Program-made: the position numbers and the translations under genes | Shown here: positions 1 to 64,000 of the stretch, piece by piece | How positions within the stretch are numbered: position 1 is the first letter of the stretch | Layout: each line of letters starts with the position of its first letter | Assembly (NCBI GenBank): GCA_964611205.1 | Contig: CAZSZB010000004.1 | Location: 12,121-76,120 of the forward strand | Length of the DNA: 64,000 nucleotides | From: an uncultured Candidatus Saccharibacteria bacterium | GTDB taxonomy: Bacteria > Patescibacteriota > Minisyncoccia > Phycocordibacterales > UBA918 | Direction: 5' to 3' | The notes under the pieces: generated by a model | The model's database searches: none | The model's input: only the letters and a program-made list of their open reading frames with translations | Told to the model about the DNA's origin: nothing

Positions 1-31
1 AGGCGCCGGGCTTTCCTCATTGTGATCCTCT

Positions 32-1447
32 CTATTCTTTTTTGCTTTCCTCGGCTTCGGTTTCTGCTTCGGCAACTAATTCCTCAGCTTCTTCGGGAGT
101 ATCAATCTCATTGATTTCTTCAGTCTGGTCTTCATCTACTAAATCACGATCATCGGTATCCTGGTAAGCTTCTAATTCTAGTTCAGGTTTGGTAGTGGTA
201 GCATCTTCATTCTCTAGAACATCGATATCCTCACCGACTTCTGTGTCAGTTGCTACTTCTACCTCGTCACCATCGCTTTTTGCCACTTCCTCACCACCAA
301 CTGATACGATATCTATTTTCCAGCCGGTAAGTTTGGCAGCCAAACGAACATTCTGTCCACCTCGTCCAATAGCTAGTGATTGTTGGTCCGGAGAAACTTC
401 TACTATTGCGTGACCTCGAGTGTCATCAGGGCTATCTGGGTTTGGTACTGATTCTATTTTGACGGACAATACTTGAGCCGGTGATAGAGCATCTTCGATG
501 AAAGTTACTGGATCTTCACTCCATTCTATAATGTCGATTTTTTCTCCGCCGAGTTCACTCATAACAGTAGATACTCGCACACCACGTTGACCAACTAGAG
601 ATCCAACTGGATCAATATGTTCATCATGAGCGTAGACGGCTATTTTACTACGGGCTCCAGCTTCGCGAGCGATAGCTTTAACTTCTACCGCACCATTTTG
701 TAGCTCGGGAGCTTCAATAGTGAATAAACTTTCTAAGAAATTAGCGTGAGCGCGTGATAGTTTTAAGAAAATTCCTCGCGCAGTTTCATCGACGGTTAAT
801 AATAGACAACGAATCCTTTCTCCTGGTCGGTAACGTTCGCCGGGAATTTGTTCATCATAAGGCATAACACCGGTGACTCGGCCAAGATCTACATATAGGT
901 TTCCTCGTTCAAAGCGTTGTACATGTCCCATTAATATATCGCCTTCTTTTTGTCCAAACTCAGCTAGCGCTGATTCTTTTTCCGCTTCACGAATTTTTTG
1001 GATTATTACTTGTTTGGCAGTCTGGGCGGCAATACGGCCAAAATCATCTTTATTTTCAAGCGGGAATAACATTTCCTCGCCTAATTCCACATCCTTTTTA
1101 ATAAGTCGAGCAGAATCAATCAGAATGTGTTTCTCAGGATCGAAACGTATCAAACCATCTTCAGATTCAGTTTCTTCTGGTCGAGTTTCTCTCTCCTGTT
1201 CTTCTTCGTCCTCTTCAGTTTCTGGTCTCAACATTGACTCATCAACAACAATCTTGATTTGTTCAAAGTTGGTGCTTCCGGTTTCCATATCAAAAACTGA
1301 CCGGATAATTTGTCCACGTTTTCCGTATTCTTTCTTATAGGCAGTAGCTAGAGCTTGTTCAATAGCATCAAGCATGCGCGCACGAGGGATTCCCCGTTCG
1401 TTTTCCATTTCTTCTAGCACTGAGTTTATTACTTTTAGATCAAACAT
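32..1447 (-). CDS. nusA: Transcription termination/antitermination factor NusA with an acidic C-terminal tail
   Basis: The 471-aa ORF has an S1-like domain, KH domains (GRGGQNVRLA motif) and a C-terminal run of Asp/Glu. Confidence 0.9.
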   Translation of the reverse strand: MFDLKVINSVLEEMENERGIPRARMLDAIEQALATAYKKEYGKRGQIIRSVFDMETGSTNFEQIKIVVDESMLRPETEEDEEEQERETRPEETESEDGLIRFDPEKHILIDSARLIKKDVELGEEMLFPLENKDDFGRIAAQTAKQVIIQKIREAEKESALAEFGQKEGDILMGHVQRFERGNLYVDLGRVTGVMPYDEQIPGERYRPGERIRCLLLTVDETARGIFLKLSRAHANFLESLFTIEAPELQNGAVEVKAIAREAGARSKIAVYAHDEHIDPVGSLVGQRGVRVSTVMSELGGEKIDIIEWSEDPVTFIEDALSPAQVLSVKIESVPNPDSPDDTRGHAIVEVSPDQQSLAIGRGGQNVRLAAKLTGWKIDIVSVGGEEVAKSDGDEVEVATDTEVGEDIDVLENEDATTTKPELELEAYQDTDDRDLVDEDQTEEINEIDTPEEAEELVAEAETEAEESKKE

Positions 1448-1649
1448 ATGAATTTTGTTTACTTTAATATGTAGAGGTATGCCTCTTGGTTGTAATGTTC
1501 AGAATTGAATGGAGCGCACCCAAGGGGTGCGCTCCAAAACTGAATAAAGCTACTCTACCGTAGTCAATTTTAATTGTCAAAGTGTGCATTGAGATACCCT
1601 ATAATTTCTGTAGGGTACGGTATAATTATCTTTATAATAACTGGGAAGT

Positions 1650-3407
1650 TTGATCTTTTTTATGCGTATACAAGATGAACAATTAAAGCGCTTTATCACC
1701 GATGCAGGTCTGGTGTCTAAGGCTGATATAAAAAAAGCTGAACAAGTTGCTAAAGAAGAGAAACGTACCTTAGCTGAAGCTTTGATGGCTGCTGGAATGA
1801 TGAGCGAAGATGATTTACGTCGCGTGGAGTCGTATGTTCTGGGTATTCCTTTTGTTTCCCTTAAAGACACAAAGATTGATTTTTCTATACTATCCCTAAT
1901 TCCCGAACCAGTTGCTCGAAACCACAACATTATCGCTTATAAACAAAATGAAAACTCCCTTGAGGTAGCGATGCTTGATACAGCCGATTTGCCAGCCATA
2001 GATTTTATTAAGAAAAAAGTTGGTTTAAAGATTTTGCCACGCTTAACAGATGAGGGATCTATGCGCGATGCTCTGCGGCAGTACCAAAAAACTCTTAAAG
2101 CTGAATTTGGTGATATTATCGCTAAAGAATCTTCTGCTCTAAAGATTATTTCCGAAGATAGTGAAGGAGCTAGTGAAGCTGATTTAAAAAAACTGGCTGA
2201 AGATTTACCAGTTGTGAGAATCGTCGATACTTTACTCAGACACGCTATTATCCAAGGAGCCTCTGATATTCATATTGAACCGATGGAGACAGAACTACTG
2301 ATTCGTTACCGGATTGATGGAGTGTTGCGTGACGCTATGACTCTGCCTAAACATGCTGCTGCAACTATTGCTGCTCGAATTAAAGTTTTAGCTAATCTAA
2401 AATTAGACGAAAAACGTTTACCACAAGATGGTCGTTTTAAAATGGAAATGGATGGGCAGAAAGTATCTTTTCGAGTTTCGGCACTACCAATTTTCTTTGG
2501 TGAAAAAATTGTAATGCGTTTATTGCGAGAGAATCGGTCGGGCTTTAGTTTAGAGGGAGTCGGTTTCCACGGTTCGACTTTGGAAAGGGTGCAAGATGCC
2601 ACACGTCAGACTACTGGGATTATTTTAGTGACTGGTCCAACTGGCTCAGGAAAATCAACTACTCTTTATTCTGTCCTTGATTTACTCAATACACCAGAGG
2701 TAAATATCTCTACCATTGAAGATCCGGTCGAGTATCAGATGCCTCGGGTCAATCAGACGCAAGTAAAACCAGATATCGGATTTACTTTTGCGAAAGGTTT
2801 ACGTTCTCTAATGCGTCAAGATCCTGACATAATTATGGTAGGAGAAATTCGTGATCAAGAAACAGCCAGCCTAGCTATCAATGCTGCTTTGACTGGTCAC
2901 TTAGTATTGGCTACGGTACATACCAACTCTTCGTCAGCCACAGTGGCTCGTTTGCTTGATATGGGGGTAGAGAAGTTTTTGTTAGTTTCAACCCTGCGGG
3001 TAGCGGTAGGACAGCGTCTAGTTAGACGATTAAGTGACAATAGTAATTCTTATATTTTATCTGTTAAAGAGCGTGAGGCTTTAGCTAAACACGCCGATCT
3101 TGATTTAGTATTAGATACTTTGAAAGAAGAGGGGGTGGTTAAAAGTTCGGCTACTTGGAACAGTATTCCTTTTTATTACCCGTCTGAAAAAGAGGGTGGT
3201 GATGGTTATAGTGGTCGAGTAGGAATTCATGAGGTATTAGCTATGTCGCCTACCATAAAGGATTTGGTTATGGCTGATGCTACAGCTGACGATATTGAAA
3301 AACAGGCCCGTAAAGAAGGAATGCTAACTATGCTTGAAGATGGAATTTATAAAGCTGCCCGCGGCGTCACTTCAATTGAAGAGGTATTGCGTGTAATAAG
3401 CGAATAG
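1650..3407 (+). CDS. pilB: Type IV pilus / type II secretion assembly ATPase (GspE/PilB family)
   Basis: The 585-aa protein has a Walker A motif (GPTGSGKSTT) and the N-terminal domain typical of GspE ATPases. Confidence 0.85.
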   Translation: MIFFMRIQDEQLKRFITDAGLVSKADIKKAEQVAKEEKRTLAEALMAAGMMSEDDLRRVESYVLGIPFVSLKDTKIDFSILSLIPEPVARNHNIIAYKQNENSLEVAMLDTADLPAIDFIKKKVGLKILPRLTDEGSMRDALRQYQKTLKAEFGDIIAKESSALKIISEDSEGASEADLKKLAEDLPVVRIVDTLLRHAIIQGASDIHIEPMETELLIRYRIDGVLRDAMTLPKHAAATIAARIKVLANLKLDEKRLPQDGRFKMEMDGQKVSFRVSALPIFFGEKIVMRLLRENRSGFSLEGVGFHGSTLERVQDATRQTTGIILVTGPTGSGKSTTLYSVLDLLNTPEVNISTIEDPVEYQMPRVNQTQVKPDIGFTFAKGLRSLMRQDPDIIMVGEIRDQETASLAINAALTGHLVLATVHTNSSSATVARLLDMGVEKFLLVSTLRVAVGQRLVRRLSDNSNSYILSVKEREALAKHADLDLVLDTLKEEGVVKSSATWNSIPFYYPSEKEGGDGYSGRVGIHEVLAMSPTIKDLVMADATADDIEKQARKEGMLTMLEDGIYKAARGVTSIEEVLRVISE

Positions 3408-3419
3408 CTTTAATATTTT

Positions 3420-4643
3420 ATGAAATTTACATACAAGGGAAAAGATTCTAGTGGACAATCAGTTACTGAAACTGTTGAAGCCAAAGATCGTTTTGCCGTT
3501 TATGAGATAGCCAGAGAAAATGGTCATACAGTTGAAAGTGTTCATGGGGAGCGTAAATTTTCATTGTTTGGATTTCTAAATATAGAAGCTATCAATTACC
3601 ACCTGAGTCGAGTTAAAGATGACGAGTTGGTTATGATGACCAGAAACCTAGGTTCTATGTTGGTGGCTGGACTAGCTCTTTCAAGAGCTCTGTCGGTAAT
3701 CGAAAGACAGTCCAAAAACCCTAAATTAAAAGGAGTCATTAAAGATATTGAAAGTCAGATTAATAAAGGAGAAACTTTCAATACTGCTTTGGCTAAGTAT
3801 CCAAAAATATTTAGCGATCTGTATATTGCTATGGTCAGAGCAGGTGAAGAAGGAGGAAAATTATCCGAAGCCCTACACACATTAAGTGTGCAGATGGAAC
3901 AGTCTTCCGCTTTGAAGAAGAAAATTAAAGGCGCAATGATTTATCCCATTATTGTTATTGTAATTTTGGTTATCATTGGCGCCTTAATGATGATTTATGT
4001 GATGCCTTCTATCACTGGCACCTTCAAATCTTTGAATACTGAATTACCAGGCACTACTAAATTACTTATTGGGGCTAGTGATTTTATGGTTGCTCATACT
4101 GTGTCAGTGGTTATAGGAATGTTCGGATTGGTTTTTGGGTTTGTATACTTCCTTAGAACTAAGTGGGGAAAGATTACTAGTTCTTGGATAATTCCGAAAT
4201 TGCCAGTGATTGGTTATATGGCTAAAGAGGTAAATTCGGCTCGAACAGCTCGCACCTTATCGTCCTTACTTAGTTCTGGAGTAGATGTGATCCAGGCTCT
4301 TAATATTACAAAAGATGTTTTACAAAATGTTTTCTATAAAGAAATTGTGGCTGAGGCCGCTTTGCGAGTTGAGAAAGGTTTACCTTTATCTGAGGTTTTT
4401 ACAGAGCGAGATGATTTATATCCAATATTAGTAGGAGAGATGATTATGGTTGGAGAGGAGACTGGTAATATTTCTCAAATGCTAGAGCAGATGGCTATCT
4501 TTTATGAAACTGAGGTCGAGCAAAAAACAAAAGATCTCTCCACCATCATTGAACCTCTCCTAATGGTTTTTATCGGTGCCTCAGTCGGATTTTTTGCTCT
4601 AGCGATGATCGCTCCAATTTATTCTCTGTCGGATAGTATTTAA
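3420..4643 (+). CDS. pilC: Type IV pilus platform protein (GspF/PilC family)
   Basis: The 407-aa protein has duplicated T2SS-F domains and three membrane segments, and lies directly after pilB. Confidence 0.85.
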   Translation: MKFTYKGKDSSGQSVTETVEAKDRFAVYEIARENGHTVESVHGERKFSLFGFLNIEAINYHLSRVKDDELVMMTRNLGSMLVAGLALSRALSVIERQSKNPKLKGVIKDIESQINKGETFNTALAKYPKIFSDLYIAMVRAGEEGGKLSEALHTLSVQMEQSSALKKKIKGAMIYPIIVIVILVIIGALMMIYVMPSITGTFKSLNTELPGTTKLLIGASDFMVAHTVSVVIGMFGLVFGFVYFLRTKWGKITSSWIIPKLPVIGYMAKEVNSARTARTLSSLLSSGVDVIQALNITKDVLQNVFYKEIVAEAALRVEKGLPLSEVFTERDDLYPILVGEMIMVGEETGNISQMLEQMAIFYETEVEQKTKDLSTIIEPLLMVFIGASVGFFALAMIAPIYSLSDSI

Positions 4644-4647
4644 AAAT

Positions 4648-6405
4648 ATGCATTTTAAAATACCAACTTTATCTAAAACACAAAGGGGTTTTAGTTTGGT
4701 TGAGGTTATAGTAGCCGCCTCCTTACTGGTGATTATTTTTGGAGGTCTGTTTTTAGGGTTTAAATATATGATTGAGTTGGTTAGTACAACTAAAGTTCAG
4801 TCTGGAGCTTTAGCGGTGGCAACTGACGAGATGGAATATTTACGATCTTTGTCTTATAACGAACTGGGTACTGTTGGCGGTGTACCAGCTGGAAATATTC
4901 CGCAAAATAGTACTACTACCTTAAATGGCATTGTCTATACACAGGAAATTCTTATTCAGTATGTAGATGATCCGGCTGATGGTTTAGAAGGGGCTGATGA
5001 AAATTCCATTACTACAGACTATAAGCAAGTAAAAGTGAAGGCGTCTTGGGATATTAAGGGTGTACCAGGATTTATTTCGTTGGTTTCCAATATTATTCCG
5101 GCTGGCATGGAAACAACCGTCGGCGGAGGAACAATTAAAGTAAATGTATTTGATTCTAAAGTCAGTCCTTTATCTGGTATACCAGTACGTTTCGTAAATA
5201 ATACTTCGTCAACTACTATCGATACCGTTCGCTATACTAATTCAAGCGGTGTAGCTTATCTTTCGGGTGCACCAGCGGCTGCTGATTACCAAATTTTTGT
5301 AAGTGACACAGGTTATTCTACTGACAGTACATACTTAGCGACGACAGCAAACCCAAATCCTAACACTCCACCAGTTGCGGTTTTAGAAAATCAGGTCTCG
5401 ACGATGAATTTTCAGATAGATAAGTTAAGTGATTTAACAATAACCACCGTAGCTCCTAGTACCGACGAAACTTTCTCTGATAATTTTGCAGACGTATCAA
5501 AATTATCTTCACTGTCTAACACGGTGGTTAGTAGCGGTAGCTTGATGCTCGCTGGTGGTCCTGGAGCTTACGCTGTTAATGGGTTGGCTGTCAGTAATCC
5601 GGTTGCCCCCGGCACGATAAAGGAATGGCAGGCAGTTGAATTTTCTGCCACTACCAGCTCTGCAACTGGGATAAAAATTTACATAATGTCTGACCATGGA
5701 GCTGGCTTAACTCTAGTATCAGACACTGATTTGCCTGGCAATAGTTCTGGCTTTTCTAATTCACCGATTGATTTGTCTAGTTTATCAGTAACTTCTTATC
5801 CCAATTTATCTTTACAAGCTGAACTTTCTTCAAGTGATGTTAATGATACCCCTTCTATAAATGATTGGTCTTTATCATATATTAAATCCCAGTCACCAAT
5901 AGCTGGAGTTGCGGTCTCTGTTTTAGGTAATAAGACTATCGGTACAAATGAAGGGGTTCCAGTTTTAAAACATGAATACTCTGGCTCTACTAATGCCTCA
6001 GGACAAATTAATTTGTCAGATATTGAGTATGACAGATATGCCATTGTGATTAATGGGAGTAGCTATGATGTAAGTGAGGCCTGTCCGCTCGTACCATATT
6101 CTCTTAGTCCAGACACTACCGGATCTATAAAGATGACGTTGGTACCGAAGCAGAACAATAGTTTGCGAGTGAGTGTTGTCGATTCTGCCGGTCAACCTAT
6201 ACCAAATGCAGATGTTCATCTTAAGAACACGGGCATCGATGAGTTAGAATCGTCCTCCTTGTGTGGTCAAGTTTATTTTGGTAATAGCTTGTATGAATCT
6301 AGTGATTACACACTGTCGGTGGGGGCTAATGGCTATTTGTCAGAAAATTTGATCGGCCTATCAATCAGCAGCTCTTCTAATATAAGTGTTATTCTAAGTC
6401 AGTAA
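4648..6405 (+). CDS. Large protein with a prepilin-type N-terminal cleavage/methylation leader (giant pilin or pseudopilin)
   Basis: The N-terminus KTQRG|FSLVEVIVAASLL fits the prepilin peptidase motif (Gly at -1, Glu at +5) followed by a hydrophobic helix. The 585-aa protein is Ser/Thr-rich. Confidence 0.7.
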   Translation: MHFKIPTLSKTQRGFSLVEVIVAASLLVIIFGGLFLGFKYMIELVSTTKVQSGALAVATDEMEYLRSLSYNELGTVGGVPAGNIPQNSTTTLNGIVYTQEILIQYVDDPADGLEGADENSITTDYKQVKVKASWDIKGVPGFISLVSNIIPAGMETTVGGGTIKVNVFDSKVSPLSGIPVRFVNNTSSTTIDTVRYTNSSGVAYLSGAPAAADYQIFVSDTGYSTDSTYLATTANPNPNTPPVAVLENQVSTMNFQIDKLSDLTITTVAPSTDETFSDNFADVSKLSSLSNTVVSSGSLMLAGGPGAYAVNGLAVSNPVAPGTIKEWQAVEFSATTSSATGIKIYIMSDHGAGLTLVSDTDLPGNSSGFSNSPIDLSSLSVTSYPNLSLQAELSSSDVNDTPSINDWSLSYIKSQSPIAGVAVSVLGNKTIGTNEGVPVLKHEYSGSTNASGQINLSDIEYDRYAIVINGSSYDVSEACPLVPYSLSPDTTGSIKMTLVPKQNNSLRVSVVDSAGQPIPNADVHLKNTGIDELESSSLCGQVYFGNSLYESSDYTLSVGANGYLSENLIGLSISSSSNISVILSQ

Positions 6406-6406
6406 A

Positions 6407-7039
6407 GTGATTATGACTGGTTTATTTAAAATGAAAAGAGTAAGGAAGCGGGGAATGACTTTGGTTGAAGTCATGGTTTCAGTCTCATTATTCACAATAA
6501 TAATGCTAGCGGTTACCAGTAGCATTGCCGCCTTGTATAAATACAATTCTTATACTATTTCACAAACGTACCAGGTTTATCACGCTAGAAGGGGAGTAGA
6601 ATCTTTGGTGCGTGATGTGCGAGAAATGACTTTTGCTGACGACGGTTCTTTTCCTTTAGCACGGATGGAGAATAATATTATAGGTTTTTATAGTGATATA
6701 GATCGCGATGATAGTGTTGAGTATGTAGAGTATGAGTTAGCGACTACAACTATTTTGTATAAAAGAGTTTACAACGCTACCGGAACGCCAGTCACTTACA
6801 ATTTAACAGAGCCAGATGAAATTCATGTTTTATCAGAGTATGTCCAAAATATGCTTCAGGGGACATCCACTTTCTTTTATTATGATAGGTCTGGTAATCT
6901 GGCAAATAGTTCTACTCGAGTAACTGATATTGGTTTTATCAGAGTACAGGCAATAGTGAACATTGATGCCGTTAAAAACCCTGGTCAATTTATGCTTCGT
7001 GGTAGTGCTGCTTTACGTAATATAATTAATAACTCATGA
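6407..7039 (+). CDS. Minor pilin-like protein with a prepilin-type leader
   Basis: The N-terminus KRG|MTLVEVMVSVSLFTI has Glu at +5 relative to the cleavage site. Confidence 0.65.
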   Translation: MIMTGLFKMKRVRKRGMTLVEVMVSVSLFTIIMLAVTSSIAALYKYNSYTISQTYQVYHARRGVESLVRDVREMTFADDGSFPLARMENNIIGFYSDIDRDDSVEYVEYELATTTILYKRVYNATGTPVTYNLTEPDEIHVLSEYVQNMLQGTSTFFYYDRSGNLANSSTRVTDIGFIRVQAIVNIDAVKNPGQFMLRGSAALRNIINNS

Positions 7040-8451
7040 GAATTAGTCATCACAACAAGGGCGCTCTTTTGATACTAGTCCTTATATTTGGAGCTATTTT
7101 TCTTACTCTGATAGTTGGTTTTATGAGAGTTGTATTAATTCAAGTAACAGTACAGAAGGAAATGACTCACTCTGCTCAAGCTAGAGAAATAGCTGAAGCT
7201 GGTCTTGATTATTACAAGTGGCGTTTAGCTCATTATCCAGACGATTTACAAAATGGAACGAATGCACCCGGTCCTTATGTGATGGTTTATGAAGATCCTG
7301 AATTAGGTCCGGTCGGTGAATTCTCCTTGGAATTTGCTAGCACTACTTATTGTGGAGATGTGAGTTCTATTGAAATTACCTCCACCGGACATACTTATGG
7401 TAATCCGGATGTGAAGCGTACAGTCTACGGTCGCTACGCCCGACCGACGGTGGCAGAGTACGCTTATATTATAAATTCCAACGTTTGGGCTGGAGATGAC
7501 CGAACGATTATTGGACCATATCACTCAAATGGTGGAATAAGAATGGACGGAGTTAATAATTCTATAGTGACATCTGGCCAGGAGACTTGGAAGTGTGATA
7601 GCAATTATGGCTGTAGCCCGACAAAACATAACGCTAATGGAGTGATTGGGGACGGACCGAATCATGATCTATGGTCTTTTCCTAGCACCCCAATTAACTT
7701 TACTGGTTTGACAGTTGATCTGGCAAATATGCAAGATAAAGCCAAGAATGGCGGCGGCGTTTATATTCCTCCGTCAGGTAAGCAGGGTTATAAAATAGTT
7801 TTGAAATCTAACGGCACTTTTGATTTATACGTAGTAAATAAAAAAGATAATGAACCACAAGGTAACGCTTGGGGGTATCGGCTAAATAAGATTAAAAATG
7901 CAAAATATGAAGGAAACTACAACATTTCAGCTTCTTGCCCATTAGTTTTCGTTGAAGATATGGTTTGGTTGGAAGGGGAAGTCTCTGGCTTGGTTACCAT
8001 CGCTGCCGCTGACGTTGATACAGTAGGATCTGACCCCTCCATGATATTAAATAACAACATAACTTATAGTTCTGATGAAGCTGGTCTATTAGCAATAGCG
8101 GAATACGATATGTTGGTGGGATTTGATGTTCCTAATAATATGGAACTCGAAGGTATCTTTGTCGCTCAAAATGGTCACTTTGGTCGTAATTTTTATAATG
8201 CCAATGATTTACCATCTGCATGGGATCAATATGTTAAACGTAATTCCTTAACCATTAATGGCACCATAGTCTCTAATGGCAGCGTTGGAACAAAATGGAT
8301 TTGCTACGCTTGGTGGCTCGGTGAACACTATTGTTCTGGTTTTGAAACTAGATTCAATTCGTACGATCGTAATCTAGTAGATAATCCACCGCCACTGGCA
8401 CCTCGTACTTCAGATGATTTTAAATTTGTTGAATGGCTAGAGGTGGAGTAG
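7036..8451 (+). CDS. Membrane-anchored protein, possibly a pilus tip or assembly component (PilX-like); function not established
   Basis: It has an N-terminal membrane helix after NKG|ALLIL, overlaps the preceding pilin gene, and is the last gene of the pilus block. Confidence 0.4.
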   Translation: MRISHHNKGALLILVLIFGAIFLTLIVGFMRVVLIQVTVQKEMTHSAQAREIAEAGLDYYKWRLAHYPDDLQNGTNAPGPYVMVYEDPELGPVGEFSLEFASTTYCGDVSSIEITSTGHTYGNPDVKRTVYGRYARPTVAEYAYIINSNVWAGDDRTIIGPYHSNGGIRMDGVNNSIVTSGQETWKCDSNYGCSPTKHNANGVIGDGPNHDLWSFPSTPINFTGLTVDLANMQDKAKNGGGVYIPPSGKQGYKIVLKSNGTFDLYVVNKKDNEPQGNAWGYRLNKIKNAKYEGNYNISASCPLVFVEDMVWLEGEVSGLVTIAAADVDTVGSDPSMILNNNITYSSDEAGLLAIAEYDMLVGFDVPNNMELEGIFVAQNGHFGRNFYNANDLPSAWDQYVKRNSLTINGTIVSNGSVGTKWICYAWWLGEHYCSGFETRFNSYDRNLVDNPPPLAPRTSDDFKFVEWLEVE

Positions 8452-8475
8452 GTCACGATTATGCTTTAGTGGTAA

Positions 8476-8512
8476 GAAAAGAAGGGTGGCCTTTGGCCGC
8501 CCTTCTTTTCTG
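8476..8512 (+). terminator. Rho-independent terminator ending the pilus gene block
   Basis: Stem GAAGGGTGGCC, loop ttt, stem GGCCGCCCTTC, followed by TTTTC. Confidence 0.6.
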
Positions 8513-8546
8513 CATGTTACAATTATTACATTAAGAATACTGAACT

Positions 8547-9335
8547 ATGAATAAAAAACGACACACACCACTGATAATCGGTAATTGGAAATTAAATCCA
8601 ACTACTGTAGGAGAAGCCAAGCAGTTGTTTTTAAGTATAAGAAGGCAGTTAGGGAGAAGAAAAAGTGATACTCATGTATCGATAGCCCCCCCGTTTCCAT
8701 TCCTGTCTGAACTTGAGAAATTGTCCCCTTCACAGAATATTAAATTGTCAGCCCAGGATGTTTTTTTTGAAAATGCGGGAGCCCACACTGGTTTAGTGTC
8801 TTTACCTATGCTCCAAAGCGTGGGTGTCAGTTCAGTGATTGTTGGACATTCAGAATTAAGGACCAAAGGAGAGTCCGATGAAGACATTCATGAGAAGGTA
8901 AAGATTGTTTGCAAGGGTGGAAGTACCGCTATTCTTTGTGTCGGGGAAAAAGTCCGAGATCAACAGGGTGATTATTTTGGTGTTATTGAAAAACAAGTAC
9001 ACTCTGCTATCAAAGATTTACCAAAATCTAAATTAAATCAACTAGTTATTGCTTACGAACCTGTCTGGGCAATAGGAACTGGTAAGAATGCCACCCCAGA
9101 AGATGTACACGAAATGAAGTTATTTATCCAAAAAGTTTTAGTCAACATATTTGGCCGAACTGTAGTTAATAAAGTACGAATTATTTATGGTGGCTCAGTT
9201 AATGAAAGTAATGCGACTGCTTTATTAGAACAAGGCGAAGTAGATGGGTTTTTAATAGGTGGTGTTAGTTTAAAACCGACGGAATTCACTAATATAGTAC
9301 GTTTAGCAGAAAGTTATGAAAAAACTGCCGTTTAA
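8547..9335 (+). CDS. tpiA: Triosephosphate isomerase
   Basis: Motifs LIIGNWKLN and AYEPVWAIGTG are present. Confidence 0.9.
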   Translation: MNKKRHTPLIIGNWKLNPTTVGEAKQLFLSIRRQLGRRKSDTHVSIAPPFPFLSELEKLSPSQNIKLSAQDVFFENAGAHTGLVSLPMLQSVGVSSVIVGHSELRTKGESDEDIHEKVKIVCKGGSTAILCVGEKVRDQQGDYFGVIEKQVHSAIKDLPKSKLNQLVIAYEPVWAIGTGKNATPEDVHEMKLFIQKVLVNIFGRTVVNKVRIIYGGSVNESNATALLEQGEVDGFLIGGVSLKPTEFTNIVRLAESYEKTAV

Positions 9336-10458
9336 AAGTATTACAGAGTGTCAGCAACTAAAAGGAAAATACGTATTACTACGGGCTTCTACAAATGTAC
9401 CTATAAAAAATGGAGAGGTGAGTAACCAGTTTAGATTAGTTCGAGGTTTAGCAACCGTACGTTATTTAGTTTCAGAAGGGGCTAAAGTAATTATTGTTGG
9501 TCATGTCGGTAGTGACGGATCAATAAGTATTAAACCAGTTGCTGATATTTTTGCTCAACATATCAAGTCTTCATTTGTTCCGGCCATAACTGGAGCGGTA
9601 GTAAAAAATACTAGAGACAAAATGCAAGATGGTGATGTTATTTTTTTAGAAAATATTCGACGTGATCCTAGAGAAAAGGAGAATGATTCTGATTTCGCTC
9701 GCGAATTAGCTGACCTGGCAGACATTTATGTTAATGATGCTTTTGCTGCTTCACATCGAGTTCATACATCTTTGGTTGGTGTACCACTTTTGCTTCCCTC
9801 CTATGTGGGTTTGAATTTTGTTCACGAATACGAAGAGCTGACAAAGGCTAGACACCCCAAATCACCATCCCTATTTATGCTCGGTGGTGCCAAGTTTGGT
9901 ACCAAATTACCTTTAGTCGAAAAGTTCCTCGACATTTATGATTGCGTTTTTATTGGAGGAGCTTTAGCAAATGATTTTTTCAAAGCTAAGGGTTATGAAG
10001 TTGGTAGATCGATGGTATCAGAAGTAGATTTGTCTGATAGTCCATTACTTAATAATGATCGTGTTTTAGTACCAGTAGATGTGACTGTTCAAAATGGCGT
10101 CGGTGAAACCAGAGTGTGTGCACCAAATGAATTGAAAGTCGATGAAATTATTTATGATATGGGGCCAGCAACGGTTACTCTATTAAAACTAATGATTGAG
10201 AAGGCAGCCACGGTTTTGTGGAATGGTCCATTTGGTGATTATGAAAAAGGCTTTGATCAATACACAAAAGAAGTTGCTAGTTTGGTAGCGCTAGCAAAAT
10301 GCTACTCAGTGGTTGGGGGAGGAGATACAGTAGCTTCTATAGAAACCTTAGGCTTACAAGATAAATTTAATTTCATGTCGACGGCTGGCGGAGCCATGCT
10401 TACCTTTTTAGAAACAGGCACCTTACCTGCTATAGAAGCTTTGAAAAATAAAGATTGA
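9316..10458 (+). CDS. pgk: Phosphoglycerate kinase
   Basis: The 380-aa protein matches PGK over its length and overlaps the end of tpiA by 20 nt. Confidence 0.9.
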   Translation: MKKLPFKSITECQQLKGKYVLLRASTNVPIKNGEVSNQFRLVRGLATVRYLVSEGAKVIIVGHVGSDGSISIKPVADIFAQHIKSSFVPAITGAVVKNTRDKMQDGDVIFLENIRRDPREKENDSDFARELADLADIYVNDAFAASHRVHTSLVGVPLLLPSYVGLNFVHEYEELTKARHPKSPSLFMLGGAKFGTKLPLVEKFLDIYDCVFIGGALANDFFKAKGYEVGRSMVSEVDLSDSPLLNNDRVLVPVDVTVQNGVGETRVCAPNELKVDEIIYDMGPATVTLLKLMIEKAATVLWNGPFGDYEKGFDQYTKEVASLVALAKCYSVVGGGDTVASIETLGLQDKFNFMSTAGGAMLTFLETGTLPAIEALKNKD

Positions 10459-10480
10459 CGATAAAAACGGAGCTTTTTAA

Positions 10481-10888
10481 TTAGTCCTCCATAGCTGCTT
10501 GAATTTGGGTAGCTATGATAGCAAGATCGGCATCGCTTGCTTCTTTACCCTCGCTCATTACAAGGCCGAGGGCTTTATCTTTGTTGGGTAGTGGATAGAT
10601 TTTAATATGAACATGGGGTATGTCAAAACCTTCTACTACTAGACAGGTGCGAAACGGGTTGAGCGCTTTGTCGGTAGCCTGACCAACTTTCTTAGCAATA
10701 GAGAATAAATGTAAATAAGTCTCATTATCTAAATCAAAAGCATAGTCAATTTCCTTTTTTGGAATAACCAGGGACTGTCCTTTAACGGCTGGAAATTTAT
10801 CAAGAATAACAATACAAATTTCGTCTTCGTATAGGAAGTGAGCAGGGATTTCACGGTTTATGATTTTTGTAAAAATAGATTCTGACAT
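10481..10888 (-). CDS. HIT-family (histidine triad) protein
   Basis: The HVHIKIY histidine-triad motif is present in a 135-aa protein. Confidence 0.8.
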   Translation of the reverse strand: MSESIFTKIINREIPAHFLYEDEICIVILDKFPAVKGQSLVIPKKEIDYAFDLDNETYLHLFSIAKKVGQATDKALNPFRTCLVVEGFDIPHVHIKIYPLPNKDKALGLVMSEGKEASDADLAIIATQIQAAMED

Positions 10889-10945
10889 AACTGAATAGAT
10901 ATAAAAATAATGTCTGTTACGGAGGTAATGGTATCATAGACCAGT

Positions 10946-12643
10946 ATGACTAACTACCGTCTTCTAAAAACACTTAGCGATAAAGAAAAAATTGAACTGT
11001 CTGATTATTCCTCACTTCAACAACAGCTTTTAATAAACCGTGACATAAAAACTGCGACGGAGGCGGAAAGGTTCCTAAATCCTTCCTTTGCGGAGGAATT
11101 AAACGATCCTTGGCTCATGCCTGATATGAAAAAGGCAGTTAAAAGAATACTTAAAGCTATAAAAGACGACGAGAAAGTCACTATTTTTAGTGATTATGAC
11201 TGTGATGGTATACCGGGAGCAGTTATTCTTCATGATTTCTTTAAGGCAGTTGGGTTTCATAATTTTGTAAATTATATTCCCCATCGGCATTATGAAGGAT
11301 TTGGTTTTAGCCAAGAAGCTGCGGAGAAGATTTCTACTGATCAGTCAACTTTGGTTATAACTATTGATTGCGGTACTACCAGTGTGGAAGCAGTAGAGAA
11401 AGCTAATGAGTTAGGTCTTGATGTAATCATTACTGATCATCATGAAGCCGGGTCACAATTACCACCAGCAGTCGCAATTGTTAATCCTAAAATAGGAGAT
11501 TCATATCCTTTCCCTTATCTGTGTGGCGCCGGTGTAGTGTACAAACTTGTGCAAGCTTTACTTGAAGAGGGTGATTTCGAACTCAAAACCGGATGGGAGA
11601 AATGGTGGTTAGATATGGTCGGTCTGGCAACAGTGGCAGATATGGTTCCACTGACTGGTGAGAATCGAGTTTTGGCTAAATATGGTTTGGATGTTTTGCG
11701 TAAATCTAGACGACCCGGTCTACAGCAGTTGCTACGGAAGCAAAGGGTAGACCAAAGGACTTTGACCGAAGAAGATATTGGTTTCACTATTGGTCCTCGT
11801 ATAAACGCTGCTTCTCGTATGGATACGCCCGAAGATGCGTTTCATATGCTAGCTACTACAGATGAGGGTGAAGCTGGAGCTAGAGTGGATCATCTAGAAT
11901 CTTTAAATACTAAGCGTAAGACCACGGTTGCTTTGATGACTAAAGAAATACATAAGCGGATGAAAGAGTTGATAGAAGTGCCAGCAGTCATAGTGTTAGG
12001 AAACCCGAACTGGCGTCCGTCCTTGGTTGGTCTGTCGGCTGGTAAATTAGCCGATGAGTTTGGTAAACCAGCCTTTATCTGGGGGCGTGACGGTAATGGC
12101 ATAATAAAAGGCTCATGTCGTTCTGGTGGTCAAATTAGCGTCGTTAAGCTGATGGAGGAGGTGAGTGGTTCTTTAATCGAACATGGTGGCCATCATTTTT
12201 CTGGTGGTTTTAGTGTTTTAGAAAGTGAGATACATACTTTGCCAATGATATTGAACAAGGCTTACGAAAAATTGGGAGAGGAATCTTTAGTTTCAGAAGA
12301 GTTAGCCGTGGATACGGTAGTGAGATTAGAGGATATAGACAACCAGTTTATAAATGACCAAAAATCACTAGCTCCTTTTGGAGTGGATAATCCCAAACCA
12401 GTTTATTTGATTGAAAATATCACGGCCGTTAGCGTAGATCTTTTTGGTAAAACTAAAGAACATACCAAATTAGTTTTTAATACTACAGGCTTGGTCAGAG
12501 AAGCCATTGCCTTTTTTCGCTCATTTGATACTTTTACAAAAACTCCAGAAATAGGAAAGAGTGTTTCACTGCTGTGCCATTTAGAACAATCCTATTTTAT
12601 GGGTCGCTTACAAACCCGTCTTCGCATAATAGATATAATCTAA
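10946..12643 (+). CDS. recJ: Single-stranded-DNA-specific exonuclease RecJ
   Basis: The DHH motif (ITDHHEAG) and DHHA1 region are present in a 565-aa protein. Confidence 0.85.
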   Translation: MTNYRLLKTLSDKEKIELSDYSSLQQQLLINRDIKTATEAERFLNPSFAEELNDPWLMPDMKKAVKRILKAIKDDEKVTIFSDYDCDGIPGAVILHDFFKAVGFHNFVNYIPHRHYEGFGFSQEAAEKISTDQSTLVITIDCGTTSVEAVEKANELGLDVIITDHHEAGSQLPPAVAIVNPKIGDSYPFPYLCGAGVVYKLVQALLEEGDFELKTGWEKWWLDMVGLATVADMVPLTGENRVLAKYGLDVLRKSRRPGLQQLLRKQRVDQRTLTEEDIGFTIGPRINAASRMDTPEDAFHMLATTDEGEAGARVDHLESLNTKRKTTVALMTKEIHKRMKELIEVPAVIVLGNPNWRPSLVGLSAGKLADEFGKPAFIWGRDGNGIIKGSCRSGGQISVVKLMEEVSGSLIEHGGHHFSGGFSVLESEIHTLPMILNKAYEKLGEESLVSEELAVDTVVRLEDIDNQFINDQKSLAPFGVDNPKPVYLIENITAVSVDLFGKTKEHTKLVFNTTGLVREAIAFFRSFDTFTKTPEIGKSVSLLCHLEQSYFMGRLQTRLRIIDII

Positions 12644-12731
12644 ATCATAAAAGAGGTGGTTATGAATATGTTATCAATGACTATATAAGTGTTTGTTTGG
12701 AAGACAAAAATAGTGTTATAGTTAGCGGAAT

Positions 12732-13151
12732 ATGGAAAAAATAATTGTCTACACGGATGGTGGAGCGCGTGGTAATCCAGGGCCAGCAGCAATTGGGGTT
12801 CATATTGTTGATGATTCTGGTCAGGTTGTGAAAGAAGCAAAAGAAACAATTGGAAATAGTACAAATAATTTTGCCGAGTATTATGGTGTGTTGCGTGGCT
12901 TACAATTGCTAAAAGAGTTATACGGAAAAAAGACCAAAGACATGGAAATTGAATTGAGAATGGATTCGGAATTGGTAAAAAAACAACTAAATGGAGAGTA
13001 CCAAATAAAAGAACCTGGCCTGGTACCGATGTTTATGGAAATTCATAACCTGCGAGTAGCGAACTTTTCGAATCTTACCCTAACTCACATAAAAAGATCG
13101 TTAAATAAAGAAGCAGATCGCTTGGTCAATGAAGCGCTTGATGGTAAGTAG
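12732..13151 (+). CDS. rnhA: Ribonuclease HI
   Basis: The N-terminus YTDGGARGNPGPAAIGV and the acidic catalytic residues (AEY, DSELV, NKEAD) are present. Confidence 0.8.
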   Translation: MEKIIVYTDGGARGNPGPAAIGVHIVDDSGQVVKEAKETIGNSTNNFAEYYGVLRGLQLLKELYGKKTKDMEIELRMDSELVKKQLNGEYQIKEPGLVPMFMEIHNLRVANFSNLTLTHIKRSLNKEADRLVNEALDGK

Positions 13152-13159
13152 AGAAATTT

Positions 13160-13549
13160 GAATATTTATTTAGTCACCATAAGCGAGGGTTTCTTGATAA
13201 GCTGCATAACTGCATTTGACAGAGTGATAGCTAGTTTGTATCTTGGGTGCAGAGGTTATCATCAACTGGGGGATGATAATCGGCTTGTATGTTTAGACCC
13301 CAGGGAAAGGCTTCGACATGTCTAGATATCATGTTGTCACCGACACCCGTCTTCACCATGATGACAATGGAGGAGGTCACCTGGATCTACCGCACTGCTT
13401 CGAGCGCTGGAAAAGCTAGCCCCTAGCGGCTGTCCGTACGGCCATCGCAGGTCAGGATAAGAGCCAACTGGGGCCGCTTTCTAAAAGCACCAACCAGATT
13501 AAACTGGCCCTCTCCTACATTCTGCAGGAGAGGGCCTCAATTTTTTTTG
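13160..13549 (+). ncRNA. Candidate structured non-coding RNA of unknown class (~390 nt) ending at a strong terminator
   Basis: It is a GC-enriched, ORF-free stretch in an AT-rich genome. It contains several local hairpins (for example GTTATCATC/GATGATAAT and GACATG/CATGTtGTC) and ends with a terminator carrying eight Ts. Confidence 0.3.
13506..13548 (+). terminator. Rho-independent terminator
   Basis: Perfect 11-bp stem GGCCCTCTCCT/AGGAGAGGGCC with a 9-nt loop, followed by TCAA and eight Ts. Confidence 0.75.
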
Positions 13550-13572
13550 ATACACTCTATTTATATTTAAGT

Positions 13573-15183
13573 ATGAGTGGTTTTTCTTTTTATGCAGGAA
13601 TATTTGGTTTTTGTTTAGGAATTCTCGGTCATGAATTTTTAGGTTTTGATTTACTGATAAGTGTTTGGACACTACTTCTGGCACTAGCGGTGGCTTTAGT
13701 GTGGCGTAAAAATCGTTTATCGATTTTTACGCCATTTATTTTGGCTCTCTGTATTTTGTTCCTATTTTTGTCTTTTGGTATTGTGCGTACTGAGTTTGCC
13801 GATTGGTATGGAGTGAGTAATTTTCCAGACAGTGAGGTCAATCAGGAGGTTTCCTTAACAGGAGTTATCGTGCGGGAGGTAGATAGGCGGGAAAAAACAC
13901 AGCACTTATATATTAGTGATGGAGCAGAAAAGTTTTTAGTGATAACAGATAGATTTTCTGATTTTTCTTATGGTGATGAGGTCGTTGTCAAAGGTATTTT
14001 AAAACAACCAGAAGCATTTGCGACCGATTTGGGTAGGACTTTTAATTATCCTGGTTATTTGAAAACTCAAGGCGTAAATTTGATGTTTATTTATCCTGAA
14101 GTTGATAAATTATCGACTGGTAATGGAAATTATGTTTTAGCTACACTACTCAGTTTCAAACAAGCTTTTATGTCCAAGATAGAAAGTCTGATTGCTGAAC
14201 CAGCGGTTGGTTTGGGCGAGGGTTTGTTGTTGGGGGTGAAGCGAGCTTTGGGTGACGAACTGGAGTTAATATTTAGGCGAACTGGCATTATTCATATTGT
14301 AGTACTTTCTGGCTATAACGTTTCTTTGGTCATTCTTTTTGTGATGTATATCTTAGCTTACATACTACCGTATAGAGCTAGATTACTAGTAGGGATGCTC
14401 GCCATTGTAGCCTTTTGTCTTTTAGTAGGACTCTCGGCGACCGTTTTACGGGCTGGTTTAATGGCCTCGCTGATATTGTTGGCCAGATTCACTGGCCGCA
14501 CAAACTCTGTGATGAGAGGATTAATGTTAGCCGGATTTTTAATGTTACTTATTAACCCTTATTCGTTAGCTTATGACGTTGGTTTCCAATTGTCTTTTTT
14601 GGCCACTATGGCTCTAATTTTGTTAGCTAAAAAAATTGAGTCAATTTGTGGTTTTATGCCTGAAACTCTTAAGTTGCGAGAATTCTTTGTTGCTACTTTA
14701 ACTACTCAACTTTTTGTATTGCCATTACTTTTATACCAAATCGGGGAATTCTCACTGGTTTCGTTAATAGTTAATGTTTTGGTTTTGCCGATGGTGGCAC
14801 CAGCTATGCTACTAACTTTTTTAACCGGAATGATTGGTTTTGTTTCGCTATCTTTAGCCTGGCCTTTTGCTTGGTTAGCTCAATTATCCCTTGAATATAT
14901 CTTGGCGGTGGCTCGTTTCTTTGGCGGTCTGTCTTTTGCTGCTTATACAGTACCAACTTTTCCATTTTGGTTGGTAATGTTGTTTTATTCTTTATTAGCT
15001 TACGTTGTTTGGCAGCTGCTTCGAGAAAGTGCAGAACTAGACTCTGTGAAAAAGGGTGAGCCACCAATCAGACCTGATGTTAATCATTGGGAAATAGAAG
15101 ATGAGATAAGTTTGTTAAAAAAACTTAAGGAAAAAGAAATGTCACCAAATGATAATAAAGAACTACCAATATTCTTTCGCTAA
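13573..15183 (+). CDS. comEC: ComEC/Rec2 DNA-uptake channel, membrane competence domain only (no beta-lactamase domain)
   Basis: The 536-aa polytopic membrane protein has ComEC-type architecture but lacks the C-terminal metallo-beta-lactamase domain. Confidence 0.7.
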   Translation: MSGFSFYAGIFGFCLGILGHEFLGFDLLISVWTLLLALAVALVWRKNRLSIFTPFILALCILFLFLSFGIVRTEFADWYGVSNFPDSEVNQEVSLTGVIVREVDRREKTQHLYISDGAEKFLVITDRFSDFSYGDEVVVKGILKQPEAFATDLGRTFNYPGYLKTQGVNLMFIYPEVDKLSTGNGNYVLATLLSFKQAFMSKIESLIAEPAVGLGEGLLLGVKRALGDELELIFRRTGIIHIVVLSGYNVSLVILFVMYILAYILPYRARLLVGMLAIVAFCLLVGLSATVLRAGLMASLILLARFTGRTNSVMRGLMLAGFLMLLINPYSLAYDVGFQLSFLATMALILLAKKIESICGFMPETLKLREFFVATLTTQLFVLPLLLYQIGEFSLVSLIVNVLVLPMVAPAMLLTFLTGMIGFVSLSLAWPFAWLAQLSLEYILAVARFFGGLSFAAYTVPTFPFWLVMLFYSLLAYVVWQLLRESAELDSVKKGEPPIRPDVNHWEIEDEISLLKKLKEKEMSPNDNKELPIFFR

Positions 15184-15206
15184 GTAGTTTTTTGTGGTTA
15201 TAATAT

Positions 15207-15821
15207 GTGTATATGGAAAAAATTAGTATATTTAGGTCTTTAAAAGCTGGTTGGTCACATTTTGTGTTGCGACCATGGTACCTCTTCGGACTTACTATGG
15301 CAGTCATTATCATTATGATGTTTGTTACTGGTAACGCTATGATGACAGCTCTGACCAGTATCATTTATGGAGGTTATTTAATTTTATTATTTAAACATTC
15401 AGCTGGAGAGAAAGTAGAATTCGATGATCTTTTTACTATCGACAGACGTTGGATATCTCTGGCAGCAGTTTTGATTCTTAAAACACTACTTGTAGGACTA
15501 GGCTTCCTCCTCTTTATTTTGCCAGGTATCTACTTAGCTATCAGATGGATGTTTGCTGAGTATTTAGTTATTGATCAAAATATGACTCCTGTACAAGCCT
15601 TGCGCGCTAGTAGTGAACTAACTAAAGGTTACTGGTGGAAGTTGTTTGGATTTTCTTTAGTATCCGTATTGTTAGTTTTCTTAGGAACTCTAGTGTTCCT
15701 CGTTGGTTTATTTGTGGTTATTTTGGTAGTGACATTAGCCACCATTCATCTTTACCACCAATTACGAGCAATCAAAGAGACACGGACTGAATCTCTAGAA
15801 TTGTCGAATGAATCGGAATAG
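15207..15821 (+). CDS. Integral membrane protein of unknown function
   Basis: The 204-aa protein has four predicted transmembrane helices. Confidence 0.5.
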   Translation: MYMEKISIFRSLKAGWSHFVLRPWYLFGLTMAVIIIMMFVTGNAMMTALTSIIYGGYLILLFKHSAGEKVEFDDLFTIDRRWISLAAVLILKTLLVGLGFLLFILPGIYLAIRWMFAEYLVIDQNMTPVQALRASSELTKGYWWKLFGFSLVSVLLVFLGTLVFLVGLFVVILVVTLATIHLYHQLRAIKETRTESLELSNESE

Positions 15822-15829
15822 TCGATGAT

Positions 15830-15878
15830 AAAAATAAAACCGCTCTTCTTGAAGAGCGGTTTTATTTTTATTTTTTGT
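15830..15878. terminator. Bidirectional intrinsic terminator between convergent genes
   Basis: Stem AAACCGCTCTTC, loop ttga, stem AGAGCGGTTT, with an A-run before and a T-run after. Confidence 0.65.
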
Positions 15879-16435
15879 TAAACCCTTTCTGCTACTACTG
15901 CCCAGTTTAGGTTTCGGAAAAAAGCGTCGATATATTTGGCTTTCTCACTGGGTGGATAATCAAGCATATAAGAATGTTCCCACATATCTAAAGCCAGTAC
16001 GATATCGGCGTCAGGTAGTTGTCCTAATTGTTGTTCATCTACCCAAGTGGTTATTAGGTGATCTGTGGATCGGTCTACATAACACATCGCCCAACCGACT
16101 CCACGAGTGGAAGCAATGCCCTTGAACATTGTGACAAAATTATCTAAAGAACCATATTCTTTGTCGATCAAATTTTTGAAATCACCTTCTGGACATTCAG
16201 TGGCACCGCCTTCAAATTGTGAAAAATAGTATTCATGATTTTTCATACCACCAAATTCAAAGCCTAGTCGTCTCTGCATTTCTGATCGAGCATAGGGGTC
16301 GTTGATGCTGTCTAAGGTTTCTCGAATATGGTTAACATTTTTTACATAACCTTGGTATAGTCCCAAATGTTCATCGATGGTTTGTTTGGAAATGCCATCT
16401 AGTTCTCCAATGGCAAAAGTTTTAGGTATATACAT
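15878..16435 (-). CDS. Fe/Mn-family superoxide dismutase
   Basis: The C-terminal motif DMWEHSYMLDY matches DVWEHAYY of Fe/Mn SODs. The metal-ligand His residues are conserved and the family HH dipeptide is replaced by QG/Y. Confidence 0.75.
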   Translation of the reverse strand: MYIPKTFAIGELDGISKQTIDEHLGLYQGYVKNVNHIRETLDSINDPYARSEMQRRLGFEFGGMKNHEYYFSQFEGGATECPEGDFKNLIDKEYGSLDNFVTMFKGIASTRGVGWAMCYVDRSTDHLITTWVDEQQLGQLPDADIVLALDMWEHSYMLDYPPSEKAKYIDAFFRNLNWAVVAERV

Positions 16436-16479
16436 GGATAAGTTAATTTATTGTTATAGACCGATTGTATCATAAGTAG

Positions 16480-17343
16480 ATGTTTACTCAGTGGGAGAAA
16501 AAACGTTTTTTGAGTTTAATTTTATTAGGATTGTCTGCAATCTTAATTTGGTATTTACCCACTTCTGGTATTCAAAATGATTCGCCATATCTACAAGTTC
16601 ATTTTTTAGATGTGGGACAGGGCGATGCAATCTTTATAGAAACTCCAGATAATGTTCAAGTATTAGTGGATGGTGGACCAAATCAAAGGGTGCTCCAAGA
16701 GTTATCTGGAAAAATGAACTTTTCAGATTTTGGTTTAGATATGGTGATAGGAACCCACCCAGACAGTGATCATATCGGTGGATTAGTAGGCGTACTGGAG
16801 AGATACCAGGTCGATACTTTATTGGTGACAGACAATAAGGGAGATAGTCAGACTGCTGCTCTTTATAACAAATTAATTGCCGCTGAAGGAGCTGCAATAA
16901 TCTACGCGCGTCGAGGTCAAGTTTTTAGTTTAGGTGCTTCTACCACCTTGGAAGTACTGTGGCCAGAAACTGATACTACTGATATGGAGAGTAATGCTTC
17001 CTCCATCGTTTTGCGTATTATTTACGGCAAGACCAGCTTTCTTTTAACTGGTGATGCTCCTAAAAGAATAGAAGAATATCTGGTGTTAGCTGAGGGTGAG
17101 AGTTTGCAAAGTGATGTGTTAAAAATAGGACATCATGGTTCGCGTACCTCGACTGCACAAATGTTTCTAGAAGAAGTGCAACCAGAATACGCGGTCATTT
17201 CAGCTGGAGAGAATAATCGCTATGGTCACCCCCATGTAGAAGTTACTGATATGCTTTTTAATTCTAGAGTGAAAACTCTCAACACGGCCGAAGAGGGAAC
17301 TATTACATTTTTAAGTGACGGAGAAAAGGTGTGGGTAGAGTAA
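16480..17343 (+). CDS. ComEC-type metallo-beta-lactamase domain protein (the detached C-terminal domain of ComEC)
   Basis: Motifs HFLDVGQGDA and HPDSDHIGG match an MBL fold with an N-terminal membrane anchor, as in the ComEC C-terminus. Confidence 0.7.
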   Translation: MFTQWEKKRFLSLILLGLSAILIWYLPTSGIQNDSPYLQVHFLDVGQGDAIFIETPDNVQVLVDGGPNQRVLQELSGKMNFSDFGLDMVIGTHPDSDHIGGLVGVLERYQVDTLLVTDNKGDSQTAALYNKLIAAEGAAIIYARRGQVFSLGASTTLEVLWPETDTTDMESNASSIVLRIIYGKTSFLLTGDAPKRIEEYLVLAEGESLQSDVLKIGHHGSRTSTAQMFLEEVQPEYAVISAGENNRYGHPHVEVTDMLFNSRVKTLNTAEEGTITFLSDGEKVWVE

Positions 17344-17385
17344 GAAAAAAAAGCACACTAATCAGTGTGCTTTTTCTCTACTTAT
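17343..17385. terminator. Bidirectional intrinsic terminator
   Basis: Stem AGCACACT, loop aatc, stem AGTGTGCT, flanked by an A-run and a T-run. Confidence 0.6.
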
Positions 17386-17391
17386 TTTAGT

Positions 17392-17634
17392 TTATATAAG
17401 TCGAGCAGCTTTCAAAGTTTTGTAAGCTCCGTTCTTAGCTATGGTACGTAGACCTTTGGTCGAAACATTAACTGTAACTTTTTGGTCAATCTCTGGTACA
17501 TAGATTCGTTTTTTTTGCAGGTTTGGTTGACGTGAAACTTTTCCGCAAGGGTTAAACTGCGTTGCCCGAGTTCGGTTACTGTAACGCCCTCCAATTTGAG
17601 TTTTTTTACCTGTGATTTCGCATTGCTTTGCCAT
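17392..17634 (-). CDS. rpmB: Ribosomal protein L28
   Basis: The 80-aa protein starts MAKQCEITGKK and matches L28. Confidence 0.9.
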   Translation of the reverse strand: MAKQCEITGKKTQIGGRYSNRTRATQFNPCGKVSRQPNLQKKRIYVPEIDQKVTVNVSTKGLRTIAKNGAYKTLKAARLI

Positions 17635-17748
17635 ATTTGCTGTATTTAGTGGGGGTATCGTACCATAACGTAATAAAATCGCAAGGGTAATTGAATCAAT
17701 GAATATACAGATGTTGGTTGAGAATTATCATGTTATGCTAATGCCCAT

Positions 17749-18378
17749 ATGGAACAAATAGTTATTCTTGTGGCGCTAATATTATCAATCGTTATTCACG
17801 AAGTGGCTCATGGCCATGCTGCTAATTGGTTGGGCGATCCTACCGCTCGCTTACAGGGTCGTTTGTCAGCTAACCCTTTAGTACACATCGATCCTCTTGG
17901 TTCGATTATCATTCCAGCCCTACTGTTTTTTGGAAACGCTGGTATTTTGTTTGGTTGGGCTAAACCAGTACCATATAATCCGTATAATCTGCGTAATCAA
18001 AAATGGGGTGAAGCGATTGTAGCCGCCGCCGGTCCAGCGGTGAACATACTTTTGGCTGTTATATTTTCTATTTTAATTCGTTTGACCCCAGTCTTGGGTC
18101 TAGATCAGGTGATGATAAGTCTTTTTTATTACATTGTTTTCATCAATGTAGTTTTAGCATTATTTAATATGATTCCGATTCCACCACTGGATGGTTCAAA
18201 AATATTGCTAGCCATATTACCGCCTTCAGCACAGATTGGTTATCGAAATTTTATTTCTCTTATGGAAAGATGGGGTCTATTTGGTATGTTCGCCTTCATC
18301 TTCTTATTTATGACGATTTTTGCAGATTCTTTCTTCAGGTATATAGAATCTCTAGTATTGTTATTGACCGGACTCTAG
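17749..18378 (+). CDS. M50-family (site-2 protease-like) membrane zinc metalloprotease
   Basis: An HEVAHG zinc-binding motif sits within a transmembrane helix of a polytopic protein. Confidence 0.7.
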   Translation: MEQIVILVALILSIVIHEVAHGHAANWLGDPTARLQGRLSANPLVHIDPLGSIIIPALLFFGNAGILFGWAKPVPYNPYNLRNQKWGEAIVAAAGPAVNILLAVIFSILIRLTPVLGLDQVMISLFYYIVFINVVLALFNMIPIPPLDGSKILLAILPPSAQIGYRNFISLMERWGLFGMFAFIFLFMTIFADSFFRYIESLVLLLTGL

Positions 18379-18404
18379 TTATTCTGTAAAATAATTCCAG
18401 TAGT

Positions 18405-18493
18405 TGTCCTGGAGATGATGTCCACCCCTCTGCGAGGAGAGATGATTCTCCAGGATGTGGACCCGCACATCTCTCCTCGCAACAACCCTTTCG
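18405..18493 (+). promoter_or_regulatory. GC-rich structured element with interleaved (pseudoknot-like) complementarity in the rpsL 5' leader
   Basis: GCGAGGAGAGATG pairs with CATCTCTCCTCGC (13 bp). Interleaved with it, TCCTGGAGA pairs with TCTCCAGGA and GTCCAC pairs with GTGGAC. Confidence 0.3.
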
Positions 18494-18594
18494 CGAACTT
18501 TTAGTTCGCGTTTTTAATTTTCTTAATTTATTTGTTTGAGAATAAATATCTGCTTGCACAAATACTGAAATATAGTATTGTAGGCGAGCTAATT

Positions 18595-19008
18595 ATGGCA
18601 ACAATCAATCAATTAACACGCAAAGCTCGTAAAGATAAGCCTTTCAAATCGAAGGTGGCTGCTTTGCAGTCTGGCTTTAACTCTATTAAGAATAAGTCAA
18701 ATACATACAACTCACCATTTAAACGAGGAGTATGTACTCGTGTGACTACCAAGACTCCGCGTAAGCCGAACTCTGCGATTCGAAAAATCGCTCGTGTTCG
18801 TCTAAGTAACGGTCAAGAAATTACCGCTTACATCCCGGGTATTGGTCACACACTGCAAGAGCACTCAGTTGTTCTAGTACGAGGTGGACGCGTCAAAGAC
18901 ATCGGTGTGAACTACACTGTAGTACGAGGTAAATACGATGCTACCGGCGTCGATGCTCGTCGACAGGGCCGTTCACGATATGGTGCAAAAATGCCGAAAG
19001 GCGAGTAG
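18595..19008 (+). CDS. rpsL: Ribosomal protein S12
   Basis: The protein starts [15 protein letters not shown]. The in-frame upstream ATG at 18532 is rejected as the start. Confidence 0.95.
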
Positions 19009-19161
19009 AGTTAAGCGGAACTCTAAAACAAATTAATAGTTTATATTCGCTACAGATTATAGGAAGCGATTCAACCTCTCGGGGTAAGGAATCAAATTAT
19101 GCGAAGAATGAAAGAATGATTTTGTCATACTCTCATTTCTCGCTCATAACTAAAAAAAGTC

Positions 19162-19635
19162 ATGAGACGACCAATTAAAAAAAGACCAGTAGTTAAACCA
19201 GACGTTAGATACGAATCTGTGGAAGTTGAACGTTTAATCAACTACATTATGTTGCGTGGACAAAAAGAAACTGCTCGTAAGATAGTGTATGCGGCGTTTG
19301 AAGAAATAAAAAATGCTAAAGAAGGCGGTGGAGATCCAGTAGAGATTTTTAATGCAGCTGTTAGAAATGCTGGGCCACAAATGGAAGTTCGTTCACGTCG
19401 AGTAGGTGGTGCAAACTACCAAGTACCACGTGAGGTACGTCCTGAGCGCCGGCTATCATTAGCTCTTCGTTGGTTAATAGCTTCTGCTCGTAAGCAGAAA
19501 GGTCAACCAATGTTTAAAGCTTTAGCTAACGAATTGATGCTAGCAGCCCGTGAAGAAGGGGATGCTGTAAAGAAGAAGGAAGATACTCATAAGATGGCTG
19601 AGGCTAACAGGGCGTTTGCGCACTTTGCCTGGTAG
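19162..19635 (+). CDS. rpsG: Ribosomal protein S7
   Basis: The 157-aa protein matches S7. Confidence 0.95.
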   Translation: MRRPIKKRPVVKPDVRYESVEVERLINYIMLRGQKETARKIVYAAFEEIKNAKEGGGDPVEIFNAAVRNAGPQMEVRSRRVGGANYQVPREVRPERRLSLALRWLIASARKQKGQPMFKALANELMLAAREEGDAVKKKEDTHKMAEANRAFAHFAW

Positions 19636-19672
19636 AAACAGGAAAATTCAGCGACTAACTTTGTCACACTAC

Positions 19673-19720
19673 GAAAAAAGACCCTCCCTGGACTCTTGTC
19701 CCAGTCGGGTCTTTTTTCTT
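19673..19720. terminator. Intrinsic terminator after rpsG, bidirectional
   Basis: A-run, stem GACCC...GGGTC, then six Ts. Confidence 0.55.
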
Positions 19721-19817
19721 GTGCTCCGCGTTAATCATCTGAATTATCCAGTTTCTTGAGGGGTACTTGATCTCTTTTGAATAAATACTTTATATTTTGT
19801 CTTGCTTTCAAATTTAG

Positions 19818-19854
19818 AACAACAAGTTCGAGACCAGGTCTCGAACTTGTTGTT
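19818..19854 (-). terminator. Perfect 18-bp palindrome just 3' of the minus-strand gene; terminator or protein-binding site
   Basis: AACAACAAGTTCGAGACC, a single a, then GGTCTCGAACTTGTTGTT. Confidence 0.4.
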
Positions 19855-20828
19855 TAATAGGGGCGAGAGCCGAGTCGCTTGGCAATCCTGTAAAGTATGA
19901 AGAGTATTCCCAACAGAAAGACAATTTCTGTTATCACAGGAAAACCTAGAATAAAAGATAGGGCGGCCAACACCACAGTAAATAGAATAGAGAAAACATT
20001 ACCAAAAAAGGTTAAAAAATCGCCGAAAAACCCAGGGGGTTTTTCGGCACTTAATGACCGGTCTTTTTTGCTTATTCTTTCAACGTAACCAAAGCCGTCT
20101 TCATTTACCTCAATTATTCCATTCTCTCTATCTAACCTAGCTTGCCTTTGTTCCCGATAATCATCTAAATTTTCTTTTAGGTCATTTATATTATTAGTCA
20201 TTACTCCTAGTACCTGCCCAATCGGTTTATAGTTAGTAAATTGTTCTAGTCCAGGTTCGGTCTTGTTATTATCGTCGGTAGTATTCGTATCACTTATTAT
20301 TGGTGAGTCGTAGATTAGTGGGTTAGTACCAGCTTCTATTTCTTCTTTGTCACTTATACCGTCTCCGTCATCATCAGTGTCAGTCTGGTCACCGATCCCG
20401 TCTTGGTCAGTGTCTTTGTCTACAAATATTGTATCTTCAGCTAAGTTTAAGTTGGTAATAATATCGGTCCCCCTAGAGTTCGAAGTCGCCTTGAAGTGAG
20501 ATAATACAACTTTAATTGTTGAAGTTCCATAACTAGGCTGCCAATCTATCCAGCTATCAATAACTTGATCCGCCGCGGCTGTTATTGGATTTTTGCCAAT
20601 AGAATTATCATTAACAAAAAATTCTACAGTGCCGGTGAAGTCTGTTTTGGTATTGTTACGGACAGCAACATAAATTCTTGTTGGTACATCAGCCAGAATA
20701 TTTTCGGTATCGTACCAAAGACCATTAACTATTCCGACGTTAGAAGCTAATGCCAGGTTTGGAAATAGAAACACCAGAATACCTAGTGTATTTATTAACC
20801 ATCTCATTTTTTCATTATAACCTATCAA
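19854..20828 (-). CDS. Secreted and membrane-anchored protein with thrombospondin type-3-like calcium-binding repeats
   Basis: It has a signal peptide, a mid-region DKDTDQDGIGDQTDTDDDGDGISD (DxDxDG repeats), and two C-terminal transmembrane helices. Confidence 0.6.
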   Translation of the reverse strand: MIGYNEKMRWLINTLGILVFLFPNLALASNVGIVNGLWYDTENILADVPTRIYVAVRNNTKTDFTGTVEFFVNDNSIGKNPITAAADQVIDSWIDWQPSYGTSTIKVVLSHFKATSNSRGTDIITNLNLAEDTIFVDKDTDQDGIGDQTDTDDDGDGISDKEEIEAGTNPLIYDSPIISDTNTTDDNNKTEPGLEQFTNYKPIGQVLGVMTNNINDLKENLDDYREQRQARLDRENGIIEVNEDGFGYVERISKKDRSLSAEKPPGFFGDFLTFFGNVFSILFTVVLAALSFILGFPVITEIVFLLGILFILYRIAKRLGSRPY

Positions 20829-20872
20829 TATAAAAGGTCAGCTTGAAAGTCAGAAATATTTCAAGTTTTACT

Positions 20873-20901
20873 ATTGCGACAATTTGATAAATACCGTATA
20901 G
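20873..20901 (+). promoter_or_regulatory. Candidate sigma70-type promoter for fusA
   Basis: -35 TTGCGA, a 17-bp spacer, -10 TATAGT, about 150 nt upstream of fusA. Confidence 0.35.
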
Positions 20902-21053
20902 TATGCGCGTTTAGCCCACAATTAGGGCAATTTTCTATTTTGCATTTTATTTTTTGTGCACAGTAGGGAGGTTTAAAAGAACATTATTGATTTATACGTA
21001 TATTATTAAGTAAGTATAGGTGAATATAATTAAATAATTAATTAACAATTACT

Positions 21054-23228
21054 ATGGCACGAGCATTTCCACTGGATAGACTACGTAACTTCGGTATCGT
21101 TGCACACGTTGATGCCGGGAAAACAACAACATCAGAACGCATTCTTTTTTATACAGGAATGAGTCACAAAATGGGTGAGACCCACGACGGTACATCAATT
21201 ACTGACTGGATGGACCAAGAACGTGAGCGCGGTATTACTATTACTGCCGCTGCTATTTCTTGTAACTGGGCGAAAACTTTAGAGACTGATCGCACTAATA
21301 AAGACAAGATGTACAGTTTCAACATCATCGACACTCCTGGACACATCGACTTTACTGCCGAGGTAAAACGATCGATGCGCGTGCTCGACGGAGCAGTGGT
21401 TGTATTCGATGGGGCAGCAGGAGTAGAGCCACAGACTGAAACTAACTGGGGTTATGCCGACGAAGCTAGTGTGCCACGAATTTGTTTCGTCAATAAAATG
21501 GATAAATTAGGAGCTGATTTTGATGCTTCTGTAAAATCTATTGAAAATCGTCTTTCTAAAAAAGCTTGTCGTATTCAAATCCCAATGGGCTCAGAAAACA
21601 ATATGCGAGGTGTGATAGATCTGATCACTATGAAGGCCTATACTTTTGGCGGGGAAATGGGAATGGAAGTTAGCGAACAAGAAATTCCTGAAGAATTCAA
21701 AGCTGAGGCAGAAAAACGTCGCGCTGAACTTATCGAACGTGTAGTTGAACATGATGATGCTCTGATGGAAGCCTTTCTAGAAGGGAAGGAACCTTCTTTA
21801 GAGGATTTAAAGAAGACTCTTCGTAAAGCTGTTTTAGCTAACGAGATTTTCCCAGTGATGACTGGTACTGCTCTACAAAATGTTGGAGTGCAACTAATTC
21901 TTGATGCCGTGGTTGACTACCTCCCGTCGCCACTAGACCTGCCTGATACTGTAGGACATGATCCAAAAGACGAAGAAATTACATTAACTCGCAAGGCTTC
22001 TGACGAAGAACCAATGTCTGCTCTAGTTTTCAAACTCCAAGATGACAAGTTTGTTGGTCAATTAGCTTTCTTCCGAGTTTATTCTGGTGTTATTAAAAGT
22101 GGTACATATATCCTTAACGCTTCAACAGGTAACAAAGAGCGAGTAGGACGAATTGTCCGCTTGATGGCTGATAAACGGGAAGAGGTAGAAGAAGTGTATG
22201 CTGGAGAAATTGCTGCTGCCGTAGGTATTAAAGAAGTAAAAACATCACATACACTATGTGATGTCGATAAACCAATTCTACTAGAAACCATCACTTTCCC
22301 AGCTCCGGTGGTAGCAGTTCGGGTAGAACCAAAGACAAAGAACGACCAAGAAAAAATGGGTGTGGCTTTGAAGCGATTGGCTGATGAAGATCCGACATTT
22401 GTGGTCTCGACTGATGATGAAACATTAGAGACTATTATTGCTGGTATGGGTGAGTTACACCTAGACATTCTGATCGACCGTATGAAACGAGAATTTGGTG
22501 TTGAAGCAAATATTGGTCAACCACAGGTTGCTTACCGAGAAACTATTCAACGAGAAGCTGAAGCTGAACACAAATATATCAAACAATCTGGTGGTCGTGG
22601 ACAATATGGTCATGTTAAGATCCGTATTAAACCACTCGAACCCCTAGCTGAAGGGGAGACCGTAGCTAAGAATGTGACTCGCGAAGATCATTTCGAGTTT
22701 GTCAACAGTATTAAAGGCGGTACTATTCCACAAGAATATATTCCAGCAGTGATGAAGGGTTGTAGAGAGGCCATGGCTCGTGGTCAGGTAGCTGGTTATA
22801 AGATGGAAGATGTTTCCGTTGAATTGTTTGACGGTTCTTACCATGATGTGGACTCAAGCGAAATTGCCTTTAAATTGGCTGGTATTAACGCTTTCAAGGA
22901 AGCAGCTAAGAGAGCTAATGCGGTTATTCTTGAGCCGATAATGAAGGTTGAAGTGCGAACTCCAGAAGAATATATGGGAGATATTAACGGAAATATTTCT
23001 TCTAAGCGCGGACAAGTAGAGGCTTCAGAAGAATTGGGTGGAAAAACTATTGTTCACGCCAAGGTGCCTTTGTCTGAAATGTTTGGTTACACAAATACTT
23101 TGCGTTCTATGACACAGGGCCGAGCTTCAATGACAATGGAATTTGATCATTATGAAGTAGTGCCTCCAAACGTAGCCGAGGAGATTAAAAAAGCTCGAGG
23201 AGTTAAATCAGATGTTGAGACAGCTTAA
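21054..23228 (+). CDS. fusA: Elongation factor G
   Basis: The G-domain motif AHVDAGKTTTSE is present in a 724-aa protein. Confidence 0.95.
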   Translation: MARAFPLDRLRNFGIVAHVDAGKTTTSERILFYTGMSHKMGETHDGTSITDWMDQERERGITITAAAISCNWAKTLETDRTNKDKMYSFNIIDTPGHIDFTAEVKRSMRVLDGAVVVFDGAAGVEPQTETNWGYADEASVPRICFVNKMDKLGADFDASVKSIENRLSKKACRIQIPMGSENNMRGVIDLITMKAYTFGGEMGMEVSEQEIPEEFKAEAEKRRAELIERVVEHDDALMEAFLEGKEPSLEDLKKTLRKAVLANEIFPVMTGTALQNVGVQLILDAVVDYLPSPLDLPDTVGHDPKDEEITLTRKASDEEPMSALVFKLQDDKFVGQLAFFRVYSGVIKSGTYILNASTGNKERVGRIVRLMADKREEVEEVYAGEIAAAVGIKEVKTSHTLCDVDKPILLETITFPAPVVAVRVEPKTKNDQEKMGVALKRLADEDPTFVVSTDDETLETIIAGMGELHLDILIDRMKREFGVEANIGQPQVAYRETIQREAEAEHKYIKQSGGRGQYGHVKIRIKPLEPLAEGETVAKNVTREDHFEFVNSIKGGTIPQEYIPAVMKGCREAMARGQVAGYKMEDVSVELFDGSYHDVDSSEIAFKLAGINAFKEAAKRANAVILEPIMKVEVRTPEEYMGDINGNISSKRGQVEASEELGGKTIVHAKVPLSEMFGYTNTLRSMTQGRASMTMEFDHYEVVPPNVAEEIKKARGVKSDVETA

Positions 23229-23257
23229 CTACACAAGATACGATTAAGTCTGCATAA

Positions 23258-23296
23258 ACAAAAGACCAGTCGCTATTGCGACTGGTCTTTTGTTTA
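23258..23296 (+). terminator. Intrinsic terminator after fusA
   Basis: Stem AGACCAGTCGC, loop tatt, stem GCGACTGGTCT, followed by TTTGTTT. Confidence 0.7.
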
Positions 23297-23365
23297 TATT
23301 CAGTAATACACAGTCTAGGTTCTGCCTAAGTATATTTAGATCAAACACAGGTTACAATATAAGTA

Positions 23366-24367
23366 ATGTCTTCATCAACTCGGGTGTTCCTGTTTACTGT
23401 CGTAGCTTTGTTTATCTCAGCCATTGCACTTTTGTCTGTTGCTATAGCGAGTGCAGATGTTGGTCCCTTTGATCAGCCTGTGGAAATGTCTGGCTATGCT
23501 TGGAGTAGTAATGTCGGCTGGATATCCCTAAACTGCTCTAATGATAGTTCTTGTGCTACATCAGACTACAAAGTAAGAATAAACACCGATTATACAGTCA
23601 CCGGCTATGCTTGGAGCAGTAACGTTGGTTGGATTAAATTTGGTGGTCTTTCTGGTATGCCGGCTAGTGGCGGACAAGCCCAGATAAACAATGACCGAGA
23701 TCAAATGACTGGTTGGATAAGAGCTTGCTCAGCTACCGACGCTGGTGATTGTACTGGAGGATTAGACCCTGATGGTGGTGGTTGGGATGGTTGGATTTCT
23801 TTAAATTGTTCTAATAACAGCGGTTGTGCCACTTCCAATTACGCTACTACTGTAGGAGTAGGTAGTTTTGGTAATTACGCCTGGGGCGGTGATGTTATTG
23901 GTTGGGTAAGCTTTGCTACAGCTGATTTCACTCAACCATGTACCCCCGCTCTGGCTTGTAATGCTGAAAATAATGGCTATGCTATTAACAATCAATGGTG
24001 TGAATCAGAGGCGCCAGTTAGCTGTGCGGGTAATGAATATTGTTATGACACTGTAGGTTGTAAGTTAGTAGATATTAACTATCAATTTTCTGTCAATCAA
24101 TTATTAGTTAAAAAAGAAGGGAAAGTTACTTTAGATTGGTCAGTTGATGGAGCTGATGTATCACAATGTAAGGTGACTGGTAACAACAATGATTCCTGGA
24201 TTGGTCTAACTGATGAGAGCGTATCTGGTGGAGTAGCAATTGTGTCTAGTCCTTTAACTAGACAGGTAACAGCCTTTACTCTTAGTTGTGTTCCAGCCGG
24301 TGGTGGTAGTTTCTATGATTTGAAAACTATTGAAGTTAACCTAGTACCAACGATAATCGAAAGCTAA
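23366..24367 (+). CDS. Secreted Trp-rich repeat protein
   Basis: It has a signal peptide and three repeats of the type GYAWSSNVGWI(S/K)(L/F)..C.. Confidence 0.55.
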   Translation: MSSSTRVFLFTVVALFISAIALLSVAIASADVGPFDQPVEMSGYAWSSNVGWISLNCSNDSSCATSDYKVRINTDYTVTGYAWSSNVGWIKFGGLSGMPASGGQAQINNDRDQMTGWIRACSATDAGDCTGGLDPDGGGWDGWISLNCSNNSGCATSNYATTVGVGSFGNYAWGGDVIGWVSFATADFTQPCTPALACNAENNGYAINNQWCESEAPVSCAGNEYCYDTVGCKLVDINYQFSVNQLLVKKEGKVTLDWSVDGADVSQCKVTGNNNDSWIGLTDESVSGGVAIVSSPLTRQVTAFTLSCVPAGGGSFYDLKTIEVNLVPTIIES

Positions 24368-24368
24368 C

Positions 24369-24677
24369 ATGCAAATAATTCGTAATTTTTTCACAAAGTA
24401 CCAAATATCTATCCTTATTTTATCTAATATATTGATATTGATTACTATTTGTTTGGTTTTATATGGTTGGTATTATCTCTATACTTCAAACCTGACGAGC
24501 CATAAGTTTTTTGGAATAGATGACGATTCAGAATCAAGTGAGATTGAAGAAAAGACATCTCAAAAAATAACTCTTGAAGATAAAAAAGCTTTATTGGAAA
24601 AACTAGAAGGCAATCCCGATAATGTGTCAATTGAAGATAAACGAAAATTATTATCGACTCTCCAGTCGTCTGAGTAA
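24369..24677 (+). CDS. Small membrane protein with an acidic, Ser-rich tail
   Basis: 102 aa with a single transmembrane helix. Confidence 0.4.
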   Translation: MQIIRNFFTKYQISILILSNILILITICLVLYGWYYLYTSNLTSHKFFGIDDDSESSEIEEKTSQKITLEDKKALLEKLEGNPDNVSIEDKRKLLSTLQSSE

Positions 24678-24699
24678 GTTCTATTTTAAATAAAATATA

Positions 24700-24900
24700 A
24701 CCATGAAAACCCTCACCACCAGCCTCATAAAAATCTCCATCATCCTCACCATCGTCACGGTCGCTTTCGCCGTCAACTACATCCAAGCTGCTTGGTCCGC
24801 TCCACAGAACAACCCACCAGATGGCAACACCCCAGCTCCCATTAACACCGGCAGCGAAGCCCAGGTGAAAGAAGGAGCTTTATCAGTTGATGGATTAGTA
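24700..24900 (+). repeat. Copy 1 of the ~195-bp 5' module (signal peptide plus conserved stalk start)
   Basis: About 90% DNA identity to copies at 25471, 26148, 28146 and 28900. Confidence 0.8.
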
Positions 24901-25398
24901 TCCCACTCTAACAACAACATCTTTGTGGGTGCCGGGGAACAAGAATTTTATGTCAAACCCGGGTTTAAGGGTGAGGTACAGACTAGTGGATATACTACGA
25001 TAGGTACTTCTTCAGGTACTGTGTATACACCTAATGACTTTGAGGTAGGAGGTCAAGTACGAGCTAGTCAGTATTGTGATGAGAATGGGGCTAATTGTTT
25101 AAGTGGTGGGGGGTCATCAGGCGAAAATGGAGTGTTGGGAGGCGGTTGGCCAGTTTTTTTTGTGTGTGAAACACGGAGCGATTTTAAAAGTTTATTCATT
25201 TTATTAAAAATGAACCCATCGACCGTAGTATACGGGACTTTCAATGTGTCCCAAGCAGACAGAACTTCTACTTGGCATTCGTACGTTTATTTTAACAAAT
25301 TAGACAGAAACCCTACAGGATCTGGAGATTATGCCCCGCCGTCATGTGCAAAAAACATGGATACCTTGATCAGTGAAGGAAAGGCCATTTTCAATTAA
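24703..25398 (+). CDS. Paralog A of the island family: shared N-terminal module with a unique C-terminal domain
   Basis: N-terminus MKTL..IKISIIL.IVTVAFAVNYIQAAWSAPQNNPPDGNTPAPIN.G.EAQVKEGALSVDGL. Confidence 0.7.
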   Translation: MKTLTTSLIKISIILTIVTVAFAVNYIQAAWSAPQNNPPDGNTPAPINTGSEAQVKEGALSVDGLVSHSNNNIFVGAGEQEFYVKPGFKGEVQTSGYTTIGTSSGTVYTPNDFEVGGQVRASQYCDENGANCLSGGGSSGENGVLGGGWPVFFVCETRSDFKSLFILLKMNPSTVVYGTFNVSQADRTSTWHSYVYFNKLDRNPTGSGDYAPPSCAKNMDTLISEGKAIFN

Positions 25399-25461
25399 TA
25401 TTTTATTTTTAGCTAAACAGAAATCTTAAGCAAAAATCACAATATAACAGTTCATTTTAAT

Positions 25462-26142
25462 TTGATAACAACCATGAAAACCCTCCCCCACACCATCATA
25501 AAAATCTCCATCATCCTCACCATTGTCACGGTTGCTTTCGCCGTCAACTATCTCTACGCTGCTTGGTCCGCCCCACAGAACAACCCACCAGATGGCAACA
25601 CCCCAGCTCCCATCAACGCTGGTACTGAAGCCCAAGTGAAAGAAGGAGCTTTGTCGGTGGATGGGTTAACTTCGTATGCCAATAACAACATTTTTGTTGG
25701 TGCAGGAGGTCAACAATTCTCTATCAAGCCAGGGTTTAAGGGCAATACACAAACTAGTGACTATACAACAATTGGTGACGCCTCTAGTACAGTCTATATT
25801 TTAGGCAGTTTAGAAGTAGAAAATAGCAACGGTACAGGCAGTGATTATTTGTGGCGCTATGAGAATTTTGATGAAGATATTTACCCTTCTTTTTTTCCAG
25901 GTATTTGTGCTTATGGGTTGAATTGGAAATGTCCCGGCTGGGACAAAGTAATGTGGAAACAACCTCCAGCTAGTAGAGATACTTGTAATCAAAATATTAA
26001 CGGACCATACACATGCGCTGTAAATGAGAGTAAGACATGTAACGATGTAATTAAGGCGTGTGATCATTCGGGCGAACCTTGTGGTTATTCTGAAAGTATA
26101 GTGACTTGTAAAAAGTTAAAAACTCCCTACGTGATAGAATAA
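25462..26142 (+). CDS. Paralog B of the island family, with a Cys-rich C-terminal domain
   Basis: It carries the same N-terminal module; the probable start is MKTLPH at 25474. Confidence 0.7.
   Translation: MITTMKTLPHTIIKISIILTIVTVAFAVNYLYAAWSAPQNNPPDGNTPAPINAGTEAQVKEGALSVDGLTSYANNNIFVGAGGQQFSIKPGFKGNTQTSDYTTIGDASSTVYILGSLEVENSNGTGSDYLWRYENFDEDIYPSFFPGICAYGLNWKCPGWDKVMWKQPPASRDTCNQNINGPYTCAVNESKTCNDVIKACDHSGEPCGYSESIVTCKKLKTPYVIE
25471..25670 (+). repeat. Copy 2 of the 5' module
   Basis: Near-identical DNA. Confidence 0.8.
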
Positions 26143-26147
26143 TAAAT

Positions 26148-26345
26148 ATAATGATAAAAACCCTCCCCCACACCATCATAAAAATTTCCATCATTCTCGG
26201 CATCGTCACGGTAGCTTTCGCCGTCAACTACATCCAAGCTGCTTGGTCCGCCCCACAGAACAACCCACCAGATGGCAACACCCCAGCTCCCATCAACGCT
26301 GGTACTGAAGCTCAAGTGAAAGAGGGAGCTTTGTCGGTGGATGGG
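26148..26345 (+). repeat. Copy 3 of the 5' module
   Basis: Near-identical DNA. Confidence 0.8.
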
Positions 26346-26747
26346 TTGGCTGTTTTCGGAAATATGATTATTTCTGGAAGTACAATTATTGGCAGCACTA
26401 CCTTGCCGTCAAGCGACATTACCTTGGGTGTGGATGGTTCAATAGGAGCCACGTCGTATTTATATACTTCAGATAAGAACTTAAAAACAAACATTAAAAC
26501 AGTAGCTGGTCTTGATACAGTTAAACAGCTGCGCGGAGTATCCTTTAACTGGAAAAAAAATGGTAAGAAATCTGTAGGTCTTATTGCTCAGGAAGTAGAA
26601 GAAGTGTTTCCAGAATTGGTCACCACTACAGACAGTGGACTCAAATATGTTGAGTACGGAAATTTAATTGCGCCACTTATTGAAGCTATTAAGGAACAAC
26701 AAATTCAAATTAATCAGTTACAGGCAGAACTGGATACTTTGAAATAG
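26151..26747 (+). CDS. Paralog C of the island family, with a C-terminal intramolecular-chaperone domain of the phage tail-fibre/endosialidase (peptidase S74) type
   Basis: The C-terminus SDKNLKTNIKT..LRGVSFNWKK..GLIAQEVEEVFPELV..KYVEYGNLIAPLIEAIKEQQ matches the S74 auto-chaperone consensus. Confidence 0.7.
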   Translation: MIKTLPHTIIKISIILGIVTVAFAVNYIQAAWSAPQNNPPDGNTPAPINAGTEAQVKEGALSVDGLAVFGNMIISGSTIIGSTTLPSSDITLGVDGSIGATSYLYTSDKNLKTNIKTVAGLDTVKQLRGVSFNWKKNGKKSVGLIAQEVEEVFPELVTTTDSGLKYVEYGNLIAPLIEAIKEQQIQINQLQAELDTLK

Positions 26748-26750
26748 AAT

Positions 26751-28109
26751 ATGGTGAATAAAATTTTTATAAAAAAATTTATAGTTCCTATCGCTATCTT
26801 TGTTTTAATTTTACCCATTGGCGTATGGGCTTTGGGAATAGTAGAAGAGGGTTTCTTAGTCAATAATTCAGAAGTAGCAATAGATGCCCACGGTACGTGT
26901 AAAAAAGTAAAAGCTAATGATGGCCGAGAATACTTTGTTCCGACCAAAGGTATAGATGAATGGAGTTCCTTCTTAGAAAATACACCAGTTGGGATGACTC
27001 TTTCAGAATGTATTGATTTTTCTGATCAAGTTGAGTTCATTACTAGTTTTAGCTGTCCCAATCCCTATCATTATATGAGATGTGGTTTGGTGGGTGTTAC
27101 TGATTCTATTACTAGTGATGGTGGATATATATATGCTTTTGAAGATGGGTATAACGGATCATATTCTTCACAAAAATTGCACATATACAAATATAATAAA
27201 GATACAAAATCTGTTTCACTTGTGGAGACAATAAAAAATCTTGGTAATTATCCTAAATGGATAGAGAGTTTTGCTATAAACTCCGATGGTAGTCGAATTT
27301 TACTTACTAGAAGACAAGATGTCGCCGGAGGAACATCTTCATTTTATATTTATGCATTTGATGGTGTGAATGCTAATTTACTTTACACAGGTTCTTATAA
27401 GGGAGGATTTAGCCACAACGTTTCTGCTATAAATGAGGATGGTACCGTGGTGGCTTTTCAAGGAAGAATTTATGAAAAAAACGGATCTACCTATGATGAG
27501 GTGTTTGATAATGGATTTCATGGAGCATTAGCATCCAATGACCCACAACAAAGTCACATAGGTGCAAATCTATATCTTGGTGATGATAGTTTTTATCTCT
27601 TTAAAAGAGAGGGGAGGGGAGACATTGTACAAAAACAGTCTGATGGGTCATGGCAAGTTATACAGTCAATTTTACCAAGTGTAAATAACAAATGGCAGGC
27701 TAGTTTTGCTGCTGTTTCTAACGATTATTCACTTATGGCTATTAACTCAAAAAAGGATTCTTCTTCTAATTATAAATCTGATATTTATAAAAAGAATGAG
27801 TCTGGCCCTGGCTACACCAAGTTGGGCACTATCGACTTGGGAGACCTGCAAAGACATACGGTTGAATTTTCAGCTGCCGGAAGATATTTTATTTCAGCTG
27901 GAAAGACCTGGAACATAGACCCTATGTTAGAAGGTGGTTCGCCGATTGTAGTTAAATCAACGGCAAACTGGATGGATTCTTATAGTACTTCTCAGTTTGG
28001 TTATGCTCATGAGAATAGTCTAGGAGATATTGTGGTAGCAAGGCCAGATATAAATGGTGGAGCTAAATTTTCTGGAAAATTTTATATATACAAGCGACTT
28101 CCCAATTAG
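26751..28109 (+). CDS. Secreted protein with beta-propeller-like repeats
   Basis: It has a signal peptide and repeated SDGS/EDGT..V beta-strand motifs. Confidence 0.5.
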   Translation: MVNKIFIKKFIVPIAIFVLILPIGVWALGIVEEGFLVNNSEVAIDAHGTCKKVKANDGREYFVPTKGIDEWSSFLENTPVGMTLSECIDFSDQVEFITSFSCPNPYHYMRCGLVGVTDSITSDGGYIYAFEDGYNGSYSSQKLHIYKYNKDTKSVSLVETIKNLGNYPKWIESFAINSDGSRILLTRRQDVAGGTSSFYIYAFDGVNANLLYTGSYKGGFSHNVSAINEDGTVVAFQGRIYEKNGSTYDEVFDNGFHGALASNDPQQSHIGANLYLGDDSFYLFKREGRGDIVQKQSDGSWQVIQSILPSVNNKWQASFAAVSNDYSLMAINSKKDSSSNYKSDIYKKNESGPGYTKLGTIDLGDLQRHTVEFSAAGRYFISAGKTWNIDPMLEGGSPIVVKSTANWMDSYSTSQFGYAHENSLGDIVVARPDINGGAKFSGKFYIYKRLPN

Positions 28110-28145
28110 GGTATTAGTAATGTTATTATAGAACATATAAATAAA

Positions 28146-28345
28146 ATAATGAAAACCCTCCCCCACACCATCATAAAAATCTCCATCATCCTCGGCATCG
28201 TCACGGTCGCTTTCGCCGTCAACTACATCCAAGCTGCCTGGTCTGCCCCACAGAACAACCCACCAGATGGCAACACCCCAGCTCCCATCAACGCTGGTAC
28301 TGAAGCCTAAGTGAAAGAAGGAGCTTTGTCGGTGGATGGGTTAAC
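28146..28345 (+). repeat. Copy 4 of the 5' module
   Basis: Near-identical DNA apart from the C-to-T change that creates the stop. Confidence 0.8.
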
Positions 28346-28841
28346 TTCGTATGCCAACACTAATATATTCATTGGTGCTAATAATCAAAGTCTCGAAATT
28401 AAACCTGGCTCAAAAGGCTCTGTTAGTGCCGCCGGCTACACTACTCTTGATGTGGTTGGTGCCAACGGCACTCTCTACACTCCTAAAGACTTAGAAGTAG
28501 GAGGTCAGGTACGAGCTGGTCAGTATTGTGATGAGAATGGGGAGAATTGTTTGACTGGCGGGGGGCCATCAGGCGGAACTCCAATCACTTATTCTGTAAC
28601 TGTGAGGTATCCACAGGATAAGAGTGGTAGCAGTGCAACAAAGTTGATCACTTCAAATGCTGGTTTTTTCATGTGTGCCTTGACCACACACCAAACTATA
28701 TATTATGAGACTTTTGGTTCAGATAACTTGGATGAGTATTGCAAAATCACCTATAATGGAAGTTCTGATGATTGGACATTGACTGGTAGAATCGTTGATA
28801 CAGTGCAGGCTCGGATAACATGCACTATGACCTGTCGTTAA
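28149..28841 (+). pseudogene. Paralog D of the island family, interrupted by an in-frame TAA at codon 54
   Basis: At 28308-28310 the codon GAA GCC TAA replaces GAA GCC CAA (EAQ) found in the other copies. The downstream frame continues with VKEGALSVDGL. Confidence 0.6.
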
Positions 28842-28896
28842 TAAATTAATTATGTACCACTGTACATGATAAAATAAAATTACAGTCTAATCTAAA

Positions 28897-29566
28897 GTGA
28901 TAATGAAAACCCTCCCCCACACCATCATAAAAATCTCCATCATCCTCGGCATCGTCACGGTCGCTTTCGCCGTCAACTACATCCAAGCTGCCTGGTCTGC
29001 CCCACAGAACAACCCACCAGATGGCAACACCCCAGCTCCCATCAACGCTGGTACTGAAGCCCAAGTGAAAGAAGGAGCTTTGTCGGTGGATGGGTTAACT
29101 TCGTATGCCAATAACAACATTTTTGTTGGTGCAGGAGGTCAACAATTCTCTATCAAGCCAGGGTTTAAGGGTGGGGTGGAGACTGGAGGGTATGTGACTT
29201 TAGACCCGTCAGGGACAAGTAGTTCTCTTTATGTTCCTGATAATTTGGGGGTGGGAGGGCAGGTGAGAGCCGGTCAGTATTGTAATGAAGATGGTATCGT
29301 GTATTGATGGAGGGAGTGTTATAGGTACACTGTCGACTCATAATTTTACCATAAGGGGTTACGATGGTGAAAGTCAGTCTATGAATGTGGGGGAATATAG
29401 CTTCTGTGCTTTAACACGTGTTGAAATTTTTGATGATGGTGGGGCACGAGGGTGGCCAACGGAAGGATGTTATTTAAGTCGCTCCGGAAATAACTGGACA
29501 ATGACGGCAACTAATAATTACGGAGGATCGCCGGATATTACGAGATGTGAAGCCACTTGTTTTTAA
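28897..29566 (+). pseudogene. Paralog E of the island family, split by a frameshift near 29293-29295
   Basis: The N-terminal module plus ..GGQVRAGQYCNEDG then shifts frame; the next frame reads ..VSCIDGGS.., homologous to NCLTGGG of paralog D. Confidence 0.55.
28900..29100 (+). repeat. Copy 5 of the 5' module
   Basis: Near-identical DNA. Confidence 0.8.
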
Positions 29567-29646
29567 AGCAACTAATTTTTCAAATACACAAAAATTAGAA
29601 AATATACATATATTTAGGATTTTGTTCTATGAGATAAATTGATAGC

Positions 29647-29675
29647 TTGCAAAATGTGTGCATATTCTGTAATAT
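29647..29675 (+). promoter_or_regulatory. Candidate sigma70 promoter for tuf
   Basis: -35 TTGCAA, a 17-bp spacer, -10 TAATAT, about 180 nt upstream of the tuf ATG. Confidence 0.45.
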
Positions 29676-29858
29676 TGCGGACACTGCATACGGCCTTCGG
29701 TCGTGGTAGGGCAATCATAATCGCTCTTTCACACTTTTGAGTGTGCTTTGGTAACGTACTGTTCTCGTGCCGTTTCCATAACACATTCAGCCGAGGTTTT
29801 TATATTTAAAACCCAGCCGTGTGCGGTTGCATTTATAAAAATTAATCTAACTAATTTT

Positions 29859-31049
29859 ATGTCAGATTTTGATCGTTCAAAGCCGCACGTAAACGTTGGA
29901 ACTATTGGTCACGTTGACCATGGTAAAACAACTCTTACGGCTGCGATTCTAACTACCCTAAAAGCTCACGAGAGCGAGGGTTACAGTGCTAACGTTAAAG
30001 ACGTTGGTGATATTGATAAAGCCCCAGAAGAAAAGGCTCGTGGTATTACTATTTCTCTTTCTCACTCTGAGTACGAGACTCCTAATCGTCACTACGCGCA
30101 CATTGATGCTCCTGGTCACGCCGACTACATTAAGAACATGATTACTGGTGCCGCCCAGATGGATGGTGCTGTACTTGTAGTAGCTGCTACTGATGGTGCT
30201 ATGCCACAAACTCGTGAGCACGTACTATTGGCCAAGCAAGTTGGTGTACCTAGTATCATTGTTTTCCTAAACAAATGTGATCTAGTTGATGATGAAGAGA
30301 TGCTCATGCTAGTAGAAGAAGAGCTTCGTGAACTTCTAACTGCTAACAAATTTGACGGAGAAAATGCTCCGATCATACATGGTTCTGCTCTAAAGGCTTT
30401 AGAGGGAGATGCCGAATACCAAGCTAAAATTATTGAATTGGCTAATGCGATGGATTCATTCTTCCCAGAACCAGTTCGTGAGCTTGATAAACCTTTCCTA
30501 ATGCCAGTAGAAGACATCTTCTCTATTGAAGGACGCGGTACAGTAGTAACTGGTCGTGTAGAGCGAGGTAAGGTTAAGGTAGGAGAAGAAATCGAAATTG
30601 TTGGAATCAAGAATACTGTTGTCACAACTGTGACTGGTGTTGAGATGTTTAATAAACAACTTGATGCAGCTCAAGCTGGAGACAATGCTGGTATTTTGCT
30701 ACGAGGTACTAAAAAAGAAGATGTACACCGTGGTCAGGTTCTAGCTGCTAAAGGTTCTGTTACTCCACATACTGAATTTGAAGCCGAAGTGTACATACTT
30801 TCAAAAGATGAAGGTGGTCGTCACACTCCTTTCTTCTCAGGTTATAAGCCTCAGTTCTATATTCGTACAACTGACGTAACAGGAGACGTTACGCTAGCTG
30901 AAGGAACAGAAATGGTTATGCCAGGAGACACTGCAACTTTCAAAGTAAAGCTAGTATCTCCAGTAGCTCTAGAGGAACAACAAAGTTTTGCTATTCGTGA
31001 AGGAGGTAAGACAGTGGGAGCTGGTGTTGTAACCAAAATAGTCGCTTAA
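29859..31049 (+). CDS. tuf: Elongation factor Tu
   Basis: The protein starts [25 protein letters not shown]. The ORF-track start at 29748 is an in-frame upstream extension. Confidence 0.95.
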
Positions 31050-31118
31050 GCGATTTAAACCACCTTGTCTCCCTCAAATTAACAGAGAGGAAAGATGAGG
31101 TAGTAAATTGAAAATATT

Positions 31119-31475
31119 ATGGCAACACAATCTACATCAAAAAAAGATAGCAAAGAGGCAGCTGGAGAAATCCAGAAACTACGTATCCGTGTTCGTGCTT
31201 ACGAACATAAGATATTGGACGCTTCAGTGAAACAAATCATTGATACGGCTATGCGTTTCGACGCTAAAGTGGTTGGTCCGATTCCATTACCGACAGAAAT
31301 AAAAAAATATACAGTTAACCGCTCATCATTCGTGTACAAGGATGCGCGAGAACAGTTCGAGATGCGTATGCATAAACGCGTTATCGACATCCATAGTCCA
31401 AGTGCAAAGGTGATTGAGGCATTAACTAATTTATCTCTGCCGTCTGGAGTGAACATCGATGTAAAAATGATCTAG
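31119..31475 (+). CDS. rpsJ: Ribosomal protein S10
   Basis: 118-aa S10 with an N-terminal extension. Confidence 0.9.
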   Translation: MATQSTSKKDSKEAAGEIQKLRIRVRAYEHKILDASVKQIIDTAMRFDAKVVGPIPLPTEIKKYTVNRSSFVYKDAREQFEMRMHKRVIDIHSPSAKVIEALTNLSLPSGVNIDVKMI

Positions 31476-31591
31476 AGAAGTTAACTGATATAAATTATAT
31501 TTGTTAAATAGATTATATTCTTTATTCTAATTTGGATATTAAGATAGATAATCTAGCTTTGAAAATCATTTCTTTTCTCATTGCCATATAA

Positions 31592-31627
31592 CAAAAGACC
31601 GGCGCCTTTGGCGCCGGTCTTTTGTTA
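31592..31627. terminator. Strong intrinsic terminator directly after rpsJ
   Basis: Stem GACCGGCGCC, loop ttt, stem GGCGCCGGTC, followed by TTTTGTT. Confidence 0.75.
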
Positions 31628-31697
31628 TAAACATAACCCTATAAAACCTTTCTTATTTCAAGTTATGCTAAATAAATAGACTAAAATAAAGCAAATC

Positions 31698-31910
31698 ATG
31701 AATTTTGAAAATCAACACAATCTCACCCCTGAAGATGAAGCCTTAATTAAAAAGGTTATAGAAGAAGCAGTAGAAGAAATTCCTGAAATTACTCCAGTAA
31801 AAAGATCACGACCGGCTGAATTAGGAGAAGATGACAACCAACATCCATTAAAATCAGAAGATGAGATAGAAAGGTCTTTAAATCCTCATGGTTTCGAGGA
31901 ATTAAAATAA
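31698..31910 (+). CDS. Small acidic hypothetical protein
   Basis: 70-aa ORF with no recognizable domain. Confidence 0.35.
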   Translation: MNFENQHNLTPEDEALIKKVIEEAVEEIPEITPVKRSRPAELGEDDNQHPLKSEDEIERSLNPHGFEELK

Positions 31911-31956
31911 ACTACAAAAATATTTTCAACACACAATACTCCAGTTAACTGGAGTA

Positions 31957-32274
31957 TTATTGTTCAGGTTTACGCTCGCGGCTCTTAAACACAAAGTCTT
32001 TTAAGGACTTTGTGTTTTTAAGTAATTGATAAATAGCTTCTGGTTGTTCAGTGTGGACCGATATTTTTTGGATACTTTGACCAGATATAAGGAGTTCAAA
32101 ACCGGCGTTTGTATAAACACAGGTCAAAAATCTCTTTCCAGATCCTTTTTTGCTGTTTACTTTAATTTCACCAGGAGCAATCATTTTTATGCCTGGTATT
32201 TTTTTTAATTCACGAACGACGGTCTGAGCAGTTTCAGTTAGAGTAGTATGTTCACGTCCTCGAGCTTTAGTCAT
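31957..32274 (-). CDS. Hypothetical protein
   Basis: 105 aa starting at MTKARG. The first 11 codons of the ORF-track version overlap the terminator T-run and are rejected. Confidence 0.45.
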   Translation of the reverse strand: MTKARGREHTTLTETAQTVVRELKKIPGIKMIAPGEIKVNSKKGSGKRFLTCVYTNAGFELLISGQSIQKISVHTEQPEAIYQLLKNTKSLKDFVFKSRERKPEQ

Positions 32275-32289
32275 TATGAGGAGAATAGC

Positions 32290-32320
32290 ATAAAAAGAAA
32301 AAGGCACCTAAGTGGTGCCG
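32290..32320 (-). terminator. Intrinsic terminator on the minus strand
   Basis: Stem GGCACC, loop acttag, stem GTGCC, then TTTTTCTTTTT when read on the minus strand. Confidence 0.5.
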
Positions 32321-32331
32321 AGTCCCCCTCC

Positions 32332-32535
32332 TTAGAAGCTGTCATAATCCCCCGGAGGGTATTTTCCCGTCCAGCCTTGAGTAGCCAAGGGAGGGCGGTT
32401 CGATCCGAACTGTTCCGTCTTGGCTAACCATTGAGCGAATTCGTGCCCATCAGTTTGCAGCCGTGATTCGGAGTGTTCGTTTGGACCAGGTGAAGTTCCG
32501 TCACCTTGTGGTCCATCATTGTGCATAATCAACAT
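32332..32535 (-). CDS. Small hypothetical protein in a GC-rich segment
   Basis: 67 aa starting MLIMHNDGPQGDG, with an AGGAGG ribosome-binding site 8 nt upstream. Local GC is about 55%. Confidence 0.45.
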   Translation of the reverse strand: MLIMHNDGPQGDGTSPGPNEHSESRLQTDGHEFAQWLAKTEQFGSNRPPLATQGWTGKYPPGDYDSF

Positions 32536-32593
32536 ATTTTTCACCTCCTCATTATTTGTACCACACAATAATTAACTATTTTATATTTTTGAA

Positions 32594-32640
32594 CACAAAA
32601 ACCGGTACCCCCTCATTTGGGAGTACCGGTTAGTTTTTTC
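32594..32640. terminator. Bidirectional intrinsic terminator
   Basis: AAACCGGTAC, loop cccctcatttgggA, stem GTACCGGTT, then AGTTTTTT. Confidence 0.6.
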
Positions 32641-32670
32641 TGCACGCTTCACTACCTCGTGTGACTGGCC

Positions 32671-32883
32671 TTAACCTTTGGTCAGTGCATCCAGGGTTTC
32701 TTTAGCGAGGTTGTCAAGAGATCCCTTGACCAACTTCTGAGTCAGCCGGATTTTGCACTGCTCAGTGGCACAGTACAGTTTGTAGCCCTTGGCAGAAACA
32801 TACAGAGCGCTGCCCAGGCCGTCAACTACGACTTCTCGACCGCACCCGCAAGCACACGGCACCGTGACATTTGAATGTTCCAT
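32671..32883 (-). CDS. Small zinc-ribbon protein (CxC...CxxC), GC-rich
   Basis: 70 aa starting MEHSNVTVPCACGCG, with a second Cys pair YCATEQC, and an AAGGAGA ribosome-binding site 7 nt upstream. Confidence 0.5.
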   Translation of the reverse strand: MEHSNVTVPCACGCGREVVVDGLGSALYVSAKGYKLYCATEQCKIRLTQKLVKGSLDNLAKETLDALTKG

Positions 32884-33107
32884 GATCGTCTCCTTGTTGA
32901 GTATCGTCAGTACTCTGACAAAAAAATGTAATTTTGGCAAGTTTTTGTTGACTTTGACTTTTATTTCCCGTATTATAGCCGCGTTCTAACCTCGTTATAT
33001 ATGTCCCCTGGTAGGGAGATATAAAACAACAAACCGTTACAGAAGAAGTCACAGCATTCAGCCGAATGTTGTCTTATTATTTATTCAATTAAGTTTCACT
33101 GATCTAT

Positions 33108-33440
33108 ATGTCACGATCTCTATATAAGGGACCGTACGTGGAGGAAAGAATTCTTAAGAAAATCGAAGGTAAAAAACCCGAGCAAGTAAAAGCTCCAATC
33201 AATATTTGGGCTCGCGCTTCGGTTATCTCGCCAGAGATGGTGGGGTTCACCTTCGGGGTTCATAATGGTAAAGAGCATATTGCGGTTCTCGTAACTGAAG
33301 ATATGGTCGGTCACCGTTTTGGTGAGTTTTCGCCAACTAAGAAATTCTACCGCCATGGAGGTAAGATGCAGAAAGAACTTGATCAGAAGAAGAAGGAAGC
33401 AGAAATTGCAGCTGCTAAAGCTGCTAAAGCTGCCTCTTAA
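33108..33440 (+). CDS. rpsS: Ribosomal protein S19 with a Lys/Ala-rich C-terminal extension
   Basis: The protein starts MSRSLYKGPYVE. Confidence 0.9.
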   Translation: MSRSLYKGPYVEERILKKIEGKKPEQVKAPINIWARASVISPEMVGFTFGVHNGKEHIAVLVTEDMVGHRFGEFSPTKKFYRHGGKMQKELDQKKKEAEIAAAKAAKAAS

Positions 33441-33455
33441 ACTTAACGCTTAGAT

Positions 33456-33773
33456 ATGAAAGCAGTTTTAAAAAACTACCGACAATCACCGCGTAAAGTT
33501 CGTCTTATCGCTGGTCTTGTTCGAGGGAAGAAAGTTAAAGACGCGTTAGCAACACTACAATTTGTTGAGAAGCGTGCAGCGGAACCATTTGCAAAAGTGA
33601 TCCGCTCAGCAGTTGCCAACGCAACTCAAGCTGGTGCAAATCCAGACAATCTAATTATTAAGAAAGTGGCCGTTGACAAGGGTACTGTGATTAAAAGACA
33701 CATGCCTCGAGCGCGAGGTTCTGCCTCACCGATCAACAAACGCAACAGTCACATTACCGTTGAACTCGGTTAA
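33456..33773 (+). CDS. rplV: Ribosomal protein L22
   Basis: 105-aa L22. Confidence 0.9.
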   Translation: MKAVLKNYRQSPRKVRLIAGLVRGKKVKDALATLQFVEKRAAEPFAKVIRSAVANATQAGANPDNLIIKKVAVDKGTVIKRHMPRARGSASPINKRNSHITVELG

Positions 33774-33790
33774 ATTAAGTAAGGAATTCT

Positions 33791-34504
33791 ATGACACACG
33801 TAGCACATCCATACATACAGCGACTGGGTATCAATCGTGATTGGCGCAGCCGCTGGTTTGCCGTATCGCCTAAGCAGTACCGAGAGTTTATTCGGACTGA
33901 TCATGCGATTCGTAAACTACTAGAAAAAAAGCTCAAAGGCATGTCAATTGATGCTATTGAGATTGAGCGTGATGAAAAAGCACTTCGTATCCTTATAAAA
34001 ACTGCCCGTCCTGGTCTAGTGATTGGACGTAGTGGTGAAGGAGCAACTCAACTTCGCAAAGATGTTGATCTACTTTTACGAAAATTAAAATTATCTGAAA
34101 AACCTGAAATCAAGATTGATGTTGAGGAGATTCGTTCTGTAGAAAGTAGTGCCGCAATCGTAGCTCAAATGATAGTTGAAGGACTTGAAAAAAGAATGCA
34201 ATTTCGTCGAGTTTTAAAACAGACAGTCGAAAAAGCAATGGCTAACCGTGACGTAAAAGGTGTTCGTATCATCGTGTCAGGACGACTCGGTGGCGCTGAC
34301 ATGGCTCGTCGCGAGGAGCTAAAAAAAGGTCGAATCCCACTCCAGACTCTCCGTGCAGATATTGATTTTGCTCGTGAGCGAGCCAATCTACCTTACGGTG
34401 TGATTGGTATTAAAGTTTGGATTTATCGAGGTGATGTTTTTGGTGATCGTAATACAGAAAAAAGCGATAACAAGCCAGCTCGTCACAACAGTCGTAATGC
34501 ATAA
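33791..34504 (+). CDS. rpsC: Ribosomal protein S3
   Basis: 237-aa S3 with a KH domain. Confidence 0.95.
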   Translation: MTHVAHPYIQRLGINRDWRSRWFAVSPKQYREFIRTDHAIRKLLEKKLKGMSIDAIEIERDEKALRILIKTARPGLVIGRSGEGATQLRKDVDLLLRKLKLSEKPEIKIDVEEIRSVESSAAIVAQMIVEGLEKRMQFRRVLKQTVEKAMANRDVKGVRIIVSGRLGGADMARREELKKGRIPLQTLRADIDFARERANLPYGVIGIKVWIYRGDVFGDRNTEKSDNKPARHNSRNA

Positions 34505-34514
34505 CTAGAGACTT

Positions 34515-34949
34515 ATGTTATTTCCTAAAAAGGTAAAACACCGCAAGTGGCAGGTGATGCGCAGACATCCTGATAAATTCAAACGACCAGATACACGAGG
34601 GGTAACAGTAGATTTTGGTTCTTACGGATTAAAGGCTACGACCCAATCTCGCGTCAAGTCTAATCAGATTGAAGCAGCACGACGAGTCATTAGTCGTACT
34701 ATGGGAAAATCTGGAAAAATGTGGATTCGTATTTTCCCAGACCGTCCGGCAACTAAGAAAGCTGCCGAAGTACCGATGGGTAAGGGTAAGGGTGATCCAG
34801 AGTACTTTATGTTTGAAGTTTATCCCGGTCGAATATTATTCGAAATTGAAGGTGTTCCTGAAGAGGTGGCTCGTGAAGCGCTTCGCAAGGCGACAGCTAA
34901 GCTGCCTGTAAAGGCCAAGTTTGTTCGTCGTGAGGATACCCGCGTGTAG
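34515..34949 (+). CDS. rplP: Ribosomal protein L16
   Basis: 144 aa. Confidence 0.95.
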   Translation: MLFPKKVKHRKWQVMRRHPDKFKRPDTRGVTVDFGSYGLKATTQSRVKSNQIEAARRVISRTMGKSGKMWIRIFPDRPATKKAAEVPMGKGKGDPEYFMFEVYPGRILFEIEGVPEEVAREALRKATAKLPVKAKFVRREDTRV

Positions 34950-34961
34950 TTAAGTAATTAT

Positions 34962-35174
34962 ATGAGTACATATAAAGACATTCAGAAGAAAGACGATAAA
35001 TCACTAGTAGAACTAGTTAAGGAGAAGCGAGAAGCCATTCGGTCTTTTCGGTTTAGCAATACTGGTAGCGCTACTCGTAATGTACGTCAGGTAAGAGCAG
35101 ATAAGAAAGCTATTGCCCAGGCTTTGACTGAACTTAACGCCCGTCAGAAAGACCTAGCTAACGAAACTAAATAG
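34962..35174 (+). CDS. rpmC: Ribosomal protein L29
   Basis: 70 aa. Confidence 0.85.
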   Translation: MSTYKDIQKKDDKSLVELVKEKREAIRSFRFSNTGSATRNVRQVRADKKAIAQALTELNARQKDLANETK

Positions 35175-35443
35175 TGAATATGGAAGAAAAAAACACTAAA
35201 GACGTTGCAACTACTGGTGGTCGAGTGCTGAAAGGTACTGTGGTAGCTAGTAAAATGCAGGATACTATTACTGTAGCAGTGGAACGTTACACTAAGCATC
35301 CAAAGTACAAAAAGTATATGCGTCGCACCAAAAAATTCTTAGTTCATGATGCTGGTAACACAGCACAAGTAGGGCAAAAGGTCGAGATTAAGGAAACACG
35401 CCCGATGAGTAAACGAAAACGTTTTACTCTCGTTAAAGCATAA
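35174..35443 (+). CDS. rpsQ: Ribosomal protein S17
   Basis: 89 aa. Confidence 0.9.
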   Translation: MNMEEKNTKDVATTGGRVLKGTVVASKMQDTITVAVERYTKHPKYKKYMRRTKKFLVHDAGNTAQVGQKVEIKETRPMSKRKRFTLVKA

Positions 35444-35450
35444 TAATCTT

Positions 35451-35822
35451 ATGATTCAACCACAAACAATCGTGAAGATTACAGACAACTCCGGAGGAAA
35501 AGTAGGTCGTGTTTTCAAGGTCCTTGGTGGATCTAAAAAGCGCTACGCGGAACTCGGAGAGTTGGTAATACTATCAGTACAAATTGCTGAACCACGGAAG
35601 AACGTAAAGAAAAAAGATGTTGTGTGTGGAGTCGTTGTGCGACAGCGTAAACCATACCGACGAAAAGATGGTTCTTATGTAAGTTTTGACGACAACGCTG
35701 TTGTCCTAATTGATAAAGAGAAAAAAGAACCAAAAGCCAACCGTGTGTTTGGTCCTATCCCACGCGAATTATCAGAAGCTGGTTTCCAGAAAATTGTATC
35801 ACTTGCTCCAGAAGTAGTTTAG
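35451..35822 (+). CDS. rplN: Ribosomal protein L14
   Basis: 123 aa. Confidence 0.95.
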   Translation: MIQPQTIVKITDNSGGKVGRVFKVLGGSKKRYAELGELVILSVQIAEPRKNVKKKDVVCGVVVRQRKPYRRKDGSYVSFDDNAVVLIDKEKKEPKANRVFGPIPRELSEAGFQKIVSLAPEVV

Positions 35823-35962
35823 TAAGTCTTATGAGTAAAACGAATTAGAACTACTTAACCCAGCCCTACTTTTGTTGCCAATATTCTGTTGATACAAAAA
35901 GTAACAAAAGTAGAGCTGGATAGGATTGTTTCTAAGCTCGTAAACTCGCTAAAAAAAATCAT

Positions 35963-36262
35963 ATGAAAATCAAAAAAGGAGACACTGTGAAAATAATTGC
36001 TGGAAAGGATAAGGGTAAGACTGGTAAAGTAGAAGAAACTTTCGCTAAAATAGAAAAAGTTGTAGTAGAAGGAATCAATATTGCTACTAGACACCAGAAG
36101 AACCGCCAAACTGGATCACAGGGTCAAATAGTTGAAAAATCAATGCCGATACATGTTTCTAATGTGTCTATTATGGAAGGAAAGAAACCAGTTCGGGTTG
36201 GTTATAAGGTCGAAGATGGAAAGAAAGTAAGGGTGGCTAGGCCATCAGGTAAAAATATTTAG
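35963..36262 (+). CDS. rplX: Ribosomal protein L24
   Basis: 99 aa with a KOW motif. Confidence 0.9.
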   Translation: MKIKKGDTVKIIAGKDKGKTGKVEETFAKIEKVVVEGINIATRHQKNRQTGSQGQIVEKSMPIHVSNVSIMEGKKPVRVGYKVEDGKKVRVARPSGKNI

Positions 36263-36303
36263 GAAATTAATAAGTAATAAATTACGATTAAGATTTCTAA
36301 GTA

Positions 36304-36882
36304 TTGTCTACTCAAAAAATTATGACTACAACAATGAAAGAAAAAGTTGCCGGTTCATTTGAAGCCCTAAAAGGCGCCTTCAATTACAAAAATGTAAACC
36401 AGGCACCAAAGATTGAGAAAGTTATTGTTTCTACTGGTACTGGCAAGATTGAAGATAAGAATAGGCTCGAGCTTATTCAAGATCGTCTAGCTAGAATTAC
36501 TGGTCAGAAATGTTCACCACGGCCAGCTCGTCTTTCCATTGCTTCATTTAAATTGCGAGAAGGAGATATCGTTGGTTACCAAGTAACTTTACGAGGATCT
36601 CAGATGTATAACTTTTTAGATAAGTTAATTCACATCGCTTTACCGCAGACTCGAGATTTTCGAGGTTTGAAAGTTTCTGCAATTGATGAGATGGGTAATA
36701 TAACTCTTGGTATTAAAGAAAGTTCTATTTTTCCAGAAACTCATGATGAAGATCTAAAGGACGTATTTGGCTTAGCTGTTACTATCGTAACTACAGCCAG
36801 AAGTAGAGAAGAGGCTGAAGCTCTACTCCGATTCATTGGCTTGCCGTTGCAGAAGCCAGAAGTAGTTGAAGCTAAAGAATAA
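36304..36882 (+). CDS. rplE: Ribosomal protein L5
   Basis: 192 aa. Confidence 0.9.
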   Translation: MSTQKIMTTTMKEKVAGSFEALKGAFNYKNVNQAPKIEKVIVSTGTGKIEDKNRLELIQDRLARITGQKCSPRPARLSIASFKLREGDIVGYQVTLRGSQMYNFLDKLIHIALPQTRDFRGLKVSAIDEMGNITLGIKESSIFPETHDEDLKDVFGLAVTIVTTARSREEAEALLRFIGLPLQKPEVVEAKE

Positions 36883-36939
36883 ATAACCAAAACGTAACGG
36901 TTGAGGTAATCTATATATCGTAAATCTGCGATAAAATAC

Positions 36940-36973
36940 CAAAAGGGCGGCACCCAAGTGCCGCCCTTTTGGT
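36940..36973. terminator. Intrinsic terminator after rplE
   Basis: AAAA, stem GGGCGGCAC, loop ccaa, stem GTGCCGCCC, then TTTT. Confidence 0.65.
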
Positions 36974-37259
36974 TGTCTAGCTAATAATTCTTAGTCTTCG
37001 TATTTAGATAAATTTATTTCATAGGATTCTGGTTTTACCCTTGTATTTTCCATATTTTCACGTATAGTAGTGACCAATATAAACTCAATAGTTAGGTGTT
37101 TGGGTTTGTAGAAGACAGGCGCTACCTGGTGCTTAGTCGGATTTATAAGGTAGAAAGGTCGTGGCATCTACACGAAACCGCTACAAAATTTAATATATGA
37201 TACCGAAACGAGTGTCGTTTTAGTCACTCTGCTCGTTGTTTCATTTAATTTTTAAAAAA

Positions 37260-37445
37260 ATGGCACGAAAGTCAATTATCGCTCGGTCCCTACGAGTACC
37301 AAAATTCAAATCTCGTGTTGTACGTCGTTGTAATCGGTGTGGTCGCGCGCATGGCTACTTACGAGACTTCGATCTATGTCGTATCTGTTTCCGTGAAGCG
37401 GCGCATGAAGGACATATTCCAGGTGTAAAAAAATCATCATGGTAG
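37260..37445 (+). CDS. rpsZ: Ribosomal protein S14, short zinc-binding (type Z) form
   Basis: 61 aa starting [10 protein letters not shown], with CNRCGR...CRIC cysteines. Confidence 0.85.
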
Positions 37446-37834
37446 GAGATACAGTAGGAGATTTCATCATCCAGCTAAAAAATGCTGGTATGGTAGGGAA
37501 GAAAGAAGTACGTTTACCGTACTCAAAACTAAAGCATTCAATAGCGGATGTTTTAAAGAAGGAAGGTTATATTGCCGAAGTGGCAACTGAAGGTGAATCT
37601 GCTAAGAAACAATTAGCTGTTAGCCTTAAATACAGTGAAGCTGGCACTCATAAAATTGTAGATGTGAAGCGAGTCAGTAAACCAGGTCGAAGAACGTATA
37701 CCAAAGCGTCAGAAATTTATCCAGTAAAGTTTGGTAAAGGTCGTGTAATTTTCTCTACCCCTGCCGGTATATTAACTGGCGAGGAAGCTCGTAAACAAAA
37801 CGTAGGTGGAGAACAGTTATTCATGATTTGGTAA
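37439..37834 (+). CDS. rpsH: Ribosomal protein S8
   Basis: 131 aa. Confidence 0.95.
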
Positions 37835-37838
37835 TAAT

Positions 37839-38372
37839 ATGAGTCGATTAGGAAAACAACCAATTGAGTTACAGTCTGGGGTAGAGATGTCCCTTTCTGG
37901 TGACGTAGTTACTGTTAAGGGTCCCAAAGGCTCATTATCTTTAACTGTTAAAGATAATATCAAGATAAATATTGATGGTTCTACCGTCACTCTTGAGCCA
38001 GTTAATGATGCTAAGGAAACCTTAGCTATGTGGGGTACTTACGCTTCTATTTTACGAAACTTTATCATTGGAGTAACTGAAGGTTACGAGAAAAAGTTAG
38101 AGATTGAAGGAGTTGGTTACCGAGCTGAAGCAGCTGGTCAGAAACTGACTATTAACGTTGGATATTCACACCCAGTCATTATGGAAGTACCAGAGGGTAT
38201 CACCTGCATAGTTGAAAAAAACGTTGTTACAATCTCCGGGATTGATAAACACGCTGTTGGACAATTTGCAGCCAATGTTCGTAAGGTGAAAGAACCAGAA
38301 CCATACAAAGGTAAAGGTATACGTTACCAAGGTGAGTATATTATTCGTAAGCAAGGTAAGAAAGCAGTATAG
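37839..38372 (+). CDS. rplF: Ribosomal protein L6
   Basis: 177 aa. Confidence 0.95.
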   Translation: MSRLGKQPIELQSGVEMSLSGDVVTVKGPKGSLSLTVKDNIKINIDGSTVTLEPVNDAKETLAMWGTYASILRNFIIGVTEGYEKKLEIEGVGYRAEAAGQKLTINVGYSHPVIMEVPEGITCIVEKNVVTISGIDKHAVGQFAANVRKVKEPEPYKGKGIRYQGEYIIRKQGKKAV

Positions 38373-38405
38373 AGTTAATATTGCTTTATCTTAAGTAGAA
38401 ATACT

Positions 38406-38756
38406 ATGAAAAAAACACAAGCTAAAACAGATACTCGCATACGAAGACACAATCGTATCCGGGCAAAGATATTTGGCACCGCTACTAAGCCTCGCCTTGC
38501 TGTCTTTAAGAGTAATACAGCTTTGTATGCGCAGCTGATAAATGATGATACAAATCAAACTATCGCTGCTGCAGATACCCGAAAGGCTGTCGGCGCTAAC
38601 CTAACAGAAAAGTCTGCAGCCGTAGGTAAAACTATCGCTGAAGCCGGAAAGAAAGCAGGGATAGAAACCATTGTTTTCGACCGTGGAGGATTTAAGTATC
38701 AGGGTATAATTGCTGCTTTAGCAGACGGAGCCCGTGAAGCTGGACTTAAATTCTAG
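38406..38756 (+). CDS. rplR: Ribosomal protein L18
   Basis: 116 aa. Confidence 0.9.
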   Translation: MKKTQAKTDTRIRRHNRIRAKIFGTATKPRLAVFKSNTALYAQLINDDTNQTIAAADTRKAVGANLTEKSAAVGKTIAEAGKKAGIETIVFDRGGFKYQGIIAALADGAREAGLKF

Positions 38757-38782
38757 TGTAATTAAAAATAAATCTAATTAAA

Positions 38783-39445
38783 ATGTCAGAACAAAAAAAG
38801 CAGGAAGCTACAATGGAAGTCGAGACTGCGAACAACGCAGTTCCTACTCCAGACACTGATACAAAGACTGTATCGACTGATGCACCCGCTGCTGACGAGT
38901 CTAAGCAGAGTGCGAGACCACAGCGAGGACGCGGCGGTAATCGAAGTGGGGGTGATAATCAACGCAATCCACGTCGTCCTCGACGAGGTGGTCGCGGAGG
39001 AGAGCGAGTTCGCCAAGAATTTGATCAAAAAATCGTTAGTATCCGTCGCGTAACTCGTGTTATGGCAGGAGGACGACGTTTCTCCTTCTCAGTTTCGATG
39101 GTTATTGGTGATAAGAAGGGAAGAGTGGGAGTTGGTATTGGAAAAGCTGGAGATACTCAATTAGCTATTGAAAAATCAGTTCGTAATGCTAAGAAAAATA
39201 TGATCACTGTTCCTCTTAACAAAGATGGACACATACCACACGATGTACACACAAAAATTTCTTCTAGTGAAGTTATGATAATACCGGCTCCAGGCCGCGG
39301 TTTGGTTGCTGGTTCTTCTGTCCGTACAGTTTTGGAATTGGCGGGAGTAAAAGATGTTACAGCAAAGATATTTTCTCGCAGTAAGAATAAACTTAATAAC
39401 GCTCGTGCTACTGTCGAAGCACTTAAGCAATTAAAGAACGAATAA
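38783..39445 (+). CDS. rpsE: Ribosomal protein S5 with a ~75-aa Arg/Gly-rich N-terminal extension
   Basis: The S5 core begins near IVSIRRVTRVMAGGRRFSF. The preceding tail is low-complexity RGG/RRPRR. Confidence 0.9.
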   Translation: MSEQKKQEATMEVETANNAVPTPDTDTKTVSTDAPAADESKQSARPQRGRGGNRSGGDNQRNPRRPRRGGRGGERVRQEFDQKIVSIRRVTRVMAGGRRFSFSVSMVIGDKKGRVGVGIGKAGDTQLAIEKSVRNAKKNMITVPLNKDGHIPHDVHTKISSSEVMIIPAPGRGLVAGSSVRTVLELAGVKDVTAKIFSRSKNKLNNARATVEALKQLKNE

Positions 39446-39447
39446 GT

Positions 39448-39897
39448 ATGCAGTTACACGAATTAAAACCAACCAAAGTTCGCAAAGTGGCCAAGCGTGT
39501 TGGTCGTGGTGGTAAACGCGGAAAAACTTCTGGCCGTGGTCATAAAGGTCAGAAAGCTCGTGCTGGTAACAGTACTCGTCCTGAAATGCGAGACTTCATT
39601 AAGAAATTACCTAAGTTGCGAGGACATGGTATCAACCGAGCTAAAACTGTAAACGCAGATAAGTTATCTATAACGGTAGTTAATCTAAGTCGTTTAGAAG
39701 CCATGTTAGAAAACAATTCACCCGTAAATCCTAAGTCTTTAGTGACTGCAGGCGTAGTTGCTTCAGTTAGAAAAAAAGCTCCTGTAGTTAAGATTTTGGG
39801 AAATGGTGAAGTTACCAAAAAATTCATAGTTACTAATTGTCAGGTCTCTGCGACAGCTAAAGAAAAGATTGAAAAGGCTGGAGGAAGCGTTGCTTAG
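39448..39897 (+). CDS. rplO: Ribosomal protein L15
   Basis: The protein starts MQLHELKP and starts 3 nt after the rpsE stop. Confidence 0.9.
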   Translation: MQLHELKPTKVRKVAKRVGRGGKRGKTSGRGHKGQKARAGNSTRPEMRDFIKKLPKLRGHGINRAKTVNADKLSITVVNLSRLEAMLENNSPVNPKSLVTAGVVASVRKKAPVVKILGNGEVTKKFIVTNCQVSATAKEKIEKAGGSVA

Positions 39898-39915
39898 TGT
39901 TAAAATAAAATAACT

Positions 39916-41190
39916 ATGCAAAAATTAATCCACAAACTGAAGATAATGGTAACCGACAAAGCGATTCGTAATCGGATTCTCTTTGTCTTGGGAGCGCTTG
40001 TAATTTTCCGAGCTTTAGCTACGATTCCAATTCCTGGTGTTGACCAAATAGTCCTCAATCAGTTTTTTGCTAACAACCAATTTTTAGGCTTGTTAAACAT
40101 TTTCTCTGGTGGTGGCCTATCAAACCTGTCCATTATGATGCTTGGAGTGGGTCCTTACATTACTAGCTCCATTATTATGCAGCTATTGACTGTAATGTCA
40201 CCGAAAATTAAAAGTCTCTACTCCGAAGAAGGAGAGGCTGGACGGGCTAAATTTCAGCAATATAGTCGCTTACTAACTCTTCCGTTAGCTATTCTACAAG
40301 CTTTCGGTTTCTTGACTCTATTACAAAGTCAGGGAGTGTTGGCTGGATTATCTACTTTTGATTTCGCAATCAACATTGTTTTGGTAGTAGCAGGATCATT
40401 ACTACTGATGTGGATTGGTGAATTAGTAACCGAGTTTGGTATTGGAAACGGTGTTTCCATCATCATCTTTGCTGGTATCGTAGCCGGTATTCCACAAACA
40501 GTTAGCCAATTATCTTACGCTTTTGCAGACCCTTCACAATTACCACTTTATATTGGATTCGTGTTGGTGGCTCTAGCAGTGACTTACGCGGTAGTCTTTA
40601 TGACTGAAGCTGAGAGGCCTGTACCGATTACTCACGCTAAACAAAGTCGAGGTACTAGTACTTATGGTGGTAGTCAATCTTACCTACCTTTGCGACTCAA
40701 TCAAGCTGGAGTGATTCCTATCATCTTCGCACTATCAATCCTACTGTTCCCTCAGATGATACTGAATATTCTCTCCGCCTTTGATTTTTCATGGGTAGCA
40801 GGAGCAACAGCTATAGTGACTGGTTTCTTAAATAATCAGTTTTATTATGGTATTGCGTACTTTATCTTGGTATTCCTTTTCACTTACTTCTATACGGCTG
40901 TAACATTCGATCCAGAGCAAGTGGCCAAGAATCTACAACGCAATGGTGCCTTTATTCCGGGTATACGTCCTGGTGGTCACACGTCTGAATATTTAGGCAA
41001 TATCATCACTAGACTGACACTAGTTGGTGCGACATTCCTCGGTATAGTAGCGGTCTTCCCAGTGGCTATGCAGATGGTAACCGGAATTGCTTCACTGGCG
41101 ATTGGTGGTACAGCATTACTGATTGTTGTGAGTGTGGTTTTGGACTTGATTCGTCGTGTTGATGCTCAGGTCAGTTTGCGAGAATACTAA
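39916..41190 (+). CDS. secY: Preprotein translocase SecY
   Basis: 424 aa with 10 transmembrane helices. Confidence 0.95.
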   Translation: MQKLIHKLKIMVTDKAIRNRILFVLGALVIFRALATIPIPGVDQIVLNQFFANNQFLGLLNIFSGGGLSNLSIMMLGVGPYITSSIIMQLLTVMSPKIKSLYSEEGEAGRAKFQQYSRLLTLPLAILQAFGFLTLLQSQGVLAGLSTFDFAINIVLVVAGSLLLMWIGELVTEFGIGNGVSIIIFAGIVAGIPQTVSQLSYAFADPSQLPLYIGFVLVALAVTYAVVFMTEAERPVPITHAKQSRGTSTYGGSQSYLPLRLNQAGVIPIIFALSILLFPQMILNILSAFDFSWVAGATAIVTGFLNNQFYYGIAYFILVFLFTYFYTAVTFDPEQVAKNLQRNGAFIPGIRPGGHTSEYLGNIITRLTLVGATFLGIVAVFPVAMQMVTGIASLAIGGTALLIVVSVVLDLIRRVDAQVSLREY

Positions 41191-41211
41191 TTTAGTCTTT
41201 CTAGACTATTA

Positions 41212-41250
41212 GAAAAAGACCACTAGCCTTTGGCTAGTGGTCTTTTTCTG
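41212..41250 (+). terminator. Strong intrinsic terminator after secY
   Basis: Stem AGACCACTAGCC, loop ttt, stem GGCTAGTGGTCT, followed by five Ts. Confidence 0.75.
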
Positions 41251-41333
41251 TTTAGTTAAAAGTGAAAATCAAAACCCGAAGGTTTTGATTACAAAAGGGG
41301 CGACTGGGCCAGAATATTTGCGGCCCAGTCATC

Positions 41334-41474
41334 TTAGCGTTCGGATTCAACCATTGTTTCGGATTGGCTAGCGTCGGCCGTGACAGTCTCAAAAATAAGA
41401 CTGAAGGTAGCAATGGTTAATCCGATGATGGCAATCATCTGCCAGACTTGGAGTTTTCTTGCGTAAAAAAACAT
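41334..41474 (-). CDS. Candidate 46-aa single-helix membrane peptide, below the 60-aa ORF-track cutoff
   Basis: The peptide MFFYARKLQVWQMIAIIGLTIATFSLIFETVTADASQSETMVESER is followed on the minus strand by a hairpin (GACTGGGCC/GGCCCAGTC) and a T-run. Confidence 0.3.
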   Translation of the reverse strand: MFFYARKLQVWQMIAIIGLTIATFSLIFETVTADASQSETMVESER

Positions 41475-41546
41475 TTGTCCCTCTTGGTTTATTGGTCTCT
41501 GTAGGTAATAGAAACATTTAGGGCGCTGGAAGTCAAATAGTAGATT

Positions 41547-42125
41547 CTATGATTTTAGCCAGTTATGATAACCAGTGATTATTTTTTCAACTACGCTGGG
41601 AATATCATTCTCTGAAGTATTTATTACTAAATCATAATTTTCTTTATTGTACGGATCGATGTTGTAAAGACAAGAGTAACGCTTCGTCTCGCTGGCTAAT
41701 CGCTTCTCTAACTCTTTAACATATTCACTAACGGTCTCTGGTATGTGCTCAGCTTCCATTCTGCTTTTATCAATATTTGAGATAATACGCTCAGCAGCAG
41801 TTTCCAAGTCCAAATCTAAATAAACTTTAAAGGATTGTGGTATCCAGTGCCAGGCTGTCCGAGAGTCGATTACTATTTCATTTTCGTTTTCTCCTAATTC
41901 TTCAAGTTTGCTATCTACCCGATGATCAATGGTGTTTTCATTTTCAGCGGTTTTATTGGCTTTAAGTAAATCGATACCCATTTCTTTACCAATTGCTCTA
42001 AAAAGGTCTCCGGAAGAAAAATGCTTGTAGTTTAGTTCAGAAGCTACTTTTTTAGAAGTAGTGGATTTGCCGCTACCAGGCTTGCCTGCAATTGTGATTA
42101 TATTTTTCTTTAGCATAGTCATCAT
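41547..42125 (-). CDS. cmk: Cytidylate kinase-like P-loop nucleotide kinase
   Basis: A Walker A motif (GKPGSGKST) and colinear similarity to short-form Cmk. Confidence 0.55.
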   Translation of the reverse strand: MMTMLKKNIITIAGKPGSGKSTTSKKVASELNYKHFSSGDLFRAIGKEMGIDLLKANKTAENENTIDHRVDSKLEELGENENEIVIDSRTAWHWIPQSFKVYLDLDLETAAERIISNIDKSRMEAEHIPETVSEYVKELEKRLASETKRYSCLYNIDPYNKENYDLVINTSENDIPSVVEKIITGYHNWLKS

Positions 42126-42176
42126 ACGATACCATCATCTTGTAATTTTGTGTAACTAAAGTAAACTGCTCATATT

Positions 42177-42773
42177 ATGCGACCAAAAACAGTTATTTTC
42201 ATTGGACCTCAGGGTAGTGGTAAGGGAACACAAATTGTTGAATTAGATTCAATTTTGAAGAAAATTGATCCAACAAGAAGAGTGGTAGATATCCAGACTG
42301 GAAGGAGATTTAGAGCCATGGCTGCTTCAGGCGAGGGTTATACAGAAAGACACATTAGCAAGACACTGGATGAAGGTGTGTTGCAGCCGTTATTTCTCTC
42401 TACTGTCCTCTGGGGGGACGCTATGAAGGTTCATGTAGATGAAGATTGTCATTTACTAGTTGATGGTTTCCCGCGCATTGTAGATGAAGCAAGGGTTCTG
42501 GAATCCGCTTTGGATTTTTATAAGAGGGAGTATCTTGATATCATCAATTTAGATACACCGGAGGCTGTTGTTCGTGCCCGGATGGAAGAACGAGCGCGAC
42601 CAGACGATACTAAAGAATCTATCGAGGAACGATTGCGTTGGTACCGAGAAGAGACTTTACCAGTAGTTGAATATTATAGAAAAAGAGCTAACACAACTGT
42701 TCATGATATAGATGGAACAGACACTATTAGTGGAGTTCATACTGCTATATTGCAAGCGTTAAATATTAACTGA
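42177..42773 (+). CDS. adk: Adenylate kinase family protein
   Basis: GPQGSGKGTQ P-loop and DGFPR motif. Confidence 0.75.
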   Translation: MRPKTVIFIGPQGSGKGTQIVELDSILKKIDPTRRVVDIQTGRRFRAMAASGEGYTERHISKTLDEGVLQPLFLSTVLWGDAMKVHVDEDCHLLVDGFPRIVDEARVLESALDFYKREYLDIINLDTPEAVVRARMEERARPDDTKESIEERLRWYREETLPVVEYYRKRANTTVHDIDGTDTISGVHTAILQALNIN

Positions 42774-43543
42774 TGAGTATTACAATAAAAACTGCTGAAG
42801 ATATTAAAAAGTTGCGCAAAGGAGGAAAGATACTCGCGTCTATTCTCGACGATTTAGAGAAATTAGTGGTGCCTGGTAATACGACCCTGGATATAGAAGA
42901 CGAAGCGATGGCTCTAATTGAAAAGCATGGAGTTGAGCCAATGATCCTTGGTTACCAACCAGGTTTTGCACCACGTCCTTATCCGGCTGCTACTTGTGTG
43001 TCTATCAATGATGTTTTGGTACATGGAATTCCAAATGAGCATCCAGAGGAATTTATAGCTGGAGACGTTGTTTCCATTGATACAGTGATCGCTTATGAAG
43101 GGTTAGTGGTTGATGCAGCTCGCACGGTAGCGGTAGGAGAAGCTAGTGAAGAAGTAAAACGCCTACTTGAGGTAACAAAGGAAGCTTTAAAAGCCGGAAT
43201 TAAAGCAGCTAAGGCGGGCAATTATACCCAGGACATCGGCCGAGCAGTTACTGAATCAGTACCAGCTGGTTTTGGTATTGTGGAAAGTTTTTGTGGTCAC
43301 GGTTTGGGCTATGATTTGCATGAGGAACCAAATGTGCCTAACTTCATAACTAAAGATAAAGGAGCCAAATTAAAACCAGGTATGGTTATAGCAATTGAGC
43401 CAATGATTACTTTGGGTAGTAAAGAAGTAGAAGTATTACCCGATGGTTACACCGCGGTTACAGTAGACGGTTCTCTATCCGCTCATATGGAGCACACAAT
43501 TTTAATCACAGAAGATGGTCCAGAAATATTGACTATTAACTAA
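42773..43543 (+). CDS. map: Methionine aminopeptidase type I
   Basis: 256-aa pita-bread-fold protein with a start/stop overlap with adk. Confidence 0.9.
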   Translation: MSITIKTAEDIKKLRKGGKILASILDDLEKLVVPGNTTLDIEDEAMALIEKHGVEPMILGYQPGFAPRPYPAATCVSINDVLVHGIPNEHPEEFIAGDVVSIDTVIAYEGLVVDAARTVAVGEASEEVKRLLEVTKEALKAGIKAAKAGNYTQDIGRAVTESVPAGFGIVESFCGHGLGYDLHEEPNVPNFITKDKGAKLKPGMVIAIEPMITLGSKEVEVLPDGYTAVTVDGSLSAHMEHTILITEDGPEILTIN

Positions 43544-43554
43544 TTTTATTTAGA

Positions 43555-43592
43555 CAAAAATCATAAAATGCGTTGCATTTTATGATTTTTGT
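43555..43592 (+). terminator. Intrinsic terminator after map
   Basis: 15-bp stem AAAATCATAAAATGC, loop gtt, stem GCATTTTATGATTTT. Confidence 0.7.
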
Positions 43593-43633
43593 CGCTATAC
43601 TTCGGCGGTTAGATAACTAAAAATTTATTAAAT

Positions 43634-44239
43634 ATGGGACAACAATTACATCAAGAACGTTCACTCGTGATACTTAAACCAGACTCAGTTCAACGAAGTT
43701 TGGTTGGGGATATTATTCAGCGTTTTGAACGAACTGGTTTAAAAATTTCAGCTATGAAAATGATAGTAGCTACTGAGCAACAGCTGCTAGAACATTACAA
43801 TAAAGATGATGAATGGTTTCAGAAAAAGGGTGAAGGCATTATCAGAGATATGGAAGCTCAAAATCTGCCAGTTGAAAAAGAGGCAATTGAGTATGGTAAA
43901 GATATCGTCCGCAACCTTGTAACTTATATGACAGCTGCTCCAGTGGTAGCTATGGTGATGGAAGGAAATCAGGCTGTCGCCGTTGTGTCTAAGATTGTAG
44001 GAACTACCGAACCTTGTACTTCTGATGTCGGTACAATAAGAGGAGATTATACAGTAGATTCATATTCTCACTCTACACTCGAGAATCGTGGAGTTCGAAA
44101 CTTGGTCCATCAATCAGAATCACCAGAAGAAGCAGCTCGAGAGATACCACTATGGTTTAAGCCAGAAGAAATCATGAATTATGTTACAGCTCAAGAGCGC
44201 ATAATGTATGATGTTAACTTTGATGGAGTAAAAGACTAA
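43634..44239 (+). CDS. ndk: Nucleoside diphosphate kinase, long form with an insertion
   Basis: Motifs ILKPDSVQRSLVGDIIQRFE and NLVHQSES; the active-site His is retained. Confidence 0.75.
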   Translation: MGQQLHQERSLVILKPDSVQRSLVGDIIQRFERTGLKISAMKMIVATEQQLLEHYNKDDEWFQKKGEGIIRDMEAQNLPVEKEAIEYGKDIVRNLVTYMTAAPVVAMVMEGNQAVAVVSKIVGTTEPCTSDVGTIRGDYTVDSYSHSTLENRGVRNLVHQSESPEEAAREIPLWFKPEEIMNYVTAQERIMYDVNFDGVKD

Positions 44240-44275
44240 ACAGCTCAACACAAAGTATATTTTTTAAAAAATTAC

Positions 44276-44312
44276 AAAAGACCTAGCAATTATCCGCTAG
44301 GTTTTTTGTTTT
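44276..44312 (+). terminator. Intrinsic terminator after ndk
   Basis: Stem ACCTAGC, loop, stem GCTAGGT, then TTTTTTGTTTTT. Confidence 0.65.
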
Positions 44313-44364
44313 TAAAGTTACAAAATAGAAAATTTGAAGGAGAGAGTAACATTTTTTAAGTTTG

Positions 44365-44373
44365 TGATATAAT
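44365..44373 (+). promoter_or_regulatory. Extended -10 promoter element (TGaTATAAT) for the downstream small RNA
   Basis: TG at -15/-14 with a perfect TATAAT. No good -35 is present. Confidence 0.4.
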
Positions 44374-44380
44374 CGATATT

Positions 44381-44566
44381 GGAACCACTTATTTCGTATG
44401 TTCCGCTTAAGTCATTGTTCAGGGCTGCCTATAGCTGCAGGGAGTAATGAGAACTCGCAAGAGATTTCAGACACGACCTGAGAAGGGTGCCCACCTGGAA
44501 ACCCCGGGAGCATACGACTTGTTGTGGTTCCGTGAAAGAATACCTCACTTAGAGGTATTTTTTCTT
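44381..44566 (+). ncRNA. Candidate ~186-nt small RNA with its own promoter and terminator (6S-like size and architecture; class unassigned)
   Basis: The 5' GGAACCAC pairs with the 3' GTGGTTCC, then CGTATG/CATACG and TTCC/GGAG extend a long imperfect closing helix. The body is GC-rich and it ends with a terminator hairpin (AATACCTC/GAGGTATT) plus six Ts. Confidence 0.4.
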
Positions 44567-44585
44567 ATCTACCGGTAAAGTTGAC

Positions 44586-44981
44586 GTGCTATTATATATA
44601 CATATGTTACAACTGACGACAGTATTATTTCTAATTGCAGGCTCTATATTGGCGGTAGTTCACGCTATTGCTATGAAATTATATTTATATTGGAATCTTT
44701 GGTGGTTTGATTTACCAATGCACTTTTTAGGGGGAATAGTAGTGGCCTTGTTGGTTTTTACTCTGAAAGATTTACGGTTGGTTTCAAGACAGTTACTCAA
44801 GCCTTTTAAAGTAATAATTATCGTTTTCTTGGTAGCTGTAACTTGGGAATTATATGAGCTTTGGGCAGGAACCTTAATGGAAAGTAATTATATTTTTGAT
44901 ACAGCTCTCGATCTTATAATGGGCTTGTTGGGAGGAATTGTAGGTTATTTAGTCGCTAATAGTATTCGTCGATTAACTTAA
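44586..44981 (+). CDS. Small polytopic membrane protein
   Basis: 131 aa with four transmembrane helices. Confidence 0.5.
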   Translation: MLLYIHMLQLTTVLFLIAGSILAVVHAIAMKLYLYWNLWWFDLPMHFLGGIVVALLVFTLKDLRLVSRQLLKPFKVIIIVFLVAVTWELYELWAGTLMESNYIFDTALDLIMGLLGGIVGYLVANSIRRLT

Positions 44982-44990
44982 TCTCTGTTT

Positions 44991-46352
44991 ATGTCTTCCA
45001 TTTTAAATTTTTACGGTGGCGTTGGTAGTGTAACAGGAGCAAATTTTGTACTTAATACCGGAGAATTAAATATCGCAGTCGATTGTGGTTTGATACAAGG
45101 TGATCGTTTTGCTCAAGCTGCTAACGCAGAGCCTTTTGCTTACAATCCGGCAGATATAGATGTGCTGTTTGTTACTCACGCTCACGCTGATCATATTGGA
45201 CGTATCCCCAAATTAGTACGTGAAGGATTTTCTGGTGTTATCTATTCGACGACCCCGACCAAAGAGCTGGCAGACATTATGATGCGGGATGCTCTTAAAG
45301 TAATGCAATATGAGAAAGAACGTTACGGAATAGAAATACTTTATGAGACGAAAGACATAGATGCGGCCATGGCTTTATGGCGGACGTTAGCTTATGAAGA
45401 AACAGTTAAGCTACAAGATAATGTGGAAGCTTATATAACAGACGCTGGTCATATACTAGGTTCAGGTATGATTCATCTTAAAAGGGGAGACAAAAAAATC
45501 GTCTTCACAGGAGATATCGGCAACATCCCGCAACCCTTACTAAATCCGCCAGTTGTGCCCACTGACTACGACTATATAGTAATGGAGAGTGTTTATGGCG
45601 ACCGGTTACACGAAGAGGTGGAGGAAAGAACAGAATTACTCCAACACTATATAGAGGATATACAAAGAAAAAATGGGACTCTAATAATTCCAGCTTTCTC
45701 TCTTGAGCGTACCCAAGGGATGCTCTATGAAATAAATAACATGGTCGAATCAGGAGCTATCAAACCTCTGCCCGTCTTCCTAGACTCACCACTAGCTATT
45801 TCAGTTACAGAGATTTATCGTCGACATATCGGTTATCTAAAAAACGATGTGCAGAAGCAGATTAAAGCAGGTGATGATATTTTTGATTTCACCGGCCTTT
45901 CCTTTACCCGAACAGTCCATGACTCTGCAGAGATTGCGAAAGAAAAAGGTGCCAAGATAATCATCGCCGGTTCAGGTATGAGTCACGGAGGACGCATTAG
46001 GGGACATGAGCAACGGTATTTAGATGAAAAAAATACGACGTTACTATTAGTTGGTTACCAGACAGTAGGAAGTCTTGGTCGGTTGCTCGCTGATGGAGCA
46101 AAAAAAGTACGGATAGATAAAATGGATGTAAAGGTTAAGGCAAAAATAGCCAGGATACGAGGTTACTCCGGACATGCTGATAGAGATCAATTAGTTGATT
46201 TAATCGCCCAAGGCGGAGATAAGGTAAAACAAGTGTTTGTCACGATGGGAGAGGAAAAATCATCTTTATTCCTAGTACAACGATTACGAGATTATTTGGA
46301 CATAAATGCCACCGCGCCAGCTCTAGACCAAAAAGCAGAAATAGATTTTTAG
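44991..46352 (+). CDS. Metallo-beta-lactamase / beta-CASP family ribonuclease (RNase J-like)
   Basis: HAHADH motif in a 453-aa MBL plus beta-CASP architecture. Confidence 0.7.
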   Translation: MSSILNFYGGVGSVTGANFVLNTGELNIAVDCGLIQGDRFAQAANAEPFAYNPADIDVLFVTHAHADHIGRIPKLVREGFSGVIYSTTPTKELADIMMRDALKVMQYEKERYGIEILYETKDIDAAMALWRTLAYEETVKLQDNVEAYITDAGHILGSGMIHLKRGDKKIVFTGDIGNIPQPLLNPPVVPTDYDYIVMESVYGDRLHEEVEERTELLQHYIEDIQRKNGTLIIPAFSLERTQGMLYEINNMVESGAIKPLPVFLDSPLAISVTEIYRRHIGYLKNDVQKQIKAGDDIFDFTGLSFTRTVHDSAEIAKEKGAKIIIAGSGMSHGGRIRGHEQRYLDEKNTTLLLVGYQTVGSLGRLLADGAKKVRIDKMDVKVKAKIARIRGYSGHADRDQLVDLIAQGGDKVKQVFVTMGEEKSSLFLVQRLRDYLDINATAPALDQKAEIDF

Positions 46353-46384
46353 AAAATAGGTAGTCCAATTGTGATTACAGAACA

Positions 46385-46422
46385 AAAAAGACGGGCCCCT
46401 TACCGGGGCCCGTCTTTTTTTG
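46385..46422. terminator. Strong bidirectional intrinsic terminator
   Basis: Stem GACGGGCCCC, loop ttacc, stem GGGGCCCGTC, with a six-A run before and a seven-T run after. Confidence 0.75.
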
Positions 46423-46438
46423 TGACAAAACTTTATAT

Positions 46439-46786
46439 TTATTTACTCACTGTCTCTACTACTGTTTTGAAAGCCTCCGGTCGGTCCTTAGCTAGAGTAG
46501 CTAGCACTTTGCGGTTTAGCTTGATGTTTTTATCAGACAAAGCTTTGATGAAACGACTGTACTTCATTTCAAAAGGTCGTAGACCAGCGTTGATACGAGT
46601 AATCCATAATTTACGGAAGTCACCTTTTTTATCACGACGGTGGTCGAAAGCGTGCAGTTGAGCATGAAAAATCGCTTCACGAGCTTCTCGCTTTTTCTTT
46701 GAGCGACCAAAACGGTAGCCTTTTACTTGTTCGAGGATATATTTGCGGCGTTTGTTAGCCGTCACTCCTCCTTTTACACGTGCCAT
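46439..46786 (-). CDS. rplT: Ribosomal protein L20
   Basis: 115 aa. Confidence 0.95.
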   Translation of the reverse strand: MARVKGGVTANKRRKYILEQVKGYRFGRSKKKREAREAIFHAQLHAFDHRRDKKGDFRKLWITRINAGLRPFEMKYSRFIKALSDKNIKLNRKVLATLAKDRPEAFKTVVETVSK

Positions 46787-46874
46787 AAATTATTTCAGTT
46801 AATTATAATCTAAATATCAGGTATTATATTTCTTTCGAGTTATAAAATTGCAGCAGCTGCGACAATTTTATAAG

Positions 46875-47066
46875 CTAGGCGCCTGATTTAGGGAGAAAAC
46901 GTCGAGTAACTCTTTTTGACAAATTCAAAAGCTGAGTACGTTTACGACGCAATCTTTGTTGTCCTGTTTGACGAGCGTTAAAGTGGTTCTGACCAATTCG
47001 GCGAGCTACCAGTTTTCCGTTCTTAGTCACTTTAATTCTTTTCGTATATGATTTGTTTGTTTTCAT
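46875..47066 (-). CDS. rpmI: Ribosomal protein L35
   Basis: 63 aa. Confidence 0.9.
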   Translation of the reverse strand: MKTNKSYTKRIKVTKNGKLVARRIGQNHFNARQTGQQRLRRKRTQLLNLSKRVTRRFLPKSGA

Positions 47067-47167
47067 ATTGTTTTTTTGATCGGGCCTTGCCCAAAGGGAC
47101 AGGCAAAGTGGGCAAAATATACCTTATTTGGACGCAAATGTCCAATGGATTTTATGGTTTATAATAT

Positions 47168-47860
47168 TTAAATCAAGCCACCTTCTATATCCAAGAGTTC
47201 ATCTAGATCTTTCTTTTTCTTCTTAGCTATTTCTTGTTCTGCTTTAGGCGCCTTTTTCTTAGTCACTGGCTTTTCTTCTTCTATAAGTTTAGGTCCTTTT
47301 ACGCTCTTCCCAACTCGTTCGATGGTTGTCGTGAAGCCTTTTGGACTTTTCTTTATATCTTCAGCCAACTTATAGTCAGCGGGAATAATTTTTAGGAACC
47401 TTTCCAGTCTTTCTTTTAGGAAAGCTGGTTCCATGTACTTATAGCGACCCCAAAGGAACAAATCCACTTTTACTCGATGTCCTTCGTTAAGCCATTCCGC
47501 AGCTCGTTTGGCTTTGAGATTTTGGTCATGTTCTCCAGTTCCAATTTTAACTTGGACGCTTTTAGTTTCAGTAACATGTGATTTAGCTTTTACTTCACTA
47601 GCTTTACGTTTTGTTTCGTAACGATACTGACCGTAGTCCATTATTTTGGCTACTGGTGGTTTTGCGTTAGGGGAGATTTCAATCAAGTCTAGCTTAGCTT
47701 CTTCGGCAGCTTTTTTAGCTTCGGACACGGTCAGAACTCCCAGGTTTTCACCCTCGGCTCCGATAACTCGTAACTCTTTGGCTCGTATCGCGTCGTTGAT
47801 ACGAGTTTTTGCTTTATAGCTGTATGGTTTAAATGTTTTATTCAGATTTATTGGTCTTAT
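47168..47860 (-). CDS. infC: Translation initiation factor IF-3 with a non-AUG start
   Basis: The ORF-track GTG start at 47728 cuts off the N-domain. The in-frame upstream sequence reads ..KTRINDAIRAKELRVIGAEGENLGVLTVSEA.., which matches the IF3 N-domain, and the frame opens directly after a TAG with ATA/ATC/CTG codons and no ATG. Confidence 0.8.
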   Translation of the reverse strand: MRPINLNKTFKPYSYKAKTRINDAIRAKELRVIGAEGENLGVLTVSEAKKAAEEAKLDLIEISPNAKPPVAKIMDYGQYRYETKRKASEVKAKSHVTETKSVQVKIGTGEHDQNLKAKRAAEWLNEGHRVKVDLFLWGRYKYMEPAFLKERLERFLKIIPADYKLAEDIKKSPKGFTTTIERVGKSVKGPKLIEEEKPVTKKKAPKAEQEIAKKKKKDLDELLDIEGGLI

Positions 47861-47951
47861 CTAATAATCAGTGTGTTGCACTAGAGCTGATTATTTGTGC
47901 GAACTATACCACGAAGGTCAGAAAAAGTGAATTAAATCAACCCGAATTGTG

Positions 47952-48380
47952 CTAATTATTTTTAGCCAGACAGACGGCACACTTGCAGCCACCAGCCTGA
48001 ATGAAGTCAGATGAAGTGTAGTCATTACCATAATCAATAGTGATTTCTTCACCAGCTTTTATATTTTTGCTGGCTCGCATATAAATTCGATTTTCTGTTA
48101 TCTCATGTTCAGCTTCAGCGTTAGGTCCACAACTGTGATTAATATAGCGAGCAATGTTACTCCGGTCTTTTCCATCGATAACCAAGTCCTCATTAACAGT
48201 GAAAAGATAGCGACCTCCTCTCTGGTCGGCTTCCTCTGCGTTTATACGATCACCAGTGTACTCAATTATTAGTTGATCTCTTTTAATATCTTCTCCTGCA
48301 AATAGACCTAACCCAGCACTAGATTTTTTAACTGTGACTGAGGGACGATAGCTAGGGTATTCGACTTCTTCTATTACCAT
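47952..48380 (-). CDS. SET-domain protein (putative lysine methyltransferase)
   Basis: NHSCGPN motif, ELTFDYG-like region, and a post-SET Cys cluster (GGCKCAVC). Confidence 0.75.
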   Translation of the reverse strand: MVIEEVEYPSYRPSVTVKKSSAGLGLFAGEDIKRDQLIIEYTGDRINAEEADQRGGRYLFTVNEDLVIDGKDRSNIARYINHSCGPNAEAEHEITENRIYMRASKNIKAGEEITIDYGNDYTSSDFIQAGGCKCAVCLAKNN

Positions 48381-48520
48381 AATTGATTGCTAGTATAACT
48401 GTAATTAGCTACTTAACAAAACTTTTGGAAAAATAGTTATTTATTAATCGCGACTCATAAGTGATTATTATTTTAGGAGGAGTATAATATTAGATATTAG
48501 TAGTTTAAAACCTCCCATAT

Positions 48521-48721
48521 ATGAAAATCTTTAGAGATTATGTCATGACTTGGTGGCAAGTCGGACTGCTCAAAGCCTACGTGTTTATTGTTGGTTTAAT
48601 CATCGGTTCATACTTTGCAGATTTATTTGTTCAGTATATAAAACTGATGTTGGTGGTAGCAATTATTCTAGCCATTTATTTCTTATATAAGATGTTTTCA
48701 GATGGTTTTAAGCCGGGGTAA
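48521..48721 (+). CDS. Small membrane protein
   Basis: 66 aa with two transmembrane helices. Confidence 0.4.
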   Translation: MKIFRDYVMTWWQVGLLKAYVFIVGLIIGSYFADLFVQYIKLMLVVAIILAIYFLYKMFSDGFKPG

Positions 48722-48742
48722 GCTAGAGGCCAATTCTCTGAA

Positions 48743-48774
48743 CAAAAAACACTCGTCACGAGTGTTTTTTGTTG
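48743..48774 (+). terminator. Intrinsic terminator
   Basis: Stem AACACTCG, loop tca, stem CGAGTGTT, followed by six Ts. Confidence 0.65.
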
Positions 48775-48964
48775 ATTGGTGAAATTCAACAAATGTGCTG
48801 GTTAATATTTGATGACCAAAGGTTCTGTAGAAGGGGAGATTTTCGGTCAAAAATATGTTTTTAAACTAATTTATACACCACATTTCATTGTATTAGTCAA
48901 TTGATTTAAACAAGACATTTCATTAATGTAAAGCCCCATTTGGATTGGATAGGAGGATAATCCA

Positions 48965-49336
48965 ATGAAGAAGTTCTTTTCGGCGGCAGCTGTCTGTCTG
49001 CTTACCCTTACGGGAGCTGCCTATGCTGATCATCTTCATGAAGGTGACAGCTTCGTAGGGGGCTGGCAATTCTACAACAGCAACCCCGGCAACATCAAGA
49101 TCGGAGACGGCAACGGCTGGGCTCTGGACTTGCGGGGTACTGATCGGTACTGCGTCTCGCCTGGTGCCGGCTACAGCACCATGACCAGCTACATCAGCAG
49201 CAACTACCCCAGCCACGTCTCGTGGTTCGTGGATGAGATCTGCACTGATGGGTATGTGCGGATCTGCGTCTACTCCGGGAGCGGCAACCTGGCCTGTTCC
49301 ACTTACTGGGACAATGGCTGGGTGAGACTCGATTAG
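48965..49336 (+). CDS. Secreted Cys-containing small protein with atypical composition (about 58% GC against a ~40% background)
   Basis: It has a signal peptide (MKKFFSAAAVCLLTLTGAAYA), a GGAGG ribosome-binding site, and strongly GC-rich codon usage. Confidence 0.6.
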   Translation: MKKFFSAAAVCLLTLTGAAYADHLHEGDSFVGGWQFYNSNPGNIKIGDGNGWALDLRGTDRYCVSPGAGYSTMTSYISSNYPSHVSWFVDEICTDGYVRICVYSGSGNLACSTYWDNGWVRLD

Positions 49337-49361
49337 GAGTCGCGAACTCTCTTCGCACACT

Positions 49362-49400
49362 CAAAACGGCGGCTTCAAAAGAGCCGCCGTTTTCTATTTG
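49362..49400 (+). terminator. Intrinsic terminator
   Basis: Stem AACGGCGGCT, loop, stem AGCCGCCGTT, then TTTCTATTT. Confidence 0.65.
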
Positions 49401-49426
49401 GGGTATGGAGGAATTGGCATTTAACT

Positions 49427-49484
49427 CTTCACGAATAAAAATGGCCCAACCAAAATGGTTGGGCGATTTTTATACTCGTGGAAG
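49427..49484. repeat. Copy 1 of a ~58-bp palindromic repeat element
   Basis: cttCACGAATAAAAATgGCCCAACCA aaa TGGTTGGGCgATTTTTATaCTCGTGgaag. Confidence 0.7.
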
Positions 49485-49614
49485 ACTTTGCACCAAGTTG
49501 ACCTAGTTTTTAATGACTGGAAGGAATATAAAAACGGAAATACTCTGGTGGTGAAAACCTCTTTGATTGAAATGGAGTGTGCTAATTTTCTTAAAATAGT
49601 AGACTTGTGGTGAT

Positions 49615-50187
49615 TTAAAAGCCAACCTCAGATTTTACTTTCTCAAACATTTTTTGATATCCAGCCGCGTTGGGATGTAAACCATCGGCTAAGTCAGTAA
49701 TTGGGTCCACTACATCAATGACGGAGATGAAATGATAGTTATGCTCATCGGCTACTTTCTTGATTATAGAATCGTATTTTTCTATTTCCTCGTTTAAAAA
49801 TCTACTTCCACGAACTGACCTCCATTCATCGTCTACTCTGGTAAGTCCCACAAGTGTGATTTGGTCTGTGTAATTTTTGGCTTGTTGGAGTAGTTTATTT
49901 AGGTTTTGTTCAAATTCTGCGGGAGGAATTTTGTTTATATATGATTCACTAGGGAATTTGGAGTCATTTATACCGATGGCAAAAACAACCTTATCTGGTC
50001 CAATTGCCTTGGCTTCAATATTAAAACGTTCTAGCAAGTCTTCTGACGTCTCACCACAGATGCCAAAATTATATAGCTGGTTGTAGTCGTCAGCCGGTAG
50101 TGTTTTCCTAAGTCTACCAGCCCAACCAAGTGCTTCTGAATCACATGAGCCAAAAGTAATACTATCTCCCCAAATTCCTATTTCCAT
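49615..50187 (-). CDS. SGNH/GDSL-family hydrolase (lipase or esterase)
   Basis: GDSIT block near the N-terminus; 190 aa. Confidence 0.7.
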   Translation of the reverse strand: MEIGIWGDSITFGSCDSEALGWAGRLRKTLPADDYNQLYNFGICGETSEDLLERFNIEAKAIGPDKVVFAIGINDSKFPSESYINKIPPAEFEQNLNKLLQQAKNYTDQITLVGLTRVDDEWRSVRGSRFLNEEIEKYDSIIKKVADEHNYHFISVIDVVDPITDLADGLHPNAAGYQKMFEKVKSEVGF

Positions 50188-50197
50188 GCAGGTATTC

Positions 50198-50234
50198 TAC
50201 CAAAAAAACAAAAAGCTTACTCAGTCTGAGTAAA
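50198..50234 (-). terminator. Intrinsic terminator on the minus strand (upstream of the hydrolase gene)
   Basis: On the minus strand: stem TTACTCAG/CTGAGTAA followed by GCTTTTTGTTTTTTT. Confidence 0.5.
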
Positions 50235-50267
50235 CTTCCATATTCTTCCACATATTTCTATGTTCTA

Positions 50268-50419
50268 GTGGAGATAGGGGAACCCGCTTTTTCTAATTCG
50301 TTACACTCATAAGAACGCTGGTCGCAGCTCGCTTGTTTTCTTTTTAGGGGGAAAAGAAAACATAGCTCCGCTGGTTCAACTCCCCACGAAAGCAAAGCAG
50401 TTTGCTTTCTCCATCTCCA
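50268..50419. repeat. Cluster of partial copies of the tmRNA 3' terminus (att-like scars), closed by an 8-bp GTGGAGAT/ATCTCCAC pairing
   Basis: At 50268-50287 gtggagatAggggaacccgc is a degenerate direct copy. At 50373-50419 ggttcaactcccc..ccatctccac is an inverted copy with an inserted hairpin. Confidence 0.55.
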
Positions 50420-50474
50420 CGAATAAAAATCGCCCAACCAAAATGGTTGGGTGATTTTTATACTCGTGGAGATG
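50410..50474. repeat. Copy 2 of the palindromic element, extended by ccatctcc/ggagatgg
   Basis: ccatctccacgaataaaaatcgcccaaccaaaatggttgggtgatttttatactcgtggagatgg. Confidence 0.7.
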
Positions 50475-50483
50475 GGGGGAGTT
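50465..50483 (-). repeat. 19-bp direct repeat of the tmRNA 3' end (att-like)
   Basis: gtggagatggggggagttg is identical to 50664-50682. Confidence 0.7.
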
Positions 50484-50664
50484 GGTCACGTATTACTAAG
50501 TATATTATTTCGCTTTGCTCATAATTTACTAAGTGTTCTCGACCCGGCCTCGCCGACAAGCACTCCCTTCGGTCGTCTTGTGTACCGGCTCCGGCTTTCA
50601 ACTCCCCTCATACTCTCACAAACGCAAAGACTCCAAAAGCTTACACTTTTGGAGTCTGCGTATT

Positions 50665-51060
50665 GTGGAGATGGGGGGAGTTGAACCCCCGTCCGAATTG
50701 ATGTGTTAAGGTGCGTCTACAGTGTATAGTCAACTCTTTGGTTTAAAGTAGGTAGCTAAAGATATGACGAGACATTACCTACTCGAGTCCGCAGAATTTC
50801 ACTTCTCTTTGCAGACAAAAAGGGAAGTATATTCTCATGATATTACACCAACATTCTCTTATGAGAACTCAGAAAAGTTGATGTCGTCATCGGCGAGCGA
50901 GTAAAACTACGCTGTCGCGAATGCGAAGTCCTTTGCAGTGAAGAAAGGACTTTTTACGCTATTCTTTGCACGTAAAAGTGACCAAATTTTAACGCAGGTC
51001 TTGGTCAACTGCGACACTGCACACAATAACAGAGCATCAACCGTCGATGCCTGGCATCCC
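50665..51060 (-). ncRNA. ssrA: tmRNA (SsrA), standard one-piece form
   Basis: The 5' GGGGAUGCCAGGCAUCGACGG matches the conserved GGGGnnG..GGAUUCGACGGG. The 3' GGACGGGGGUUCAACUCCCCCCAUCUCCA(A) is a tRNA-like T-arm plus acceptor. The acceptor GGGGAUG/CAUCUCC has a G3-U wobble (the Ala identity element), and CCA is not encoded. A putative tag reading frame GCA AAG GAC UUC GCA UUC GCG ACA GCG UAG follows a CGUAAAAAG..-like leader. Confidence 0.8.
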
Positions 51061-51269
51061 CCAGCCGTGCTTTTTGTAAATATATAGCTAGTTTTAAAAA
51101 TAGCTAAGTCATCTGTTAAGTGCATAAAAAATGTGATTCGAATTACAAAAAGTACGGCTGGGGAAGTATGTGCTGATTTGGATACAGAGAGATGGTGCGC
51201 AACCTGACGAGGATTGTCTGGTTGCGCAAAGGTGTGCGAAGAGCGTCTAGCTAGGACCGCTCCTGATGG

Positions 51270-51593
51270 TTATAGGCCGTAGGCTTCACGGACGATATCT
51301 TCGTTATCCGCCTTATGCTCTCCCAGCCACTGCTTCATGACGCCGATCATGGCGTCAAGCAGTTCTTCTCGGATATCATTTCCGAGATTGTTATGGGAAG
51401 CCCGACAAGCAGCTTCACCAGCGGTTTCGAACACCGCCTCGAGCAGGTCGAAAAATTGTTCAGTAGAGGCTTCCGCAAAAGCCTCATCGAACTCCTCCTG
51501 GTTGTTGTTGAAGACTTCGACCAGAACCTTTTCCCGGTAGGAATCGAATTCGGTCTCGACTTTCTTCTCAAAACTAATAATACTCGACATCAC
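51270..51593 (-). CDS. Acidic hypothetical protein in a GC-rich (~52%) segment
   Basis: 107-aa ORF with composition atypical for this genome. Confidence 0.45.
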   Translation of the reverse strand: MMSSIISFEKKVETEFDSYREKVLVEVFNNNQEEFDEAFAEASTEQFFDLLEAVFETAGEAACRASHNNLGNDIREELLDAMIGVMKQWLGEHKADNEDIVREAYGL

Positions 51594-51681
51594 AGCCCCT
51601 TTTTAATTGCCACACAAGCACCACGCAAGTGTGGGATGGTTTCCCACCTTTCTGTATCCAAATTATTAAATTGTTAATGTA

Positions 51682-52128
51682 CTAACTTCGCTTGAGAAGG
51701 CGATCTATCATTCGTTTATTATCGCGCTCTTTAATAGTCTCTCGTTTATCTGCCTTCTTTTTACCACGAACAAGAGCTATTTCAAGTTTGATTTTACTCT
51801 TTTTATTATACCACGAAATAGGGACTATTGTCAATCCAGCAGTGTTTAGTTCTTTTCTAAGTTTATTAAGTTCTTTTTGTGATAAAAGTAATTGACGTTC
51901 TCGTTCTGGATTGTAATTGTCAGGAGCATTAGCTTCTTGATATGGTGGAATAGTAGCTCCTTTTAGATAAGCTCCATCATCTTTCAATATTATGTATGAA
52001 CCAACTAAACTAGCCTTACCCTTGCGGATTGATTTTACTTCAGTGCCACTAAGAACGGCTCCCGCTTCAAACGTTTCTAGGATTTCGTAATTAAAGGTGG
52101 CTTTTTTGTTACGGGTGTAAGTTGTCAT
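51682..52128 (-). CDS. smpB: SsrA-binding protein SmpB
   Basis: Motifs ..NKKATFNYEILETFEAG.. and ..GTEVKSIR.. with a KR-rich C-terminal tail. Confidence 0.9.
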   Translation of the reverse strand: MTTYTRNKKATFNYEILETFEAGAVLSGTEVKSIRKGKASLVGSYIILKDDGAYLKGATIPPYQEANAPDNYNPERERQLLLSQKELNKLRKELNTAGLTIVPISWYNKKSKIKLEIALVRGKKKADKRETIKERDNKRMIDRLLKRS

Positions 52129-52253
52129 ATTTACTTAACTGATACTATAACCCGCAGAGGTTGTTTTATCTAGATTTATTGTTTTGAAAAGATTCAAAAA
52201 TAAGTCATTATTTTATAGCTTTCAACGACTTTTTCTGTATAATAGCCAGCAAT

Positions 52254-54326
52254 ATGTCTGAACAAGAAAAAAACCAAAATTCTTTTAAAAGAGAGAAAAA
52301 GAATGATAATAAAGGGGTAGAAAATGGTAAAAATAATAAAAAGGGAATGAAGATTCCTAAATTTAAAGAAGTTCGAGTAGCCGGAAGGAAAATGCCTGTT
52401 GGACCGGGTAATTTCTGGAACAACCTACTCTCAACCATTTTGCTGTTGATTTTTATGACAGCCACGTATTCGTATTTGGTTAACAACAATACTAAACCTG
52501 ACGAGATATCAATTTCGCAAATTGTTAGAGAAGTACAAAATGGGGAAGTTAAAGAAATTATTGTTCGTGGTAGTGAGCTTGAAGTTAATTATGTCGACGA
52601 ATCACGCAATAGTGGAAAAGCTAAGAAAGAGACTGATGCAGCTATTTCTGAAACGTTAACTAATTTAGGTGTATCAATTGAACAATTATCGGCGGTCAAA
52701 CTTGATGTCCGTAACCCAACTGGTTTTAATTACTGGCTGTCTAATCTAGCACCATTCTTGTTCCCGTTACTTTTCTTAGGATTAGTGATTTGGTTTTTCA
52801 CTCGTTCTGTTAAAGGAGCTGGTATGCAAGCAATGAGTTTTGGAAGTAGTAAGGCCCGGATGATTGATCCTAACGATCTAAATCAAAAAGTCACATTTAA
52901 AGATGTGGCCGGCGCTAAAGAAGCTAAACAAGAACTTGAAGAAATTGTAGACTTCTTAAAAAATCCAAAAAAGTTTCTTGATATCGGTGCCGAAATCCCA
53001 AAGGGCGTCATGATGATGGGAGCTCCAGGAACTGGTAAGACTTTATTGGCGCGAGCGGTAGCTGGAGAGGCAGGGGTACCATTCTTTTCAATTTCAGGTT
53101 CTGAATTCGTAGAGATGTTTGTTGGTGTTGGAGCGAGTCGAGTACGTGATCTTTTCCAGATGGCAAAAAAGAGTGCCCCGTCAATCATCTTTGTAGATGA
53201 GATTGATGCAGTAGGAAGAGTGCGCGGAACTGGTATAGGTGGTGGTAACGATGAGCGAGAGCAAACACTCAATCAGATCTTAGTGGAGATGGATGGTTTT
53301 GAACCAAACGCAAAAGTGATTGTGATCGCCGCCACTAACCGGCCAGATGTATTGGACCCAGCACTGTTACGCCCTGGTCGTTTTGATAGACGAGTAACTA
53401 TCGATCTTCCAGACCGTGAAGACCGAAAGGCTATACTTGAAGTACATGCACGCAAGAAGCCCTTGCAAGAAGATGTGAATCTAGAAATAATTGCTCAACG
53501 TACTCCTGGTTTTTCTGGGGCAGATCTTTATTCACTTATGAATGAAGCAGCCATCTTGGCCGCTCGAGAAAGTCGTAAAAAAGTTGGCCAGTTCGATTTA
53601 ATTCGTTCAATTGAAAAAGTCATGCTTGGTCCAGAACGAAAAAGTCATGTCTTATCTAAGAAAGAAAGATTGGTAACGGCTTACCATGAAGTAGGGCATG
53701 CCTTGGTTGCTTCAGTACTACCATACGCTGATCCGGTGCAGAAGATTTCTATTATTTCTCGCGGTCGAGCAGCTGGGTACACTCTGAAATTACCTGATGA
53801 AGATCGTAAGATGCAAACTCGAAAAGAGTTTATGGATGACATCGCCATGACTTTAGGAGGTTATGTGACAGAAGAAATAGTGTTCGGAGATTTAACTACT
53901 GGACCAAGTAATGATCTTCAGGTGGTAGCAAACCTAGCTCGTGATATGGTTACCAAATATGGCATGAGTGACATTGGGCCGATTGCTTTAGAAGGAACGG
54001 GAGGTCGCATGATTGGTGGCGGTATGAGCGAAGATCGCGGTTACTCACCACAAGTCGCTAAACAAATTGATGATGAGGTAGCTAAGATTATCGAAGAAGG
54101 AAAAGAAAAAGCTCGTGACATTATCAACTCTCACCGCAAGGCTCTAGATGCGATTTCAGCTAAGTTAGTAGAGCTAGAAACCTTAGAAAGAGAAGAGTAT
54201 GAAGCGTTACTTAAGCAAGAAGGAGTAGTGATAAAAGATGCTTATAGAGAAGAGCGAGAGCTGGAAGAAAAGTTGGGAGATCCTACAAAAGCTTTAGAAA
54301 GTAAAGTAAACAAAGAAAATCTCTAA
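52254..54326 (+). CDS. ftsH: ATP-dependent zinc metalloprotease FtsH
   Basis: AAA motif [30 protein letters not shown] zinc site, and an N-terminal membrane anchor. Confidence 0.95.
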
Positions 54327-54337
54327 AGAGGATGAAC

Positions 54338-54376
54338 AAAACCGAGCGACCAGATAAGGTCGCTCGGTTTAGTTTA
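54338..54376 (+). terminator. Intrinsic terminator after ftsH
   Basis: Stem ACCGAGCGACC, loop agataa, stem GGTCGCTCGGT, then TTAGTTT. Confidence 0.6.
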
Positions 54377-54427
54377 TCCACAATGATAGATTGTTTAAAT
54401 TCAAGCGACAGGTATATTAAGACGTAA

Positions 54428-54466
54428 AGGAGGCCGGCACCCAATGGGTGCCGGCCATTTCCGTAT
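54428..54466. terminator. Second GC hairpin (terminator-like)
   Basis: Stem GGCCGGCACC, loop aatg, stem GGTGCCGGCC, then ATTTCC. Confidence 0.45.
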
Positions 54467-54496
54467 TTATTAAACCAATTATTAACACAAGCGAAT

Positions 54497-55792
54497 ATGA
54501 GTAAGGTATCAAATTTATTAAGTATTCAAAAAAACATCACTAGTCTAATGATCTTGTCGGTGATGTTTTTTGGAATGATGGCTTTTGCCAATACTGCTGA
54601 AGCTAATGATGATTCAGCAACTATTGATGAGCTTAAAACCAAAATTGAAGAACTAACTAAACAAATCACTTCATTAAAATCTCAAATCGGAAATAAAAAT
54701 TATGATGTTGTTGACGTAGTTCCCTCTGGTAACTCTTGGAGTGAGATAACTAGATCGGTTAGTAGGGGAGAAAAAGATAACACTAGAGATAGAAATGTTT
54801 ATAAATTACAAAGTTGTCTCACTATCACTGGTGATTATGATGAAGAGGTGACCGGGTTCTTTGGCCCTGCTACCGAGGCAGCTGTTAAGCAATTTCAAGC
54901 TCGAGAAGGAATTGTTTCTACAGGTAACGCGCTAGCCACAGGCTTTGGTCATGTCGGTCCGCGTACCCGTTCTCTTATGAATAACATATGTAAGGACATA
55001 ACAAAATCATCAATTCAAACTGAATCTACTGAAGCAGTTAGTCAATCAAATAGGTGGGAAAAATCAGACCCGAATCATAAGAGGTCTGATAAAGAAGTAC
55101 AAAGAGAGTTGGGGGAAAATAAACCGTTAGAAAAACGTTCAGACTATTCAAGAGTAATCGATTCATTTTTAGGTAGTCCTTCTAAAGCAATTCAATCAGA
55201 ATCTGTTAAAAAATATGCTGCTCCAGCAAAAAAGAAAACTGACGTACCAGTAGAATCAAATGACTCCGCTGAGCAATCATCAACTAGTTCAGATCAGGAT
55301 CATAGCTCGAGACCAGCTGTTAAGAGTGACAATACTCTTTGTTCATCTGTTCAATACACATCAAGCGGAAAGTACAGGATAGTTTGTGAAGATAATTCAT
55401 CTACTTTTACACAGCGAAAGTCTATAAGTGATATTGAAACTTCTAGTCAAGGTATCCCTGCTAAAGGTGGTGCTGATGCAAAAACAACGGCTGAATTGAA
55501 ATCTGACATCGAATTGATGTTTGAAAAAGTTGGTGCCTTAGAGCGTCGTGCTAAAAGTCTAAATATCAACAGGTCTTGGTTTTCTGATACCAGAACAGAA
55601 GTTACTAACTCTGGTTCAAGTAGCACAAGTCCTGCTCAATATAAAGGACAAGGACGATGGAATTCAGGGACACCAAGTTCTAAAGGAGGTCAGGTCAGAG
55701 GAGTATCTACTTCTAATCCAATGGCCGAACTAGCAGAAAAATTTACTGAACTCGGAATAGCCTTGTCTGAATTAGAAGAAACATTGAAATAA
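54497..55792 (+). CDS. Secreted coiled-coil protein with a peptidoglycan-binding domain (PG_binding_1-like)
   Basis: It has a signal/anchor sequence, a coiled coil, the VYKLQSCL..GDYDEEVTGFFGPATEAAVKQFQAREGI motif, and a Ser-rich tail. Confidence 0.6.
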   Translation: MSKVSNLLSIQKNITSLMILSVMFFGMMAFANTAEANDDSATIDELKTKIEELTKQITSLKSQIGNKNYDVVDVVPSGNSWSEITRSVSRGEKDNTRDRNVYKLQSCLTITGDYDEEVTGFFGPATEAAVKQFQAREGIVSTGNALATGFGHVGPRTRSLMNNICKDITKSSIQTESTEAVSQSNRWEKSDPNHKRSDKEVQRELGENKPLEKRSDYSRVIDSFLGSPSKAIQSESVKKYAAPAKKKTDVPVESNDSAEQSSTSSDQDHSSRPAVKSDNTLCSSVQYTSSGKYRIVCEDNSSTFTQRKSISDIETSSQGIPAKGGADAKTTAELKSDIELMFEKVGALERRAKSLNINRSWFSDTRTEVTNSGSSSTSPAQYKGQGRWNSGTPSSKGGQVRGVSTSNPMAELAEKFTELGIALSELEETLK

Positions 55793-55809
55793 AACTTTAA
55801 TAGATAAAA

Positions 55810-55848
55810 ATAAAAACGACCTAGTGAACTAGGTCGTTTTTATTTTAT
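55810..55848 (+). terminator. Intrinsic terminator
   Basis: Stem AACGACCTAGT, loop gaa, stem CTAGGTCGTT, then TTTTATTTT. Confidence 0.7.
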
Positions 55849-55925
55849 GATTTATTACCAACAGTGGTATTAGTTTGTTTATTACAACTAAAGACTACAG
55901 AGGTAGCTAAGTTAAACAATACTTT

Positions 55926-55998
55926 GTCCGCCGGCTTGGACTCGAACCAAGGACCACGGAGGTATAAGCTCCGCGCTCTACCAACTGAGCTACCGGCG
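55926..55998 (-). tRNA. tRNA with anticodon UAU (reads AUA; tRNA-Ile(UAU) type)
   Basis: Read on the minus strand: CCGCCGG-UA-GCUC-AGUUGGUA-GAGC-G-CGGAG-CUUAUAC-CUCCG-UGGUC-CUUGG-UUCGAGU-CCAAG-CCGGCGG-A. All stems are perfect, U33 and A37 are present, and CCA is not encoded. Confidence 0.75.
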
Positions 55999-56173
55999 GA
56001 CAAAATATTTTTTAAATTTATACAATTCTTGATTTTGTCTCATCTAAAAGCTCAAATAGAGCTATTCGAATCGAACAATAAGCATTGATTCCCAACTGTG
56101 CTACTGGAGCATCAGTTGGTGCACAAAACTATACCTTGTGGCAAAATTTTTTGCAAAAATTTTGCCACCTACA

Positions 56174-56902
56174 CTAATAACCCTTAAAGGGATCACTAAC
56201 TATTTTTTTGATTTCTATTTGCTTACATTTCTTACGTAAAGCCTTGATCATATTTGGTGATCCAGATATATAATAGTCAGCTTCATTGCCATAAATATCC
56301 CGTTGCGCTTCGAGTGCTTGGTTGACCTCCTCCGGAGTATTGGTGTAGATGATTCTTAGTCGCTCAGTTAAGCTGGTCCAATTATCTAGGTCAGACTTAT
56401 AAGGATGATTTTCTTGAGCAGAAAAGATAAGTGTTAAATCTGTTTCTGGTAGGTGTCCATGACTTATTTCATAAGCTAGAGACCGGAAAGGGGTAATCCC
56501 GATACCGCCGGCAATACCAACTATTTTTTGTGTTTCTCCACTGGCATGGAATTCACCAAAAGGCCCACGTATTTTTATTTGTTCACCAGGATTTAGATCC
56601 ATTAATTTCTTCTTAAAATCACTAGGTTCTTTTGGAAAAGATGTCCCGATTCTAATCACACCTTCGTGAGGAGAAGAGGCAATAGAAAAAGCCCGCCACG
56701 TTTTACCCTGAACATCTTTGTCTGGTAGAGTAAAAATCGCGTGTTGACCAGCCTGCCAAGAAAAAGGTTTTGGCATAGAAAAAATAAAAGAAAAGACTCC
56801 TGGAGTCTCTTCTATTTTTTCTTCAAATATAAGTTCACGTACTTTTAATACTCCACTATATGAAACGGGGTGGATTATCGCCCGAAAAAATAAATTGTAC
56901 AT
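56174..56902 (-). CDS. Ferredoxin-NADP reductase-like FAD/NAD(P)-binding oxidoreductase
   Basis: RAFSIAS (FAD-binding RxYS-type) and GGIGITP (NAD-binding) motifs. Confidence 0.65.
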   Translation of the reverse strand: MYNLFFRAIIHPVSYSGVLKVRELIFEEKIEETPGVFSFIFSMPKPFSWQAGQHAIFTLPDKDVQGKTWRAFSIASSPHEGVIRIGTSFPKEPSDFKKKLMDLNPGEQIKIRGPFGEFHASGETQKIVGIAGGIGITPFRSLAYEISHGHLPETDLTLIFSAQENHPYKSDLDNWTSLTERLRIIYTNTPEEVNQALEAQRDIYGNEADYYISGSPNMIKALRKKCKQIEIKKIVSDPFKGY

Positions 56903-56920
56903 AACAAGTATGATAACAGA

Positions 56921-59101
56921 CTACTCCATATGTAGCTCAGCTTTAATACCGGCTACCCTGTGGGCAATTAGAGGGTATGTTTGTGTAAAGTTTGAAGATT
57001 TTTCTACTAGTTTATGAGCTTCGTTACGAGCCGCTTCTACTAGTTTAAGATTTTTGATGGCTTCCATTCCAAGATCGGTCAAGCCAGATTGTTTGGCTCC
57101 GTAGAGCTCTCCAGAACCTCTGAACTGGAGGTCGTGTTCAGCTAATTCAAAGCCGTTCTTGGCTGTCACTAGAGCCTTAAGACGATCTCTTGTTTTCTCA
57201 CTCTTACTCTCAGTCACGGCAAAACAGTAAGGTTGGTGTGTACCACGAATGACACGACCACGTAGTTGGTGCAACTGTGATAGTCCAAATCGCTCAGCTC
57301 CTTCAATAATTATGTTGGTAGCGTTTGGTATATTGACACCCACCTCTACCACTGAAGTTGCTACGAGGATGTCTATTTTATGATCAGAGAACTCTTTCAT
57401 GACTTTATCTTTTTCACTGGGTGTCATCTTGCCGTGTAGTAAGCCAATCTTATATTCGGGGAAGACATCTTTTTCTAACCTCTCTGCTTCAGCCTTAACA
57501 CTTTTAAGGCGCAGAGCTGTGGCTTTATCAGGATCAGGTTCATCGATACGAGGGCATATGACGTAGGCTTGCCGGCCGGTACTTAACTCCTCTCGCACAT
57601 GGTCATACATTTCTTTCTGTTGGCTAGGTCCAATGATTTTAGTGATGATAGTTTTTCGTCCGCTAGGCATTTCATCTAGTAGTGTTATATCTAGGTCTCC
57701 ATATATGGTTAAGGCTAGAGTCCGTGGAATAGGAGTGGCTGTCATAGAAAGTAGGTGTGGCATTCGGGAGTCTTTTTTAGCGAGTTGTTTGCGCTGATTG
57801 GTACCAAAGCGGTGTTGTTCGTCGATAATTACATAAGCCAAGTGTTTAAATTCTACACTTTTATAGATGAGAGAATGAGTACCAATCAGAATCGGAATTT
57901 CACCATTTTTTACCCATTTTAGTAATTGTGCTTTGGATATTTTAGTTGGTTTAGTAGGATCGACTTTGCTCGGAAATTTCATACAACCACTGCCGGTAAT
58001 CAAACCAATTTGGATAGGTAAGTGATGAAAATATTCAATGAAACTTTCGAAGTGTTGTTTGGCAAGAATCTCGGTCGGTGCCATGTAGCCAACTTGAAGG
58101 TTCCCGTATTCGAGCTTTTTGCCGGCCGCCTCCGGCGGCCGGCTCGTGGCTACCGCATAAGCAGTTGTCGCAGCGACCGCTGTTTTGCCGCTACCAACAT
58201 CGCCTTCAAGCAGTCTACTCATGGCGTGACTTCCAGAGAAGTCTTGAAGAATTTCAGTAATAGATTTGTCTTGGCTTTTGGTTAGCTGAAAGGGGAAACG
58301 CTCGGTAAACTCTCTTAAGTGTTTGTCGTCGGTTTTAAACTGATAGGTAGTGGCAGCATTAGCGGCGGCACGATTTAAAGCATTTTGGATTTGGATATAA
58401 AAAACTTCCTCGAAGGCAAACCGCTTCCTCGCACTTTTGGCGTGGTCAGCTTTTTTGGGAGAGTGTATCCACACTAGAGCAGTCTTTAGTTCTGGTAGAT
58501 TATATTTCTCTAGCATGTCTAAGGGTAGAGGGTCATTTAAGGTTTCTAAGATTCCTTTTTCAAAACATTTCAAAACTGTATGGTAGAGCCATTTGCTAGT
58601 GATGCCTTTGGTTTCCCGATAAACAGGATATAGGGTGTCATCGGCTTCGGCGTCAGTCCCAACAAAGAGTGAATCGTGACGATCGATTGGTAGGGAGTCC
58701 AGCTTCTCGACTTCAGGGTTAGCAATATATAACTTGTCACCACTGCCGGTGACTTTTCCCGCTATCTTAACGTACATTCCATCACTATACATTTTTGCTA
58801 GATAGGGCTGGTTAAACCACATTATCTTTATCTTGGCCGAACCGTCCTCAATATAGCCTTCAGCAATCGGTTTCCGACTCTTCCAGGCTTTACGGCTCCT
58901 GAGGCCTGATAACTGACCATAGACAACGGCTTCCTGACCTTTCTCTAGTCCGGCAACGGATTGAACATCACTAATATCTTCATAACGAGCAGGTAGATAA
59001 TAGAGTAGGTTCTCTACCGTCTTAATACCTAAACGTTTGAGAGCTTTTTGGTGGGGTAAATCTATTTTAAAGTGACTGGTCAGTAAATCGGTGGGTTTCA
59101 T
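56921..59101 (-). CDS. recG: ATP-dependent DNA helicase RecG
   Basis: 726 aa with GDVGSGKTAVA and DEQHRFG helicase motifs and an N-terminal wedge domain. Confidence 0.9.
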   Translation of the reverse strand: MKPTDLLTSHFKIDLPHQKALKRLGIKTVENLLYYLPARYEDISDVQSVAGLEKGQEAVVYGQLSGLRSRKAWKSRKPIAEGYIEDGSAKIKIMWFNQPYLAKMYSDGMYVKIAGKVTGSGDKLYIANPEVEKLDSLPIDRHDSLFVGTDAEADDTLYPVYRETKGITSKWLYHTVLKCFEKGILETLNDPLPLDMLEKYNLPELKTALVWIHSPKKADHAKSARKRFAFEEVFYIQIQNALNRAAANAATTYQFKTDDKHLREFTERFPFQLTKSQDKSITEILQDFSGSHAMSRLLEGDVGSGKTAVAATTAYAVATSRPPEAAGKKLEYGNLQVGYMAPTEILAKQHFESFIEYFHHLPIQIGLITGSGCMKFPSKVDPTKPTKISKAQLLKWVKNGEIPILIGTHSLIYKSVEFKHLAYVIIDEQHRFGTNQRKQLAKKDSRMPHLLSMTATPIPRTLALTIYGDLDITLLDEMPSGRKTIITKIIGPSQQKEMYDHVREELSTGRQAYVICPRIDEPDPDKATALRLKSVKAEAERLEKDVFPEYKIGLLHGKMTPSEKDKVMKEFSDHKIDILVATSVVEVGVNIPNATNIIIEGAERFGLSQLHQLRGRVIRGTHQPYCFAVTESKSEKTRDRLKALVTAKNGFELAEHDLQFRGSGELYGAKQSGLTDLGMEAIKNLKLVEAARNEAHKLVEKSSNFTQTYPLIAHRVAGIKAELHME

Positions 59102-59216
59102 ACTGTATATAGTAGCAGACTAGACATTGTATACGATAAAGTCCCAATATTGACATTTAATTATTTTAGTACATAATCTTGGCCAGAACTGAATTATGTA
59201 GAAGAGGGGATACAGG

Positions 59217-59741
59217 ATGGATAATCCTACAGACTATCTGAAGAAATACATGAAGAAACATCATCCGAAGCTGGAGATGAGTCTCGTGTACTCCCAGAGT
59301 CGGGACAAGGCAGTGTATGGCTGGGGCCATACGAAACTGAGAAGTGGTTTTTGGGATTTCCGGATGATGATACCCCGAAGTGCCCCAGAAAACGGCCGTC
59401 CGCTTTGCAACGTGGTGAAGTATAATATGGAAATTGTCTGGCAGTTCGAAGAGGACAGCCAGCAGTATCAGGGCCTTTGGAGGAAAGAACGGGTTCATCT
59501 TTACGAAAAAGATGTCGATGGCCAAGCCTATTTCTTTTTGGTGAATGTTCTGGAAGGAACTCCAGATTTCATTCATCGTGTCTTCCGGCCTAACGGCGAT
59601 GAGCTTTCTCTAGAGGTGGAGGTCTTGCTTAAGGAAGAGCTGCGAAAGTGGGGGATGGAGGTGACACTCTCCCCTGAAGAAAAACTGACCTGGGATAGGT
59701 TGATGAATCCCAAGACCAAGGCCAAAAGCCGGGCAGGGTAA
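59217..59741 (+). CDS. Hypothetical protein in a GC-rich (~50%) segment
   Basis: 174-aa ORF with atypical composition and its own strong terminator. Confidence 0.45.
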   Translation: MDNPTDYLKKYMKKHHPKLEMSLVYSQSRDKAVYGWGHTKLRSGFWDFRMMIPRSAPENGRPLCNVVKYNMEIVWQFEEDSQQYQGLWRKERVHLYEKDVDGQAYFFLVNVLEGTPDFIHRVFRPNGDELSLEVEVLLKEELRKWGMEVTLSPEEKLTWDRLMNPKTKAKSRAG

Positions 59742-59767
59742 TCCGACCTGCTTTCCGTCGCACTTGC

Positions 59768-59810
59768 AACACCCGCCGTTTCGAAGGAAACGGCGGGTGA
59801 ATTTTTATTA
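59768..59810 (+). terminator. Strong intrinsic terminator
   Basis: 13-bp stem CACCCGCCGTTTC, loop gaag, stem GAAACGGCGGGTG, then AATTTTTATT. Confidence 0.75.
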
Positions 59811-59878
59811 TATTTTTAAAAGCAGTAATGGCAGGTTATACTATGGTCTGTTTATTTCGTTAGATTTTATTTGCACCC

Positions 59879-61027
59879 ATGGCACAAAAAAAAGATTACA
59901 ATAAAATGGCTTTAGCTTTGCATAAGAAAATGCGCGGAAAGCTTGGTGTGGTTAGTAAGGGAAAGTTAAAAACCAAAGATGATTGGAGTACGATGTATAC
60001 TCCAGGAGTAGCTGCAGTTTCTTCACATTTGGCTCAAAACCCCGCCGATACCCCTAAATACTCTATGAAAGGCAATACTGTAGCGGTAGTGTCGGATGGT
60101 TCAGCTGTCTTGGGGTTGGGAAATATCGGACCTTTAGGCGCGCTACCGGTAATGGAAGGTAAGTGCGTTATTTTCAAAGAGATGGCTGGAGTTGATGCTT
60201 GGCCACTGGTGCTTGATACACAAGATACTGAGGAGATAATAAAGGTAGTAAAAGCGATTGCTCCGGGTTTTGGCGGCATAAATCTCGAAGACATTAGTGC
60301 TCCTCGTTGTTTTGAAATAGAGGAAAGGTTAAAAAAGGAATTAGATATTCCAGTTTTTCACGACGATCAACACGGCACAGCGATTGTTGTCACGGCTGGT
60401 CTGATAAATGCTGCTAAGGTAATAGGGAAGAAGTTTGAGACTTTAAAAGTAGTAATTGTAGGAGCGGGAGCGGCTGGTAGAGCTATTGCTTTGCTTTTGA
60501 GTAAAGCAGGAGTAGAAAATTTAATGGTAACAGATAGCAACGGCATAATTTATGAAGGGAGGACTGGCCTTAATAATTTCAAAAAAGAGTTAGCCAAAAA
60601 AATAAATCACGATAAGATAAAAGGCGATGTTCTAACCGCCGTCACTGGAGCTGATGTAATAATCGGAGTCTCTGGTCCAGGTACAATTAGTAAACATCAT
60701 ATCGAAATGATGGCTGAGAAACCGATTGTGTTTGCTTTAGCCAACCCTATTCCAGAAATTAAGCCAGAGGATGCTAAACAAGCTGGAGCGGTGGTAGTAG
60801 CCACTGGTCGTAGTGACTATCCAAACCAGGTTAATAATTCCTTGGTCTTTCCAGGTATTTTCCGTGGGGCTCTAGACAAAGGAGTTAATGATATAACTGA
60901 TGATATGAAATTAGCAGCTGCTAAAAATATCGCCGCCCTTGTGAAAAAACCAACCGCCAGTGAGATAATTCCTAGTGTCAATCATCCGGATTTGGTGAAG
61001 CGAGTAGCCAGTGCTGTGAAAAAGTAA
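59879..61027 (+). CDS. NAD(P)-dependent malic enzyme, short form
   Basis: 382 aa with malic-enzyme N-terminal and NAD-binding domains (VIVGAGAAG). Confidence 0.85.
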   Translation: MAQKKDYNKMALALHKKMRGKLGVVSKGKLKTKDDWSTMYTPGVAAVSSHLAQNPADTPKYSMKGNTVAVVSDGSAVLGLGNIGPLGALPVMEGKCVIFKEMAGVDAWPLVLDTQDTEEIIKVVKAIAPGFGGINLEDISAPRCFEIEERLKKELDIPVFHDDQHGTAIVVTAGLINAAKVIGKKFETLKVVIVGAGAAGRAIALLLSKAGVENLMVTDSNGIIYEGRTGLNNFKKELAKKINHDKIKGDVLTAVTGADVIIGVSGPGTISKHHIEMMAEKPIVFALANPIPEIKPEDAKQAGAVVVATGRSDYPNQVNNSLVFPGIFRGALDKGVNDITDDMKLAAAKNIAALVKKPTASEIIPSVNHPDLVKRVASAVKK

Positions 61028-61034
61028 CGACCTA

Positions 61035-61080
61035 AAATCAAGTACGTACCATAGTACGTACCATGGTACGTACTTGATTT
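61035..61080. repeat. Perfect 18-bp inverted repeat built from GTAC-containing 12-mers
   Basis: AAATCAAGTACGTACCAT, then agtacgtacc, then ATGGTACGTACTTGATTT. The 12-mer agtacgtaccat is tandemly duplicated. Confidence 0.6.
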
Positions 61081-61408
61081 GGAAGCTCTGGGATTAAGCT
61101 TTAACTTCGTCTTAATTTCATTCTTTTTTACTCTGTTAAATTATGGTATTGTACTGGCCAGACAAGTGAAAAATAGCCAGAACGTTTTTTTAAAAACACG
61201 TTGGTCAAAGTAATATTGTCTAGTGAATGTTTATACAAACAAAAATACACAAAGTTGGCTAAGTGAATGAAAAGCAAACTGCTTTGCTTTTCATCCGGTT
61301 TGCAAACCTGAGAGCAAAAAGGCCGTTGTGAGCGAATGCGAACAGGTCAAAGGAGGAAACGTAGCCGAACGCCCACTGAAGAACAAGCGTTCTTACAAAA
61401 CAAATAAC

Positions 61409-61495
61409 GGAGAGTTGGCTGAGTGGTCGAAAGCGCCTCACTGCTAACGAGGTAAGGTGTAAAAGCCTTCAAGGGTTCGAATCCCTTACTCTCCG
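61409..61495 (+). tRNA. tRNA-Ser (anticodon GCU), class II with a long variable arm
   Basis: GGAGAGU acceptor stem, anticodon loop CUGCUAA, a 19-nt variable arm, T-arm AAGGG-UUCGAAU-CCCUU, and discriminator G. Confidence 0.8.
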
Positions 61496-61499
61496 CGAG

Positions 61500-61535
61500 T
61501 ACCAAAACCCAAAGCATACCTTTGGGTTTTGCTGT
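61500..61535 (+). terminator. Intrinsic terminator after tRNA-Ser
   Basis: Stem CAAAACCCAAAG, loop catacc, stem TTTGGGTTTTG. Confidence 0.6.
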
Positions 61536-61560
61536 ACCTCGCGAGAGAGTAAGGGATTCG
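61533..61560. repeat. Inverted partial copy of the tRNA-Ser 3' end
   Basis: ctcgcgagagagtaagggattcgaa is the reverse complement of ttcgaatcccttactctc(c)gcgag. Confidence 0.6.
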
Positions 61561-61584
61561 AAAAGCTTTTGAGCTATTTTCAAG

Positions 61585-62064
61585 ATGGCGCAGAAAATAG
61601 CCAAAAGGTATACTGCTCGTGTAACGAGGGGATCCCTTACTCTCCACAAAATCGAGCTAGCGTGGGACAGCGGTAAATATAATTACAAAGATATGAATGA
61701 AATTGAAGCTAAAAAATTTTACGATTTGGAAACAGCACTACATAAAAAAGAAGTACGTAATTCAAGAGAGCAAGTATCTGCATTAATTGCAGATGACTTC
61801 TTAGAGTTCGGAAAGTCAGGTGGTAAGTTTGATAAACAAGATATTCTTACCGGGCTTGAGCAGGAAGCTATTGATTTACAGATTATTGTGTCGGACTTGA
61901 ATGCAAAGGAGCTATCAAAGGATATTGTGCTTGTGACTTATGTAGCCTCAATGCTTGATGAGGATAATTCGACTACTATTTTGACAAACAGAAGTTCTGT
62001 TTGGATGCTACGAGATGGAAATTGGCAGATGGTATTTCATCAGGGTACGAAGAAACAAGACTAA
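61585..62064 (+). CDS. NTF2-like / DUF4440-like small protein; start uncertain
   Basis: The C-terminal ..WMLRDGNWQMVFHQGT.. is typical of SnoaL/NTF2-like folds. The first ~36 codons overlap the tRNA-derived repeat, so the real start may be M37 at 61693. Confidence 0.45.
   Translation: MAQKIAKRYTARVTRGSLTLHKIELAWDSGKYNYKDMNEIEAKKFYDLETALHKKEVRNSREQVSALIADDFLEFGKSGGKFDKQDILTGLEQEAIDLQIIVSDLNAKELSKDIVLVTYVASMLDEDNSTTILTNRSSVWMLRDGNWQMVFHQGTKKQD
61634..61650 (+). repeat. Direct partial copy of the tRNA-Ser 3' end (att-like)
   Basis: gatcccttactctcc compared with the tRNA's aatcccttactctcc. Confidence 0.5.
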
Positions 62065-62118
62065 TTGCATGCGATACACCATTGTATGCTAAGTTTCGCT
62101 ATAATTTTGGATGTACCC

Positions 62119-63645
62119 CTAACGATGTCTATATACCTGTCCAGCGTTTAAAGGTTTTCTCAATAGGTCACCGACGGTAACGAAAGTAAATCCTTGTTTT
62201 CTAAGTTCCGTTATCACTTCGGGAATAGCGGCTACAGTCGGCCCATGAATATCGTGGGCTAAAATGATAGCTCCGCTTTGTGGGGAAGTCATACGTCTAA
62301 CTAACTCAGCATGAGGTGGCAGTTTCCAGTCTTCGGGGTCAACGCTCCAAAGAATAATTGGTCGGTCCACGTGTTTCAGTACTTCGTCATTGAAGGCTCC
62401 ATAAGGTGGACGGAGGTATCGTGGTTTAATCCCTACAATCGAATACAAGAGCTCATCGGTTTGGTGTAGTTGTGCGTCAATGGCGGAGCCTCCCAGTGTC
62501 CGTAAATCTTTGTGGTCCCAAGTGTGATTGCCTAGCTCGTGACCCTCAGCCACAATGCGACTGATAGTATCGGGCTGAATTTTGGCTGATCGACCTAATA
62601 CAAAAAAAGTAGCCGGTACATTATATTCTTTTAGTGTGTTAAGTAGAGTGCCTGTGTAGACGGACGGACCGTCGTCGAAGGTCAGGGCGACGCATTTAGT
62701 TTCGTCGCAGTTTACCTGGCCAGCTGAACTGACATCAGGTATTGTCTGTGGTCTTGGGGCTACCGGGGCCGGCTTCTTTTCTTTTGGTTTAGGTATAGAA
62801 AAAACTTCTTTTACCTCGGGTGCTAGCATATCGGCTACTTGCTCGAGCGGAATCTCCACACTAAGGATACCTTCAGAACCGGCAGCTACTTGATACTTAT
62901 CAAAATAAATAGTCAGTATGCCGTCGTCACTAATTACTAAACTATTGAAGTTTTCAGCTAATGGTTTAGTACCTTCGGTAATGGATTCTTTATTATTTTT
63001 AATATATTCGGCGATGGCTTGTTTTGAACCATCGAGGGTCTCGGCTTTCTCAAGCATGCGAGCAATCAGCACCTCTCGGGAGATTTTTGATAATCTTTCT
63101 AAATAAGATGAATCGGTAAATAAATCTTTAATAGGAATCTCAGCACCAGTTTGACGATTGAAGATCATGGCGAAAGTGTTATCCAGGCCAGTACCGCCGG
63201 TGCTTTGGTATTGATAAAATACAAACGACACATACTTTTCATTGGCGAAGGACACATCGAAGTGTTGTGTATAGTCGGTTACGATAGTATTTGATACTAG
63301 TCCTGTTTCTGTGAGGTATTCTTGGTAGGCCTGTTCTTGACTGAGAGCTGTTTCTGTAAATGATGCGATAAAGTCTAGTGAGAGTTCTTCAAGCGCTTGG
63401 TTGATTTTTGAATTCTCTGTAACGGGATAAGCGACGTTTAATAATGAACGATTATCATTTTCGCGTCGTTCAATCGTTTTTACATTGATGTTGTCGTATT
63501 TGGATGTTTCGGTAGTGGTTACGTCTATGTCTTTTAACGATGGATTATCGCCCACTAAGAAGTAGTTAAAAGCACCCCAACCCAATGCACTCGTAACAAG
63601 CAGTAAGGTTAAAATTAAAGCCAACAGCATCAAGATTTTTTTCAT
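62119..63645 (-). CDS. Polysaccharide deacetylase (NodB-homology, PgdA-like) with an N-terminal secreted domain
   Basis: Motifs ALTFDDGP, HELGNHTWDH and a later H motif, plus a signal peptide. Confidence 0.8.
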   Translation of the reverse strand: MKKILMLLALILTLLLVTSALGWGAFNYFLVGDNPSLKDIDVTTTETSKYDNINVKTIERRENDNRSLLNVAYPVTENSKINQALEELSLDFIASFTETALSQEQAYQEYLTETGLVSNTIVTDYTQHFDVSFANEKYVSFVFYQYQSTGGTGLDNTFAMIFNRQTGAEIPIKDLFTDSSYLERLSKISREVLIARMLEKAETLDGSKQAIAEYIKNNKESITEGTKPLAENFNSLVISDDGILTIYFDKYQVAAGSEGILSVEIPLEQVADMLAPEVKEVFSIPKPKEKKPAPVAPRPQTIPDVSSAGQVNCDETKCVALTFDDGPSVYTGTLLNTLKEYNVPATFFVLGRSAKIQPDTISRIVAEGHELGNHTWDHKDLRTLGGSAIDAQLHQTDELLYSIVGIKPRYLRPPYGAFNDEVLKHVDRPIILWSVDPEDWKLPPHAELVRRMTSPQSGAIILAHDIHGPTVAAIPEVITELRKQGFTFVTVGDLLRKPLNAGQVYRHR

Positions 63646-63689
63646 GTCACCAGGTTAGCATATAAACGCTATTCTGTACGGGGCTTCAG

Positions 63690-63929
63690 CTACTTTTTAG
63701 AACGGAGAAGATGCAAGTATAGAATTATCAGGAAGGCAAACAAGACCCCAGACAGAAATGGAAATGTGACAAAGCCAAATACTTCCATAACTTTCTTGGA
63801 GCAATCTGCGCTACCGTCAGCTAAGCATGGTACAACACCACTCTGGATTAGTTCCTGGGGTAATGCTTGATAAATATATTGGTAGATAGCGACGAGAAGA
63901 CCAAAGATAGATAACACGATACCGTACAC
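63690..63929 (-). CDS. Small membrane protein with paired Cys (CLADGSADC); function not assigned
   Basis: 79 aa with two transmembrane helices. Confidence 0.35.
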   Translation of the reverse strand: MYGIVLSIFGLLVAIYQYIYQALPQELIQSGVVPCLADGSADCSKKVMEVFGFVTFPFLSGVLFAFLIILYLHLLRSKK

Positions 63930-64000
63930 AGGGAAGTGTTGGGCATCCTTGAGTTTGAAAGCAGTTAGAGATAGAAAGACCTGTGAATAAAGCGCTACTC

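Follow-up and report, generated by a model that had tools for sequence, protein, structure and literature searches.

Five tandem genes between fusA and tuf of an ultrasmall bacterium share a recombining 5' module and encode candidate surface fibres with interchangeable tips

Introduction

Between fusA and tuf of a member of the Patescibacteria lie five genes that begin with almost the same DNA and end in unrelated domains. Which kind of system do these genes form and what keeps their beginnings alike? Host recognition and attachment by the thousands of uncultured Patescibacteria lineages are largely unknown, and experiments on the attachment of Saccharibacteria have to date dealt mainly with type IV pili. 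Here, we analysed the array in a window of 64,000 nucleotides (the whole stretch of DNA studied, to which all positions refer). Its source is an ultrasmall bacterium, and the secreted proteins encoded by the array resemble phage tail fibres.

Results

The five genes, termed A to E, lie side by side on one strand. The interval is delimited on the left by the intrinsic terminator of fusA, a perfect 20-bp stem with a 4-nt loop (23254-23297, + strand) and UUUUGUUUAU at the end of its 3' arm, and on the right by a conserved, promoter-like TTGCAA-17-TAATAT that is followed by the conserved structured leader of tuf (29645-29858, + strand). Both flanking genes thus possess the signals of their own that had been proposed. 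The original prediction had also regarded the island as an insertion. A recent insertion is not supported, since the head of the island, orf333 and a small membrane protein gene, is kept between fusA and tuf in relatives whose tuf genes are only 76-80% identical at the nucleotide level, and since the GC content of the island equals that of its flanks. The island is old in this clade.

Besides the five copies, the island contains three genes. The conserved orf333 (23366-24367, + strand) encodes a secreted or membrane-anchored protein. Its N-terminal helix is followed by a beta domain that is rich in Trp and contains GYAWSSNVGWI repeats, then by a Cys-rich segment and, at the C-terminus, by an Ig-like domain. 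The protein is confidently modelled as extracellular, rich in beta structure and equipped with an Ig-like domain, and the gene is as unannotated as the module genes themselves. Translationally coupled to orf333 is the gene of a single-pass membrane protein of 102 aa with an acidic tail (24369-24677, + strand), which has counterparts at the same position in the relatives L062 (115 aa) and L032 (108 aa). The third gene, orf452 (26751-28109, + strand), codes for a protein that is secreted or anchored and whose match to beta-propellers is weak; the gene is absent from L062, L032 and a further relative, L007, and was seen in the lineage of the window only. Genes A, B and C nearly abut: only 8-75 nt separate them, and small ORFs are missing from these gaps. 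As predicted, the window ORFs of at least 120 aa comprise no recombinase (integrase), transposase or DGR reverse transcriptase; the sole RVT_3 match (12732-13151) is an RNase H. The copies do not qualify as type IV pilins or pseudopilins, as none of them matched the class III signal with the N-terminal methylation motif (PF07963) although the true N_methyl pilins of the window (4648-6405 and 6407-7039) were detected.

All five copies were found where they had been placed, with ATGs at 24703 (A), 25474 (B), 26151/26154 (C), 28149 (D) and 28903 (E). Each of them starts with a 195-nt module on the + strand, located at 24703-24897 in A (signal peptide and AWSAPQNNPPDGNTPAPIN.G.EAQVKEGALSVDGL), 25474-25668 in B, 26154-26348 in C, 28149-28343 in D and 28903-29097 in E. 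It encodes a Sec-type signal peptide followed by W..P...N..xP..Q.K.G.L. The expected length of about 195 bp held, whereas the identity between copies ranged from 86 to 100% instead of about 90-100%. Similarity begins exactly at the ATG and stops abruptly. When the copies were aligned in register from the ATG, the 60 nt upstream showed 28-43% identity, which corresponds to random sequence. Identity amounted to 88-100% in nt 1-90 and 86-99% in nt 90-195; in nt 195-270 it was 99% for B and E and 25-72% for the remaining pairs. A 57-mer of the module occurs five times with 0-2 mismatches, compared with zero expected occurrences in shuffles. A 38-mer reported as exact in four copies is exact in three (B, D and E); copy C departs from it at 2 positions and copy A at more than 3. 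Third codon positions of the module are C-rich (0.43-0.51 versus 0.09-0.20 elsewhere), and synonymous sites are identical too, with 0-4 differences among B-E in nt 97-195. DGR variable proteins are not supported, as no reverse transcriptase was found among the window ORFs of at least 120 aa and the repeats of the island are paralogue modules and not TR/VR pairs.

Downstream of the module the copies differ. Copies A (24703-25398, 231 aa), B (25474-26142, 222 aa) and C (26151-26747, 198 aa), all on the + strand, are intact. In A the module is followed by a stalk ending in QVRASQYCDENGANC, a Gly linker and a unique tip, in B by a short stalk lacking the YCDENG box and a Cys-rich tip, and in C by a beta-stalk of ~40 aa and a Peptidase_S74 domain (nt 26469-26624). 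Copy D (28149-28841, + strand), with a stalk containing QYCDENGENC and a 4-Cys tip, is a pseudogene in this strain due to an in-frame change of CAA to TAA at 28308-28310, where all other copies and L007 have CAA. In this strain, copy E (28903-29566, + strand) has lost 2 bp outside any repeat, between 29296 and 29297, and is therefore frameshifted; in the samples SRR31940685 and SRR31940689 it is intact (221 aa, allele GGTACTTCG). Hence, some cassettes are inactive as had been suspected, and the inactivation of E is polymorphic between samples. The distal domains are indeed unrelated, and they are of four types (A, B, the S74 domain of C, and D/E) where at least three had been counted. The Cys-containing distal domain assigned to both D and E was recovered by profile comparison despite 29% identity (hhalign probability 87%, E 3.9e-6, four Cys aligned). 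A second shared box, ..VGGQVRA.QYC(D/N)E(N/D)G, is located on the + strand at 25019-25088 in A, 28471-28540 in D and 29225-29294 in E and forms the junction beyond which tips diverge. By sequence, the tips matched no known adhesin or lectin fold and showed no relation to known toxins.

The array is no artefact of assembly. Independent assemblies supported every copy, and very few differences separate the three independent assemblies or samples of this population. In the MEGAHIT assembly ERZ27247346, copies A, B and C lie on a single 224-kb contig that differs from the window by 1 base in 12,136; this base is located inside the module of B at a site that is polymorphic among the paralogues. The contigs of this assembly break precisely at the ends of a 162-nt exact repeat of D and E because the k=141 graph requires it. 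Logan contigs of other runs span the tail of C through orf452 and the tail of E through tuf, and the order of D and E and the single pass through the tail of D rest on the window's own assembly plus graph logic.

The claim that the copies form a mosaic produced by gene conversion was confirmed by two tracts. The 162-nt repeat (28146-28307 at D, + strand, corresponding to 28900-29061 at E) comprises 22 concordant sites (permutation p<=1e-4). The tract between B and E (25572-25740, + strand, corresponding to 29001-29169 in E) comprises 52 consecutive concordant polymorphic sites (permutation p<=1e-4) and extends ~75 nt beyond the module. Tract boundaries are sharp and differ from pair to pair. 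Arrays of other species also show higher identity in the module than downstream of it (L015 99 versus 74%, L032 92 versus 48%, L014 84 versus 54%).

Comparison across relatives, which had been recommended as a check, revealed that both number (one to five) and composition of the cassettes differ between related genomes. L062 carries a single module gene and L032 has three of them, located behind rpsJ; one paralogue of L032 has a G6 run at its frame break. Gene 3 of L007 is a chimera: its upstream region is that of C (72/72 identical), its module is a shared one, its mid region matches that of D (~98%) and its tip is novel. The second breakpoint of this chimera is the second shared box (YCDENG). 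Together, the mosaic tracts, the C/D chimera in a second assembly and the variation in copy number show gene conversion and tip swapping. Moreover, cassettes may be exchanged between species because a block ~99.9% identical between L007 and the window adjoins a tuf that is only 78% identical. This near-identity could also stem from a chimeric metagenome contig rather than from lateral exchange.

As stated in the original prediction, the module is no named domain: it had no match in Pfam, NCBIfam or the PDB. Nevertheless, a profile of it retrieved 1,774 cluster representatives at E<=1e-3, mostly proteins of 150-500 aa that match at residues 1-70 and often also carry the YCDENG box. The precursors have a Trp at position ~30 after A-A or x-A, preceded by a hydrophobic run of ~14 residues and 2 K/R. 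Among GTDB species representatives we found 53 loci, nearly all labelled Patescibacteria, with a few binned under other names, and in 14 of the 53, spanning different classes, an orf333-like gene lies within 2 kb of the module genes. No member was found in 2.9 million IMG/VR viral contigs. The protein sequence of the module is conserved throughout the phylum, with an identity between species of only ~40-50% aa. Giant members (1,054-1,757 aa) contain repeated YCDENG units (YCDENGxNC) and a C-terminal S74 domain. The N-module defines a large, hitherto unnamed and unannotated family that is restricted to the Patescibacteria.

Peptidase_S74 is an intramolecular chaperone that trimerises phage tail fibres and the MAT fibres of Bdellovibrio and then cleaves itself off. 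Copy C matched this family (PF13884) at aa 107-158 with an E-value of 5.8e-18 and 65.4 bits against a cut-off of 22. It also matched PHROG tail-fibre families (E down to 5e-33) and the distal subunit of a long tail fibre (PDB 6f45, 1e-4). The SDxxxK catalytic motif, as defined at the S74 cleavage site (PMC10769870), is present as S107-D108-K-N-L-K112. Judged by these matches, copy C is a tail-fibre-type protein with a bona fide Peptidase_S74 domain. S74 was present only in C, that is, absent from four of the five copies, and a chain of the predicted mature C has just ~76 aa. For copy A, AF2 gave a poor monomer model (mean pLDDT 63.8), with confidence in the signal helix alone and no confident stalk. 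The S74 identity of copy C and the membership of the module in a very large Patescibacteria family had both been overlooked earlier.

Discussion

On balance, we favour the reading that the island encodes a paralogous set of cell-surface fibres or adhesins from a large Patescibacteria family, with a common N-terminus, interchangeable tips and modules homogenised by conversion. The five genes probably form an interchangeable toolkit for adhesion to host cells which has no programmed on/off switch. Each precursor begins with a Sec-type signal peptide of ~29 aa, to which an invariant mature N-terminus (A-W-S/T-x-P...PPxGNxxAPINxGxxxQxKxGxL) is joined. Then follow a short stalk rich in beta structure, which the small Cys loop QVRAxxYCDENGxNC usually closes, a Gly linker and an interchangeable C-terminal tip; in copy C the S74 chaperone takes the place of the tip. 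The signal peptide could also act as an uncleaved membrane anchor. Copy C carries S74 and the long relatives combine the N-module, YCDENG repeats and S74; therefore, the family most likely consists of trimeric fibres. In these the common N-terminus would be exported and docked in one way, and the tips would bind different targets, presumably on the surfaces of the episymbiont's host cells. The best candidates for the docking partner are orf333 and the adjoining small membrane protein, to which the gene neighbourhood points. Several results weigh against the fibre reading, namely the lack of S74 in four of the five copies, the small size of mature C, the poor model of copy A and the tips' lack of matches to known adhesins or lectins. 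Gene conversion keeps the 5' modules of the paralogues nearly identical, and module and YCDENG box may serve as homology arms for tip swaps, for gene fusion or deletion and possibly for cassette exchange between related species. Variation across strains would then arise from ordinary homologous recombination and mutation.

The original prediction had likened the array to phase- or antigen-variable surface proteins. In a programmed system one expressed copy would be accompanied by silent cassettes which are shuffled often within the population via the 5' modules. The conserved modules and conversion tracts would suit such a system, as would the inactivation of D and E, the latter intact in other samples, the G6 run in L032 and the lone assembly difference in 12 kb at a paralogue-polymorphic site of B's module. 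However, nothing in the island corresponds to an expression site with 5'-truncated silent cassettes, since each of the copies possesses an ATG, the complete module and AT-rich upstream DNA that is unique to it. Furthermore, the island contains no relevant inverted repeats, invertible segments, tandem or simple repeats, no recombinase or invertase was found among the window ORFs of at least 120 aa, the lesions of D (point mutation) and E lie outside repeat tracts, and the population's three assemblies or samples hardly differ. Of the original prediction, the tandem array with a constant N-terminal secretion or anchor module, unrelated distal domains and two inactive copies is thus supported, but the analogy to programmed variation is not, and we regard such variation as quite unlikely; the type with expression site and silent cassettes (pilE/pilS, vlsE, vsa) is not supported either, given the lack of promoterless or 5'-truncated donors and of SSR tracts and the absence of a recombinase among the ORFs searched. 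Selection could instead have preserved the N-terminus of ordinary diverged paralogues, as the conservation of the module protein across the phylum might suggest. Purifying selection alone does not explain identical synonymous sites or sharp boundaries that differ between pairs, nor does it fit a module that retains only ~40-50% aa identity across species, and the agreement of independent assemblies speaks against an artefact. Both possibilities are largely refuted and very improbable.

Secreted effectors or bacteriocin-like toxins could be built as polymorphic toxins are, with toxic C-termini that vary behind a leader and N-terminal delivery domain common to all. Tandem genes with a constant N-terminus and a variable C-terminus, small, Cys-rich, secreted products and the parasitic lifestyle plausible in Patescibacteria are compatible with this. 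Nevertheless, we consider it unlikely: Pfam, NCBIfam and PADLOC-independent searches yielded no toxin domain, the tips are unrelated to known toxins, no small immunity-type ORFs occur between A, B and C, and a structural fibre is the better fit for the S74 chaperone and for the giant members with their many repeats. Polymorphic toxin systems of the Rhs/CDI-like type were rejected, as we found no toxin family and, between A, B and C, no small ORF that could be a cognate immunity gene. That the genes are tail-fibre leftovers of a prophage, as the PHROG and 6f45 matches of copy C may indicate, is highly improbable. The match to phage proteins is limited to the S74 region, the other genes had no PHROG hits, all copies have signal peptides, no phage genes lie nearby, and the module is missing from the viral contigs yet has a conserved chromosomal neighbour in many Patescibacteria.

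The fibre or adhesin set that we favour would represent a second, unannotated candidate attachment system throughout the phylum, with a constant docking end and swappable tips, and the locus further provides a partner gene that is conserved and recombination whose dynamics can be measured. More speculatively, the N-module proteins, orf333 and the small membrane protein might form a Patescibacteria-specific 'cellular baseplate', a single surface platform that docks changeable short trimeric fibres by their common N-terminus; the tips would set the host range, and homologous recombination at the module and the YCDENG box would pass tip cassettes from species to species. The short sequence motif is a handle to find the family in any MAG, tip repertoires could be correlated with host range, and the N-module peptide and orf333 are a specific protein pair for a binding test. 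Besides, this very small genome offers a clean natural example of concerted evolution, here restricted to a segment of 195 nt within the gene.

Multigene surface families whose 5' ends are maintained by conversion include vsp/vlp of Mycoplasma, bab/hop of Helicobacter and opa of Neisseria. These are tandem or dispersed paralogues with a near-identical 5' end coding for the signal peptide and divergent mature parts, they form mosaics by intragenomic recombination, and some copies are inactive, all of which resembles our array. In contrast to these families, the array lacks SSR tracts, invertible promoters and a site-specific recombinase and shows no sign of high-frequency switching, its upstream regions are not conserved, and its variable parts are whole unrelated domains instead of repeat blocks. 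Phage tail fibres and tailspikes (K1F endosialidase, T5 pb1, S16 gp37) share S74 with SDxxxK with copy C and the long members, and multi-RBP phages and tailocins likewise join a constant N-terminal attachment part (adaptor) to a variable distal receptor-binding part. However, the proteins described here are chromosomal products of a cellular organism and bear signal peptides, the N-module does not occur in viral contigs, and four of the five copies do without S74.

In its architecture, the array is closest to the MAT (mosaic adhesive trimer) fibre superfamily of Bdellovibrio bacteriovorus described by Caulton et al. (2024, PMC10769870). This superfamily comprises 13 S74 and 8 non-S74 members which are surface-located and undergo 'tip swapping'; a conserved domain directly after the signal peptide precedes variable tips, has no PDB homologue and is presumed to bind a cell-surface element (PMC10769870). 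Both systems are multi-paralogue repertoires with a signal peptide, a shared region just after it, S74 and non-S74 subgroups and diverse tips, and Bdellovibrio, too, lives on other bacteria. The likeness shown here is that of architecture; MAT fibres are represented in the PDB by C-terminal fragments only, which is to be borne in mind for the profile search of the PDB that gave no match. The N-terminal domain of MAT fibres is beta-rich and has ~130 aa, whereas a 35-aa motif and ~70 aa of stalk with the Cys loop YCDENGxNC make up the shared part here, and MAT fibres measure ~600-1,100 aa compared with mostly ~200 aa in our array. Moreover, unlike MAT genes, the genes described here are tightly tandem, homogenised in their 5' ends at the DNA level and carried by an organism with a Gram-positive-type (monoderm) envelope.

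Structure and integrity of the fusA-tuf island

Between fusA (21054-23228) and tuf (29859-31049) we found nine ORFs, all on the same strand. The island is headed by orf333 (23366-24367, +), a secreted or membrane-anchored protein, and by a 102-aa single-pass membrane protein (24369-24677, +). These are followed by the five paralogues sharing a 5' module, namely copy A (24703-25398, +), copy B (25474-26142, +), copy C (26151-26747, +) and the interrupted copies D (28149-28841, +) and E (28903-29566, +). The gene orf452 (26751-28109, +) lies inside the array with C and D on either side. Its signal-bearing product gave a sub-threshold beta-propeller (Lactonase) as sole match, and no counterpart was detected in the loci L007, L062 and L032 of other Patescibacteria assemblies or in 53 GTDB loci. 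The modules occupy 24703-24897 (A), 25474-25668 (B), 26154-26348 (C), 28149-28343 (D) and 28903-29097 (E). A repeat finder reported five direct copies in the island, and a 57-mer of the module occurred five times at 0-2 mismatches and not at all in shuffles. When the copies are aligned on their ATG, the preceding 60 nt show 28-43% identity, which is the random level, the module (nt 1-195) is 86-100% identical, and beyond nt 195 the divergence differs by pair. Repeat finder and in-register comparison thus bear out the tandem paralogue array described in the original prediction; its 38-mer, said to be exact in four copies, is exact in three. Copy D carries a TAA nonsense codon at 28308-28310 where all other copies have CAA, and copy E a deletion of 2 bp between 29296 and 29297. 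An intact copy E allele, GGTACTTCG, with a product of 221 aa was found in two Logan assemblies of other runs.

Such an array could arise as an assembly artefact, which we reject. In the independent MEGAHIT assembly ERZ27247346, the region from rpsL to copy C plus the start of D lies on one 224-kb contig, which differs from the window by 1 base in 12,136 bp, and a second contig of 60 kb runs from the module of E through tuf. The first contig stops at 28286 and the second begins at 28921. D and E are identical over 162 nt (28146-28307 and 28900-29061), and the breaks fall at the first and last 141-mers of this repeat, as a true tandem repeat demands of a k=141 graph. Moreover, in Logan contigs of other samples the tail of C continues into orf452 and that of E into tuf, and D products are present on a 27.8-kb JGI contig. 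The array is therefore no artefact; that the D tail is crossed exactly once is presumed. The sole mismatch to the ENA contig, T instead of C at 25626, lies within the module of copy B, and copy A has C there; either a micro-conversion event or an artefact of read mapping could explain it.

A terminator hairpin with a perfect 20-bp stem was found 3' of fusA (23254-23297), and a conserved promoter-like TTGCAA-17-TAATAT element together with a structured leader 5' of tuf; therefore the island forms its own transcription unit or units. The original prediction had taken the position of the island in the conserved fusA-tuf junction, with a terminator or promoter of their own for fusA and tuf, as the mark of an insertion. 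The terminator and a promoter-like element were found, but the GC content of the island is like that of its flanks and the island is old in this clade. The promoter-like element and the tuf leader lie at 29640-29860 in the window, 2514-2740 in L007, 2844-3084 in L062 and 6030-6255 in L032. The leader, of about 180 nt, had an MFE z-score of -4.4, and 0 of 200 shuffles folded as well. The consensus of four Paceibacteria contains 47 pairs, compensatory changes occur at 10 of these, and a long-range helix (CACUGCA.../...UGUGCGG) closes the structure. Searches of Rfam gave no match in the island and none for this leader, which is a candidate for a new cis-regulatory leader.

Several features of the surroundings were observed besides. 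Between rpsG and fusA, in opposite orientation, the str operon contains a second gene for a surface protein (19854-20828, -); its 324-aa product has bacterial TSP3 (calcium-binding) repeats and a membrane anchor at the C-terminus. Downstream (31476-33100) the S10 operon is broken, with rpsJ followed by small ORFs, a minus-strand DUF2103 gene (31957-32307) and rpsS; a tblastn search with L032 proteins found no rplC, rplD or rplW in the whole 64 kb. The broken arrangement is also present in L062. Furthermore, a 142-aa SET-domain protein (PF00856, 1.4e-26), unusual for so small a bacterial genome, is encoded at 47952-48380 (-).

Gene conversion and exchange of tips

The original prediction had suspected gene conversion between the copies, and tracts could be mapped in the DNA-level alignment. 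Polymorphic sites within the module fall in blocks. D equals E over nt 1-159, identity among B, C, D and E across nt 90-195 is 95-99% with synonymous sites included, and B equals E (99%) as far as nt 270, where D is 63% like B and E. In a GENECONV-style permutation of polymorphic sites, the B-E run (52 sites, nt 99-267) and the D-E run (22 sites, nt 13-153) each reached p<=1e-4. Copy E is therefore a mosaic of D-like and B-like sequence. Arrays of unrelated Patescibacteria showed higher identity in the module than downstream of it as well (L015, 99 vs 74%; L032, 92 vs 48%; L014, 84 vs 54%).

Across genomes, the number and composition of module genes differ. L062 (tuf 80% identical at the nucleotide level) carries an orf333-like gene, followed by a single module gene between two genes for small TM proteins, and then tuf. 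In L032, a related Paceibacteria MAG (tuf 76%), the orf333-like gene and the TM protein stay between fusA and tuf, and three module genes lie after rpsJ. One of these three paralogues (8005-8596) is frameshifted at a G6 run (8293-8298) in a Gly linker; either slipped-strand variation or a sequencing error at the homopolymer could account for this. L007 has the order A, B, a chimera, a TM gene and tuf. The chimera joins the upstream region of C (72/72 identical), a module, the mid region of D (~98%) and a novel tip, as we call the divergent C-terminal domain, which begins directly after QYCDENGENC. Thus the module and the YCDENG box (QVRAxxYCDENGxNC) are two recombination junctions between genes. 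The cassette block of L007 (8-1711) is 94-100% identical to window positions 24856-26347 and 28128-28551; from the A tail via B to the start of C it is ~99.9% identical outside the modules (~2 mismatches/kb), and the module of copy B alone holds 15 differences. The tuf and rpsJ genes of L007 and the window are 78-80% identical, with a third-codon identity of 0.50, and the L062 island is unrecognisable at the DNA level despite a similar tuf distance. The near-identity of L007 reflects either cassettes moving between species or a chimeric L007 contig.

In its composition the module is foreign to the genome. The fraction of C at third positions amounts to 0.43-0.51 in the modules and 0.09-0.20 in every other gene (among them the rest of the same genes, tuf, fusA and rps genes), third-position C/(C+T) to 0.68-0.77 and 0.21-0.38, and GC to 0.52-0.54 vs 0.36-0.46 elsewhere. 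L007 shares this C-rich bias, which is weak in L062 and mild in the family as a whole. It may stem from import followed by conversion. Folding of the module RNA gave no excess structure (z = -0.35).

The protein family

Copy C matched PF13884 (Peptidase_S74, an intramolecular chaperone) at 5.8e-18, with an SDxxxK motif at S107-K112, as well as PHROG tail-fibre families to 5e-33 and PDB 6f45 at 1e-4. Copies A, B, D and E had no match in Pfam, NCBIfam, PHROGs or PDB. The tips of D and E are distant homologues with four aligned Cys, and those of A, B, D and P0003 did not recur among the top hits. Looked up as exact sequences, B, the D tail and P0001 had no recorded match. In PDB, neither the family profile nor B, the D tail, orf333 or orf452 as queries gave a meaningful sequence match, and a word-indexed protein search retrieved the truncated D product alone when queried with the 90-aa module. 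As an exhaustive HMMER query, copy A retrieved 1,774 cluster representatives at E<=1e-3, mostly of 150-500 aa, matching over residues 1-70 and in many cases again at the YCDENG box (residues ~120-140). The database name of the members is 'hypothetical protein'. In 137 of 167 sampled members the W..P...N..xP motif begins at precursor position ~30, preceded by two K/R, a hydrophobic run of ~14 residues and A-A or x-A. This pattern predicts a Sec/SPase-I-type signal and, behind it, an invariant mature N-terminus. In members of 1,054-1,757 aa the module is combined with four to eight YCDENG units and, at the C-terminus, an S74 domain, to judge by sequence a fibre layout. From a 145-sequence alignment, AF2 gave a model of copy A whose quality did not suffice for a fold search. 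For orf333 the model was confident (pLDDT 90.9), with an N-terminal helix, a Trp-rich beta domain, a Cys-rich segment and a C-terminal Ig-like domain; the 1,436 clusters of its family are without exception 'hypothetical' and from Parcubacteria/Paceibacterota.

A genome scan of GTDB species representatives placed the module family in 53 loci, nearly all of them labelled as lineages of Patescibacteria (Paceibacteria, Nomura-, Kaiser-, Falkow-, Nealson- and Portnoybacteria, plus MAGs labelled Saccharibacteria). In JGI metagenomes the module search returned a single distant locus. The nearest relative of fusA and tuf is a 'Candidatus Paceibacteria' MAG (76% and 86% amino-acid identity).

Interpretation

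The evidence best supports a repertoire of short surface fibres or adhesins resembling phage tail fibres. We hold the anatomy and evolution of the array as described with high confidence; towards the role we lean only slightly. Copies A-E would share a common export and docking end and carry interchangeable tips; homologous recombination maintains and reshuffles the repertoire. We infer this function, together with a trimeric state and docking to orf333, whose part as the anchor of the fibres is a tentative and rather doubtful proposal.

The original prediction favoured a phase- or antigen-variable cassette system. This label fails because the island has no expression site, truncated cassettes or switch elements, and its inactivating mutations are ordinary. 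As the original prediction stated, no integrase, transposase or DGR reverse transcriptase occurs among the window ORFs of at least 120 aa, and we accordingly reject a DGR target; RecJ and RecG in the window are housekeeping genes. A type IV pilin signal was also considered. The window has a canonical type IV pilus cluster of its own (1650-8451), with a PilB-like ATPase, a PilC-like platform protein, a 471-aa ORF with no Pfam hit and two N_methyl pilin-like proteins, one of them of 585 aa with CarboxypepD_reg/Ig-like domains. Since canonical N_methyl pilins are found there, the module is no pilin signal. A polymorphic toxin was rejected as no toxin family matched in Pfam/NCBIfam searches, and a prophage remnant as the module occurred in 0 of 2.9 million viral contigs and A, B, D and E had no PHROGs match.

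In the literature we found no account of the N-terminal module family or of fibres of the mosaic adhesive trimer (MAT) kind in Patescibacteria; a paper on a Gracilibacteria 'hypervariable gene' treats a different subject, an unrelated PTD repeat. By architecture, the closest described system is that of the MAT fibres of Bdellovibrio. This superfamily comprises both S74 and non-S74 proteins; they are displayed on the surface, a conserved stretch follows their signal peptide, and their tips vary and show 'tip swapping' (PMC10769870).

What the first reader, a model, noticed from the sequence alone, without database searches (positions are those of the whole stretch)
26151..26747. Paralog C ends in a phage tail-fibre/endosialidase-type intramolecular chaperone (peptidase S74) domain, implying the family forms trimeric fibres
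The last ~95 residues (..TSDKNLKTNIKTVAGLDTVKQLRGVSFNWKKNGKKSVGLIAQEVEEVFPELVTTTDSGLKYVEYGNLIAPLIEAIKEQQIQINQLQAELDTLK) match the consensus of the C-terminal auto-cleaving chaperone domain that folds trimeric beta-helical tail spikes and fibres (S-D..LK.NI....L..L....Y.W.......G.IAQEV..V.PE.V.....G...V.Y..L..LLIEA.KE). This includes the Ser just before DKNLK where autoproteolysis occurs in characterized homologs. It suggests the shared N-terminal module plus variable middle region is a trimeric fibre whose distal part is the specificity determinant. For an organism that lives attached to a host cell, alternative fibre tips are plausible host-recognition determinants.
Basis: partly seen in the sequence, partly recalled or inferred. 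Interest (0 to 1): 0.6.

Follow-up and report, generated by a model that had tools for sequence, protein, structure and literature searches.

The report
Mini surface fibre with self-cleaving chaperone
A 198-residue secreted protein of an ultrasmall (CPR/Patescibacteria) bacterium really does end in the self-cleaving trimerising chaperone of phage tail fibres, and it belongs to a large, undescribed, chromosomally fixed family of modular cell-surface fibres with conserved partner genes.

Summary
ORF 26151-26747 (+) ends in a full-length Peptidase_S74 / intramolecular-chaperone domain (Pfam E=5.8e-18). The SDxxxK Ser107/Lys112 pair is invariant in 34 homologues, and the predicted fold matches MyRF ICA and endosialidase chaperone structures.

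It is not a phage gene. It lies between fusA and tuf in a cellular chromosome with no L30 gene. The same fusA-[fibre genes]-tuf arrangement recurs in 12 of 40 independent metagenome loci.

The shared N-terminal module (signal peptide, A|W cleavage site, WTGPxxxPPxGNxxAPxNxGxxxQxKxGxL) defines a family of about 7,855 protein clusters. It has no Pfam or NCBIfam model and was not found in viral contigs.

The family-wide fibre reading is partly supported:
- The non-S74 paralogues share the last stalk rung, then carry a Cys-rich tip where C carries S74.
- C itself has almost no distal part, about 40 residues.

Its likely specificity element is the gene 3 nt downstream, which encodes a small conserved 'FIPTK' domain plus a beta-propeller. 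Such genes immediately follow 23 of 90 S74 genes and 0 of 55 non-S74 family genes. They also track an aromatic motif at the cleavage site (p~1e-7). This resembles phage T2/S16 gp37-gp38, but docking is inferred, not shown.

The parts
26151..26747 (+). Paralogue C: complete CDS of the 198-aa mini-fibre precursor (stop codon 26745-26747)
   Evidence: The identical protein is called on ENA contig k141_1627734 (224 kb).
26151..26243 (+). Signal peptide, aa 1-31, with predicted signal-peptidase I site A31|W32
   Evidence: AF2 predicts a helix at residues 7-31. In 142 family representatives position -1 is Ala in 136, position -3 is V/A/L in 127, the h-region is hydrophobic, and K/R occurs in the n-region in 133 of 150. 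Cleavage itself is inferred.
26244..26348 (+). N-module, aa 32-66 (WSAPQNNPPDGNTPAPINAGTEAQVKEGALSVDGL), shared by all five paralogues
   Evidence: The profile finds 7,855 clusters at E<=1e-3, always at about aa 20-70. There is no Pfam or NCBIfam hit.
26349..26468 (+). Short stalk, aa 67-106, ending in the rung ...ITLGVDGSIGATSYLYT, whose last residues become the new C-terminus
   Evidence: pLDDT is low in the monomer model, as expected for a part that folds only as a trimer.
26469..26486 (+). Autocleavage motif S107-D-K-N-L-K112, with scissile bond T106|S107 and general base K112
   Evidence: S107, D108 and K112 are invariant in A1. The motif aligns with the S16 gp37 cleavage site and with the T5 pb1 Thr1263|Ser1264/Lys1269 geometry.
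26469..26744 (+). S74 intramolecular chaperone domain, aa 107-198, including the C-terminal helix 169-197 (predicted coiled coil)
26751..28109 (+). Downstream partner gene g452: signal peptide, 'FIPTK' domain (aa ~40-88, CKKV..YFVPTKGIDEWSSF..C) and a 7-bladed beta-propeller (aa ~120-450)
   Evidence: It starts 3 nt after the stop codon of C.
23366..24367 (+). g333: secreted protein with GYAWSSNVGWI repeats, the conserved neighbour of N-module genes
   Evidence: 37 of 42 homologues lie within 1.5 kb of an N-module gene, and 24 of 40 metagenome loci have one.
24369..24677 (+). g102: small membrane protein inside the cluster, with no homologues found
24703..25398 (+). Paralogue A (231 aa, intact): N-module + stalk ending QYCDENGANC + ~98-aa tip, no S74
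25474..26142 (+). Paralogue B (222 aa, intact): N-module + stalk + Cys-rich tip, no S74
   Evidence: P0062
28149..28841 (+). Paralogue D, disrupted by an in-frame TAA at 28308-28310 (Gln54 in every other copy)
   Evidence: An intact allele with a different tip exists elsewhere (P0053).
28903..29566 (+). Paralogue E, split by a frameshift near 29294-29300, just after QYCNEDG
21054..23228 (+). fusA (EF-G), the upstream boundary of the fibre gene insert
29859..31049 (+). tuf (EF-Tu), the downstream boundary of the insert

Best explanation
Paralogue C is the precursor of a very short trimeric cell-surface fibre of a Patescibacteria (CPR) bacterium. It is not a phage gene.

Proposed steps:
1. Sec export and removal of the signal peptide at A31|W32 (inferred from sequence rules).
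2. The C-terminal S74 domain (aa 107-198) trimerises through its terminal helix and templates the short beta-stalk (aa 67-106). This follows from family membership, which is shown; the activity is inferred.
3. Ser107, activated by Lys112, cuts the T106|S107 bond and the chaperone trimer leaves. What remains is a stub of about 75 residues per chain, consisting of the N-module plus one stalk rung.
4. The cut exposes an aromatic C-terminal tip (S-Y-L-Y-T). This tip serves as the docking site for the protein encoded 3 nt downstream, which has a conserved small 'FIPTK' domain followed by a variable binding domain (here a 7-bladed beta-propeller). The arrangement is analogous to phage T2/S16 gp37, whose chaperone removal exposes the gp38 adhesin docking surface. 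This step rests on gene linkage and motif association.
5. The N-module holds the stub on the cell, possibly through the g333-like repeat protein that is almost always encoded next to N-module genes (guilt by association only).

Paralogues A, B, D and E use the same N-module and the same terminal stalk rung. They carry their own exchangeable Cys-rich tips in the place where C carries S74.

The whole set sits inside the str operon (rpsL-rpsG-fusA-[fibres]-tuf-rpsJ), as it does in many related genomes. This suggests a core, highly expressed surface structure, plausibly used for attachment to the host cell.
For: S74 identity:
- Pfam E=5.8e-18 over the full profile.
- 42 PHROG tail-fibre C-termini match.
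- PDB 6f45_A matches by sequence.
- Foldseek finds 7dc3 and 3gw6.
- S107/D108/K112 are invariant.
- The T|SDxxxK geometry matches T5 pb1 and S16 gp37.

Cellular rather than viral:
- The flanks are rpsL, rpsG, fusA, tuf, rpsJ, rpsC, comEC, recJ and tmRNA.
- Neither the N-module nor the FIPTK domain was found in IMG/VR or in phage records.

Conserved system:
- The N-module occurs in 7,855 clusters.
- g333-like genes lie within 1.5 kb of N-module genes in 37 of 42 cases.
- fusA-[g333/N-module]-tuf synteny occurs in 12 of 40 loci found through the N-module alone, with EF-Tu 74-88% identical.
- The order g333 - N-module gene(s) - N-module+S74 - FIPTK recurs in L094, L136, L137, L155 and L157.

S74-FIPTK link:
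- 23 of 90 S74 genes are immediately followed by a FIPTK gene, against 0 of 55 non-S74 N-module genes. Conversely, 25 of 34 FIPTK genes are immediately preceded by an S74 gene.
- The link also occurs outside CPR, in Bdellovibrio L021 and Omnitrophota L022.
- The motif [FYW]x[YHF]x before the scissile Ser is present in 20 of 22 FIPTK-linked genes against 16 of 62 others (p=9e-8). The association holds both with and without the N-module.
- FIPTK proteins carry variable adhesion-type C-termini: TSP_1, Lcl_C, Fib_succ_major, Ig-like and a beta-propeller.

Alternative modules on one stalk.

Precedents: Bdellovibrio MAT fibres and S16 gp37-gp38.
Against: - No trimer, cleavage or docking was or could be tested here.
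- The monomer AF2 model is uninformative for residues 32-105 (pLDDT ~40-55) and for the FIPTK domain (pLDDT <50).
- FIPTK has no detectable sequence similarity to gp38 or to any Pfam, PDB or PHROG entry.
- The auxiliary Arg that helps catalysis from a neighbouring chain in T5 and K1F is not recognisable in residues 90-106 of C.
- The motif-linkage statistics are not corrected for phylogeny. The S74 loci were also ranked by similarity to C, and the FIPTK profile was seeded from the window's own gene.
- 67 of 90 S74 genes have no adjacent FIPTK gene, so the chaperone does not need it.
- A mature stub of ~75 residues is unusually short for a fibre.
- No expression or localisation data exist.
Confidence: 0.6

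Rival explanations
1. C is a self-contained short surface spike or adhesin. The S74 domain only ensures trimer folding. The downstream FIPTK protein is an independent secreted adhesin, or an anchor, that is merely co-regulated and does not dock on the cleaved tip.
For: - 67 of 90 S74 genes lack an adjacent FIPTK gene.
- FIPTK proteins have their own signal peptides and adhesion-type domains.
- No similarity to gp38 was found.
Against: - FIPTK genes follow S74 genes specifically and at near-zero spacing, 23 of 90 against 0 of 55.
- They co-vary with the four residues that become the new C-terminus.
- After cleavage C has no recognisable binding domain of its own.
Confidence: 0.27
2. C is a remnant of a prophage or of a horizontally acquired phage tail-fibre gene: a C-terminal fragment fused by chance to a cellular leader, with no dedicated cellular function.
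For: The S74 part is 43-55% identical to tail-fibre C-termini of many phages and matches 42 PHROG families.
Against: - No phage genes lie within at least 15 kb on either side.
- The same ~200-aa architecture recurs in dozens of genomes with invariant catalytic residues.
- Synteny with g333, FIPTK, fusA and tuf is conserved.
- The N-module was not found in viral contigs.
Confidence: 0.03
3. The N-terminal hydrophobic helix is not cleaved but anchors the trimer in the membrane. S74 autocleavage then serves as a release or maturation switch, as in MyRF, where it separates two functional halves. Either the freed chaperone trimer or the membrane stub would be the active product, rather than a fibre.
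For: - MyRF ICA is the best structural match.
- The processed N-terminal part is very small.
- AF2 models residues 7-31 as one long helix.
Against: - The site has a near-perfect signal-peptidase pattern, with Ala at -1 in 136 of 142 sequences, V/A/L at -3, and an invariant Trp at +1.
- In homologues of 300-940 aa the same N-module precedes long fibre-like regions.
- No membrane segment follows S74.
Confidence: 0.08

Closest known systems
Bdellovibrio bacteriovorus MAT (mosaic adhesive trimer) fibres, e.g. Bd3182 (S74) and Bd2133/Bd1334 (non-S74); Caulton et al. 2024, PMC10769870
   Same: - It is a cellular, not viral, paralogous family of secreted proteins.
- A shared N-terminal part follows the signal peptide.
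- The family splits into members that end in an SDxxxK S74 chaperone and members that carry other tips at the same place.
- Tips are exchangeable.
- The organism lives on or in other cells.
- The stalk rung resembles the V-G-G/N-pi-x-x-P-x-x-x-L capping motif.
   Different: - The N-terminal module is ~35 aa and unrelated by profile to the ~130-aa MAT N-domain. The N-module HMM gives no hit on Bdellovibrio S74 fibres even at maximum sensitivity.
- The proteins are 200-230 aa rather than ~1000 aa.
- The organism is a monoderm CPR bacterium.
- The genes are fixed inside the str operon.
- There are conserved partner genes (g333-like and FIPTK).
Phage T2/S16-type long tail fibre tip: gp37 with C-terminal intramolecular chaperone plus gp38 adhesin (PDB 6F45; summarised in PMC7917993)
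   Same: - 6f45_A is the best PDB sequence match of C.
- The chaperone is autocleaved at x|SDxxxK.
- The next gene encodes a protein with a conserved N-terminal attachment domain containing an essential Trp, followed by a variable receptor-binding part.
- Cleavage exposes the docking surface.
   Different: - FIPTK has no detectable similarity to gp38.
- Both proteins are Sec-exported and would have to assemble outside the cell.
- There is no virion.
- Docking is untested.
Endosialidase / T5 pb1 / phi29 and GA-1 appendage intramolecular chaperones, and eukaryotic MyRF ICA (Pfam PF13884; PDB 3GW6, 4UW8, 7DC3)
   Same: - The domain is the same by sequence and by predicted fold.
- The Ser/Lys pair and its spacing are the same.
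- The domain sits at the extreme C-terminus behind a beta-rung.
- There is a C-terminal helix for the trimeric coiled coil.
   Different: - The matured product is only ~75 residues per chain, with no enzymatic or receptor-binding domain.
- The auxiliary Arg of the neighbouring chain is not recognisable.
- The context is a cellular chromosome.

Membership tests
Peptidase S74 / intramolecular chaperone auto-processing domain (Pfam PF13884) | Significant profile match above the curated threshold, covering the whole model | tested here: met
   E=5.8e-18, 65.4 bits against a cut-off of 22, profile positions 1-58 of 58, residues 107-158.
Peptidase S74 / intramolecular chaperone auto-processing domain (Pfam PF13884) | Catalytic Ser and Lys in an S-D-x-x-x-K motif at the start of the domain | tested here: met
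   S107-D-K-N-L-K112. S107, D108 and K112 are invariant in 34 homologues. The motif aligns with the S16 gp37 S|SDRRIKK and has the same spacing as T5 Ser1264/Lys1269.
Peptidase S74 / intramolecular chaperone auto-processing domain (Pfam PF13884) | Domain lies at the extreme C-terminus of the precursor | tested here: met
   The domain runs from residue 107 to the last residue, 198. In 91 S74 ORFs of related loci the domain almost always ends within 0-20 residues of the stop codon.
Peptidase S74 / intramolecular chaperone auto-processing domain (Pfam PF13884) | Chaperone fold: mixed alpha/beta part plus a long C-terminal helix that forms the trimeric coiled coil | tested here: met
   The AF2 model has pLDDT ~90 for residues 110-198 and a helix at 169-197. 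Foldseek gives 7dc3 at E=3.7e-5 with prob 1.0, and 3gw6 with prob 0.97-1.0. The trimer itself was not modelled.
Peptidase S74 / intramolecular chaperone auto-processing domain (Pfam PF13884) | Auxiliary Arg from a neighbouring chain in the preceding beta-helix (T5 Arg1250, about 14 residues upstream) | tested here: inconclusive
   Residues 90-106 of C (ITLGVDGSIGATSYLYT) contain no Arg or Lys. Some homologues have Arg at -8 (..NVRATGFYYTSD). The residue may come from elsewhere or be dispensable.
Peptidase S74 / intramolecular chaperone auto-processing domain (Pfam PF13884) | Trimerisation-dependent autoproteolysis and release of the chaperone | not testable with these tools
   This needs expression of the wild type against S107A/K112A, or a multimer prediction.
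Bdellovibrio MAT fibre family (PMC10769870) | Conserved beta-rich N-terminal domain of ~130 aa directly after the signal peptide | tested here: not met
   The window family has a different module of ~35 aa. Its HMM gives no hit on Bdellovibrio or Bdellovibrionales S74 fibre ORFs with all filters off.
Bdellovibrio MAT fibre family (PMC10769870) | One paralogous family with S74-terminated and non-S74-terminated members sharing the N-terminus | tested here: met
   There are five paralogues, of which one has S74 and four do not. In 150 family representatives 12 have S74.
Bdellovibrio MAT fibre family (PMC10769870) | Long (~1000 aa) trimeric beta-helical fibre | tested here: not met
   C is 198 aa with ~40 residues of stalk. 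Relatives range from 168 to 941 aa.
Phage tail fibre (virion component) | Encoded in a phage or prophage genome next to other tail genes, with an N-terminus that attaches to the virion | tested here: not met
   The neighbours are ribosomal and translation genes. Residues 1-~65 match no PHROG. The N-module was not found in 2.9 million viral contigs by pattern scan.
T2/S16-type two-component fibre tip (gp37 + gp38) | A chaperone-terminated fibre gene immediately followed by a gene with a conserved N-terminal domain and a variable C-terminal binding domain | tested here: met
   The gap is 3 nt in the window. 23 of 90 S74 genes in related loci show the arrangement, and the C-termini are variable.
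T2/S16-type two-component fibre tip (gp37 + gp38) | Homology of the downstream protein to gp38 adhesins | tested here: not met
   There is no phage tblastn match, no PHROG, no PDB or Pfam match, and the domain fold was not resolved.
T2/S16-type two-component fibre tip (gp37 + gp38) | Physical docking of the adhesin on the tip exposed by chaperone removal | not testable with these tools
   Only indirect evidence exists: the aromatic tip motif is associated with the presence of a FIPTK gene.

The most novel reading that the evidence does not exclude
The fusA-tuf insert encodes a so far undescribed, CPR-wide modular surface organelle. Its proposed parts are:
- a g333-type repeat protein acting as a platform;
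- fibres that all start with the same 35-residue N-module and carry exchangeable tips;
- one S74-processed stub that becomes the socket for a separately encoded, exchangeable adhesin with a FIPTK domain.

In this reading the organelle is the host-attachment and host-range apparatus of these episymbionts. The S74-to-FIPTK socket would be a general two-component adhesin principle shared with Bdellovibrionota, Omnitrophota and possibly DPANN archaea.
Probability: 0.3. Interest if true: 0.8.

Novelty: new variant of a known kind. Interest (0 to 1): 0.6.

Why it matters
How ultrasmall CPR/Patescibacteria recognise and hold on to their host cells is largely unknown beyond type IV pili.

This locus points to a very large protein family, about 7,855 clusters at 50% identity, with no Pfam or NCBIfam model. 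Four features suggest a core, highly expressed surface structure with fast-evolving specificity:
- The family has the architecture of phage and Bdellovibrio-type trimeric adhesins.
- It is fixed in the most conserved operon of the chromosome.
- It shows concerted evolution of the constant 5' module.
- It shows swapping and decay of the tips.

The S74-to-FIPTK gene pair gives a concrete, cheap experiment: co-express the two small proteins and mutate one serine. That experiment could reveal a two-component adhesin principle outside phages, and it could provide handles for predicting the hosts of uncultured episymbionts.

The S74 hit on its own is routine annotation.

Tried and rejected
- A word-indexed protein search with the 46-aa N-module profile gave only 3 hits and was useless. 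The full HMMER scan of representatives replaced it.
Tighter alignments were used instead.
- A full-length search with g452 found only 3 close relatives, so no deep alignment was available. The FIPTK domain stayed unmodelled (pLDDT <50).
- NCBIfam gave no hit for C, A, B, g452 or g333. Pfam gave nothing for A, B, D, E, g333, g102 or the FIPTK domain. A PDB profile search for FIPTK gave only a chance hit at E=1.5.
- The cluster look-up gave no organism names, so the CPR assignment rests on three things: the absence of L30, the taxonomy of homologues, and the type of gene content.
- The promoter and terminator scan of 20.8-31.2 kb was no better than shuffles, so operon structure is not established.
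- The prophage or tailocin reading was rejected from context.
- Stop-codon reassignment as an explanation for the TAA in D was rejected, because TAA is the normal stop of the neighbouring genes and an intact Gln allele exists (P0053).
- The idea that the N-module is the MAT N-domain was rejected. The idea that it is a type IV prepilin leader was also rejected: the pattern is a classical A-x-A signal-peptidase I site with no G|F-T-L-I-E.
Full report
**1. Observation**

Its C-terminus is an S74 / intramolecular chaperone domain, on several independent lines:
- Pfam Peptidase_S74 (PF13884) matches residues 107-158 over the entire 58-position model. E=5.8e-18 and 65.4 bits, against a gathering score of 22.
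- 42 PHROG families annotated as tail fibre or baseplate proteins match residues ~80-198 with the extreme C-terminal ends of their profiles, best E=5.4e-33.
- 741 phage records match the same part by tblastn.
- The best solved-structure relative by sequence is 6f45_A, the distal long-tail-fibre subunit of Salmonella phage S16. SYLYT-SDKNLK aligns with DLNVS-SDRRIKK, which is the experimentally known autocleavage site of that protein (PMC7917993).
- An AlphaFold2 model built on 34 homologues is confident (pLDDT ~90) for residues 110-198, with a terminal helix at 169-197. Foldseek finds the MyRF ICA domain (7dc3, E=3.7e-5, prob 1.0) and the endosialidase intramolecular chaperone (3gw6) as the only meaningful hits.
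- In an alignment of 34 full-length homologues of 170-235 aa, Ser107, Asp108 and Lys112 are invariant. The T|S-D-x-x-x-K geometry equals Thr1263|Ser1264...Lys1269 of T5 pb1 (PMC4690869).

It is also already recorded. The identical protein is in NCBI, JGI and ENA with PF13884 precomputed. Relatives are named 'tail fiber domain-containing protein [Patescibacteria group bacterium]'.

**2. Context: a cell, not a phage**

The window is a piece of a cellular chromosome. The exact protein is called on a 224-kb ENA contig. Its gene content:

| Coordinates | Gene or feature |
|---|---|
| 32-1447 (-) | nusA |
| 1650-8451 | type IV pilus cluster |
| 8547, 9316 | tpi, pgk |
| 10946, 13573 | recJ, comEC |
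| 18532, 19162 | rpsL, rpsG |
| 21054-23228 | fusA |
| 23366-29566 | the fibre genes |
| 29859-31049 | tuf |
| 31119 onwards | rpsJ and the S10-spc operon up to secY |
| 50663-51061 (-) | tmRNA |

Ribosomal protein S5 (38783-39445) is followed 2 nt later by L15 (39448-39897), with no L30 gene. From established knowledge, loss of L30 is a hallmark of the Candidate Phyla Radiation.

The closest homologues of C come from Taylorbacteria, Paceibacteria, Falkowbacteria, Saccharibacteria and other Patescibacteria MAGs. Nothing phage-like lies within at least 15 kb on either side.

**3. Anatomy of C**

| Residues | Feature | Basis |
|---|---|---|
| 1-31 | Classical Sec signal peptide | |
| 32-66 | N-module WSAPQNNPPDGNTPAPINAGTEAQVKEGALSVDGL | |
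| 67-106 | Short Gly/Ser/Ile-rich stalk ending ...ITLGVDGSIGATSYLYT | |
| 107-198 | S74 chaperone | |

Evidence for the signal peptide comes from 142 family representatives:
- The residue before the invariant Trp is Ala in 136.
- Position -3 is V, A or L in 127.
- The preceding 18 residues are hydrophobic (mean Kyte-Doolittle 1.7).
- A Lys or Arg sits in the first 12 residues in 133 of 150.

After signal-peptide and S74 processing only about 75 residues per chain would remain. The region 32-105 is modelled with low confidence in the monomer, which is what one expects of a segment that folds only as an intertwined trimer. This is not positive evidence for a trimer.

**4. The paralogue family in the window**

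Five genes begin with the same module:
- A: 24703-25398.
- B: 25474-26142.
- C: 26151-26747.
- D: 28149-28841.
- E: 28903-29566.

At DNA level the first 195 nt are 87-99.5% identical between copies. Their G+C is 52-54%, against 40% for the window. Similarity starts exactly at the start codon; upstream it is at background, about 33%. For C it ends abruptly after ...SVDGL, with 27-32% identity in the next 150 nt. This points to concerted evolution or recombination at a constant 5' cassette.

A, D and E share a further ~68-residue stalk that ends in L-E-V-G-G-Q-V-R-A-G-Q-Y-C-D-E-N-G-x-N-C. Unrelated Cys-containing tips of ~90 residues follow. B diverges earlier.

D carries an in-frame TAA (28308-28310) where every other copy has Gln54. 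E is split by a frameshift just after QYCNEDG. Two of the five copies are therefore disrupted in this assembly.

P0053, from another metagenome, is an intact allele of D. It is identical up to ...QYCDENGENC and then carries a different tip. This is direct evidence for tip exchange at that junction.

**5. Do the non-S74 paralogues use the same kind of stalk?**

Three results say yes, moderately:
- **(a) Profile comparison.** The non-S74 stalks (A, D, E, P0053 and four other family members with the YCD junction) were compared with the pre-S74 stalks of alignment A1. hhalign aligns the terminal rung 'L-x-V-x-G-x-V-x-A-x-x-Y' with probability 64% and E=6e-5. The Tyr-Cys of the junction falls on the aromatic residues that precede the scissile Ser.
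- **(b) Closest related locus.** L138 has EF-Tu 88% and S10 90% identical to the window. Its single N-module protein aligns with C from residue 21 to residue 104 (57% identity, E=3e-25). It then continues Q-Y-C-D-Q-D-G-N-N-C + tip exactly where C continues Y-T|S-D + S74.
- **(c) Domain partners.** Of 150 representatives of the N-module family about 120 have no Pfam domain. The annotated rest is led by domains of trimeric phage fibres: Peptidase_S74 12, phage Collar 3, Gp34_trimer 1, BppL_N 1 and Collagen 1. Also present are Gly_rich_2 (6) and HCBP_related (5).

This is the same logic as the Bdellovibrio MAT family. There, 13 S74 and 8 non-S74 fibres share an N-terminal domain, and the non-S74 tips 'substitute for the S74 chaperone' (PMC10769870).

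Trimerisation of A, B, D and E remains an inference.

**6. The N-module is a very large, apparently cellular family**

A 46-position profile of the module was scanned against 1.84 billion representative proteins. It finds 7,855 clusters at E<=1e-3 and 1,822 at E<=1e-10. The match is practically always at residues ~20-70, directly behind the signal peptide, in proteins of mostly 100-500 aa. Other properties:
- It has no Pfam or NCBIfam model.
- It matches no PHROG.
- It was not found in 2.9 million IMG/VR contigs by a pattern scan with tblastn confirmation.
- It is unrelated to the N-terminal domain of Bdellovibrio S74 fibres. There was no HMM hit with all filters off.
- In GTDB genome loci it heads S74-terminated ORFs of 168-941 aa, and also non-S74 ORFs, nearly all labelled Patescibacteria.

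**7. Conserved neighbours and a conserved chromosomal address**

Local HMM scans covered 159 related loci, 80 found through S74 and 79 found through the N-module alone. They show three things.

**(a) g333.** Homologues of g333 (23366-24367, a secreted protein with GYAWSSNVGWI repeats and no known family) lie within 1.5 kb of an N-module gene in 37 of 42 cases. They are present in 24 of the 40 N-module loci of at least 5 kb.

**(b) The FIPTK domain of g452.** The first ~90 residues of g452 (26751-28109) consist of a signal peptide and a ~50-residue domain, C-x-x-V-x-N...(Y/I)-F-(I/V)-P-T-K-T-x-x-E-W-x-x-F...P-x-G-(V/I)-x-x-x-x-C. I call this domain 'FIPTK'. Its distribution:
- It recurs immediately downstream (gap -73 to +71 nt, same strand) of S74-terminated genes in 23 of the 90 S74 ORFs that have room downstream.
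- Among N-module+S74 genes the figure is 11 of 18. Among S74 genes without the N-module it is 12 of 72, including Bdellovibrio sp. HCB-162, Bdellovibrionales, Omnitrophota and proteobacterial MAGs.
- It never follows the 55 N-module genes that lack S74.
- 25 of 34 FIPTK genes are directly preceded by an S74 gene.
- The domain has no Pfam, PDB, PHROG or phage match and was not found in IMG/VR.
- FIPTK proteins have variable C-termini of adhesion type: thrombospondin type 1 repeats in 5 of 31, then Gly_rich_2, DUF1554, Fib_succ_major, Lcl_C and Ig-like domains.
- In the window the C-terminus is a 7-bladed beta-propeller.

**(c) Chromosomal address.** The genes sit between fusA and tuf on the same strand in 12 of the 40 N-module loci of at least 5 kb: L083, L092, L094, L099, L104, L108, L110, L120, L121, L123, L125 and L138. 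EF-Tu there is 74-88% and EF-G 65-77% identical to the window. The placement inside the str operon is therefore old and conserved in a diverged clade.

The gene order g333 - [non-S74 N-module gene(s)] - N-module+S74 - FIPTK is repeated in L094, L136, L137, L155 and L157, as in the window.

**8. A link between FIPTK and the cleavage-site tip**

The four residues that precede the scissile Ser become the C-terminus of the mature fibre. I tested whether they fit [FYW]-x-[YHF]-x.

| Comparison | With FIPTK | Without FIPTK | Fisher p |
|---|---|---|---|
| FIPTK gene immediately downstream | 20 of 22 | 16 of 62 | 9e-8 |
| FIPTK gene anywhere within 2 kb | 25 of 27 | 11 of 57 | 9e-11 |
| Within 2 kb, S74 proteins without the N-module | 14 of 16 | 10 of 51 | 1.6e-6 |
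| Within 2 kb, S74 proteins with the N-module | 11 of 11 | 1 of 6 | 1e-3 |

C has S-Y-L-Y-T|S.

There are three caveats. The tests are not phylogenetically corrected. The S74 loci were ranked by similarity to C. The FIPTK profile was seeded from g452.

With those caveats, the pattern is what one expects if the FIPTK domain recognises the surface that S74 removal exposes. In phage S16 autocleavage of the gp37 chaperone 'exposes the Gp38 docking surface'. Gp38 has a conserved N-terminal attachment domain with critical tryptophans and a variable receptor-binding part (PMC7917993). The FIPTK domain has a nearly invariant E-W and F.

**9. Mechanism proposed, with status of each step**

| Step | Status |
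|---|---|
| Export and leader cleavage at A31\|W32 | inferred from sequence rules |
| S74-driven trimerisation and T106\|S107 autocleavage | family membership shown, activity inferred, ~0.8 |
| Docking of the g452 FIPTK domain on the aromatic tip, making C a socket for a separately encoded beta-propeller adhesin | inferred from linkage and motif association, ~0.4 |
| Anchoring by the N-module, possibly to the g333-like protein | association only, ~0.35 |
| Role in attachment to a host cell | plausible by analogy with MAT fibres and the episymbiotic lifestyle, untested |

Points against:
- The auxiliary Arg that acts from a neighbouring chain in T5 and K1F is not recognisable in C.
- Most S74 genes have no FIPTK neighbour.
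- FIPTK shows no similarity to gp38.
- No fold could be obtained for the FIPTK domain or for the stub.

**10. Comparison and novelty**

C is a member of the S74/ICA domain family; all testable defining features are met. It works like, but is not a member of, the Bdellovibrio MAT family, because the N-terminal domain is different and the protein is far smaller. It is not a virion tail fibre.

The proposed socket-adhesin pair works like T2/S16 gp37-gp38 without detectable homology of the adhesin.

I found no paper in the searchable library that connects Patescibacteria with S74, tail-fibre-like or intramolecular-chaperone proteins.

The S74 hit itself is routine. Four things appear new:
- the CPR-wide N-module family;
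- its fixed position in the str operon;
- the g333 association;
- the S74-FIPTK coupling.

I rate the finding as a new variant of a known kind, with interest 0.6.

Noticed in passing
window 21054-31049; loci L083, L092, L094, L099, L104, L108, L110, L120, L121, L123, L125, L138: The g333 and N-module fibre genes are inserted between fusA and tuf, on the same strand. This holds in the window and in 12 of 40 independent metagenome loci of at least 5 kb, with EF-Tu 74-88% identical. A surface-protein cluster is thus fixed inside the str operon of a diverged CPR clade. L138 has only g333 plus one fibre gene there, whereas the window has eight genes.
   Followed up: partly
window 26751-28109 (aa ~40-88); L005, L007-L009, L011, L014, L021-L024, L028, L029, L035, L041, L054, L090, L094, L136, L137, L155, L157, L159: An undescribed ~50-residue, Cys-bracketed 'FIPTK' domain (C..V.N....FIPTKT..EW..F....P.GV....C) lies behind a signal peptide and is followed by variable adhesion-type domains. 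It is encoded immediately after S74-terminated genes. It has no Pfam, PDB, PHROG or viral match.
   Followed up: yes
window 23366-24367; e.g. L002 8287-9591, L032 7176-8429, L123 8917-9888, L138 8449-9438: g333 is a secreted protein with four G(Y/W)AWSxNxGWI(x)F repeats and a C-terminal Ig-like part. It has no known family. Homologues of 300-980 aa sit next to N-module genes in 37 of 42 cases.
   Followed up: partly
window 28308-28310 and ~29294-29300: Paralogue D has a CAA->TAA nonsense codon at Gln54 inside the otherwise 99.5% conserved 5' module. Paralogue E has a frameshift right at the stalk-tip junction. These could be decaying copies, silent cassettes or assembly errors. Read-level data would be needed to decide.
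   Followed up: partly
window 24703-24897, 25474-25668, 26154-26348, 28149-28343, 28903-29097: The 195-nt 5' module of the five paralogues is 87-99.5% identical at DNA level, with G+C of 52-54% against 40% for the window. The homology boundaries are sharp: it starts at the ATG and, for C, ends after ...SVDGL. This indicates gene conversion or recombination at a constant cassette.
   Followed up: yes
P0053 (ENA contig of 4,981 bp) vs window 28149-28841: P0053 is an intact allele of paralogue D from another metagenome. It is identical through ...GGQVRAGQYCDENGENC and then carries an unrelated 84-residue tip. This is a caught-in-the-act tip swap.
   Followed up: partly
window 1650-8451: A type IV pilus gene cluster lies about 15 kb upstream. 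It comprises a PilB-like ATPase (T2SSE + MshEN), PilC (T2SSF), a 585-aa pilin-like protein with an N_methyl motif and Ig-like/CarboxypepD_reg domains, a 210-aa pilin-like protein, and a 471-aa ORF without a Pfam hit.
   Followed up: no
L039 5206-6288, L033 2264-3319: In Oligoflexia and Bdellovibrionales MAGs some S74-terminated proteins begin with a type IV prepilin-like leader (..GFSLIEVMIVIGIV..). One N-module protein of 150 also carries Shufflon_N. This hints that S74 fibres may be mounted on pili in some lineages.
   Followed up: no
L006 6981-7909 (Woesearchaeota MAG), L018 9590-12290 (Nanoarchaeota MAG): Small S74 genes followed by weak FIPTK-like ORFs occur on contigs binned as DPANN archaea. 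This reflects either transfer between episymbiotic lineages or mis-binned CPR contigs.
   Followed up: no
window 38783-39897: rpsE (S5) is followed 2 nt later by rplO (L15), with no rpmD (L30) gene. This is consistent with a CPR genome.
   Followed up: yes
window 19854-20828 (-): A 324-aa ORF lies on the opposite strand between rpsG and fusA. It has a signal peptide, a bacterial TSP3 (calcium-binding) repeat and a C-terminal membrane segment. This is another surface protein lodged in the str region.
   Followed up: no
A4 consensus (150 N-module proteins): Many N-module proteins continue with a second conserved segment, ...LAVFGNxxxxGxxxYLNFGxTxGxxGYGxRDNxGxxExKNxxGxW.... This segment is absent from the window paralogues and has no Pfam model.
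   Followed up: no

Follow-up and report, generated by a model that had tools for sequence, protein, structure and literature searches.

Two probable young pseudogenes in a modular, recombining array of surface-protein genes between fusA and tuf of an uncultured Candidatus Saccharibacteria bacterium

The stretch analysed here, called the window below, comprises 64,000 nucleotides of a contig from an uncultured Candidatus Saccharibacteria bacterium (CAZSZB010000004.1, positions 12,121 to 76,120). Its gene content and the surface-protein family described here would fit a small-genome bacterium of the Patescibacteria/CPR type. The window contains five paralogous genes, copies A to E, between fusA and tuf. 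All genes from 21054 to 31049 lie on the plus strand. As rpsL and rpsG are found upstream of the array and rpsJ downstream, the array lies inside the str/S10 ribosomal-protein region. The features, in window coordinates, are the following:

21054..23228, + strand: fusA (EF-G), left border; 724-aa ORF; the orthologous contig L006 has the EF-G Pfam domains
23366..24367, + strand: accessory gene, 333 aa, with repeated GYAWSSNVGWI motifs; position conserved relative to contig L008
24369..24677, + strand: small membrane-protein gene, 102 aa; positional counterpart in L008
24703..25398, + strand: copy A, intact, 231 aa (P0003)
25474..26142, + strand: copy B, intact, 222 aa (P0004); last 554 nt 100% identical to contig L001
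26151..26747, + strand: copy C, intact, 198 aa; the tip is a Peptidase_S74 intramolecular-chaperone domain (PF13884, E=5.8e-18)
26751..28109, + strand: 452-aa gene inserted within the array, without assigned function; ortholog in contig L007
28149..28841, + strand: copy D, full-length gene with one nonsense codon; repaired D aligns with P0018
28149..28343, + strand: conserved 5' module of D, a signal/anchor helix followed by PPDGN...QVKEGALSVDGL; counterparts in A 24703-24897, B 25474-25668, C 26151-26347 and E 28903-29097
28308..28310, + strand: nonsense codon of D, TAA replacing the family-invariant Gln54 codon CAA
28471..28540, + strand: conserved 70-nt block at the stalk-tip junction of D (…GGQVRAGQYCDENG); counterparts in A 25019-25088 and E 29225-29294 (direct-repeat family D2, 73-87% identity)
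28903..29566, + strand: copy E, full-length gene with one frameshift; repaired E aligns with P0018
29293..29299, + strand: frameshift site of E, GGT A TCG, inside the YCxExGxxC junction
29859..31049, + strand: tuf (EF-Tu), right border

The 5' module shared by copies A to E is about 200 nt long and includes a 41-nt exact core found in 5/5 copies, where 0 matches would be expected by chance. A Pfam search with the 333-aa protein gave no match, and an Rfam search of the island detected no RNA element. Promoter and terminator scans of the locus gave no usable signal.

The encoded proteins have a common architecture. A hydrophobic helix at the N-terminus is followed by an invariant W...PPxGN...P...Q.K module and a stalk; a YCDENGxNC junction then leads to a variable tip. 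Within the array the tip is either of a variable Cys-rich type or, in copy C only, an S74 domain. The family is uncharacterised but very widespread. For A, B, D and E no family was found in Pfam and NCBIfam, and sequence searches of the PDB returned no solved relative. Out of 1.84 billion cluster representatives, a profile search with the N-terminal part retrieved 2,484 at E<=1e-3 (clusters defined at 50% identity). In an alignment of 82 members the W, N, P, Q and K of the pattern W..P..PPxGN..AP.N.G...Q.K.G.L are invariant; all five copies hold these positions, except that the Q of D is the TAA codon. Many family members continue from the stalk through a YCDxxGxNC junction into a variable tip, and the tips of the wider family comprise H-type lectin, phage tail collar, fibrinogen-C, Lcl_C, Fib_succ_major, Pgp3-like and S74 domains. 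This architecture suggests that the copies are fibre-like binding proteins, secreted or anchored in the membrane, whose tips can be exchanged. Structure prediction with AlphaFold2 gave a pLDDT of 42 for the D fragment and of 60 for the homologue P0017, modelled from the 82-sequence alignment; both models are too poor for a fold search. In P0017, only the N-terminal helix (pLDDT 86-97 for residues 2-29) and the junction were predicted with confidence.

The Peptidase_S74 domain is of the kind present at the ends of phage tail fibres. Copy C matches phage tail-fibre PHROGs, with the matches limited to its S74 domain, and a tblastn search of 50,697 phage records yielded no relative of the family. 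A phage origin of the family was rejected, since the tblastn search had 0 matches and the PHROG signal came from the S74 domain of copy C only. A protein-pattern scan of a viral contig collection gave no confirmed relative either. In the metagenome and genome contig collections, exact-pattern scans with a 29-nt core gave no match and protein-pattern scans no confirmed relative. Word-index protein searches returned the window's own proteins together with P0002, P0017, P0018, P0020 and P0044 and nothing else.

Copy D starts with an ATG at 28149 and ends with TAA TAA at 28841. Its codon 54 is TAA (28308-28310, in the context GAA GCC TAA GTG), whereas the aligned codons read GCC CAG in A, GCC CAA in B, GCT CAA in C and GCC CAA in E. 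A preliminary inspection of the letters, the sequence-only reading in the following, had described a stop in D where the other copies encode glutamine and an open frame downstream of it. Both descriptions hold: CAA or CAG stands in all four other copies, and 176 further codons without a stop follow the TAA in the same frame up to 28841. The affected glutamine is invariant in 82/82 aligned family members. Over nt 1-200 from the ATG, D and E differ at a single position, 160, where a C-to-T difference makes the TAA. A C-to-T transition at 28308 has turned the invariant Gln54 codon into a stop. The predicted product of D is a stub of 53 residues; reinitiation at the GTG beside the TAA, if it takes place at all, would give a protein without signal sequence.

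A comparison with other strains had been proposed along with this description, and two contigs from another sample do read CAA at the stop of D. The contig L001, which stems from a different sample (ERR1341804) and a related strain, carries a copy that resembles D over its first 402 nt but has CAA in place of TAA. Over these 402 nt, L001 and D differ by three changes in the leader and four in the body (three synonymous, one non-synonymous). In L001 this D-type stalk is joined to another tip. L007, a short contig from the same sample as L001 (ERR1341804), is 98.3% identical to positions 26205-28343 of the window and has CAA in the copy following the 452-aa gene. It also shows radical substitutions in the signal segment near one of its ends and a 60-nt internal patch with seven substitutions, among them GGA to TGA in the ortholog of the 452-aa gene (window position 27522). 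Because of these oddities its CAA is a weaker witness than that of L001. The lesion of D, at least, is strain-specific, being absent from the D-type copy of the related strain.

Copy E starts with an ATG at 28903. Its frame 0 reads CAG TAT TGT AAT GAA GAT GGT (29293-29295) ATC GTG TAT TGA (29305-29307). The +1 frame, read from TCG 29297, encodes SCIDGGS...RCEATCF over 90 codons and ends with TAA at 29564-29566. One additional codon between GGT 29293-29295 and TCG 29297-29299 restores the family spacing C-x-x-x-G-x-x-C. As exactly one codon is required, 2 nt must on balance have been lost at 29296, unless 1 nt was gained there and one codon lost. The change of frame had been noticed before at about 29293-29295; it can now be assigned to 29296, inside the conserved YCDENGxNC junction, with the shifted frame open to 29564-29566. 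A small indel at this position of the junction motif has broken the frame, and the predicted product of E is a tip-less protein of 134 residues.

The sequence-only reading had further stated that the shifted frame of E is homologous to the tip of D. In direct pairwise comparison the similarity is weak (26% identity, E=1.2), but with P0018 as an intermediate the relationship is recovered. The 91 residues after the shift match the tip of P0018 with E=2e-7 and share its ending RCE(A/M)TCF; the tip of D matches the P0018 tip with E=0.007; and in a multiple alignment all six cysteines and the tryptophan are aligned.

P0018 is the single fibre gene of L008, a contig of a more distant relative from another metagenome, whose EF-Tu protein is 91% identical to that of the window. 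The gene order in L008 is fusA, a 312-aa gene, a 110-aa gene, P0018, tuf, rpsJ, rplC. At the matching position, the 333-aa gene of the window is 37% identical to the 312-aa gene (E=3e-61); the match of the 102-aa gene to the 110-aa gene is weak (E=0.03), with size and position in agreement. When the lesions are repaired, D and E align with P0018 from end to end with 35% (E=1e-30) and 37% identity (E=8e-36), respectively. Hence both broken copies still encode recognisable full-length members of the family. Copy E, which adjoins tuf, is the positional counterpart of the single ancestral gene. The locus itself is old and the expansion of the copies lineage-specific.

Both lesions are real. Across both of them, megahit contigs of the ENA assembly ERZ27247346 match the window at 100% identity: L002 (874 bp, covering 28167-29040) spans the TAA of D, and L003 (10.6 kb, covering 28921-39566) spans the frameshift of E. 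Records at NCBI, JGI and ENA contain the four fragment proteins that result (53, 176, 134 and 91 aa). The assemblies that reproduce the lesions represent one strain and probably one sample; their agreement excludes a single-assembler artefact but would be compatible with polymorphism in the population. The breaks between the ERZ27247346 contigs coincide exactly with the repeated 5' modules of these two copies, as is expected from a de Bruijn assembler.

An error of sequencing, assembly or consensus calling in a repeat-rich region would be conceivable, as D and E share more than 140 identical nt in their 5' modules, which break the megahit contigs and make assembly difficult here. Yet D-specific sequence is found about 50 nt away from the TAA, the frameshift is surrounded by unique sequence, each lesion is embedded well within one k=141 contig that matches the window at 100%, and housekeeping genes are intact across the whole 64 kb. 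We therefore regard this explanation as very improbable. The possibility that the lesions are unfixed, with intact and broken alleles mixed in the population and the assemblers taking the majority allele, is less remote though still unlikely. Such a mixture could reflect on/off heterogeneity or ongoing conversion; some microdiversity is present (2/1894 nt differ between the window and the Logan contig L005), and a perfect repair template for D is only 754 bp away. Against this, ERZ27247346 and the fragment proteins of NCBI and JGI give identical alleles, and no contig encoding an intact D or E protein was found in a collection of 15 billion proteins.

Neither lesion context, GAAGCCTAAGTG or GATGGTATCGTGT, is a homopolymer or a simple repeat. 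The GG homopolymer prone to slippage that had been suspected at the frameshift is absent from the sequence there, and TRF detected no tandem repeats in 23000-30000. Slipped-strand phase variation was rejected, since TRF finds no repeat at the lesions.

One could also imagine that both genes are expressed by programmed recoding, through readthrough of the TAA or its reassignment to glutamine in D and through a +1 ribosomal frameshift in E. The TAA of D does stand in place of a Gln codon, near-cognate readthrough of UAA is able to insert glutamine, and E requires a +1 shift with a frame-0 TGA close by. However, TAA is the commonest stop in the window, where it ends 41/69 ORFs including copies A, B, D and E, and a suppressor tRNA is absent from the window. 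In E, homology places the shift at GGT-A-TCG, which offers neither a slippery nor an RF2-like context. The homologues P0002, P0017, P0018, A, B and C, moreover, have no stop or shift at either position. Recoding is thus scarcely credible. An RF2-like +1 frameshift at TAT TGA was rejected in particular, since the homology of the +1 frame already starts upstream, at TCG TGT. The TGA of L007 opposite a GGA of the window raised the question of genetic code 25 (UGA = Gly). This code was rejected as well: the ORFs ended by TGA run into further stops, and if the TGA of E is read as sense its frame still ends 12 codons on. TGA is a true stop.

The sequence-only reading had offered recent lesions and silent donor cassettes as alternatives. 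In favour of the first, each copy has a single lesion, the downstream frames and the conserved residues are intact, the 5' parts of D and E are nearly identical, and L001 has CAA. From base composition, with about 6% stop codons per codon, we calculate a chance of about 1e-5 for the 176 open codons in D and about 3e-3 for the 90 in E. The searches revealed no ortholog for the body of E itself, and for this reason the age of its frameshift is judged from the 90 codons that stay open after it and from the conserved residues. Taken as a whole, the comparisons indicate that the lesions of D and E are very recent, and this is well supported. We favour the interpretation that D and E are undergoing recent decay, as young pseudogenes in a recombining, modular surface-protein family, and give it a probability of about 0.68. 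Two independent recent loss-of-function mutations would then have hit redundant members of a recombining tandem family.

That the family recombines is apparent from several comparisons. Copy E resembles D over nt 1-210 and B over about nt 97-270, and the longest runs of concordant polymorphic sites, 52 for B and E and 22 for D and E, each have p<2e-4 when site order is permuted. Between strains, the identity of window and L001 changes in steps. It is 72% over the stalk of copy A, upstream of 25060, then 99.5% over 25060-25485 (tip of A, spacer and start of B), 85% over the 5' module of copy B and 100% over 25597-26150, the remaining 554 nt of B. The inter-strain breakpoints are thus located in the 70-nt junction block of copy A (25019-25088, near 25059) and in the 5' module. 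The tuf genes of L001 and the window are only about 78% identical. In fusA, L006 and the window are 100% identical over the first ~1400 nt and 89-93% identical in the 3' third.

The 5' module also differs in composition. Its GC3 is 0.58-0.63, compared with 0.30-0.39 downstream of it and 0.25-0.39 when the rest of the copies and the neighbouring genes are taken together, and the single-copy homologue in L008 (GC3 0.35) has no 5' excess. The excess is compatible with GC-biased gene conversion in a repeated module or with a foreign origin of the module.

The family evolves through homologous recombination in two conserved blocks, namely the 5' module of ~200 nt and the junction block of 70 nt. 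The outcome is conversion tracts between copies and the swapping of stalk and tip modules between strains. The window encodes type IV pilus components, ComEC, RecJ and RecG, and hence functions for DNA uptake and recombination. The lesions would then represent the death side of a birth-and-death, module-shuffling process on redundant adhesin-like genes.

Could the broken copies return to use? Since the conversion tracts are statistically supported and module swaps between strains are seen, recombinational repair is a reasonable assumption. For D it would be mechanistically easy, because a perfect template, the 5' module of E, lies 754 bp downstream and is identical except for the nonsense base; a single step could suffice. 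The tips of D and E might likewise still be usable as donors. Repair or reuse of both copies by gene conversion is therefore plausible, but the consensus assemblies showed no instance in which the lesions took part in repair or donation.

The second alternative goes further, holding that D and E are kept as non-expressible donor cassettes whose tips are copied into an expressed copy by gene conversion, in the service of antigenic or host-range variation. Several observations are in its favour: conserved recombination anchors bracket the variable modules, there is a significant conversion tract between the broken E and the intact B, modules were swapped between strains, and the frames downstream of the lesions are open. 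But D and E are complete genes with a start codon and a full signal/anchor segment, with 5' ends like those of the intact copies and short, AT-rich upstream spacers similar in kind to those of A to C, so that the main defining feature of silent cassettes fails. Each has one lesion, differing in kind and position, and that of D is absent from the D-type copy of the related strain. L008 has one intact gene and no donor array, and an asymmetry between an expression site and donors is not visible. Nothing indicates that D and E are maintained as silent cassettes; the description of them as deliberately silent could not be upheld, and we consider this alternative quite unlikely.

The comparison with known systems leads in the same direction. 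In pilE/pilS, vlsE/vls and msp2, expression is confined to one dedicated site, and the donor copies lack a promoter and are truncated at the 5' end. The present array resembles these systems of Neisseria, Borrelia and Anaplasma, respectively, in that the N-terminal part is conserved and the C-terminal parts vary, that the variable segments stay open in copies which are not expressed, and that short conserved blocks guide recombination. Blocks bracketing the variable segments are indeed present, the 5' module in 5/5 copies and the junction block in A, D and E. Unlike those donors, however, D and E are complete, and each is broken by a single point lesion, which in D at least is strain-specific. 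The outer-membrane adhesin genes babA, babB and babC of H. pylori are complete paralogs with conserved ends whose variable segments are exchanged by gene conversion. Depending on the strain, individual bab copies may be silent or have lost their frame, and conversion can restore or replace them; on/off switching often occurs via CT dinucleotide repeats, and the bab loci are dispersed. The array shares with bab the complete paralogs with conserved ends, some of them out of frame, but is tandem and without repeats.

The closest precedent for the recombination pattern of the array is the lpl cluster of S. aureus. It consists of tandem lipoprotein-like paralogs in which a highly conserved intragenic block is the site of homologous recombination (Tsuru & Kobayashi 2008, PMC2568036), and the 3' variable part, the spacer and the 5' end of the next gene behave as a unit (PMC2568036). 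Both arrays are made up of tandem same-strand paralogs for surface proteins presumed to act in host interaction, and the inheritance as a unit has its likeness in the block 25060-25485 that is 99.5% identical between strains. The differences are that here two conserved blocks delimit three shufflable parts, that the proteins are fibre-like and unrelated to the lpl lipoproteins, and that the array lies between fusA and tuf and not in a genomic island such as νSaα. The mosaic adhesive trimer (MAT) fibres of Bdellovibrio bacteriovorus, a cell-surface family of a species whose cells attach to other bacteria (PMC10769870), include S74-chaperone and non-S74 members with diverse adhesive tips (Caulton et al. 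2024, PMC10769870). Similarly, the array has one S74 member, copy C, beside non-S74 tips, and tip diversity is seen across the family. The only sequence relationship seen is the shared S74 domain, though, and the models obtained here (pLDDT 42 and 60) are too poor to bear on a trimeric fibre structure. Furthermore, no recombining tandem array with pseudogenes is reported for MAT genes.

In kind, the phenomenon is already known: young pseudogenes in a modular, gene-converting array of surface-protein genes. It is the setting that is unusual, an uncharacterised, widespread family at a conserved position between fusA and tuf. Taken alone, the lesions are routine and mainly a matter of annotation, where two disrupted genes should replace the four small ORFs of D and E. 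The locus as a whole carries clear signs of concerted evolution and of module exchange between strains, right beside two highly conserved bacterial genes. If the proteins mediate attachment to a host or partner, the fusA-to-tuf interval would be a compact system addressable by PCR (an amplicon of about 8.7 kb), and the turnover of surface proteins could be tracked in uncultured populations.

A bolder interpretation would be that the interval is a dedicated tip-switching locus for cell-attachment fibres. In such a locus the ~200-nt 5' module and the 70-nt junction would serve as built-in recombination anchors, natural transformation would bring in tips from other strains, and broken copies such as D and E would form a reservoir of genes temporarily switched off, which gene conversion would reactivate or mine as a matter of routine. 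We put this combination forward as a speculation with a low chance of being right. Were it true, a bacterium with a small genome that is probably host-dependent could in this way change its attachment specificity.

The C-type leader ATG ATA AAA was found at both the C- and the D-position copies of the fibre-like genes in the related strain(s) represented by contigs L001 (1306-1962) and L007 (1935-1950). As the likeness to the C type takes in some 12 nt before the start codon at both positions, the conversion tracts reach into the upstream spacer. The third copy of L001 joined a D-type stalk to a tip that is absent from the window.

The repeated 5' module of the copies has a raised GC3, 0.58-0.63 compared with 0.25-0.31 in the neighbouring genes:

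24703-24897, 5' module of copy A, raised GC3
25474-25668, 5' module of copy B, raised GC3
26151-26347, 5' module of copy C, raised GC3
28149-28343, 5' module of copy D, raised GC3
28903-29097, 5' module of copy E, raised GC3

The single-copy homologue on L008, a contig of a more distant relative, has a GC3 of 0.35, without such an excess. The high GC3 would fit either GC-biased gene conversion or acquisition of the module from a foreign source.

The housekeeping genes flanking the island are themselves mosaic when strains are compared. When window 20969-24785 was compared with contig L006, the first approximately 1400 nt of fusA were 100% identical, after which identity fell to 89-93%. On the other side (29646-31500 compared), tuf and rpsJ of L001 were only 78-80% identical to the window, and the island blocks on the same contig were 99.5-100% identical. 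Judged from these identities, the mosaic suggests that lineages have recombined around the island or, alternatively, that the L001 sample holds two related organisms.

In L007 the 452-aa gene of the island carries seven substitutions within 60 nt (window 27463-27522, L007 1259-1318), six of which change an amino acid. One change, GGA to TGA at window position 27522, splits the gene into ORFs of 257 and 124 aa. Either the gene is a further young pseudogene of the island, or the contig, a short one, is error-prone in this stretch.

On the fusA side of the island there is the following element, 26 nt past the fusA stop:

23254-23297, perfect inverted repeat of 20 nt with a 4-nt loop

It is likely a terminator or insulator separating fusA from the island. 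Beyond it, a 333-aa protein (23366-24367) contains repeated motifs of the type GYAWSSNVGWI(S/K)F, and its gene a direct DNA repeat (23492-23523 and 23603-23634). Because the gene is conserved beside the fibre gene in L008, its product is a possible functional partner of these fibre proteins. On the tuf side (29640-29858), the sequence has a promoter-like TTGCAA/TAATAT pair and, after it, a leader of roughly 180 nt that precedes tuf and has sequence blocks kept in three genomes. The region had no match in Rfam, and its folding (-60.2 kcal/mol, z=-5.0) is much more stable than that of shuffles, making it a candidate structured 5' leader of tuf.

Outside the island, rplC, rplD, rplW and rplB are absent between rpsJ (31119-31475) and rpsS (33108-33440); small ORFs, among them a minus-strand DUF2103 gene, take their place at 31476-33107. 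L008 has the usual order S10-L3-L4-L23-L2. The str operon is interrupted once more, by an oppositely oriented gene between rpsG and fusA:

19854-20828, minus strand, 324-aa protein with bacterial TSP3 repeats

Two further features of the window are listed here:

55926-55999, minus strand, tRNA-Ile, TAT anticodon encoded in the genome
1650-15183, DNA-uptake gene set: type IV pilus ATPase (PilB-like), platform protein (PilC-like), RecJ, ComEC and a prepilin-type protein

A genomically encoded TAT anticodon is the less common way to read AUA. The prepilin-type protein has 585 aa and an N-methylation motif. These uptake genes could feed the recombination observed in the island.
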